In this document: piece after piece, positions 1-24,000 of the stretch
Numbering within the stretch: position 1 is the first letter of the stretch
Layout: each line of letters opens with the position of its first letter
Source: Desulfurococcales archaeon
GTDB taxonomy: Archaea; Thermoproteota; Thermoprotei_A; Sulfolobales; Acidilobaceae
DNA length: 24,000 nt
Direction of reading: 5' to 3'
Assembly (NCBI GenBank): GCA_015521705.1
Contig: WANR01000001.1
Coordinates: 1 to 24,000 of the forward strand
Program-made: the position numbers and the translations under genes
The notes under the pieces: model-generated
What the model was told of the DNA's origin: nothing
Database searches by the model: none
What the model saw: the letters and a program-made list of their open reading frames with translations, nothing else

Positions 1-170
1 CGCCTGAGAGCTAGCTCGAAGGGGTCTAGGACAGGCTCAATAATTATCCTATCGCCCCTAACCACCAGTCTTACAAGTGTGCTCTCTCTCAGCCCAACAG
101 CCTCCGCCACGCTCTTAGGTATGTAAAGAGTATTTTTCCTGCCTATACGGGTTTTAGCAGTTAAACTCAA
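1..170 (-). CDS. AbrB/SpoVT (MazE/VapB-like) DNA-binding protein, N-terminal part; the gene runs off the left edge
   Basis: My own minus-strand translation from TTG at 170 gives (M)SLTAKTRIGRKNTLYIPKSVAEAVGLRESTLVRLVVRGDRIIIEPVLDPFELALR. This fits the swapped-hairpin AbrB pattern (K.R.G..N.lyIPK.v.e..GL.eG..v.l.v.gd.i.i.P). It is absent from the ORF track because no stop lies inside the window. Confidence 0.55.
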   Translation of the reverse strand, partial: MSLTAKTRIGRKNTLYIPKSVAEAVGLRESTLVRLVVRGDRIIIEPVLDPFELALR

Positions 171-392
171 TAGCCACCACTCAGATTGAAAACATGGTCT
201 AAGACGACATAAATACTTTCCGACAAACACTAAATTGCCAGACTAAAGCCCTATAACCAGGATTAGTAGCCAAGTATAGGCTTTCTAGGAAACCGCTATG
301 AAGCCTCTAAGCTAGGCAGGAGAATGCCGAAACTGTGTATAAAGGCACTTAAGAAGCCTCTTAGTTGCATAAAATGCTTTACTGCATGAAAT

Positions 393-416
393 GATCCCTT
401 ACACTTTTCAGGGATC
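393..416 (-). terminator. 7 bp inverted repeat (GATCCCT / AGGGATC, 10 nt loop) just downstream of the 81 aa gene
   Basis: Arms at 393-399 and 410-416 were read directly. The repeat lies 6 nt past the stop at 422. Any role in 3' end formation is only inferred. Confidence 0.2.
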
Positions 417-421
417 CTATC

Positions 422-667
422 CTAGCTGGCTTTGGCTACTATTACCTTGTCTCCTTTATCCTCGAGTATTCTGAGTACTCCATAGTCTTTGAACATTTCT
501 AGTACTTGCCTTAGCTCTGAGGCTTTGCTGGAAGTGTTTACTATAACCAGGATGTCTCCTCTATTCAGCCTGCGTATGTGTGTCAGAATAGCCGCTACTA
601 CTCCCCCGCAACGCTCGGACTCCTTCTCTAGGTCAATTACCACTCGCGCTTTACTGCCTGCCTCCAT
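422..667 (-). CDS. Small TusA/SirA-fold-like protein lacking the CPxP motif (has ERCGG instead)
   Basis: ATG start preceded by GGGAGGG. The pattern VIDL...C.G......i..L..GDILVIV.......l......G........GDKVIV.K matches the TusA layout, but the Cys context is non-canonical. It is the last gene behind coxG-xdhC. Confidence 0.45.
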   Translation of the reverse strand: MEAGSKARVVIDLEKESERCGGVVAAILTHIRRLNRGDILVIVNTSSKASELRQVLEMFKDYGVLRILEDKGDKVIVAKAS

Positions 668-709
668 GGACCCTCCCGGAAGCTACATTCTCGCTAAGGA
701 GTTTTCCTA

Positions 710-1627
710 TCACTCCCCCTTGGCAACTAGCTGTTCGAGCTTGTCGTAGGGGGAGCCCTTCACTTCTACCATGAACCTGCCCTTGCCACCCCTCCTATGG
801 GCTACTATACCCGCAACCAGGCTGAGCGCTAATTCTTCAGGGGTTATCGCCCCTATATGAATCCCTGCTGGGGCCTCGACCTTAGCCTTTAGGTCGCTTA
901 TCTTGTGGCCCTTCCTGGCAAGCCTCCTGAACACTTCCTGGGCCCTGTTAACGCTTGCCACTAGGTAGATCCTGGCTGGGCTCTTCCTGGCCAGGTAGTC
1001 TATAGCCTCTACATCGACCTCTGTCCTCCCCATGGTGGCTATGACAGCGTATGTATGCCTGTCGATCCTGGCGTTATCCAATTCCTTAATGGACGTTAAC
1101 ACCTTGTCTGCCTCTGGGTACTCTCTCACATCAGCGGCCCTATCAACCACGGTCACCTTGTAACCCATGAACTTGCCTAGCCTGGCCAGGGCTTTGGAGA
1201 CCTCATTGTGGCCCACAATTATTATCTGGGGCCTCGGGTAGACGGGCTCCATGTAGAGGAGAACCTCGCCCCCACAGGGGGTTCCCACCTCTATAACGTT
1301 CTCATCTATACGTTTCAGCTCCTCCCCGGCCATGACAAGCTTTAAAAGCTTGGGGCTTCCCGTCTTAAGTACTTCTAAGGCGGCCAGGGTTATAGCGTTC
1401 TCGCTGCACCAGCCGCCAAGCCACCCGAGAACTCTGCCATCAGGCAGTATGACCCCCTTAGCGCCGACCTTAGCTGTGGCTGATCCCTTGACACTGACCA
1501 CCACAGCCAAGACGAATTCTTGCTCTTTTTCGACCAGGTCTCCTAATATTTTGAGGAAACTTGGCAGGTTCTCATCGTATCTGACCTGGGCCAGGAAGAA
1601 CCACCTCGTTAATAAGATTAGGGGCAT
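710..1627 (-). CDS. XdhC/CoxI-family molybdoenzyme maturation (cofactor insertion) protein
   Basis: The N-terminal XdhC_CoxI motif is LAVVVSVKGSATAKVGAKGVILPDGRVLGWLGGWCSENA. It is followed by a Rossmann-like XdhC_C region, PQIIIVGHNEVSKALARLGKFMGYKVTVVD. ATG start. Confidence 0.85.
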   Translation of the reverse strand: MPLILLTRWFFLAQVRYDENLPSFLKILGDLVEKEQEFVLAVVVSVKGSATAKVGAKGVILPDGRVLGWLGGWCSENAITLAALEVLKTGSPKLLKLVMAGEELKRIDENVIEVGTPCGGEVLLYMEPVYPRPQIIIVGHNEVSKALARLGKFMGYKVTVVDRAADVREYPEADKVLTSIKELDNARIDRHTYAVIATMGRTEVDVEAIDYLARKSPARIYLVASVNRAQEVFRRLARKGHKISDLKAKVEAPAGIHIGAITPEELALSLVAGIVAHRRGGKGRFMVEVKGSPYDKLEQLVAKGE

Positions 1628-1658
1628 GAGAACCTAAAAACCATGCTAATTGACCCGT

Positions 1659-2108
1659 TTAGGAGTCCTCCTCGATCACCCTCTTAAGGCCTTCAGCCAT
1701 CTCGCCTATAAGCCTTCTGGCCAAGCTGTCGAGTATTCTTCCCCCCATAGAGGCTGCCAGGCCGACGACTATGCCCTCGAACCTCCAAGACACAGAGCTC
1801 CCGTCCTCCGTACTACTTATCTTAAACTCTAGGGTGTAATCCAGGTTGCTCCCGGCTCCCCTGCCGCTACCCCTGATCTTAATGTATGAGGGCTCCCGTG
1901 ACTCAACGATCCTTCCCCTGACATTACCCTTCCCACTTATGGGGCCGAGTTTCAGGGCCAAGTCTATCTTGAATTCTCCATCGCTACTTATCTCTACTCC
2001 CTGGAAGCCTGGAAAGGCCCTGGAAAACTTCCTAGGATCAATGAGGTGATTGAAAACCCTCGCCGGATCTTTCCCCACCTTAAAGCGTCCCTCATACTTA
2101 ACCCTCAA
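1659..2108 (-). CDS. CoxG-like SRPBCC protein (carbon monoxide dehydrogenase subunit G family)
   Basis: VKYEGRFKVGKDPARVFNHLIDPRKF...FPGFQGVE...LKLGPISGKGNVRG...VGLAASMGGRILDSLARRLIGEM follows the CoxG pattern. The track ORF extends to 2195. However, a TTG at 2108 is preceded by GGAGGTG (2116-2122) and gives the usual M.v.G.f.v N-terminus. Confidence 0.8.
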   Translation of the reverse strand: MRVKYEGRFKVGKDPARVFNHLIDPRKFSRAFPGFQGVEISSDGEFKIDLALKLGPISGKGNVRGRIVESREPSYIKIRGSGRGAGSNLDYTLEFKISSTEDGSSVSWRFEGIVVGLAASMGGRILDSLARRLIGEMAEGLKRVIEEDS

Positions 2109-2260
2109 CCAGCGGCACCTCCCCGGCAAGACTGTACTCTCTTGGTTGCTCTTTGTTACAGATCCTAATATAGAGAATCTAATAAGGTTGCCCATTGACT
2201 AAAAAGTGACGGCTGAGCCGCCTAGTTGCTAGCCCTCCAGAGCTTTAGGGTAATGGAGCC

Positions 2261-2872
2261 ATGGACGCTAGGATAGCTGGAATAGTCTTCGCTGCAGGAA
2301 GATCGTCTAGGATGGGCTTTAACAAGCTTATAGCTGATTTATGCGGCATGCCTGTTCTCGCTCACGTGCTGGTCAAGGTGTGCTCCATAGATAGCCTAGA
2401 CCCTAAAATACTCGTTGTAGGCTTTGAGCACGACAGAGTCTTATCAGCAGCCAAGAACTATGGACTGGAGAAGTTCAAGGTAGCCATAAACAGGGAGTAC
2501 GAGAGAGGACTCAGCACTTCCATGAGAAAAGCCCTAGAACTCGCCATGAACGTTGACGCATTCATGTTTATACACGGCGACATGCCTTTGATAAAAGCGG
2601 AAACCATAGAGAGACTAGCCAGTCTCTATATGGAAAGAGAACCCCTAATACTAATCCCAAGGTACATGGGGACTAGAGGGTCACCGGTAATAGTTAGCAG
2701 CGCTCTTAGGGAAGAGCTGTCACGCATAGAAGGAGACATAGGTGCCAGGGCACTCTTCGGAAAATACAGGGAGAGGATAACATACGTGGATGTGGATGAC
2801 GAGTACATACTTTTCGACATAGACACGCCTGAAGACCTAAAACAGGCTAGAAGCCTTTGCAGCCAAAGCTAG
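2261..2872 (+). CDS. MobA/MocA-like nucleotidyltransferase (molybdenum cofactor cytidylyl/guanylyltransferase family)
   Basis: The N-terminal signature is GIVFAAGRSSRMGFNKLIADLCGMPVL. It is ~200 aa and lies divergent to coxG-xdhC. Confidence 0.8.
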   Translation: MDARIAGIVFAAGRSSRMGFNKLIADLCGMPVLAHVLVKVCSIDSLDPKILVVGFEHDRVLSAAKNYGLEKFKVAINREYERGLSTSMRKALELAMNVDAFMFIHGDMPLIKAETIERLASLYMEREPLILIPRYMGTRGSPVIVSSALREELSRIEGDIGARALFGKYRERITYVDVDDEYILFDIDTPEDLKQARSLCSQS

Positions 2873-2938
2873 ATAAGGGGGCACAGATTGTGGGATCTGC
2901 TAAAGTAGCGGCTGCAACAATGCTGGCTGCCGTCAGAG

Positions 2939-4297
2939 CTATCCCGGTCTCCCCGTCAGCTCTCCTGGATGAACTGTTGAAGGCGCGGCAGCTGGTTCTA
3001 CACCAACGACATCCAGTTCTATGCATTGGGCTCCCGTGCCTAAGACGCCTGCTATGCTTGGATTGGTTCTTCCATTGTCGCCACTAACCAGTTCCTTAAT
3101 ATACAGGCCGGCATCAGCCTTGATCAGACACTCTATAAGTCCCGGCATGACCCCTGTGCATCTAATATCGTGAAGCCTCTTTCTCCTCAAGACATTGGCC
3201 CGTCTGTGGAGGACACGCTGCGGGGTCCACTGGTTTATGACTGCTCCCCTGAGGCTCTCCAAAGCCTTTAACACCTCTTCCACGCTTATGGGTTCTCCTA
3301 GCAGTATGAGTGCTTTATAGACCTTTGTGCTTGAAGCATCTTCCTTGTACAGGATAACGGTTTTCCTGTCAGTGAACCCCTCAAACCTAAACTCCACTAA
3401 AGAGCCAGACTCCCTATTGACCACTTTTTCGGCCTCTTCCAAGTTAATCCTCCTCTTCATGGGCTGCTTTAACTCTACCACTACAGGCCTGCCCGTGCCA
3501 AGCATTCTTGCGTCAACATCCTCTCTCCCCATGGCATGTAGCACAACTCTCTCGGCCCTAGCGATTCTCAGTAGGGGCCACGAGGCCTGTTCCACACTGT
3601 AGTACCTGGGACCCGTCGGTGAGGGCCAGTATGCCTGGCTGATCATCCTGCCTTTCTTCCAGTAAGTGCCCCTAACGAATAGGCTGGATGGTTTGACGTC
3701 TACCTCCCCAGACGGGTAGTCCACCAGGATAGTAGCTTCGGGCGATGAAAAGTCTACCTCGACGCTGGCTAGTTTTTGGATCCTCTTACCGATCTCCCTT
3801 CTAAGCTCCGCCTTGATGGATTCCCCATACTCTATCCCATGCTCCATCTTCAAGCGTTCTTCAAGCTCTCGGATCTCCTTGTTTAGCCTGACGCCGACGA
3901 CAAACCTTGAAACATCATAGCTCTTCAGCAGCCTGACAGCCTTGCGAGCCACGTTCTCTATAAATTCCTCTATATTACCACCGCATAGGATACAGGGCTT
4001 CGCCTCTAGGTCACCACCTGTCAGCTCCCTGTAAAGGCCGCTGGCCTTAGCACCTATGTTACCAGCTATCTCCAGGAACACCTCCCTGGCCCTCTCATCG
4101 CCCTCCCGAATCCTAGCATGCAAGCTCATGACGAGAAGGGCCTTTATAGAGGCTCCGCGAAGCCTGTTATCCCAGCCATAACCTAGCCTGGCAAAAAAGC
4201 GGCCCAGGCAGCGATCACAAAGAGGACTAGAATAGAGTAGGCTGGCAGCCTTTTCAAGGATCAGAGCCTCGGATCCAAGCCGTAAACCCTTTACCAA
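2939..4297 (-). CDS. pus10: tRNA pseudouridine synthase Pus10
   Basis: The N-terminal zinc motif is CDRCLGRFFARLGYGWDNRLRG, with a second pair CILCGG. The catalytic motif is GREDVDARMLGTGRPVVVEL. The track ORF starts at GTG 4393. TTG at 4297 (MVKGLRLGSEALILEKA...) fits the usual Pus10 N-terminus and leaves an AT-rich divergent promoter at about 4330-4348. Confidence 0.85.
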   Translation of the reverse strand: MVKGLRLGSEALILEKAASLLYSSPLCDRCLGRFFARLGYGWDNRLRGASIKALLVMSLHARIREGDERAREVFLEIAGNIGAKASGLYRELTGGDLEAKPCILCGGNIEEFIENVARKAVRLLKSYDVSRFVVGVRLNKEIRELEERLKMEHGIEYGESIKAELRREIGKRIQKLASVEVDFSSPEATILVDYPSGEVDVKPSSLFVRGTYWKKGRMISQAYWPSPTGPRYYSVEQASWPLLRIARAERVVLHAMGREDVDARMLGTGRPVVVELKQPMKRRINLEEAEKVVNRESGSLVEFRFEGFTDRKTVILYKEDASSTKVYKALILLGEPISVEEVLKALESLRGAVINQWTPQRVLHRRANVLRRKRLHDIRCTGVMPGLIECLIKADAGLYIKELVSGDNGRTNPSIAGVLGTGAQCIELDVVGVEPAAAPSTVHPGELTGRPG

Positions 4298-4384
4298 CGC
4301 TGGCAGGCACCAGATCCACAATACCAGGAGGAAAAGTAAAAATTTAGGGACAGAACCCTTTAGATTCCTCCAAGGAAGCCGCGC

Positions 4385-4654
4385 ATGAAGCACCCTGTCG
4401 TAGTAAAGCTCGTTGTCACAGGCTGTGAAGAGTACCTAGTTAACACCCTGTACTGGTGGCTGCTGGAGATAGAGGACTTAATAGAAGAGGAATGTGGTAT
4501 CGATATAGTTCCTGAGAAAGCCATGGAAAGCGAGTGCACAAGACCCTACCCTGTAAGGCTCTACGCTAATGAAGAGCTAGTGATGGAAGGGCTTCCAGGG
4601 GAAGAAGGCTACCTAATAGAAGCTCTTAAAAAGCTTATTAAGGAGTGCAGGTAA
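4385..4654 (+). CDS. Small hypothetical protein (89 aa), acidic
   Basis: ATG ORF divergent from pus10. I recognised no motif. A loose beta-alpha-beta thioredoxin-like periodicity is the only hint. Confidence 0.45.
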   Translation: MKHPVVVKLVVTGCEEYLVNTLYWWLLEIEDLIEEECGIDIVPEKAMESECTRPYPVRLYANEELVMEGLPGEEGYLIEALKKLIKECR

Positions 4655-4808
4655 AGAGCTGAGAAAACCCCTATGAGCCCGGCTTCCCGGCGATTTAAGG
4701 TTATTAGTCTCCTAGAGCACCTAGCGAGTTTGGACTCGTACTCGTAAGACCCGTACTTAGTAAGGTTAAGGCTGTGAAATAGTGATAAACTGCTTGAGGT
4801 GAGCCTAC

Positions 4809-5684
4809 ATGGAGTTATTATACGACATCTGTAAACCGCTGATAGGTGTCGTGCATCTTCCCCCCCTACCAGGCTCTCCTGGCTACAAGAGGAACCCCTA
4901 TCCCCGCCTTCACGGTAGAAGGTGGGATGTAGGAGACATAGTAGAGTATGCAGTTGAAGAGGCTAGAAAATACTACGAGGCAGGCTTTGACGGCATCATT
5001 CTGGAAAACTTCGGCGATAGACCCTTCACAATGACCGTCTCCCCAGGCCAAGCTATAAGCCTAGCACTCATAGCTAGTGAAGTAAATAAGTCGGTACCCA
5101 TAAGAGTGGGCGTAAATGCCTTGAGGAACAGCGCCTACGAGGCGCTATACATAGCTTATATAGCCAGACTATCTATGATACGTGTCAATAACATGTGTGA
5201 GGTGAGGGTCTCTCCAGAAGGCATAATGGAGCCTGCAGCGCAGAGGCTAGCCCAGGCCGCTGCAGAGCTCGACGCGTTTGACCACTTAAACAGTGGAAAG
5301 ATAGTTGTCTTTGCTGATGTCGATGTGAAGCACTCAGCCAGGGTTGGCAGCGAGTACGACTTGAGGGAAACTGTTTCAGACTGCATAGAGAGAGCTGGAG
5401 CCTCTATAGGCTATATTGTGGCTACAGGGTCCAGGACCGGGTCTGAGCCAGACTTGGAGCTTGTAGAGGTCATGGCAAGCGCCGCTAAACCCCTAGGTAG
5501 CAGGATTGCCATAGGTAGTGGCGTTTCCCAGGACAATATAGCGACCTACTGGAAGGTAGCCGATGCATTCATAGTGGGTAGCTCCGTAAAGGTCGGGGGC
5601 CAGGCTGAGAACCCTGTATCAACAGAGAAGGCTAGGAATCTGGTAAAACTAGTCCACAGGTATAGGAAAATATTTCCCTGCTAG
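4809..5684 (+). CDS. BtpA/SgcQ-family TIM-barrel protein
   Basis: The signature is PLIGVVHLPPLPGSPGY ... EAGFDGIILENFGDRPF. A perfect SD, GAGGTGAG (4796-4803), lies 5 nt before the ATG. Confidence 0.85.
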   Translation: MELLYDICKPLIGVVHLPPLPGSPGYKRNPYPRLHGRRWDVGDIVEYAVEEARKYYEAGFDGIILENFGDRPFTMTVSPGQAISLALIASEVNKSVPIRVGVNALRNSAYEALYIAYIARLSMIRVNNMCEVRVSPEGIMEPAAQRLAQAAAELDAFDHLNSGKIVVFADVDVKHSARVGSEYDLRETVSDCIERAGASIGYIVATGSRTGSEPDLELVEVMASAAKPLGSRIAIGSGVSQDNIATYWKVADAFIVGSSVKVGGQAENPVSTEKARNLVKLVHRYRKIFPC

Positions 5685-5703
5685 CAAACCCTTAAAGGCT
5701 AAT

Positions 5704-6231
5704 TCACCAGGGAACATTCTTTAGGCCTAGCCTGTAGGCCATGTAATTAGTACCGACGTGCAGCACTAACACAACTACTGCCAGTATAATTGATGGCACC
5801 AAACGGATCTGAACTCCAGCAATGTATAATAACAGGAGCGCCCCCACATAGAAGTCCAGCTGATCCAGTAAAGGAGCCGGCGCCCCGCGAGGCATGTTGA
5901 TCCTTCTCTTAACGAACGAGCCTGCCATGTCACCTATAAGAGCGCCGATCGAAGATAAAATGCCTAGCGTGATGAAACCCGCGTTCTGAGAGAAGATAGC
6001 TATTATGGCCGAAACCACTAGGCCGGCCACTAGTCCCGACGTGACGCCCTCCCACGTCTTTCCATCACCCAGAAGCCTCCTACCATCTAGGAACTTCAAG
6101 TTAAAGTCCACAGGATGCGAGTTCTTCACGTACCTCAGGACAACTACTGGAGCCCCATTAGCAGCCATTGCTGGAAGTATTAGTTGTAGATGCCAGAGCA
6201 GATCACTTAGTATACCCACTCCACGTGCCAC
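5704..6231 (-). CDS. carS: CDP-archaeol synthase (CDP-2,3-bis-O-geranylgeranyl-sn-glycerol synthase)
   Basis: ILPAMAANGAPVV...HPVDFNLKFLDGRRLLGDGKTWEG matches the CarS/DUF46 signature. The protein is polytopic and hydrophobic. GTG start; its first codons overlap the upstream ATPase gene. Confidence 0.85.
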   Translation of the reverse strand: MARGVGILSDLLWHLQLILPAMAANGAPVVVLRYVKNSHPVDFNLKFLDGRRLLGDGKTWEGVTSGLVAGLVVSAIIAIFSQNAGFITLGILSSIGALIGDMAGSFVKRRINMPRGAPAPLLDQLDFYVGALLLLYIAGVQIRLVPSIILAVVVLVLHVGTNYMAYRLGLKNVPW

Positions 6232-6776
6232 CCTTTAGGACGAAACCTAAGCCTAGTACTGTCACTGGTACTTACAGGCCTGAGCAAGGCTTCAAACAGT
6301 CCTCCCTCTATCTTCCTTGTTTCTATAACGGCGTCTATGTAGGGCTCGACGAACCTGAGTCCAGCTGGTTCACTACCTTGTTTCCGAGCCTGGGCAACAG
6401 ACACGCCACCACCCTCTTTCAGAATTGAGGAAACATAGGCTAAAAGCGAGGCATTGTTGGGAAGATCATCCGCATAGAAGGAGTTTAGAGTATCAACCAC
6501 TGTGAAGAAACCCATTACAGCTGCTCTAGTCACCTTCCTGGCCAAGTCGTCAATAGCGTATATGGGGTAATGCCCGAGGCTGAGCCCTGTCCTCGCTATG
6601 AGAGGCAAGGTTCCAGCCTCGCTAAAAAGAACCACCACCTTTAGTTCTTTTGCTATGGCCCTTGAAGCCAGGTGCATAGCCAGCCTTGTCTTGCCACTTC
6701 CAGGTCCACCGTAAATGAGTAGATGCCTCCCTCTAGCAATAAAAGAGTCTAGATCTGCGGGGACAACAGGGCCCAA
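6207..6776 (-). CDS. Single-domain KaiC/RecA-superfamily P-loop ATPase
   Basis: Walker A is LLIYGGPGSGKTRLAMHLA. The RecA/KaiC-type Walker B is FFTVVDTLNSFY. TTG start; the 3' end overlaps carS by 25 nt. Confidence 0.7.
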   Translation of the reverse strand: MGPVVPADLDSFIARGRHLLIYGGPGSGKTRLAMHLASRAIAKELKVVVLFSEAGTLPLIARTGLSLGHYPIYAIDDLARKVTRAAVMGFFTVVDTLNSFYADDLPNNASLLAYVSSILKEGGGVSVAQARKQGSEPAGLRFVEPYIDAVIETRKIEGGLFEALLRPVSTSDSTRLRFRPKGWHVEWVY

Positions 6777-6855
6777 GTCTTTGGCACCTGTGATACCGGG
6801 GCTAGGAGTCCTGGGGCTTCGTAGCTTGTGGGATCGAAGGCTCCAGTATCAACTC

Positions 6856-7377
6856 TTAAAAGCCCTGCCTTCTCCTGGGCCTTGAAACCAGTCTTAGCCT
6901 GTCTCTAATTTCCTTGTCTATCTCAGCATCTACCAGTGATACCCTGTTTCTTAGCTCTTCAAAATGCACCTTGACGAATTCAACGATACCTTGAGGGGCT
7001 CCACTCTTTTCTAGGGCAGCCTTTCCTTGGCTCGTGGTTCTTAGCTTCCTGTATAGTCCTGGTTCCGTCTCTAGGAACCCTACATACATGAGGGTTACAA
7101 GGTCGTTTTTCAGTGACTGGCTATATATATTGTTGCCCACTTTCCTGAAGTCGTACCCTAGATCGAGGCCTTTATCCTGGAGTATGTAAGTGACCTCAGT
7201 TAGGGTTCTCTCGTGTAGGGGGCCAAGAGCGTCTATGAGATAGAGCAGCCCCATCTGCCTCTTGTTCTGCATAACTTTTTCAGGAGTAACTACTTGGACT
7301 GTAACGATCTTTAGCTCCTTAGACTTCCCTTCTTCCCCCTTCTTCTCTTCTCTCTTGCGCGCCAATGTGTCAAGCAC
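6856..7377 (-). CDS. Hypothetical protein (173 aa): basic/acidic N-terminus, globular core, helical tail
   Basis: Long ORF with protein-like composition directly upstream of the ATPase on the same strand. No motif recognised. Confidence 0.5.
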   Translation of the reverse strand: MLDTLARKREEKKGEEGKSKELKIVTVQVVTPEKVMQNKRQMGLLYLIDALGPLHERTLTEVTYILQDKGLDLGYDFRKVGNNIYSQSLKNDLVTLMYVGFLETEPGLYRKLRTTSQGKAALEKSGAPQGIVEFVKVHFEELRNRVSLVDAEIDKEIRDRLRLVSRPRRRQGF

Positions 7378-7466
7378 CCTTATACTAATTTTCTTTTTCT
7401 CAGCTCTATTAAAGAGATTGGGTGCGGTGCTTGGATCAATTGCCAGCGAGGAGAAAGCAGGGCAAC

Positions 7467-9290
7467 ATGATAACGGTGCTGATACTGATCTTTTTAATCC
7501 TAGCCCAAACCATAGAGGGCTACAATGCTACGGCCACAGAGAATAGTACGGTTCCTATAAGGGCTAGAATCAGCGTTCCTGCAGTTACAGAGGACGGGGG
7601 CTCCAGCATAATAAGTGTAGACATCGAACTGGCTGTTCCCGGTAATGGCAGTATTTTGGTGATTTCTGAGGGAGAGATCGACGAGACAACGGAATCTAGC
7701 ATGAAAATGGCTGTAACCACAGGTCTCCTGATGGCCGGTGTCAATTTCATGGAGGTTAACGCGGTGGTCAGGATAAATACTAGGGGCCTAATAGCGGGGC
7801 CCAGTGGTAGTTTCGGTGTAGCGTTAGCAACATACATGCTAGCCTCCGGTTTGAGCCCTTATCTTGTCGAAGGCTATGCGATAACCGGGGCCATATCGCC
7901 TGATGGGCTGGCTTCAAGAGTGGGATCCGTGTCTCTTAAATGCAAGGCTGCTGAGAGTGAGGGCCTCAAACTAATATATCCCCTGGCAAACCTGTCACCA
8001 GCTCTCATAGACGACTGTCCCGGCGGGGTTCCTACGCCGGGCGTCATAAACGCCACCTTAACCTTGACTGGTGCCGGCAAGCTGAATCTATCCATTGAAG
8101 TATCTATGCCTGAAGAGTTCCAGGAGGCTATGAGGGAGGCTGTAGGAAACCTTACCAGAGAACTAGAAGAGCTAGCTGAAAGGGAGGGCCTAGAGATACC
8201 ACCTACAATAGGTTACCTGGTCAACCAAAGCCTTAGACTGAGCAGCGAGCACCCCTACGCCGCCGCCAGCTATGCTTATAGAGCACTGCTAGGACTATAC
8301 ACTATTTATTATGCCATGCTCTTGAATGAGGGAAGCCTTGAACAAGTAGTAGCTGAGGAAACAACACGGCTGGGCTCCGAGCTGTCACGGCTGGAAGCCA
8401 TACTCTCCCGTGGAGAGCCTACTGGTTCTATCTATTACGTTGAAATGAGGGCTACAGCATATACAAGGCTGGCCGAGGCCTATTCCGTGCTACAGAGAGC
8501 CCAGGAGCTAGCATCAATAGAAGCCCCCATCGACGAGATAGCGAGCCTACTAGCCACAGCCCAGGCACGCATTGCCAGTATAGAGTCCTGGATAAACGTT
8601 TCTGAAAGGCTCTCAAATAAAGGCCCGCTAATGGACACGGAGTCTCTTGCAAGGCTTGAAAATGGTCTAAGAGCCTATATCGAGACGTCGGTCGACTACT
8701 CTCTGTCATTGATAAGATACTCTATTAAAAACTATGTACTGCCCGAATTCGTTAAGGCTAACCTACAAGTCTATCTAGACTCAGTAATCGACATTATGGA
8801 GAGAGCCGAGAGCTTTAGAGAGAGAGGAAACCTTGTGGCGTCTATAGGTTTTCTCCGCGAAGCCCTTTCAGAAAGCCTCTCAACCATTTTCACTCTCTCA
8901 GCCACCCAGGGAGGCGAGGGGGTCATTCAGGGCTACCTAGATGAAATAAGAAACATTTATGGCATGTTGCTGGCGCGGGTAGCCTCTAAGGGATACCCCG
9001 GAGGCCTGGCTCCAGCCTATGCAGACTATTCCATGGTTCTGGTAGGAGAGGATCCTAGAGCAGCGGTCGCTCTCATGGAAGAGGCAATCGCCTCTGCCAT
9101 ACTCTGGAATATCCTAGTCGTTACAGCTCTTAGTGGGAAGGAAGCTGCTGGCTCCCTAATAGGTGGCGCGCTGGCTACGAGTATAGAGGATCCTGTATTA
9201 ACGGCCGTGATAGCTATGGTATCGTACTCTATAGGCGTCATAGCTTCTACCCTAATAGCTAGGCTCGCTAGGAGGGGTAGATCGCTATAG
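7467..9290 (+). CDS. Exported membrane-anchored protein: N-terminal Lon-protease-like (S16) domain, long helical domain, C-terminal TM anchor
   Basis: The signal/anchor is MITVLILIFLILAQTIEG. The Lon_C-like motifs are LIAGPSGSFGVALA (Ser, nt 7803-7805) and ITGAISPDGLASRVGSVSLKCKAAESEGLKLIYPLAN (Lys). The C-terminal TM is VIAMVSYSIGVIASTLIA. Many N-x-S/T sequons are present. The track ORF starts at GTG 7422, but the TATA-like TCTATTAAAG (~7404-7413) favours ATG 7467. Confidence 0.7.
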   Translation: MITVLILIFLILAQTIEGYNATATENSTVPIRARISVPAVTEDGGSSIISVDIELAVPGNGSILVISEGEIDETTESSMKMAVTTGLLMAGVNFMEVNAVVRINTRGLIAGPSGSFGVALATYMLASGLSPYLVEGYAITGAISPDGLASRVGSVSLKCKAAESEGLKLIYPLANLSPALIDDCPGGVPTPGVINATLTLTGAGKLNLSIEVSMPEEFQEAMREAVGNLTRELEELAEREGLEIPPTIGYLVNQSLRLSSEHPYAAASYAYRALLGLYTIYYAMLLNEGSLEQVVAEETTRLGSELSRLEAILSRGEPTGSIYYVEMRATAYTRLAEAYSVLQRAQELASIEAPIDEIASLLATAQARIASIESWINVSERLSNKGPLMDTESLARLENGLRAYIETSVDYSLSLIRYSIKNYVLPEFVKANLQVYLDSVIDIMERAESFRERGNLVASIGFLREALSESLSTIFTLSATQGGEGVIQGYLDEIRNIYGMLLARVASKGYPGGLAPAYADYSMVLVGEDPRAAVALMEEAIASAILWNILVVTALSGKEAAGSLIGGALATSIEDPVLTAVIAMVSYSIGVIASTLIARLARRGRSL

Positions 9291-10911
9291 TTTCCGAGGT
9301 CTCGAGGGCCACGCCGAGCACGTAGTCTATGAGTTCGGACGACACCATTATACTTACGCCTGATATTAACAGGAGAACTGAGAAGTAGAAGAAGAAAGAC
9401 GTGCGGGTTCCAGGCATAACCCTGACTATGGCTAAGCTATTAAGTACGCTGGCAACAGCTATGAGGATTATGGACATGGTTACAAGATAAGGGGAGTCTA
9501 TAGCCTGGAAGGGGAACACGCTTATAACCTCCTCTGGTGCTTGTTCCATGATGTTTTGTAGTATGGAGGAGAACGCCAGCATTAGTTTAGAAATGAATAC
9601 AAGGATTATGACTACAGCCGCGTGCATAAGGTATAGCGTGGACTCGAACGTTTTGGCTACCTGCAACCTCTGCTTTCTCAGCCTTACCATTTCATTGTGG
9701 TGGTCTGAAAGCATTATACCCACCTTCTCAGGATCCCCGCCGTTCTTTAATGAATCAATGAATATGGTGACAGCCCTGCGCACTAGCTCGCTACCCGTCT
9801 CGGCTGCGAAGAGCCTCCATGCAGCTTCAGGCTTTAGACTATTGGCTAGTCTAGAGTATAATCTCCTGAGATAGGTGGCCAGCTTTCCCAGCTGGCTGAT
9901 AAGTAGGGGCTCTAGGGCTTTAACCATGTCTGGCAGTGTCGCTAGGTGCGTACCAAAGCTCCTAATGAATATAGGGAAGAAGTCGTCCACATTGTTTATA
10001 CTAGCCTCCACCCTTTTAGCCATGATCCCCAGGGGGAGCAATATTATTCCTGAAATGAGGAGGCCCCTGGCAGCCTCTTCGAAGGAGTCATTATACTTCA
10101 GCAGGTATAGGGAGCTTATCAGGGAGGCTAGGGCCAGGCCGGCAATGCCTGTTATGGAAAGAGCCTTGTATTTAAACAGCCTGGGCGATCCATAAAACTC
10201 GAAGGGCTCCCTGCCAACTAGCATGTAGAGCAGCGTTAGCATGCCGACAAGAGCTACCCCAACACCCATATATGAGGACGCTATTATGGCTAAGTTGCCC
10301 CCAAAGAAGAAGGCCATAAGCATGAAAGTAACAAGCACAAATATTAGCGAGCCAAGAATAGTCACGTATATTCCCATGAAGACCCTGGCAGTGTTCGTCA
10401 TCCTGTGATAGGCGTTTACATACTCGCTCATTAGAGTCCTATACTCTCTTTCCAGAAAAGTCTCTACATCCTCGCCGACAGCTAGAACCCCCGACATTCT
10501 CGAAAGCAGATTCTTCAGCACCAGGTTGTCGGCCTTGGATCCTACTATTCTGGTTGCCTGGGAGAAGCTATAGCCCCACTCCTTTCCGAGCCCGTATATC
10601 TTCCTCATGTAACGCGAATATGCCGGGTAGTTCTTCAGGTTCTTCGACACAGACTCGAAAAGTGCCGAGACTGGAGGCTTACCAGTTGCAACGCTTCTCA
10701 TGTGGAGGAGCATGTAGAGAAGGTCGTGGTCTATTATGGCCATGCTTCTCCGCACAAGAATCCTCCCTACCCCAAACCACAATATGACGAGGGTCGACGA
10801 GGCTGCCGCCATTACGGAGAGCGGGGGCTTTAAGAGTAGCAATAGTGCAGCAGCTAGCGTGGCTGATAACGACGCTGAGACCACGGCTCTTAGAGTCAGC
10901 CTGTCTTCCAC
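9268..10911 (-). CDS. arlJ: Archaellum polytopic membrane platform protein ArlJ (FlaJ)
   Basis: A 547 aa multi-TM protein with two cytoplasmic helical domains (T2SS-F-like), immediately after arlI. The GTG start is preceded by AGGTGA, which spans the arlI stop. Confidence 0.85.
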   Translation of the reverse strand: MEDRLTLRAVVSASLSATLAAALLLLLKPPLSVMAAASSTLVILWFGVGRILVRRSMAIIDHDLLYMLLHMRSVATGKPPVSALFESVSKNLKNYPAYSRYMRKIYGLGKEWGYSFSQATRIVGSKADNLVLKNLLSRMSGVLAVGEDVETFLEREYRTLMSEYVNAYHRMTNTARVFMGIYVTILGSLIFVLVTFMLMAFFFGGNLAIIASSYMGVGVALVGMLTLLYMLVGREPFEFYGSPRLFKYKALSITGIAGLALASLISSLYLLKYNDSFEEAARGLLISGIILLPLGIMAKRVEASINNVDDFFPIFIRSFGTHLATLPDMVKALEPLLISQLGKLATYLRRLYSRLANSLKPEAAWRLFAAETGSELVRRAVTIFIDSLKNGGDPEKVGIMLSDHHNEMVRLRKQRLQVAKTFESTLYLMHAAVVIILVFISKLMLAFSSILQNIMEQAPEEVISVFPFQAIDSPYLVTMSIILIAVASVLNSLAIVRVMPGTRTSFFFYFSVLLLISGVSIMVSSELIDYVLGVALETSETIAIYPS

Positions 10912-10921
10912 GAGTGGTCAC

Positions 10922-13900
10922 CTACAAAAGCCTGTCCTGCTGTAGCAGCCTGTAGGCTTCCTCTACCCCTATACTATACGCCTTCACTATGGCCTTGTAC
11001 ACATCGAAGTAGTCCAGCACACCCTTGCCAGCTAATAGCTTGAGGAACCTGGCACGCAAGTCTAGCTCCTCGTAAATCTCTCCGATTCTACGCCTCGGTA
11101 TGCCCCTCATCACAGCTATCTTCTCCTCTAGGAGGTAACTAGAGCCCCTGCCAGAGAACATGAACCTGTCAGTCACAGGATCCCATGTGAATACCGGGAC
11201 TGCAGCTATAGCGCCTGAGTCGGGATCGTAGCCTATTATCTCGTTTATGCTTAGAACCCTCCTAGCAGGGAAGCCCTTCACGTAAACAGCGCTCTGGAAC
11301 CACGCAATGTTCAAATTGTCAATGTTTGTCTTGGGCACGTTTATAGGGTGATTCGTTAGCCTCTGGATCAGTCTCTCGAGATTGGCGGCGTGAAACGTGG
11401 CCATTACAGGGTGACCTGTCTGCATCGCCTGGAACGCGATGTTCCCCTCAGCCCCTCTTATCTCACCTACTATTATGTAGTTGGGCCTCTGCCTGAGAGC
11501 GGCTCTTAGGAGGTCAAACATTGTCACACTACTCTCTGCTTTACCAGTGTCCCTGGTGAGTTCTCTAGTCCAGTTGGGGTGAGGTAGCACAACTTCAGCC
11601 GTGTCTTCTATGGTGACGATCTTGGCCGTGGGCCGTATAAAGGCGGAGATGGCGTTCAAAGACGTTGTTTTACCGCTTGCAGTATTATGAGCCAAAACAC
11701 CCCCCAGGCCTGCTACAAAGTTCTCGGTGCCTGGTACTGAAAGATCATAGACATACCTAACCCTCTCGCAGCAGGGCTTAACCTCTATTACTTCGTCTAG
11801 AAACACATCGCCTAATTCTTCGGGTTCTGCCCTGGCAGCATACGCTTCTACAACTAGAAGCCCCATGCCACCTGCATGGTGCTGATAGTGATTCTCGCTA
11901 GCTGCTGGGGCGAGGGATCTGCTTTGGCCCCTAACGGCCTCGCACAGTTTCTTGCTGGTCTTACAGAAGAGATCCGACGACTTTCCAGCAGCTGAGACTA
12001 GCTTATTAAGATCCCTAAGCTTGATCTCAAGAAAACTCTCTCTTCCAGGCTTTCCAAGCTCTATAATAGTTACTATGCCAAGCGCGTGTAATAGCAAGGG
12101 AAGCCCATGGAGTAGTGAACGAGAGCCAATGCCTAGCTTTACAACATCGCCTACTACTTCTACATGCTTGGAGCCAGCTATGAATCCCAGCAGGAAAGAG
12201 GCTATCTTGCTCTCTTTGAGGCCAAAAATAAAACCGGGAAGCCTCCTATAGTGCTCCTCGTTGGCTATTCCTAGGGCCTCGATTATTGAAGCGAAAACTT
12301 TGGACTTCACCACTATCCTGTGACTTCTACCATTTAGACGCCTGGCTTCTACCCCGTAAATCCTTCTAATGAGGTTAGAAACAATGTCGGATCCTTCCAG
12401 GTTTTTCGGCGAGAGCCAAACACTATTCATGGACTCCGACACATTAGCGTTTGCCATTAAAAACCCTAGAAGAAAAGCAAATTCATGATCCACCTTTATG
12501 ATAGGCCGGATCCTAACCTTTGCTTTCCAAGAAGTCAGTCTTCCCCCTACAATAGAGAACCCGATATTTTCTGGGCCCCCTATGCCAACTGCTTGTCCGC
12601 AACCTTCAGCTCCTCCATCCCTGTCTCTAAATAGGTCAGACAAGTCCAGCGAGTCCATATCACTGAATCCTGACGGCGTCCTAAGCGGCACTATTATTTT
12701 GTCGCCAGGCCTAAGCTTTTCCACGCTTATAGGGGCTATGCTGCCTCCGCGGACTGTGAATAAGCTGTGGTCGCCTGTGACCCTGATCCTTCTACCAGTC
12801 CTTGTTACTACCTCATAGATCCCGGAGAAAGGCTTATGCCTGATGAAGCCTCTTATAGGCCTGAAAACGAACTTGAAGGTTTTAGGGTCTAGGGTCAAGG
12901 CATCGTACTCCCAATACTTATCTTCAAGCTCTTCAATCCTAAGTATCTCCAAGAACCCTGTCTTCCTGTTCCTGACAATTACGGGCTCTCCCTCAGCTAT
13001 GCTCTCGCCGCAGATGAAAACACTCATACCCTCACTGAGCATCATCCACATATATGCCGCTATAACGTGGTCGAAGGTGCCCCACTTTATTAGCTGGGTT
13101 AGGCTGACAGGCACCTTAGATACTTTCCTGATGGTGAAGTTGGATCCTCTTAGACTCACATCGGAGCCGAAAACGATGTTTATCCTGCTACCGTCTGGCA
13201 GGGTGGCGTCAACTATGGGCCTGGCTCTTGTCAGTGGTTTCCCTATTTTCTCTCCCAGCTTTATTATGAACTCGTCCAACTCCCTCTCGCTAGAGAAGCC
13301 TACATTGGACTCCATAGAGCCGAACATTTTATGGACAACGTAGATCGGGCCTATCCCATTAGCAGTTATATCCTCAAGATAGGGATCCCTCAGGAAGGGC
13401 TCGAGAAGCCCGACGCCTACCTTGTCTCTTATAATGTGATACTTTAGGTAGTCGAGATCCCTTTTGCCGACTATGACCCTTAGCCCCTTAGTTCTCGGCT
13501 TCGAATAGTCGACATTCTTGTCAGTCGGCAATACAACGCTAGATAAGGCCTCTAGTAGTATATACTTTTTCTCCTCGCTAGATGATGGGACCTCCTCTCT
13601 TATAGCGAATGGTAGTAACTCCTCTATTATGTCTAGCAGGCTCTTGGGAGGCCTGGGCGGTTCTATAACTATATACCTGCTATACCCCGACTCCCCCCTC
13701 TTACTAAGTGCATGTATGAATATGCCAGAGCCTACAGGGTAAACTATGTTGAAGCTCTTAGCATTCTTCATGGCAGAAGGTATTTTTTCTACAAGCTCCG
13801 GCCTTTCACCCATCTCCTCTTCTACCTTCTTCATGTATTCTTTCAAGTAGTGGGGCTCCTTGCCAAAATCCGGAGGTTCTTCCCTCTTTCTCGACCTAGC

Positions 13901-13936
13901 CCTTTTACCTCTCCTCACGGAGATGCCGAGAGCCAC
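10922..13936 (-). CDS. arlI: Archaellum motor ATPase ArlI (FlaI), interrupted by an intein in the Walker A loop
   Basis: Exteins carry IEPPRP, DPYLEDI, RPIVDATLPDGSRINIVFG, FICGE|TASGKTTSLNAI, RQRPNYIIVGEIRG and GHPVMATFHA. The track ORF starts at GTG 13945. That GTG lies inside a perfect SD, GGAGGTGAT, so GTG 13936 is the more likely start. Confidence 0.93.
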   Translation of the reverse strand: MALGISVRRGKRARSRKREEPPDFGKEPHYLKEYMKKVEEEMGERPELVEKIPSAMKNAKSFNIVYPVGSGIFIHALSKRGESGYSRYIVIEPPRPPKSLLDIIEELLPFAIREEVPSSSEEKKYILLEALSSVVLPTDKNVDYSKPRTKGLRVIVGKRDLDYLKYHIIRDKVGVGLLEPFLRDPYLEDITANGIGPIYVVHKMFGSMESNVGFSSERELDEFIIKLGEKIGKPLTRARPIVDATLPDGSRINIVFGSDVSLRGSNFTIRKVSKVPVSLTQLIKWGTFDHVIAAYMWMMLSEGMSVFICGESIAEGEPVIVRNRKTGFLEILRIEELEDKYWEYDALTLDPKTFKFVFRPIRGFIRHKPFSGIYEVVTRTGRRIRVTGDHSLFTVRGGSIAPISVEKLRPGDKIIVPLRTPSGFSDMDSLDLSDLFRDRDGGAEGCGQAVGIGGPENIGFSIVGGRLTSWKAKVRIRPIIKVDHEFAFLLGFLMANANVSESMNSVWLSPKNLEGSDIVSNLIRRIYGVEARRLNGRSHRIVVKSKVFASIIEALGIANEEHYRRLPGFIFGLKESKIASFLLGFIAGSKHVEVVGDVVKLGIGSRSLLHGLPLLLHALGIVTIIELGKPGRESFLEIKLRDLNKLVSAAGKSSDLFCKTSKKLCEAVRGQSRSLAPAASENHYQHHAGGMGLLVVEAYAARAEPEELGDVFLDEVIEVKPCCERVRYVYDLSVPGTENFVAGLGGVLAHNTASGKTTSLNAISAFIRPTAKIVTIEDTAEVVLPHPNWTRELTRDTGKAESSVTMFDLLRAALRQRPNYIIVGEIRGAEGNIAFQAMQTGHPVMATFHAANLERLIQRLTNHPINVPKTNIDNLNIAWFQSAVYVKGFPARRVLSINEIIGYDPDSGAIAAVPVFTWDPVTDRFMFSGRGSSYLLEEKIAVMRGIPRRRIGEIYEELDLRARFLKLLAGKGVLDYFDVYKAIVKAYSIGVEEAYRLLQQDRLL
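11684..13003 (-). mobile_element. Intein (440 aa, Ser1 ... His-Asn / Thr+1) with a LAGLIDADG-like endonuclease domain, inserted in the arlI P-loop
   Basis: Covers aa 315-754 of the ORF. Block A is SIAEGEPVIV, block B VTGDHSLF, block F VYDLSVPGTENFVAG and block G GGVLAHN, followed by T. The C-terminal boundary codons were checked on the sequence (att=Asn at 11684-11686, agt=Thr at 11681-11683). The N-terminal boundary was derived from the ORF frame. Confidence 0.9.
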
Positions 13937-13948
13937 AAGTATCACCTC

Positions 13949-14686
13949 CTAAGCCCGCGCCAGCGCTATGGGGACAATCTTAATGCCGAAGGCAGGGTCT
14001 ACATCGTACGTTATTGTAGACTCGAAGGAGGTAGGGGCACCTTTTAGCTTGATTATCTTCATGACCTTGACGCTTTTACCGCCAACGACGGCCGTGGAGA
14101 GCGAGATATAACCATCGCATATAGCGCGGGCCCGAGTTACGAGATCCTCTCTCACAATGTTGGGGTGTATGGTAAGTATCACGGATTTTCCTCTATCCAC
14201 AAGTATCCTTGTCCTGTTGAAGTAGTTCATAACGTTAGATGGAGTAGCGTAGATCGCTAGATGGCTCAGCGAGTCTACCACAAAGACGTCGTAAGAGTCT
14301 ACAGCTTCAAACATGTAATTTCCCAGGATAGAAAGGAGCTTCGAAACGTGCTCTTTCACCCATTTAGCCCCGGGAAGCTGTAGAGAGTAAACCGTGAGGT
14401 ACCCCTTCACGTAGTAAGTCGACAAGTCTACCCCGGCCGACCTAGACTTCTCAACGTACCCCCTAGCAGTTAGCTCGCTCGTTACAACAAGGACCCGGAG
14501 CTCGCTGACCAGAGCCCCATAGACTAACTGCTGTGCAAGCACTGTCTTTCCAGTGCCGTGGATCCCCTCTATTATTATGAGTGATGGGTGGGGTATTCCT
14601 CCTCCAAGCTTCATGTCAAGCTCCTCGTTACCTGTCGTTATGAGCCTTCTCCTATCCCCATTACTGGGCCCTGCCTGGTGAGCCAT
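13949..14686 (-). CDS. arlH: Archaellum KaiC-like ATP-binding protein ArlH (FlaH)
   Basis: ITTGNEELDMKLGGGIPHPSLIIIEGIHGTGKTVLAQQ (Walker A) and FVVDSLSHL. ATG 14686 is preceded by GGGGGTG. The track ORF starts at TTG 14701. Confidence 0.9.
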   Translation of the reverse strand: MAHQAGPSNGDRRRLITTGNEELDMKLGGGIPHPSLIIIEGIHGTGKTVLAQQLVYGALVSELRVLVVTSELTARGYVEKSRSAGVDLSTYYVKGYLTVYSLQLPGAKWVKEHVSKLLSILGNYMFEAVDSYDVFVVDSLSHLAIYATPSNVMNYFNRTRILVDRGKSVILTIHPNIVREDLVTRARAICDGYISLSTAVVGGKSVKVMKIIKLKGAPTSFESTITYDVDPAFGIKIVPIALARA

Positions 14687-14688
14687 CT

Positions 14689-15192
14689 CTAGCACCCCCA
14701 AAGCCTGTAGTAAGCCTTACCTCCCCCACTATCGACGAAGATGAAAGTTATGGGAGCCCCCACATCCGCGGGAGGGCTTAGAGCTCCTTTGATGACGGCT
14801 ACCTCTCCAGGATATATGCTACCGTAGGGTTGAAGAACGGCCCCATTGGCTATCATAGCTACTAGGCTCCAATCTTTATCATGATACAGGATCACGGTTA
14901 CGTTACTGCCCGTAACATTGTCCTTATATGAGGCTATTATCTCGCTGGCGTTAAAGTCCCAGAGTACGCCAGGACCCCTGTTCTCTAGGTGTAAATAGAA
15001 GGCGTCGCCCGCACAGGTAACGTTGGCATAGATTATTGATAGAAGGGCCCCATAATAGGGTCTCTCAACAGCTTCTATAGCACTGACAGCAGTGTTATAG
15101 AGAAGCTCCGCCATGACCCCTGAAAGGACCGAGACAGCTATGATCAGTGCAACGGCCACGAAGCCTGAAGAGATCACAACGCTAAACCCCAA
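14689..15192 (-). CDS. arlF: Archaellum stator/S-layer-binding component, ArlF (FlaF)-like
   Basis: An N-terminal hydrophobic helix (GFVAVALIIAVSVLSGV) is followed by a beta-rich domain. Its position between arlG and arlH matches the crenarchaeal order B-X-G-F-H-I-J. The F versus G assignment rests on synteny only. Confidence 0.6.
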   Translation of the reverse strand: MGFSVVISSGFVAVALIIAVSVLSGVMAELLYNTAVSAIEAVERPYYGALLSIIYANVTCAGDAFYLHLENRGPGVLWDFNASEIIASYKDNVTGSNVTVILYHDKDWSLVAMIANGAVLQPYGSIYPGEVAVIKGALSPPADVGAPITFIFVDSGGGKAYYRLWGC

Positions 15193-15206
15193 GGCTACCA
15201 GGCCTC

Positions 15207-15698
15207 CTATGGGAGCGGGTAGACCTCGCGGATCGTGGCCCCTACTGGTAGTATCATTCTGAATTCGACCGGAGAATCTATCCTGGTGCTCGAATAGACG
15301 TGAATGATGAAGGTTTCATCCTTCTCCCAGACCCCGTCTCCATCGCCTTTCTCGGTGTAGTTCCAGTAGCCAGCCCCTCCAGAAGCGTTGTACTGGAAGA
15401 GGAATAGCTTCCCCCTGTATGTCCCCAGATATACGTCAGAGGACTCTATGGAGGTAACGCTGGCTGAGCCCACGTTTTTGATGTAAATACTATACTCGTA
15501 AACATTGCCAACAACCCTCTCTTCCATATAAGCGACGACCAACTGGACTCTTAGAGCATCTGTTTTGATGCTCAGAACCTCGGAGAGAGTACTACTTATG
15601 TCGTAGACTCTAAGTAAAACAACAACCGAAAAGGTGGCGGCCAAGCTCACGGCTACTATTGTTAGTAGCGCGTGAGCTATGACTGTCGTTTCTCCCAA
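15207..15698 (-). CDS. arlG: Archaellum component ArlG (FlaG)-like
   Basis: An N-terminal helix (VIAHALLTIVAVSLAATFSVVVLL) is followed by a beta-rich domain. It follows the arlX-like gene and overlaps it by 22 nt. The assignment rests on synteny. Confidence 0.6.
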   Translation of the reverse strand: MGETTVIAHALLTIVAVSLAATFSVVVLLRVYDISSTLSEVLSIKTDALRVQLVVAYMEERVVGNVYEYSIYIKNVGSASVTSIESSDVYLGTYRGKLFLFQYNASGGAGYWNYTEKGDGDGVWEKDETFIIHVYSSTRIDSPVEFRMILPVGATIREVYPLP

Positions 15699-16552
15699 TC
15701 CTCTCCACCGTCGAGCATGTCAAGGATATAGCCCATCGCCTCCTCCTCTAGTGAACCGTCACGTACGCCTGAAGCCTTGGCCAAGGCGTAGAGCAGGATT
15801 AGCTGTTTTTCTGGGGGGATCCCGGACTCGCGAGCCTTCTCTACTAAGTCTGCCACCTTCAGCATAACATCCTTAAGATCACCCGGTATAAGTCCAACTC
15901 TGTCAAGGATCTCTATCATGGCATCGAGGTTCTCTTTTGGCGCTTTTTTCCTGACCAAATACATGACCCTTATCAGCCGGGGCAGGTTAATCCTCAACTT
16001 CCCGCCATCAACACTAGCTTGCAGGGCATTATGCCTCTTGCGATCTCTAGCCGTTTCTGGGTAATAGTGCAGGGCCCCGGCCTCGACGCTCTCATGGTCT
16101 CCCAGCCCAGCCGCTCTTGCCTCAGGCTTACTGTATCCCCCTTTGTTTTCTTTCGCCTGCTCTCTTACCTGGGCTTTAGCCTCACCAGCTGGCTGGGCTA
16201 CTATCGAGTGTAAAGGGTGGGGTGATATGTTTTGGGAGGCGCTTAGGGGTATTAATGGCTCTGAGGAGCTAGACTCCTCGTCTTCCTCCTTGCCTGGCTT
16301 GCGCATAACGTTAAACGGGTTATTTATCTCGCTAAGGGCCGACCTAAGCTCTATTATGCTTTCTCTGAGGGCTTCAACCAAGTCCTTTAATTCTCTTAGC
16401 TCACTACTTGTAGGCGTCTCCTGCTTTTCTTCCCTGACTTCCTGTTCTTGAGACACTACTTGGACACCTCCCTCCCTACTACCCTTCATAAGTGGAAGGA
16501 CAAGGACTCGGCATATCGGGCAGTTGCATGGCCACTCGCCATGAGCCCTCAA
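15677..16552 (-). CDS. arlX: ArlX (FlaX)-like coiled-coil archaellum scaffold protein; no TM segment in this ORF
   Basis: The coiled-coil segment is SELRELKDLVEALRESIIELRSALSEINNPFN (FlaC/FlaX-like). An acidic/low-complexity linker follows. The C-terminal helical domain, LPRLIRVMYLVRKKAPKENLDAMIEILDRVGLIPGDLKDVMLKV, is reminiscent of the FlaD/E-type domain. The start is uncertain: TTG 16552 or ATG 16489. Confidence 0.55.
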   Translation of the reverse strand: MRAHGEWPCNCPICRVLVLPLMKGSREGGVQVVSQEQEVREEKQETPTSSELRELKDLVEALRESIIELRSALSEINNPFNVMRKPGKEEDEESSSSEPLIPLSASQNISPHPLHSIVAQPAGEAKAQVREQAKENKGGYSKPEARAAGLGDHESVEAGALHYYPETARDRKRHNALQASVDGGKLRINLPRLIRVMYLVRKKAPKENLDAMIEILDRVGLIPGDLKDVMLKVADLVEKARESGIPPEKQLILLYALAKASGVRDGSLEEEAMGYILDMLDGGEDWEKRQS

Positions 16553-16803
16553 CCCCGACCACCATGCCTACCACCCATGGCTATGGCTGAGACGATTAGC
16601 AGGTGAACCCCAACCACTATCGCCACTAACGCTATAGCGTAGACTCCCAGGTCTTGCCACCTTTCTAGCGGCCACGGGCCTCTTGGAGAGAAAAAGCCGA
16701 GTAGGTAGAGGCCCGTGGCCGCTAGGGCGGCCCCTTGAAATACTATTATTAATATTTTATATAAAAAAACATTTGATTTATATTTAGGGTTTCCTGGCTC
16801 CAT
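16549..16803 (-). CDS. Small membrane protein (84 aa, two predicted TM helices) between arlB and arlX
   Basis: The hydrophobic helices are ILIIVFQGAALAATGLYLLGFF and VYAIALVAIVVGVHLLIVSAIAM. The 5' third of the ORF is an AT-only tract that looks like terminator plus promoter, so the true extent is doubtful. Confidence 0.4.
   Translation of the reverse strand: MEPGNPKYKSNVFLYKILIIVFQGAALAATGLYLLGFFSPRGPWPLERWQDLGVYAIALVAIVVGVHLLIVSAIAMGGRHGGRG
16746..16769 (-). promoter_or_regulatory. Oligo-T tract (T7 on the minus strand, 16763-16769) followed by the TATA-like TTTATATAAAATATTAA: candidate arlB terminator plus internal arlX promoter
   Basis: Read directly. The tract lies 45 nt downstream of the arlB stop. 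Archaeal intrinsic termination uses oligo-T, and TATA boxes are A/T octamers. Confidence 0.35.
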
Positions 16804-16813
16804 TCCCTACCCC

Positions 16814-17467
16814 TTAGCTCATGTCCACCGCTCCATCTGTGGGTAACGATGCTGGCACTATCCTTTCAACAGTCAGAGGGGCTCCGTCAGCTACTCTCAG
16901 TTCTACAGAGATCTTAGTGTAGGAGCCGTATCCTGCGTTCAGCTCTACAGCAAGTACTGCTTTCTCGCCGAATTCTAGAACGTTGTCGTTGTCTCCCTTG
17001 AGCACTATTATCTTAGCCTCGGGCTTTGTAGTATTGCTTGGGGACCCTGTTGTTAGCTTGCTCAGTATCGTGCTTAGGTCAGCAGTTATAGCGCTGGTTA
17101 GCGACGTGTCTATACCCGTGTATATGTTTTCGTAGGCCACGCTACTACCATCTGGCTGTGTCACTATTAGCCTCACGGATGTCCTGTCTACAGATAGATC
17201 CACGCCTTCTCTTCCCGGGGCAACCTTTAGCGGCACAATTATCGCGTCGACAGTGCTACTAGTCACGTTACCCGTCACTGAGCCGTCGATCTCCAATGCT
17301 GTAGATGCCTGAGCTAGCCCTCTCCCAATGGTTTCTTTGCTCTTCTGTGTTGTGAACATCCCCATGTTCAGGGCTACGAATGCCAGCGCCGCGGCTACTA
17401 TGACGAACGCTATCATTACTATCGCTGCTTCTATGCCCACGATACCCTTTCTTTTCTTCCTAGCCAC
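16814..17467 (-). CDS. arlB: Archaellin ArlB (FlaB) with class III (type IV pilin-like) signal peptide
   Basis: RKKRKG/IVGIEAAIVMIAFVIVAAALAFVAL is a typical archaellin N-terminus. The C-terminal domain is beta-rich with N-x-S/T sequons. The track ORF starts at ATG 17509. GTG 17467 is preceded by GGGGGTGA and gives a short signal peptide, MARKKRKG. Confidence 0.9.
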   Translation of the reverse strand: MARKKRKGIVGIEAAIVMIAFVIVAAALAFVALNMGMFTTQKSKETIGRGLAQASTALEIDGSVTGNVTSSTVDAIIVPLKVAPGREGVDLSVDRTSVRLIVTQPDGSSVAYENIYTGIDTSLTSAITADLSTILSKLTTGSPSNTTKPEAKIIVLKGDNDNVLEFGEKAVLAVELNAGYGSYTKISVELRVADGAPLTVERIVPASLPTDGAVDMS

Positions 17468-17688
17468 TCTCTCACCCCCTGCTGGGGGTCGGTTTCTGGC
17501 TTCTGGCATTCGAGGGTCTAATTAAGCCCCTAATGGCGGCGACCGCTAGCCGAAAACATCCCCGAGGCGGCTCGATTGTTGGTAGAGGACAGTCTATGAG
17601 CCGTCTACTCTCTGCGCCCCGTGATCGCCGCGGATAGTGGCAACAAATTATCTTCAGAAAGCCTCAAAAGAAGAACAGGTGGGATTAC

Positions 17689-18043
17689 GTGGGGAATAAT
17701 AATAACTATAGCAACGCGATAAATAACAGACTCCTGGAACCGCTAGTTGACGGCGCCCTGGTCAAAGGCGTATACGTCGTCAAACTAGAGGAAGGACTAA
17801 TATCCTGGTGGCCTCCAAAGCTAGATAATGAAATAAAAACTCTCATAGCCAACATCTCCGTTCCCATGATAAACGGGCTGTACTTTGTCGTGGGCAACGG
17901 GTTTTTTCCTGAAATACAAGTATGTGGGCGTCATAATTTCGAGAACAATACTACTGTTCAGAATAGAGAAGAGAGCCAACGGGGATCTCATAGGCGCGAG
18001 GCTTGGCAGAATCATTCTAAAGATAACAATGAAGAAGCGATAG
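17689..18043 (+). pseudogene. Small gene (possibly roadblock/LC7-like) apparently interrupted by a 1-nt frame shift in a T6 run
   Basis: Frame A (17689-17907) reads ...LLEPLVDGALVKGVYVVKLEEGLISWWPPKLDNEIKTLIANISVPMINGLYFVVGNGFF. After TTTTTT (17902-17907), the +1 frame reads LKYKYVGVIISRTILLFRIEKRANGDLIGARLGRIILKITMKKR* (stop at 18041-18043). Frame A itself becomes low-complexity (RHNFENNTTVQNREESQRGSHRRE...). Confidence 0.35.
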
Positions 18044-18163
18044 AAAAGCCTCTACTACGGGCCTTGTACCTGGCCTCTTCCAGTTACACGAGTAGGCCAT
18101 ATATAAACCCCGCTTTTCCGGGTACCTACACAGCCAGCTTAATGAGAATCATGCCCAGGTGAC

Positions 18164-18171
18164 TATATATA
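18164..18171 (+). promoter_or_regulatory. TATA box (TATATATA) for the ArnR-like gene, implying a leaderless or near-leaderless mRNA
   Basis: The centre lies ~23 nt upstream of ATG 18190, the usual TATA-to-TSS distance in archaea. Confidence 0.5.
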
Positions 18172-18189
18172 GTTGGTTGAAACGGTGCA

Positions 18190-19062
18190 ATGACAATGAT
18201 AGATCAGAGGAGCCCCCACAGCCTCGACAGGGCCAGGCTAGACCTGCTGCGAAAGCTCGACAGCATAATAGACTTCTCCAAATCTACCATACAGCTTCAA
18301 ATAGTCCTGGCTCTAGCCTTAAACGGCGACAAGTTGTCGACCTCAAAACTCTCACGAATAGTAGGCGAGAGGCGCAAAGCCGTGCTAGACGCTCTTAGGA
18401 AGCTAGAGTACAAAGGTCTCATAAGAAGGGTCAACAACGTGAATTCGAGCGAGATAGTATACGAGCTAACGGATCTGGGGAAAGCTTTCACTAAAGGGCT
18501 CGTGAAACTCCTTAATAGTAGCACCGGAAACACCCATGCATACAACCTATTAGGAGACGAACTAACAGTCAGCCAGAGAATAACCCTGAGATCGAGACTA
18601 GTAGAAGCTGGCTACGCGTACAAGGCTCTCGTAGCCCTTTCACTAGCTCCAAGACACTCGCTGCCCGCAAGAATTCTCTCAAAGTCTCTCGGCATAAGCA
18701 CTGAAAGGCTCATAAGCTACATGGACCTATTCACGACGCCGCCGCAGAGAATCTTCAAAAAAGTCCTGAAACCAGACGGCACAATAATCTATAGGCTAGA
18801 CACTGAAGGCGTCAAGCTACTGGCTAGAATCTCTGAGTCTAAGAAGCTTAGAAGCAAGAAATTAGCCGTAGCCATAGCAAAAGCCTTCGATGCTTATTCG
18901 CAACCTAAAATAATAACTCTAGTGTCTAGCGTCTTATTCTTAGCTAACTCGCTCGTATTACTAATAGTGACCTATCTGGAGTACCCATACATAGGGTTAG
19001 TAGGGTCGCTCCTAGCAGCGCTCTCAGCAGCCTTCATTCTAACCTATTGGTGGAGAGAATAG
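18190..19062 (+). CDS. arnR: Membrane-anchored transcription regulator with two winged-helix domains and two C-terminal TM helices (ArnR-like archaellum regulator)
   Basis: wHTH 1 is IVLALALNGDKLSTSKLSRIVGERRKAVLDALRKLEYKGLIRR...YELTDLG. wHTH 2 is ALVALSLAPRHSLPARILSKSLGISTERLISYMD...YRLDTEGVKLL. The TM helices are IITLVSSVLFLANSLVLLIVTYL and IGLVGSLLAALSAAFILTYWW. It lies divergent to arlB. Confidence 0.6.
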   Translation: MTMIDQRSPHSLDRARLDLLRKLDSIIDFSKSTIQLQIVLALALNGDKLSTSKLSRIVGERRKAVLDALRKLEYKGLIRRVNNVNSSEIVYELTDLGKAFTKGLVKLLNSSTGNTHAYNLLGDELTVSQRITLRSRLVEAGYAYKALVALSLAPRHSLPARILSKSLGISTERLISYMDLFTTPPQRIFKKVLKPDGTIIYRLDTEGVKLLARISESKKLRSKKLAVAIAKAFDAYSQPKIITLVSSVLFLANSLVLLIVTYLEYPYIGLVGSLLAALSAAFILTYWWRE

Positions 19063-19169
19063 CAAAGATGAACTCCCAGCCACCTGCCCAACATTCCTGG
19101 CAAGACTTACAAACCAGAAGAATAATATTACCTATAAACAAACTATATTATTAAAACGTTCCTGGAAAT

Positions 19170-19186
19170 GCAGGGCAAAACCCTGC
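19170..19186 (-). terminator. Hairpin GCAGGG-CAAAA-CCCTGC abutting the stop codon of the Sm gene
   Basis: A 6 bp perfect stem read directly. It sits in the convergent gap between the arnR-like and Sm genes. The function is inferred. Confidence 0.25.
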
Positions 19187-19456
19187 CTATTCTTGTCGGG
19201 TTTCAAGAGCCATATCTGGGTTAAAGCTTATGTACTGGATCATGCTACCTCTTATCAGCACCTTACCCACTTTCGCGACAATGTCTTTTCCATCATTCTT
19301 CAGCTCCATAGCATCTTCTAAAATTAGATTCATTGTCCCGTCAGTAACTTTCAGGGTGCCCACGTACTCGCTTCCATCTTTTAATTTTACATAGATTTGG
19401 GTGTCTATAGCGTTTTTGAGATACCTCAAGGGGCTAATAGTGCCTGGCCTCACCAC
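19187..19456 (-). CDS. Sm-like archaeal protein (SmAP/LSm)
   Basis: Sm1 is IYVKLKDGSEYVGTLKVTDGTMNLILEDAME and Sm2 is KVLIRGSMIQYI. GTG start. Confidence 0.9.
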   Translation of the reverse strand: MVRPGTISPLRYLKNAIDTQIYVKLKDGSEYVGTLKVTDGTMNLILEDAMELKNDGKDIVAKVGKVLIRGSMIQYISFNPDMALETRQE

Positions 19457-20211
19457 GCTACATTACCTCTCTTTCATCCTAGCTACCACACTTTTCTATC
19501 ACACACGTTTGGAGATTTAAATGTTAATTGTTATCAGAATCTTGTTCTGAAAGAAAGGCGGAACCCGTAGCAGACACATGATGGGTTATTAAATAAATTT
19601 TAAAATAATTAAAACAATTAAATAAAATTATGCCAAGTTTCCAGGTTCTCTCCCCCGATTTCGAAGCTGGGGAAAAGAGGTCGTAGGCCTCCTCCCTACC
19701 TAGGTCTATACAAACCTGGGAAAAGCCCTTGCTACAAGCTGTGCCAACACAGTAGCAATGAGCGTCAATAGTTATCCGCGAATTTTAATGAAGCATCATA
19801 TACACTTGAGGGAGTGCAAGCTCAATAGAATACGAGCCTGGCGAGGGGAGAGAAGGCTGGGGCAACGTGTGAACCTGCCTTCGGCGAAGGAGGTTGAAAA
19901 AGCTGATGACAAGCTCCGACAACAGCCAGGGGTCGGAGGGGGCTGTCATTGGTTTATGAAAGCTTAGGCGGGATCCAAAAATAGTTCCAGGCTATAGTAG
20001 TGGGTGAGAGGACTGTTTTCAGTAGCCCCTTGCCCGCCGTTTTAAGGTAGAGTTTGCCCTTTATGAAACGAGTTTATAAGCTTAGCCTTGAGTGTATAGC
20101 GGGATAGAAATAAATATTTCCATTAAGCGATTCTCCCCTTGAGCTGGCTCGATAGCCTGGCAGCGTGGCTACTATATGTGTATGGGGTGAACGGCGTCGA
20201 ACCATCTGCTC

Positions 20212-20985
20212 GTGTTTCAGCGACTGTTTAAGCTCTTTGTCTCTGCTTTTATAGCATCTATACTAGTATTGCCCTTGTTAGTGGTTACAAAACTCTTGAA
20301 TGCAAGCTTGGGGCCTCTGGTCTTTTCCTTTATCTATCTAGGGCTTTTCACGGCTACATACCTATCTATAGGCAGGATCGCCAAGTACTTATTGAAGAGG
20401 TTCTATAACATCTCCTTCATTTCATTTGACGAGTACGGGTGGGTCGATGAAGACGCCTATAACGATGCCAGTGACGAGGAGAACCTATTTATGGTCTGGT
20501 CCTTAGTCAGAGCCCTCTACGGCCACTTATCCAGCAATGAGAAGAGAGACGTGGCCCTGCTGGTTCATGCAGAGGGTACCCCTATATCATCCTATCCGGT
20601 GGAGTGGGTTTTCGAGGATCTAAGCGAAGAGCCCGGCGAAGACTCTAGCGTTGAAGCATATATAAGTGAGAGCGGGGACCTGGTTGTCTGCCTGAGTCTA
20701 GACTACTTCAGAAAGCTCCTGATAATAGTCTCTAGGGGCGAGGGCGAGCTGGGAATAGTGGAGGGCATGGACGAGGCTAGAGCCTTATTCGACACCTCAC
20801 TAGCCATGGCCAGGGCGCTATACAGAGATCTGCAGAGAGATATGGCTCTCTATGTCGCCTATAAGGCGATAGTTAAGCTTGCTAAGAAGGGCTTGAAGGT
20901 TCCAGAGAGAATACTCGAAGACCTCATACCTATAGATAGGCATAAAAAGGCTATGATAATGGAACAGCTGAAAGAAGAGACATAG
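20212..20985 (+). CDS. Hypothetical membrane protein (two N-terminal TM helices, acidic cytoplasmic domain)
   Basis: GTG ORF with an in-frame stop at 20188. A TATA-like ACTATATG lies at ~20171-20178. No recognisable motif. Confidence 0.5.
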   Translation: MFQRLFKLFVSAFIASILVLPLLVVTKLLNASLGPLVFSFIYLGLFTATYLSIGRIAKYLLKRFYNISFISFDEYGWVDEDAYNDASDEENLFMVWSLVRALYGHLSSNEKRDVALLVHAEGTPISSYPVEWVFEDLSEEPGEDSSVEAYISESGDLVVCLSLDYFRKLLIIVSRGEGELGIVEGMDEARALFDTSLAMARALYRDLQRDMALYVAYKAIVKLAKKGLKVPERILEDLIPIDRHKKAMIMEQLKEET

Positions 20986-20991
20986 ACGATC

Positions 20992-21219
20992 TCAGCTGAC
21001 TTCAATACTAATTTCGTAATAGCCGTGGGCGCCCTTGTAGGCGGCCCTCCCTATACCCGAGAATTCTACGGCAGAAACTATTTTATCTACGCATTCCCAC
21101 TGATCAGTCAAAACGATCAGAGTGTCACCACTGGAAGCTAGTCTAAGCTCTCTGAGAGTCTTTATTAAGGGCTCAGGGCACTCGATACCTCTATAATCGA
21201 GAACCCTAGTCTTGCCCAT
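20992..21219 (-). CDS. tusA: TusA/SirA-family sulfur carrier protein
   Basis: VLDYRGIECPEPLIKTLRELRLASSGDTLIVLTD carries the canonical LD.RG..CP.P motif. ATG 21219 (MGKTRVLDY) is preferred over the track TTG at 21243. Confidence 0.8.
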   Translation of the reverse strand: MGKTRVLDYRGIECPEPLIKTLRELRLASSGDTLIVLTDQWECVDKIVSAVEFSGIGRAAYKGAHGYYEISIEVS

Positions 21220-21250
21220 CCCAGAATCCACCAAGGAAAGCAAGCCATCA

Positions 21251-22687
21251 TTACTCCCTTATCTTGAAGGCCTCCAGTATTCTTCGATCCCTGACGTAGT
21301 CCTTAAGTAGAGGCGGTGCCTCGACGTATGGCTCGCCCAGGCTTACGACCTCGCCTATAACGCTGGGCCTGTAACCTCTGCTTCTAAGCTCCCTGACTAT
21401 ATCCCTCTCTAGCTGCTCGGGCACCACGAGCACGAAAGCTCCATTAGTGCCTGAAGTCGCGTTGGGCATGAGAAACCTCGATGAAGCATACTTCGATAGC
21501 TCCGGGAATAGTAGTGGCAAGTCATGGAGCCTTATACCAGCCTTCATCTGCTCTGCCAGCTCCCTCACGACGTATATGCCTGGTCCTGTCACATCAGTTG
21601 TGGCTATAATATGTTCTCCTCTCTCGAACTTCTCGCCATAGTAGGGTAAGTGTTTTTCTATGACTTGGGCGGCCTCCTTGTTGGGCCTGGCTATCGTGTT
21701 AAATGCCTCATCCTTAGCCTTAGCTACTTGCTCGAAAGAGAGGCCCTCCCTTTCCAGGTCTTCTATAAATGCTTCGTCCATGATGGCTGCTAGGTAGACA
21801 TTAATCGGGGCTAGCTCCCCTATAGGTCTTGTGACTACAATCCTGGCCCCCTTCTCGGCTTGTTCGTAGAAGACCGGGGGATGCTTGCGGGTGAACGCTG
21901 TTACTGTGGCTCCTAGTAGCAGCCTTCCCTTTTCCGGCTGTGGTAGCTGGTAGAGGTGCGCGCCGATGGTTCTCGCATATCTCTCCACGTTAGCGGCTAT
22001 CCTCTCCTTGAGGTCATCGCTGGGAGCATTGACGACTGGGGCTATCGTAATATTGCTACTAGCCCCCAGCACGAATAGGTCGTTGAGGGAGTTGCTCAAC
22101 GCTCCTGAAACCTGCCTATAGTCTCCGGGGTCTTCCGTCGGGTCGATTATGTGTATAGTGTCGTTATTAGCCACCCTGTAGCCCTCAGCTCTCCCACTGG
22201 GTTTTATGAAGTCTATCAACATGAAGTCGTCGCCCTCGAAGGGAGTCACTATAGAGTGTCCCTTGCCAACGTAAAGCAGGGCACCCGAAGCTGCGAGGGC
22301 CTCGTAGACCCTTCCTATCCTAGAGAGGAAGTATTCTGGGTCGCCGGCGTACCTCTGATGCACCTGCACCAGGACTATAGCCCTGGACCCGGATAGCCCA
22401 GTTCTTACTGTTCCGAGGCGGCCTGCTTCGTCTCCTAGCCTGAATATCATCCTCTCAATACTAGGCGCCCCCTCTTCGTCTGGAAACACGTCTGCGTCTT
22501 CCCTAGGTGCTATGACAATGTTGGATCCAGCCAGTTTATCGCGTAGCTTCGAGAGAGCCGGGTAGACTACTCTGACAAGGTCCACTTTTACGGCGCAGCC
22601 AGTCGCTAGAGCTAGGGGGTTTACCCCCAGCTCCTTATAGTATTTGATCCTCTCGAGCACCTCTTCCCTACTTGTAACCACCGCCAC
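21251..22687 (-). CDS. Divergent SelD-like (selenophosphate synthetase-like) PurM-superfamily ATP-dependent enzyme
   Basis: ATGCAVKVDL compares with SelD GCGCKI (Cys17 and Lys20 equivalents). REDADVF compares with RDDAAVY. IIDPTEDPGDYRQVSGALSNSLNDLFVLGA compares with TTDFF.P.VD.P..FG.IAA.NA.SDI.AMGG. TTDVTGPGIYVVRELAEQ compares with TDVTGFGLLGHL.EM. At 478 aa it is larger than SelD (~340 aa). Confidence 0.65.
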   Translation of the reverse strand: MAVVTSREEVLERIKYYKELGVNPLALATGCAVKVDLVRVVYPALSKLRDKLAGSNIVIAPREDADVFPDEEGAPSIERMIFRLGDEAGRLGTVRTGLSGSRAIVLVQVHQRYAGDPEYFLSRIGRVYEALAASGALLYVGKGHSIVTPFEGDDFMLIDFIKPSGRAEGYRVANNDTIHIIDPTEDPGDYRQVSGALSNSLNDLFVLGASSNITIAPVVNAPSDDLKERIAANVERYARTIGAHLYQLPQPEKGRLLLGATVTAFTRKHPPVFYEQAEKGARIVVTRPIGELAPINVYLAAIMDEAFIEDLEREGLSFEQVAKAKDEAFNTIARPNKEAAQVIEKHLPYYGEKFERGEHIIATTDVTGPGIYVVRELAEQMKAGIRLHDLPLLFPELSKYASSRFLMPNATSGTNGAFVLVVPEQLERDIVRELRSRGYRPSVIGEVVSLGEPYVEAPPLLKDYVRDRRILEAFKIRE

Positions 22688-22940
22688 CAGCCCCCTTCTT
22701 TATAGTTATTCTCCAAAGGCCGGGCCCTATACTGACAGGACCCTCCACGGAGTATCCAGACTCCCTAGCCGCTCTAGGCACTGTCTCGCACGAAGGCGGA
22801 TTGTCTATTATGACTTCCAACACCTCCCCCTCTCTTATCCTGGCCAGCGCCTTCTTGGTAAAGATCACTGGATACGGGCAAGTATACCCGGTAACGTCGA
22901 GCACGTACACGCCCTCCCCCTTCTTGTACAGCTTAGCCAT
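22668..22940 (-). CDS. tusA: TusA/YeeD/YedF-like sulfur(selenium) carrier protein
   Basis: YVLDVTGYTCPYPVIFTKKALARIREGEVLEVIIDNP is canonical. The ATG overlaps the yeeE stop (ATGGCTAA). Confidence 0.85.
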   Translation of the reverse strand: MAKLYKKGEGVYVLDVTGYTCPYPVIFTKKALARIREGEVLEVIIDNPPSCETVPRAARESGYSVEGPVSIGPGLWRITIKKGAGGGGYK

Positions 22941-24000
22941 GAACCATTACACCCCGCCTATATGCCAGGAAGTAGACGAAAAGTATCCAGGCTACCATAG
23001 AGGCGTATACAAGGGCAAGGCCCACGGCCCAGCCCAGCGCGAAGAGGGGCACCTTTACAGGGGCCAGGCTACCGACAACTACCTCCCTCACGGGCGATAC
23101 TAGTAGAGGATAGCTGGCGACGGCCGCTACGAGGGCTATGAGTGCTTTGATGTGCCCCTCCGCGACCCTCCAAAGGCTGCCGGAAGCGCAGGCTCCGGCG
23201 AGGCTCATGCCGAAGGCGAATATTACCCCGCCTAGAAAGTTCGAGAGGCTTACATACTTCACGTAAACTCCTGGATCCACGTAGCCCATATACTTGAGAG
23301 CCGCGGCTCCAGTGGCTCCAACGATTATGCCAAGAGCTATCCCCACCTGAAGCCTCACACTCCTGACCATTTCAGGCCCTCCAAGTAGGTCCCTGAAAGC
23401 CGTGGCAAAGCAGAACCTCGACCTCTGGATTACTAGGCCCACAAGCACGCCAACCATCGCCAAAGCTGCGAAGAAACCGTTGCCAAAGTAGTTGACAACC
23501 GAGAGTAGAAGGGCAAGAGCCAGGGCTGCCACAAGCAGTCTAGCCCACGCATTGGGCCTAGCAGTGCTGGACGCCTTAACCATAGCCCCCCCAGGGGCTT
23601 CCTCGAGCTCCACCTCGATCACTGAAGCCATCTTCTCCATCTTCCACCTGACATACCTTAGCCCAAGGTAGCCCCCCAAGACAAGTCCCGGCAGCATCGC
23701 GAAGCCGTGGAGGCTGAGAGCAGTCACGGCTGAGAAGAACCCTCCCCAGTTGCAGCCCCAGGCCAGAGCCACTCCAACAGCCATGAGGAAGCCCCCCAGA
23801 GCACCCTCTAAATACTCTATACCGCCTACAGGCCTCCGGGCCTTGAACTCGTTAGCCAGCAAGGCTGCTATGAAAGCCCCGGTCAGCAAGCCAAGGTCAC
23901 CCACGCTAGTCTTGTTAGTAAAGATGCTGGAGTGCTCGAGATCCAGGCCTAGCTGGCTGTAAACACTGGCCCCCCACTCATAGAAGCCCCCGTATATCGT
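22933..24000 (-). CDS. yeeE: YeeE/YedE-family thiosulfate/sulfur (selenium) transporter; the 5' end lies beyond the right edge
   Basis: Polytopic, with conserved Cys motifs: AWGCNWGG, QRSRFCFATAFRD and LAGACASGSLWRVAEG. The frame stays open from 23904 to 24000 (TIYGGFYEWGASVYSQLGLDLEHSSIFTNKTS...), so the track start at 23904 is an artefact. Confidence 0.85.
   Translation of the reverse strand, partial: TIYGGFYEWGASVYSQLGLDLEHSSIFTNKTSVGDLGLLTGAFIAALLANEFKARRPVGGIEYLEGALGGFLMAVGVALAWGCNWGGFFSAVTALSLHGFAMLPGLVLGGYLGLRYVRWKMEKMASVIEVELEEAPGGAMVKASSTARPNAWARLLVAALALALLLSVVNYFGNGFFAALAMVGVLVGLVIQRSRFCFATAFRDLLGGPEMVRSVRLQVGIALGIIVGATGAAALKYMGYVDPGVYVKYVSLSNFLGGVIFAFGMSLAGACASGSLWRVAEGHIKALIALVAAVASYPLLVSPVREVVVGSLAPVKVPLFALGWAVGLALVYASMVAWILFVYFLAYRRGVMVHG

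Follow-up and report, generated by a model that had tools for sequence, protein, structure and literature searches.

Inteins that occupy the Walker A P-loop of an ATPase are already catalogued, and so are inteins of archaeal COG0630 ATPases, as far as the main text and Table 3 of the survey by Novikova et al. (2016; PMC4760082) extend. The P-loop hosts named there are RadA of Pyrococcus and Thermococcus, DnaB (site b), MCM (site a) and RFC-S (site a). Table 3 counts 21 inteins in archaeal 'VirB11' ATPases of COG0630, from Crenarchaeota, Euryarchaeota and other archaea, the hosts being labelled P-loop NTPases. The inteins of KlbA belong to class 2, with Ala1, a Ser at G:6 and direct attack by Cys+1 (PMC4031507, PMC2807308). 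For the PhoVMA intein it was found by experiment that loss of the acids of blocks C and E inactivates the endonuclease (PMC8966425).

Here we describe an intein in the archaellum motor ATPase gene arlI of an uncultured Desulfurococcales archaeon from hydrothermal vents, placed by its nearest relatives, which are vent MAGs of Desulfurococcales and Pyrodictiaceae, and by the REYS20-1 contig. The window, i.e. the whole stretch of DNA analysed, comprises 24,000 nucleotides of contig WANR01000001.1. A preliminary description had pointed to an arlI ORF of 1007 aa, about twice the normal size, and this ORF was found within the following gene order.

9268–10911, minus strand: arlJ (flaJ), membrane platform gene directly downstream of arlI (NCBIfam NF004705, 469 bits, cut-off 400)
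10922–13945, minus strand: arlI (flaI) precursor ORF, 1007 aa, GTG start (ORF list)
10922–11683, minus strand: C-extein, aa 755–1007 plus stop, with Thr+1 first (11681–11683); Pfam T2SSE over aa 754–865
13004–13945, minus strand: N-extein, aa 1–314, ending ...MSVFICGE; aligned to residues 5–263 of FlaI 4II7
13949–14701, minus strand: arlH (flaH), KaiC-like ArlI partner, directly upstream (NCBIfam NF004723, 287 bits, cut-off 194)
14689–17509, minus strand: upstream part of the arl operon, four ORFs, putative arlF to arlB
14689–15192, minus strand: putative arlF, by position only
15207–15698, minus strand: arlG, weak ArlG match and a Pfam Arch_flagellin match
15677–16552, minus strand: ORF in the ArlX position, by position only
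16814–17509, minus strand: archaellin arlB, archaellin N-terminal domain TIGR02537

The operon order arlB-X-G-F-H-I-J is thus complete, with arlI between arlH and arlJ. Rfam and tRNA scans over the whole window gave no matches. On the precursor the NCBIfam FlaI equivalog NF058587 scored 666 bits (cut-off 550), the match being divided into two segments, one on either side of the insert. When the exteins were joined conceptually, the resulting 567 aa aligned to FlaI of S. acidocaldarius (4II7) with an E value of 5e-172 and without a gap through Walker A (FVCGETASGKTT), with the colinearity that the preliminary description had asked for, and a Walker A motif GETASGKT of the GxxxxGKT type was restored. 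The segments IIVGEIRG and AMQTGH, which we take to be Walker B and the His box, are conserved between the ArlI extein and FlaI 4II7. Judged by these alignments the host is a bona fide archaellum motor ATPase ArlI, which would be a canonical FlaI once spliced.

Numbered on the spliced ArlI, the insertion point separates Glu314 from Thr315, within the P-loop G-E|T-A-S-G-K-T (site a in the following), and the junctions read ...MSVFICGE | SIAEGEPVIV...GGVLAHN | TASGKTTSLNAI. The 3-kb ORF is without interruption and the reading frame runs on unbroken across both junctions. The elements of the insert are listed below; PI-PkoII is intein 2 of the Thermococcus kodakarensis DNA polymerase and P0002 is another protein with an intein at site a.

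11666–11683, minus strand: C-terminal half of the split Walker A (Thr-Ala-Ser-Gly-Lys-Thr), its Lys aligned to K268 of S. acidocaldarius FlaI
11684–13003, minus strand: intein, 440 aa (aa 315–754), class 1, with a nested LAGLIDADG-type domain (Pfam, NCBIfam and PDB matches)
11684–11803, minus strand: C-terminal splicing module, blocks F and G, intein aa 401–440 (TIGR01443)
11804–12508, minus strand: LAGLIDADG homing-endonuclease-like domain, intein aa 166–400, probably inactive (Pfam and fold matches)
12167–12196, minus strand: second LAGLIDADG helix FLLGFIAGSK, catalytic acid replaced by Ser278 (FLEGYFIGDG in PI-PkoII, LLGAYISGDA in P0002)
12446–12472, minus strand: first LAGLIDADG helix LLGFLMANA, catalytic acid replaced by Asn185 (LLGYYVSEG in PI-PkoII, LLGLYLSEG in P0002)
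12509–12673, minus strand: variable linker/accessory region, intein aa 111–165, 13–33% identical among site-a inteins
12674–13003, minus strand: N-terminal splicing module, blocks A and B, intein aa 1–110, Ser1 at 13001–13003 (TIGR01445)
12767–12778, minus strand: block B motif T76-G-D-H79 (Thr B:7, His B:10), invariant in all seven site-a inteins
13004–13009, minus strand: N-terminal half of the split Walker A (Gly-Glu), equal to G262-E263 of S. acidocaldarius FlaI

The split between GE and TASGKT and its limits at 11684 and 13003 had been given correctly, to the nucleotide, in the preliminary description. Because the insert parts the two halves of the P-loop, it is a sound inference, already drawn there, that ATPase function needs splicing. 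Until spliced, the precursor should neither bind nor hydrolyse ATP.

The profile searches identified the insert as an intein, each above its cut-off: Pfam Intein_splicing with 76 bits and an E value of 3.6e-21 (cut-off 35.8), TIGR01445 intein_Nterm with 27.6 (24.5) and TIGR01443 intein_Cterm with 28.3 (15.6). The class 1 hallmarks named beforehand, Ser1, TGDHSLF, GGVLAHN and Thr+1, were all found in place; TGDHSLF starts at intein residue 76 and VYDLSVPGTENFVAG at residue 418, and the C-terminal module contains VYDLSV (Asp420 = F:4) and ...LAHN (His439, Asn440), the terminal His-Asn being followed by Thr+1. S1, T76, H79, D420, H439, N440 and T+1 are invariant in 7 of the 7 site-a inteins and agree with the class 1 residue set listed in PMC4031507. 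Among these inteins the N-terminal splicing modules are 55–65% and the C-terminal modules 58–75% identical. The closest solved sequences in a PDB search with the intein were PI-PkoII, a TFIIB intein and a VMA intein. The AlphaFold model of the intein had a pTM of 0.80, with a pLDDT below 50 for linker residues 127–146, and matched 2CW7, 7QSS, 7QST, 1DQ3 and 1VDE with Foldseek E values of 3e-23 to 4e-10. Its predicted HINT splicing domain superposed on the mini-inteins 5O9I, 2LCJ and 4E2T with an rmsd of 2.2–2.6 Å. We concluded, from residues and profiles, that the element is a genuine class 1 intein; its splicing competence, rate and temperature dependence are read from these residues.

The endonuclease-like domain is less well conserved, with 15–43% identity among the site-a inteins against 55–75% for the splicing modules, and its Pfam LAGLIDADG_3 score of 21.5 bits fell slightly under the cut-off of 22.5. 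In the predicted model the two LAGLIDADG helices span residues 173–185 and 264–277, and the fold matches I-DmoI, I-Tsp061I and PI-PkoII. N185 and S278 sit where PI-PkoII has its catalytic Glu and Asp; both acids are kept in the site-a inteins P0002, P0004 and P0005. As both catalytic acids are replaced, the endonuclease of the window lineage is probably dead for cleavage, and the domain would be endonuclease-derived rather than a member of the active enzymes. A full-size domain of 235 aa with a confidently folded model and a dead active site could still have a residual role. DNA binding, support of splicing and interaction with the extein are candidates for such a role.

Both occupied and empty alleles were found among the relatives, for which the preliminary description had suggested a search. 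Site a is occupied in 7 of the 120 best homologues, and most ArlI orthologues have no intein there. Every carrier found was from a metagenome assembly, no cultured strain was among them, and those with a named source are uncultured vent Desulfurococcales/Pyrodictiaceae. At least some of them (REYS20-1 and the WAQK/WAQN records) appear to be later than the survey of Novikova et al. The seven inteins share an overall identity of only 34–51%, and their hosts fall into at least five separate extein lineages in a neighbour-joining tree, which is unbootstrapped and does not separate gains from losses. Three occupied/empty pairs are close: the exteins of P0004 (with intein) and P0033 (without) are 97.0% identical, those of P0002 and its intein-free sister P0008 98.6%, and the contigs L117 and L118 have flanks of 90–92% DNA identity with the 1461-nt intein precisely missing from L118. 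The latter reads ATGAGCGTATTCATATGTGGTGAG|ACAGCTAGCGGCAAGACCACTAGT at the site and confirms a colinear host without the element. Since carriers are scattered in this way among intein-free sisters with 97–98.6% identical exteins, the pattern is that of a mobile, dispensable element. GC3 was 0.49 in the intein and 0.57–0.62 in the exteins, which is compatible with a foreign origin and silent on function.

Homologues of the intein alone were collected by an exhaustive phmmer search, as a word-index search gave 3 proteins and was too insensitive. In JGI metagenome contigs, junction-spanning alignment of 35 loci showed no ...HN|TASGKT junction in the 18 that were inspected; the remaining 17 matched with low identity and stopped at the end of the intein. 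No further site-a allele was seen among these loci. The viral contigs searched contained no relative of the intein, so a viral vector is without evidence.

Taken together, the locus very probably holds a selfish class 1 intein with a nested LAGLIDADG domain that splices constitutively out of the ArlI P-loop and is non-regulatory. Following the established class 1 pathway and the conserved residues, splicing would start with an N-O acyl shift at Ser1. The ester would then be attacked by Thr+1 to give a branched intermediate, Asn440 would cyclise with the help of His439 and free the intein, and an O-N shift would remake the peptide bond, yielding the 567-aa ArlI with an intact P-loop. By homing, a selfish mobile intein would have reached the arlI gene in several crenarchaeal lineages of vents. 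Its form in the window lineage is probably immobile, given the loss of both catalytic acids (N185, S278), and would be inherited vertically. It may be kept solely because imprecise loss would wreck an essential motif, with the splicing residues under selection. Efficient constitutive splicing at the high growth temperature of the host, with no regulatory role, would be the most likely behaviour in vivo.

In the preliminary description the intein was seen as a possible post-translational gate on motility, set for example by temperature or redox state. In its strongest form, this would be an immobile, domesticated intein whose splicing is set by temperature, ArlH, ArlJ or nucleotide and gates archaellum assembly and rotation. 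The P-loop position, which makes activity strictly dependent on splicing, speaks for it, and so does a domain that is still full size with a confident predicted fold while its endonuclease active site is gone. A switch of the same kind was proposed for the RadA P-loop intein of Pyrococcus and Thermococcus, and in P. horikoshii RadA a vestigial endonuclease loop governs conditional splicing (PMC5790916). The clustering of inteins in P-loops is moreover read as a hint of selective retention in the main text of Novikova et al. (PMC4760082). We nevertheless consider such a gate unlikely, and the claim found no support at this locus. The intein is sporadic among the near-identical sister alleles and absent from most ArlI orthologues, whereas related site-a inteins have apparently intact LAGLIDADG acids and hence the behaviour of mobile elements. 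No conserved feature linking intein and extein was identified, and the operon, with an ArnR-like regulator and the arlB promoter region, shows no need for a gate.

The redox variant of this gate is disfavoured and was rejected, since cysteine is neither catalytic nor conserved: Ser1 and Thr+1 are oxygen nucleophiles, and the intein has five cysteines, of which not one is conserved among the site-a inteins, so that a disulfide or redox trap as in Cys-dependent inteins has no basis. Temperature-dependent splicing in vitro is possible by analogy with many inteins of hyperthermophiles; nothing here indicates regulation. A lineage-specific switch that is thermal or depends on a partner (ArlH, ArlJ or nucleotide), arisen with the endonuclease lost, strikes us as quite improbable. 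If it existed, ArlI hexamers, archaellum assembly and swimming would occur only under defined conditions, and a motility machine would for the first time be under post-translational control by an intein.

We regard it as highly improbable that the intein no longer splices, which would leave arlI effectively a pseudogene and the organism non-motile. The decayed endonuclease does imply an element that is old in this lineage, and the oxygen nucleophiles Ser1 and Thr+1 are intrinsically less reactive than Cys. However, all splicing residues are intact and invariant over seven otherwise divergent alleles, the 3-kb ORF is uninterrupted, the whole arl operon is intact, and the exteins are strongly conserved, with 99.8% identity to P0001 (synonymous differences only) and 78% to the closest allele that lacks the intein.

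That the insert is foreign to the gene, brought in by a chimeric assembly or a misjoin of contigs, is practically out of the question: although the window evidently derives from a metagenome assembly, the independently assembled contig L081 (ENA ERZ23495177, REYS20-1) has this allele too, with 99.8% identity in nucleotides across 8.96 kb, six further proteins from several public sources have the intein at the identical codon boundary, and the frame is continuous through both junctions. The arlI genes of the window and L081 differ in 10 codons only, too few for a selection test.

With the selfish, constitutively spliced intein as the preferred reading, the motility motor joins the ATPases with an intein-occupied P-loop. 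In the wider ArlI/secretion-ATPase superfamily at least eight recurrent insertion sites were found, with up to four inteins per protein. The archaeal superfamily is thus a dense intein sink and therefore a good natural system for the study of site choice and of movement between paralogues. Annotation pipelines label such precursors generically ('TadA', 'T2SS/T4P/T4SS family', 'partial'), so that archaellum surveys by gene length or domains will mis-handle them. Ser1/Thr+1 inteins of hyperthermophiles may in addition serve as splicing tools that are activated by heat. Taken alone, the intein leaves our understanding of how archaella are regulated unchanged.

Our literature search found no description of an intein in FlaI/ArlI. 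COG0630, which we assume to include FlaI/ArlI, belongs to the same superfamily, and the G-E|T-A-S-G-K-T insertion point, for which we found no description, may figure among the 21 COG0630 inteins of Novikova et al., whose main text names neither sites nor genes. The ArlI split G-E|T lies four residues upstream of the point at which paralogous ATPases of the superfamily are split, G-K|T (GGTASGK|S...), and G-K|T is also where most P-loop inteins split the motif. Like the P-loop inteins that the main text of the survey gives for other ATPases, the ArlI intein is of class 1, sits in the Walker A motif of an oligomeric ATPase and makes activity dependent on splicing. The hosts elsewhere serve replication and repair, whereas ArlI is a motility ATPase of the secretion superfamily. 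The P. horikoshii RadA mini-intein (4E2T) is a structural match to the predicted splicing domain; conditional splicing has been proposed for RadA.

KlbA, which had been named as the precedent, is one at the family level, being a paralogous secretion-superfamily ATPase (2JMZ, 2JNQ) with an insertion that is also in a conserved motif of the nucleotide site. The parallel does not extend to site or splicing class. The M. jannaschii KlbA (MJ0781) precursor 2JMZ begins MNTGHDG|ALAYDE, which places its site within the His box and some 93 residues further downstream than the ArlI site, and its class 2 residues (Ala1, Ser at G:6, Cys+1) differ from Ser1, His439 at G:6 and Thr+1 of the class 1 ArlI intein. 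KlbA as the same allele was therefore ruled out by its site (TGHDG|C, not GE|TASGKT) and class; its M. jannaschii chain matched the ArlI intein only weakly (E value 8e-4).

Within arlI itself a second site, AMQ|TGH (site b), is far commoner: by motif it is occupied in 44 of the 120 best homologues and in five Caldisphaera-type proteins, against seven for site a, in Desulfurococcales, Fervidicoccaceae, Zestosphaera and Caldisphaera assemblies. Site-b inteins share the host gene and mostly a class 1 signature (Ser1, ...ALHN, Thr+1), but lie in another motif, 88 residues downstream of site a. Both sites are occupied in P0002, P0003, P0005 and P0009; the window allele has no intein at site b.

The best match by sequence (E value 1.2e-21) and by Foldseek (3e-23) was PI-PkoII (2CW7), which shares the HINT plus LAGLIDADG architecture and the C-terminal blocks ...YVYDLSV..ENF..G.G...AHN. 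It is only about 20% identical overall, its host is DNA polymerase B and both its LAGLIDADG acids are kept. In the loss of these acids the ArlI intein resembles the PhoVMA intein (7QST), also from an archaeal hyperthermophile, in which the LAGLIDADG fold is kept and the acids of blocks C and E are gone. PhoVMA differs in its host, V-ATPase subunit A, in its Cys1 nucleophile as opposed to Ser1, and in a truncated block E, whereas in the ArlI intein neither helix is shortened and the change is confined to the acids. PhoVMA represents, with inactivity established by experiment, the 'degeneration' stage of the homing cycle (PMC8966425), and the predicted model of the ArlI intein matches it structurally.

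Translation of arlI, the gene of the archaellum motor ATPase ArlI (also FlaI), revealed an intein within the reading frame, hereafter the query intein.

10922-13945, minus strand: arlI precursor ORF, 1007 aa, GTG start
11684-13003, minus strand: intein, 440 aa, precursor residues 315-754

The junctions read ...MSVFICGE / SIAEGEPVIV ... GGVLAHN / TASGKTTSLNAI (slashes mark breakpoints throughout), in exact agreement with the preliminary description. The Pfam family Intein_splicing matched the insert (76 bits, E 3.6e-21, cut-off 35.8) and T2SSE matched the C-extein, while the NCBIfam FlaI equivalog NF058587 scored 666 bits against a cut-off of 550 in two stretches on either side of the insert. 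The intein models for the two termini, TIGR01445 (N-terminal) and TIGR01443 (C-terminal), each exceeded their cut-off. An assembly chimera was ruled out by a contig from an independent assembly (L081; ENA ERZ23495177, REYS20-1_SAMN12239308), which has the same arlI in the same surroundings and over 8.96 kb is 99.8% identical to the window in nucleotide sequence. The insertion in ArlI is real and had been accurately described.

Deletion of the 440 residues leaves a spliced protein of 567 aa. It aligned to Sulfolobus acidocaldarius FlaI (PDB 4II7/4IHQ) with an E-value of about 5e-172 and no gap at the junction, where ...SVFICGETASGKTTSLNAI stands opposite ...NLFVCGETASGKTTTLNAI of FlaI, so that the predicted colinearity through Walker A was borne out. 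In FlaI numbering of this alignment the insertion point is E263/T264, five residues ahead of the Walker A lysine K268. Flanking and upstream of arlI were the following genes.

9268-10911: arlJ, flanking arlI, NCBIfam score above cut-off
13949-14701: arlH, flanking arlI, NCBIfam score above cut-off
16814-17509: archaellin gene, upstream
Upstream: ArlG-like gene
Upstream: two small ORFs in the ArlF and ArlX positions
Upstream: divergent ArnR-like regulator

The crenarchaeal-type operon, as in Sulfolobus, has the order arlB-X-G-F-H-I-J, and the arrangement around the window's arlI fits it. The host of the intein is a bona fide archaellum motor ATPase and no paralogue. The ORF in the ArlX position (15677-16552, minus strand, 291 aa) had no Pfam or NCBIfam match, nor had a 622-aa ORF convergent on arlJ (7422-9290, plus strand), whose counterpart in L081 is a 607-aa gene also adjoining arlJ. 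An 89-aa ORF (19187-19456, minus strand) appeared Sm-like by eye; the stretch of about 750 nt after it (GC about 0.44; 19187-20211 overall) contained no ORF of at least 70 aa, no Rfam match and no significant repeats.

Among the best 120 matches of the precursor in a collection of 5.8 billion proteins, 52 exceeded 620 aa in length; the excess was explained by two insertion sites. The site of the query intein (site a, CGE/S...HN/TASGKT) was identical in seven homologous proteins (P0001-P0006 and P0009), of which P0001 belongs to the same population as the window. Site b (AMQ/S...ALHN/TGH), 88 residues downstream, was occupied in 44 proteins by motif and in five Caldisphaera-type proteins. Both sites were occupied in P0002, P0003, P0005 and P0009, and only site a in the window's allele. 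The named site-a sources were metagenome assemblies from deep-sea vents (Desulfurococcales archaeon S146_67, Pyrodictiaceae archaeon S146_92 and REYS20-1). The Caldisphaera-type elements at site b (P0104, P0108, P0109, P0111, P0114) start with Cys1 and end ...PLED/TGH, with a C-terminal Asp and without His-Asn; they are non-canonical and of another type than the Ser1...HN elements found there in other lineages. An exhaustive phmmer search of 1.84 billion cluster representatives with the intein returned only three site-a clusters (P0001, P0006, P0003). JGI metagenome contigs were scanned specifically for the junction, and no further site-a allele was seen among the loci inspected; viral contigs yielded no relative.

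In a neighbour-joining tree of the exteins (inteins stripped, branches without support values), site-a carriers occupied at least five places, each adjoining alleles without the site-a intein. Paired alleles, with the intein present in the first and absent from the second, were as follows.

P0004 and P0033: 97.0% extein identity
P0002 and P0008: 98.6% extein identity
Query and P0007, its nearest intein-free allele: 78% extein identity

At the DNA level an occupied locus (L117) and an empty one (L118) shared the arlH-arlI-arlJ context and were 90-92% identical in both flanks; the 1461-nt intein of L117 was precisely absent from L118, between ...TGTGGTGAG and ACAGCTAGC... Such sporadic, precise presence and absence is what marks a homing element, and it also shows that ArlI functions without the intein.

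Class 1 inteins are defined by Ser/Cys1, Thr B:7, His B:10, Asp F:4, His G:6, Asn G:7 and Cys/Ser/Thr+1 (PMC4031507). The complete set was present in the query intein (S1, T76, H79, D420, H439, N440, T+1) and invariant in all seven site-a inteins, which upheld the earlier class assignment. The closest solved sequence relative was PI-PkoII (2CW7, E 1.2e-21). An AlphaFold model based on an alignment of all seven sequences (mean pLDDT 75.7, pTM 0.80; low-confidence loops at 127-146 and 362-397) matched in Foldseek the bifunctional intein-endonucleases PI-PkoII, TliVMA, PhoVMA, PI-PfuI and PI-SceI, and its endonuclease insert alone matched free-standing LAGLIDADG enzymes, e.g. I-DmoI.

The two LAGLIDADG helices of the query intein are LLGFLMANA (residues 178-186) and FLLGFIAGSK (270-279). 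Their counterparts are LLGYYVSEG and FLEGYFIGDG in PI-PkoII, and LLGLYLSEG and LLGAYISGDA in the site-a inteins of P0002, P0004 and P0005, which keep both acids. Aligned to these, the query has both catalytic acids substituted (Asn185, Ser278); P0006, its nearest relative, has Asn and His. In the PhoVMA intein an equivalent loss abolished cleavage experimentally, and cleavage returned once the acids had been grafted back (PMC8966425). Because the query shows the same kind of loss, its endonuclease is probably inactive. The second motif of P0003 reads YISGGAS (D to G relative to its relatives) and the first motif of P0009 LYLARG (E to R). Endonuclease decay appears to have been independent in these two lineages. 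Identity among site-a inteins was 55-75% in the splicing modules, and 15-23% in the endonuclease region (43% to P0006). Third-position GC was 0.49 in the intein (0.47 in the endonuclease part) against 0.57 and 0.62 in the exteins and 0.59-0.60 in arlJ and arlH, a difference that hints mildly at foreign origin or at relaxed codon selection.

From these observed features and this distribution, the splicing chemistry and in-vivo behaviour can be proposed. The unspliced precursor would be inactive because a 440-aa domain divides its P-loop. The intein would remove itself by the standard four-step class 1 pathway via Ser1, Thr+1 and Asn440, probably constitutively at the host's growth temperature. 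It is most likely a selfish element which in this lineage has entered the homing cycle's 'degeneration' stage, its splicing function being kept by selection on arlI. A regulatory switch on motility, as the preliminary description suggested, would follow a real precedent, the P-loop intein of RadA (PMC5790916), but is unsupported here and improbable: close sister alleles lack the intein, endonucleases are intact in related copies and, against a redox version especially, none of the five cysteines (135, 347, 354, 411, 412) is catalytic or conserved among site-a inteins. A non-splicing intein in an arlI pseudogene is unlikely, since the catalytic splicing residues are invariant, the 3-kb frame is open and the exteins are strongly conserved, those of the window and L081 differing only synonymously.

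FlaI/ArlI falls within COG0630. Novikova et al. catalogued 21 archaeal inteins in 'VirB11, COG0630' from Crenarchaeota, Euryarchaeota and other archaea, and named ATPase P-loops (DnaB, MCM, RFC-S, others) as preferred sites (PMC4760082), so the phenomenon in general is established and the host superfamily is a known intein host. In the literature searched we found no mention of a FlaI/ArlI intein or of G-E/TASGKT. The site-a intein belongs to a well-known kind of element, within which it represents a rare and new insertion-site allele.

ArlI/T2SSE-like ATPases were the hosts of 42 of the 147 nearest intein relatives analysed (about 29%), and breakpoint mapping of these gave seven recurrent insertion points besides G-E/TASGKT.

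DGS/
SNF/T
GGTASGK/T, with GE/TASGKT one of two splitting the P-loop itself
IED/T
GEIRG/
AMQ/TGH, site b
TGHDG/C, the KlbA site

Three or four inteins occurred in single proteins (P0130, 2140 aa; P0129, 2011 aa; P0145, 2097 aa). The SNF/T elements of P0129, P0145 and P0150 start with Cys and end ...FD/T, a non-canonical C-terminal residue. With at least eight recurrent insertion points (P0123-P0269), the archaeal ArlI/T2SSE-like ATPases form a dense intein sink, and this map of the superfamily is the most useful by-product of the analysis.

TGHDG/C was identified as the KlbA site because the solved Mja KlbA precursor 2JMZ, which starts MNTGHDG/ALAYDEP..., aligns across the junction to P0228. 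The element of P0228 (565 aa, residues ~878-1448, TGHDG/V...SN/CMGTLHA) has Val1 (Ala in KlbA), a Ser-Asn terminus and Cys+1, and is a large KlbA-like, class 2-like intein. KlbA inteins are class 2, with Ala1, Ser G:6 and Cys+1 (PMC4031507). The KlbA precedent invoked earlier holds at the family level and not beyond it, because site and splicing class differ: KlbA inteins are class 2 elements at TGHDG/C, whereas the query intein is a class 1 element at G-E/TASGKT.

Follow-up and report, generated by a model that had tools for sequence, protein, structure and literature searches.

The locus described here raises the question of what a relative of SelD does in a lineage without a known selenium trait, where its gene is packed together with the genes of a permease and two sulfur carriers. 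The stretch of DNA that was analysed, 24,000 nt from a Desulfurococcales archaeon (GCA_015521705.1 WANR01000001.1:1-24000) and called the window in the following, carries archaeal markers (an archaellum operon, CDP-archaeol synthase and archaeal Pus10). Four tightly packed genes were found on its minus strand, in the order permease, YedF-like TusA, SelD-related enzyme and second TusA (Table 1). The junctions, an 8-nt overlap, a 20-nt overlap and a 7-nt gap by ORF coordinates, are those given in an earlier note on this DNA, and its list of parts, a YeeE/YedE transporter, two CPxP-containing TusA proteins and an enzyme of the PurM superfamily, was borne out by Pfam, motif and fold evidence. In NCBI the enzyme starts 2 codons later, giving 476 aa, and its overlap with the upstream TusA gene is therefore 14 nt. 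Judged by its sequence, Met9 may be the true start of the second TusA, and the gap between enzyme and TusA would then be ~31 nt. An ORF at 20212-20985 is convergent with the second TusA gene. Neither an acylphosphatase nor a cysteine synthase was found in the 24-kb window, which also holds no dissimilatory sulfur partners of the DsrE, rhodanese or Hdr/SQR type and no detectable tRNA gene, tRNA-Sec included. A cluster of XdhC/CoxG/MocA genes in the window was considered as a YqeB-type selenium-molybdenum link and rejected, the XdhC-like ORF having no match to YqeB and the cluster not recurring near the enzyme gene in 80 related loci.

Table 1 Genes and motifs of the four-gene operon, in coordinates of the window.
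Feature	Position	Strand	Evidence or remark
YeeE/YedE-family permease gene, operon gene 1	ORF 22933..23904+, open up to 24000	(-)	5' end outside window
YedF-like TusA-family sulfur carrier, 90 aa	22668..22940	(-)	Pfam TusA 5.4e-21
CPYP motif of upstream TusA	22869-22880	(-)	Translation verified
SelD-related putative sulfur metabolism protein, 478 aa, PurM superfamily	21251..22687	(-)	NF038049 595.5 bits
GCAVK motif, Gly30-Lys34 of SelD-related enzyme	22586..22600	(-)	Translation verified
Family-specific insertion of enzyme, ~100 aa, residues 69-170	22178..22483	(-)	Spacing vs E. coli SelD
GKGHSI motif inside enzyme insertion	22250-22267	(-)	Invariant in aligned homologues
Second TusA-family carrier, 83 aa, last gene of operon	20992..21243	(-)	Pfam TusA 3.3e-13

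The family of the enzyme could be assigned with the NCBIfam model NF038049 (SelD_rel_HyperS), whose cutoff of 250 bits was far exceeded; the alignment runs end to end, residues 9-476 covering model positions 2-465 of 465, and a 100% identical NCBI protein from a Desulfurococcales MAG is named "SelD-related putative sulfur metabolism protein". The SelD models gave 38.8 bits (TIGR00476, cutoff 125) and 43.7 bits (PRK14105, cutoff 291), and an exhaustive phmmer search did not reach true SelD proteins; by sequence comparison, the protein stands outside SelD proper. The HypE model TIGR02124 gave 21.3 bits, below its cutoff of 251.6. Pfam AIRS_C was matched with an E-value of 4e-5 (24.2, cutoff 23.1) and the AF2 model (pLDDT 90.5) retrieved SelD/SEPHS1 as top match in Foldseek with an E-value of 1e-17, SelD, HypE, ThiL and PurM spanning 1e-17 to 1e-11. 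The enzyme is thus predicted to have the two-domain AIRS fold of the PurM superfamily, in which SelD is its nearest family by fold and profile and HypE its second-closest fold.

The enzyme has only one cysteine, the N-terminal Cys31. It lies in the GCAVK motif, which in a local alignment matches Cys17-x-x-Lys20 of the flexible N-terminal loop of E. coli SelD, and the pLDDT of the AF2 model is low at residues 29-32 of this loop. The SelD-like Cys/Lys, metal and ATP motifs that the earlier note had reported are indeed present and conserved: GCAVK does not vary among 28 homologues of 40-59% identity, nor do C31, K34, D64, D182, N199, D203 and D365, whose counterparts in E. coli SelD are, in the same order, C17, K20, D51, D68, N87, D91 and D227, the assignment of D182 to D68 being by motif only. 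The catalytic position is occupied by Cys, never by Sec, in these 28 aligned homologues. The 80 loci used below were collected by the motifs NNDT..ID and GCAVKVD and, since the same motifs served for retrieval, motif conservation within them cannot count as independent evidence. Some family members without Lys34 and without GKGHS were also returned by an unbiased search.

Unlike SelD and SEPHS proteins, with which it shares the C-x-x-K loop and all metal/ATP ligands and among which it finds its nearest solved structures, the enzyme carries ~100 extra residues. They are inserted between the first two strands of the N-domain, which bear the equivalents of SelD Asp51 and Asp68, and have the layout beta-beta-alpha-beta-beta. 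The canonical 'GGHSI' position of SelD is degenerate in the enzyme and a GKGHSI motif is found in the insertion instead, but its alignment with 'GGHSI' is non-significant. Folded alone, the insertion had a pLDDT of 83 and retrieved chains of the PurM superfamily in Foldseek, with HypE as top match (3.6e-4), followed by ThiL, PurM and SelD. An acylphosphatase-like domain was considered and rejected, because the real acylphosphatase is a C-terminal fusion or has its own gene and the insertion matches PurM-superfamily chains. An internal duplication of the N-domain could not be upheld by sequence either (hhalign E-values of 0.06-0.09 against the canonical region and 0.06 against E. coli SelD); such an origin is left as no more than a structural hint.

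Both small proteins are TusA proteins by Pfam PF01206 (74.7 and 49.7 bits, cutoff 28.6), each with a CPxP motif, and they are 33% identical to each other. The upstream protein contains CPYP (Cys21) and a second conserved cysteine, Cys51, within DNPxSCExVP, and this signature is invariant in 30 orthologues encoded directly upstream of the enzyme. Its best NCBIfam match is YedF (PRK11018) with 61 bits, which does not reach the cutoff of 79; TsuB-YeeD (NF041048) gave 43.4 bits, below 147.5. The downstream protein has CPEP (Cys22), verified by translation, and also a Cys51; it gave 23.4 bits with PRK11018, under the same cutoff, and no TsuB/YeeD match at E <= 0.1 among the NCBIfam profiles. The permease was identified by Pfam Sulf_transp (1.5e-30, score 107, cutoff 27) and three cysteines are kept in 16/16 orthologues. 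No stop codon interrupts its frame from 22933 to 24000 and, since the frame is open up to 24000, the gene continues past the window; ~51 N-terminal residues are missing compared to 15 full-length orthologues. Because the protein is incomplete, its scores with curated models are lowered: 125.9 bits with YedE/FdhT (cutoff 350), 40 with a second YedE model (cutoff 200), and 58 (cutoff 645) and 100 (cutoff 400) with the TsuA models. As in the YeeE/YeeD (TsuA/TsuB) and YedE/YedF pairs, a permease and a TusA-like partner with conserved cysteines stand side by side, but neither protein, the permease being incomplete, attains a cutoff of TsuA, TsuB, YedE or YedF, and in this operon an ATP-dependent enzyme is coupled to the pair.

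The gene neighbourhood was surveyed in 81 loci, with counts from simple ORF calling. A TusA gene lies within 400 nt of the enzyme gene in 67/81 loci. The YeeE/YedE permease is present in 28/81 and adjacent in 20/81, and 20 related loci, with proteins 50-60% identical, repeat the order permease, TusA, enzyme. CPxP is present in 99/101 TusA-like ORFs from related loci. In two further loci (L004 and L013) a TusA follows downstream of the enzyme gene as well, and most others have an acylphosphatase in this place; in total, an acylphosphatase is fused or adjacent in 48/81 loci (10 fused, 38 directly downstream). A double rhodanese is encoded within 1.5 kb in 20/81 loci, and DsrE-like, ThiF-like and FCSD-like genes, other phosphatase-type genes (DSP-type, metallophosphoesterase) and HIT genes are also found among the neighbours. 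Further, cysteine synthase adjoins family members in three lineages: in one locus (L084) the enzyme gene is followed by CysM, CysK and CysE, in L086/L087 the cysteine synthase gene overlaps the enzyme gene by 4 nt and a YedF-like TusA comes next, and nine Acidilobales-type loci have cysteine synthase beside the enzyme. A separate observation concerns a GT2 glycosyltransferase that resembles HpnB/CruG-type enzymes and is encoded near the enzyme in Acidilobales and Thaumarchaeota (26-30% identity between the two groups), for which a role as SenB-like partner had been considered. None of the results that the earlier note had named as refuting its picture was thus obtained: the motifs are invariant, the neighbourhood is kept and the enzyme stands apart from true SelD.

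The earlier note had gone on to say that neither a selenium nor a sulfur reading was a described system; this has to be corrected. Li et al. (2014, BMC Genomics 15:908, PMC4210487) described the SelD-like family together with its SirA/TusA neighbour and put forward the hypothesis of thiophosphate synthesis, so that family, TusA association and thiophosphate idea are already known, as the name of NF038049 and that of the NCBI protein also attest, and the sulfur-analogue reading is the published, putative one. In a review from 2026 the function of the family is still regarded as speculative, and literature searches for archaeal work on thiophosphate together with TusA, or on selenophosphate together with YeeE and TusA, gave no results. 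The protein matches the family of Li et al. over its full length, with the SelD Cys and Asp/Asn residues and a TusA/SirA neighbour, and Pyrobaculum relatives have the C-terminal acylphosphatase fusion as described by these authors. It differs in its host and in an operon that has a YeeE/YedE permease and two TusA genes but neither acylphosphatase nor a DsrE-like ('Prx-like') gene. In 2014 the family was confined to Sulfolobales and Thermoproteales, with the acylphosphatase fusion in Thermoproteales, and Desulfurococcales were scored as lacking it. We found it in Desulfurococcales-type MAGs, in marine and groundwater Thaumarchaeota MAGs and on a probably bacterial contig. The published distribution is thereby extended, and the statements of 2014 reflect the genome set of that time, not features that define the family.

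What is established is the order of the genes and that it is conserved, the family and fold of the enzyme, and the invariance of its catalytic residues. From these we infer substrate, product, direction of sulfur flow and downstream acceptor, and an even chance is given to the model of a sulfur-relay and sulfur-activation module, in which sulfur delivered by TusA is activated at the expense of ATP, probably to thiophosphate, for assimilation. The permease would import an inorganic sulfur species, thiosulfate or another sulfane-sulfur compound; thiosulfate is imported by YeeE/YeeD (PMC11073785). The YedF-like TusA would receive the sulfane sulfur on its CPxP cysteine and hand it to Cys31 on the flexible loop of the enzyme, which would phosphorylate it using Lys34 and the Asp/Asn metal-ATP ligands of the SelD set. 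Thiophosphate or an enzyme-bound phospho-persulfide would be formed, plus AMP and Pi, and the second TusA, or the second cysteine (Cys51) of either TusA, may serve as acceptor or resolving thiol. The activated sulfur would then enter assimilation, most likely via a PLP-dependent beta-replacement enzyme of the cysteine synthase type, and in relatives the phosphate may be removed by the acylphosphatase or another phosphatase. Since acylphosphatase and cysteine synthase are absent from the window, the evidence for this downstream part of the model comes from other genomes. The cysteine synthase step would parallel the feeding of SelA/SepSecS by SelD, in that family members stand beside PLP beta-replacement enzymes, but the proposed acceptor would be a free amino-acid precursor and not tRNA-bound. 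That thiophosphate can replace selenophosphate as substrate of a PLP enzyme is known from SecS, which then makes Cys (PMC4599804). A point against the sulfur model is that the highest-scoring models for permease and first TusA, YedE/FdhT and YedF, are associated with selenium, albeit with scores below the cutoffs. We also know of no demonstration of thiophosphate as a natural biological metabolite.

Instead of assimilation, the enzyme might serve energy metabolism by processing intermediates of S0 or thiosulfate reduction or oxidation in concert with DsrE, rhodanese and enzymes of the Hdr/SQR type. Such a dissimilatory role is implied by the weight that Li et al. (PMC4210487) give to 'sulfur-reducing hyperthermophiles', they reported co-occurrence with APS reductase in Thermoproteales, and genes for DsrE-like proteins, an FCSD/SQR-like flavoprotein with DUF1641 and rhodanese adjoin the enzyme gene in Sulfolobales/Thermoproteales loci. 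We consider it unlikely: the window holds none of these partners, relatives occur in Thaumarchaeota MAGs from marine and groundwater sites and in CysM-CysK-CysE operons, and the conversion of ATP to AMP for every sulfur atom would be costly for an energy pathway.

A cryptic selenium trait, that is, a divergent selenophosphate synthetase with selenium import of the YedE/YedF type and a selenium-dependent product of undefined kind, would account for those best matches of permease and first TusA and for the conservation of all seven SelD catalytic residues; YedE and SelD are found together in selenium-utilising organisms (PMC5322559), and a Methanococcus YedE-like protein is cited in PMC11582611 as a selenium transporter. 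Li et al. (PMC4210487) found no known selenium-utilisation trait, be it Sec, selenouridine or a selenium cofactor, in any cultivated crenarchaeote surveyed, and the neighbours of the enzyme are sulfur and cysteine genes (rhodanese, DsrE, cysteine synthase), which together disfavour selenium. The window without tRNA-Sec, its XdhC that is not YqeB, the sub-cutoff scores and the Cys at the catalytic position of the 28 homologues point in the same direction, and we regard a selenium trait as very unlikely.

Highly improbable is a HypE-like chemistry, in which a protein-bound thiol adduct on TusA or Cys31 would undergo ATP-dependent dehydration or activation and the acylphosphatase, like the N-terminal domain of HypF, would handle carbamoyl phosphate or another acyl phosphate. 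HypE is close in fold and the top match of the insertion, the partner acylphosphatase matches the HypF N-terminal domain with 53.8 bits, and model 1 of Li et al. (PMC4210487) includes an acyl phosphate; against this, the enzyme is far from the HypE cutoff (21 bits, cutoff 252), its reactive cysteine lies at the N-terminus in C-x-x-K like that of SelD, not at the C-terminus like that of HypE, none of the neighbourhoods surveyed showed a YrdC/Kae1-type carbamoyltransferase domain, and the operon has no acylphosphatase. Finally, that the genes are chance neighbours which do not act together is a general possibility, given an operon start beyond the window, but its probability is close to negligible, being already contradicted by the conserved gene order and by genes that overlap or abut, with TusA adjacent in 67/81 loci.

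In sum, the contributions made here are the wider distribution of the family, the neighbourhood counts, the cysteine synthase neighbours and the insertion with GKGHSI. The family is among the few branches of the PurM superfamily without an assigned reaction, and its chemistry bears on how the pathways of sulfur and selenium diverged. With a permease, two carriers and an enzyme, the operon is a compact, self-contained set that could serve for reconstitution, and the survey names candidate partners in cysteine synthase, acylphosphatase and rhodanese. In a stronger version, which we hold to be rather unlikely, the members of the family would be true thiophosphate synthetases whose product naturally donates sulfur to PLP enzymes of the cysteine synthase type, with supply of sulfur by YedE/YedF-like proteins and removal of phosphate by acylphosphatase or other phosphatases. 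If true, the supply of SelA/SepSecS by SelD would have a free-metabolite counterpart, the ATP-dependent route of sulfur assimilation would be one known from no organism, and the thiophosphate route would use an internally elaborated PurM N-domain that bears GKGHSI.

ORF calling on the window gave four co-directional minus-strand ORFs; in gene order the first two junctions are overlaps of 8 and 20 nt and the third is a gap of 7 nt, exactly the operon layout and junctions that the earlier note had read from the sequence; its CPxP motifs in the two TusA proteins (CPYP and CPEP) and the GCAVK motif in the SelD-related enzyme were also seen on translation. The permease matched Pfam Sulf_transp (1.5e-30) and, since its frame is open up to base 24000, the gene is cut by the window end; compared to 15 full-length orthologues, ~ 51 residues are absent. 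Pfam TusA was found in both small proteins (5e-21 upstream, 3e-13 downstream). The second cysteine is invariant in the upstream type, whose best match, below threshold, was YedF. The enzyme matched Pfam AIRS_C (4e-5). The convergent 257-aa ORF next to the operon had neither a Pfam nor an NCBIfam match.

Features of the window and of related loci that hold enzyme-family genes
Feature	Sequence	Position	Strand	Remark
XdhC-family factor	window	710-1627		molybdenum-hydroxylase maturation
CoxG	window	1659-2195		molybdenum-hydroxylase maturation
MocA-like cytidylyltransferase	window	2261-2872		molybdenum-hydroxylase maturation
622-aa ORF	window	7422-9290	+	no match in Pfam search
ArlJ-like gene	window	9268-10911		archaellum operon
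ArlI/FlaI-type archaellum ATPase	window	10922-13945	-	archaellum operon; 1007 aa; intein at residues 335-754 (Pfam Intein_splicing)
KaiC-like ArlH	window	13949-14701		archaellum operon
Flagellin genes	window	15207-15698; 16814-17509		archaellum operon
ArnR-like regulator	window	18190-19062		archaellum operon
257-aa ORF	window	20212-20985	+	convergent on the operon
TusA (downstream)	window	20992-21243	-	83 aa
Enzyme	window	21251-22687	-	478 aa
TusA (upstream)	window	22668-22940	-	90 aa
YeeE/YedE permease gene	window	22933 onward	-	at least 355 aa inside window
Acylphosphatase	e.g. L001	2945-3214		loci L001-L044, L059; L064, L070-L072, L074, L076-L080
Enzyme and cysteine synthase genes	L084	1382-5493
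Enzyme, cysteine synthase and TusA genes	L086	5001-8086
Run headed by P0153	L082	93-7392

The enzyme matched end to end the NCBIfam model NF038049, "SelD-related putative sulfur metabolism protein", with 595.5 bits (cutoff 250) and stayed below the cutoffs of the SelD models (38.8 and 43.7 vs. 125 and 291 bits) and of HypE (21 vs. 252 bits); a 100% identical NCBI protein from a Desulfurococcales MAG bears the NF038049 name. The operon had been taken for an undescribed system, a belief that fails on this profile match and is wrong because Li et al. 2014 (PMC4210487) had already reported, from Sulfolobales and Thermoproteales, a "SelD-like" family with conserved Cys and Asp/Asn residues, SirA (TusA) and "Prx-like" (DsrE-type) neighbours and an acylphosphatase fusion in Thermoproteales. 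The reaction proposed there, in which ATP and sulfide yield a thiophosphate compound, is the mechanism that the earlier note favoured. In that paper, 13 cultivated Desulfurococcales were scored without the family. The window operon is an added member, a permease-containing operon variant, of this described and named family. A review of May 2026 still terms the function speculated, and literature searches found no experimental work on the family.

Among 28 homologues (40-59% identity), G30, C31, V33, K34, D64, D182, N199, D203 and D365 are invariant, which bears out the SelD-like Cys/Lys motif noticed before. N199, D203 and D365 pair with N87, D91 and D227 of E. coli SelD by hhalign, C31, K34 and D64 with C17, K20 and D51 by local alignment, and D182 with D68 by motif only. 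Cys31 is the single cysteine of the enzyme and of its seven closest aligned homologues. The AlphaFold2 model (28 homologues; pLDDT 90.5, pTM 0.91) is of high confidence and disordered only in the loop around it (residues 29-32). Foldseek ranked SelD/SEPHS1 first (E 1e-17), followed by HypE, ThiL and PurM; since the family profile matched only SEPHS1 (1e-7) and HypE (8e-3) among PDB sequences, there is no solved structure for any family member. Unlike SelD, the family has ~ 100 extra residues (69-170) between the strands of the D51 and D68 equivalents, with invariant R79, Q108, Y128 and K142-G-H-S-I146. The GKGHSI of this insertion resembles "GGHSI" of SelD, whereas the family has a degenerate sequence at the motif's canonical site. 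Folded alone (pLDDT 83), the insertion best matched PurM-superfamily chains (HypE 3.6e-4, then ThiL, PurM and SelD), but sequence-level support for a duplication was not significant. Some distant members retain all motifs; P0140, P0156 and P0169 have lost Lys34 and GKGHSI, one of them also the Cys, and may be inactive paralogues (P0140 and P0156 scored ~ 226-267 bits on NF038049).

The family is small: when 1.84 billion representatives were searched exhaustively with phmmer, no more than 128 related clusters turned up (40 at E <= 1e-30), and true SelD was not among them. Scanning species-representative genomes for NNDT..ID and GCAVKVD gave 80 loci, whose motif conservation is therefore not independent evidence. 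The hosts are thermophiles (Pyrodictiaceae, Acidilobaceae, Aeropyrum, Ignisphaera, Caldisphaera, Acidilobus, Sulfolobales, Thermoproteales) and also marine (L046, L049, L051-L053, L056, L062, L067) and groundwater (L054, L058) Thaumarchaeota, Hydrothermarchaeales and one contig labelled Acidobacteriota (L055), which makes the model name 'HyperS' too narrow.

By our own ORF calling and clustering of 81 loci, window included, TusA lies within 400 nt in 67, a YeeE/YedE permease beside the TusA-enzyme pair in 20 (anywhere in 28) and a double rhodanese within 1.5 kb in 20. Two loci (L004, L013) have exactly the gene order of the window. In vent Pyrodictiaceae, Acidilobaceae and Aeropyrum the permease gene reads in the same direction, in Ignisphaera divergently; in marine Thaumarchaeota a permease-TusA pair is 2.3 kb away, two TusA genes and a double rhodanese follow the enzyme, and a PEP-mutase gene is nearby. 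Acylphosphatase (Pfam PF00708 and NCBIfam) is fused C-terminally in 10 of the 81 loci and encoded directly downstream in 38, all outside Thermoproteales, whereas Li et al. 2014 gave the fusion only. Other phosphatases beside the enzyme are of the DSP type (L001-L003, L007), metallophosphoesterases (9 loci) and HIT proteins (6 loci); DsrE-like, ThiF-like and FCSD-like flavoprotein genes, the last with DUF1641, also recur. Neither acylphosphatase nor cysteine synthase was found in the window.

A cryptic selenium trait was the alternative reading of the operon. The XdhC ORF of the window did not match the selenium-linked YqeB model, the molybdenum-hydroxylase maturation genes are 19 kb from the SelD-like gene, and XdhC/CoxG/MocA-type genes did not recur near the enzyme elsewhere. 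Sulfur activation is favoured over such a trait. Outside the operon the window is clearly archaeal, encoding CDP-archaeol synthase and archaeal Pus10 besides the archaellum genes.

In L082 a distant family member, P0153, heads a run of DUF6528, B12-binding radical SAM, AAA-type kinase and PK/HpcH-like proteins, which looks like a small-molecule biosynthetic cluster, not a sulfur relay. Genes near the L086 enzyme gene include one for an OmpR-type regulator and one for a protein of 12,189 residues, which points to a bacterial host.

A link of the family to cysteine synthase is absent from the 2014 paper. In L084, a distant member that narrowly passed NF038049 heads co-directional genes for CysM-like cysteine synthase, DUF2061, CysK and serine O-acetyltransferase (CysE), each above its curated cutoff. 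In L086/L087, whose neighbours suggest a bacterial host, the enzyme gene (313 bits on NF038049) and a cysteine synthase gene share 4 nt, and a gene for a YedF-like TusA comes next. In nine Acidilobales-type loci, the gene beside that of the enzyme, in divergent orientation, encodes a cysteine-synthase-like PLP enzyme. Since, in addition, thiophosphate is accepted by SecS, yielding cysteine (PMC4599804), these neighbourhoods suggest that the enzyme feeds activated sulfur to beta-replacement enzymes, with the associated phosphatases stripping the phosphate.
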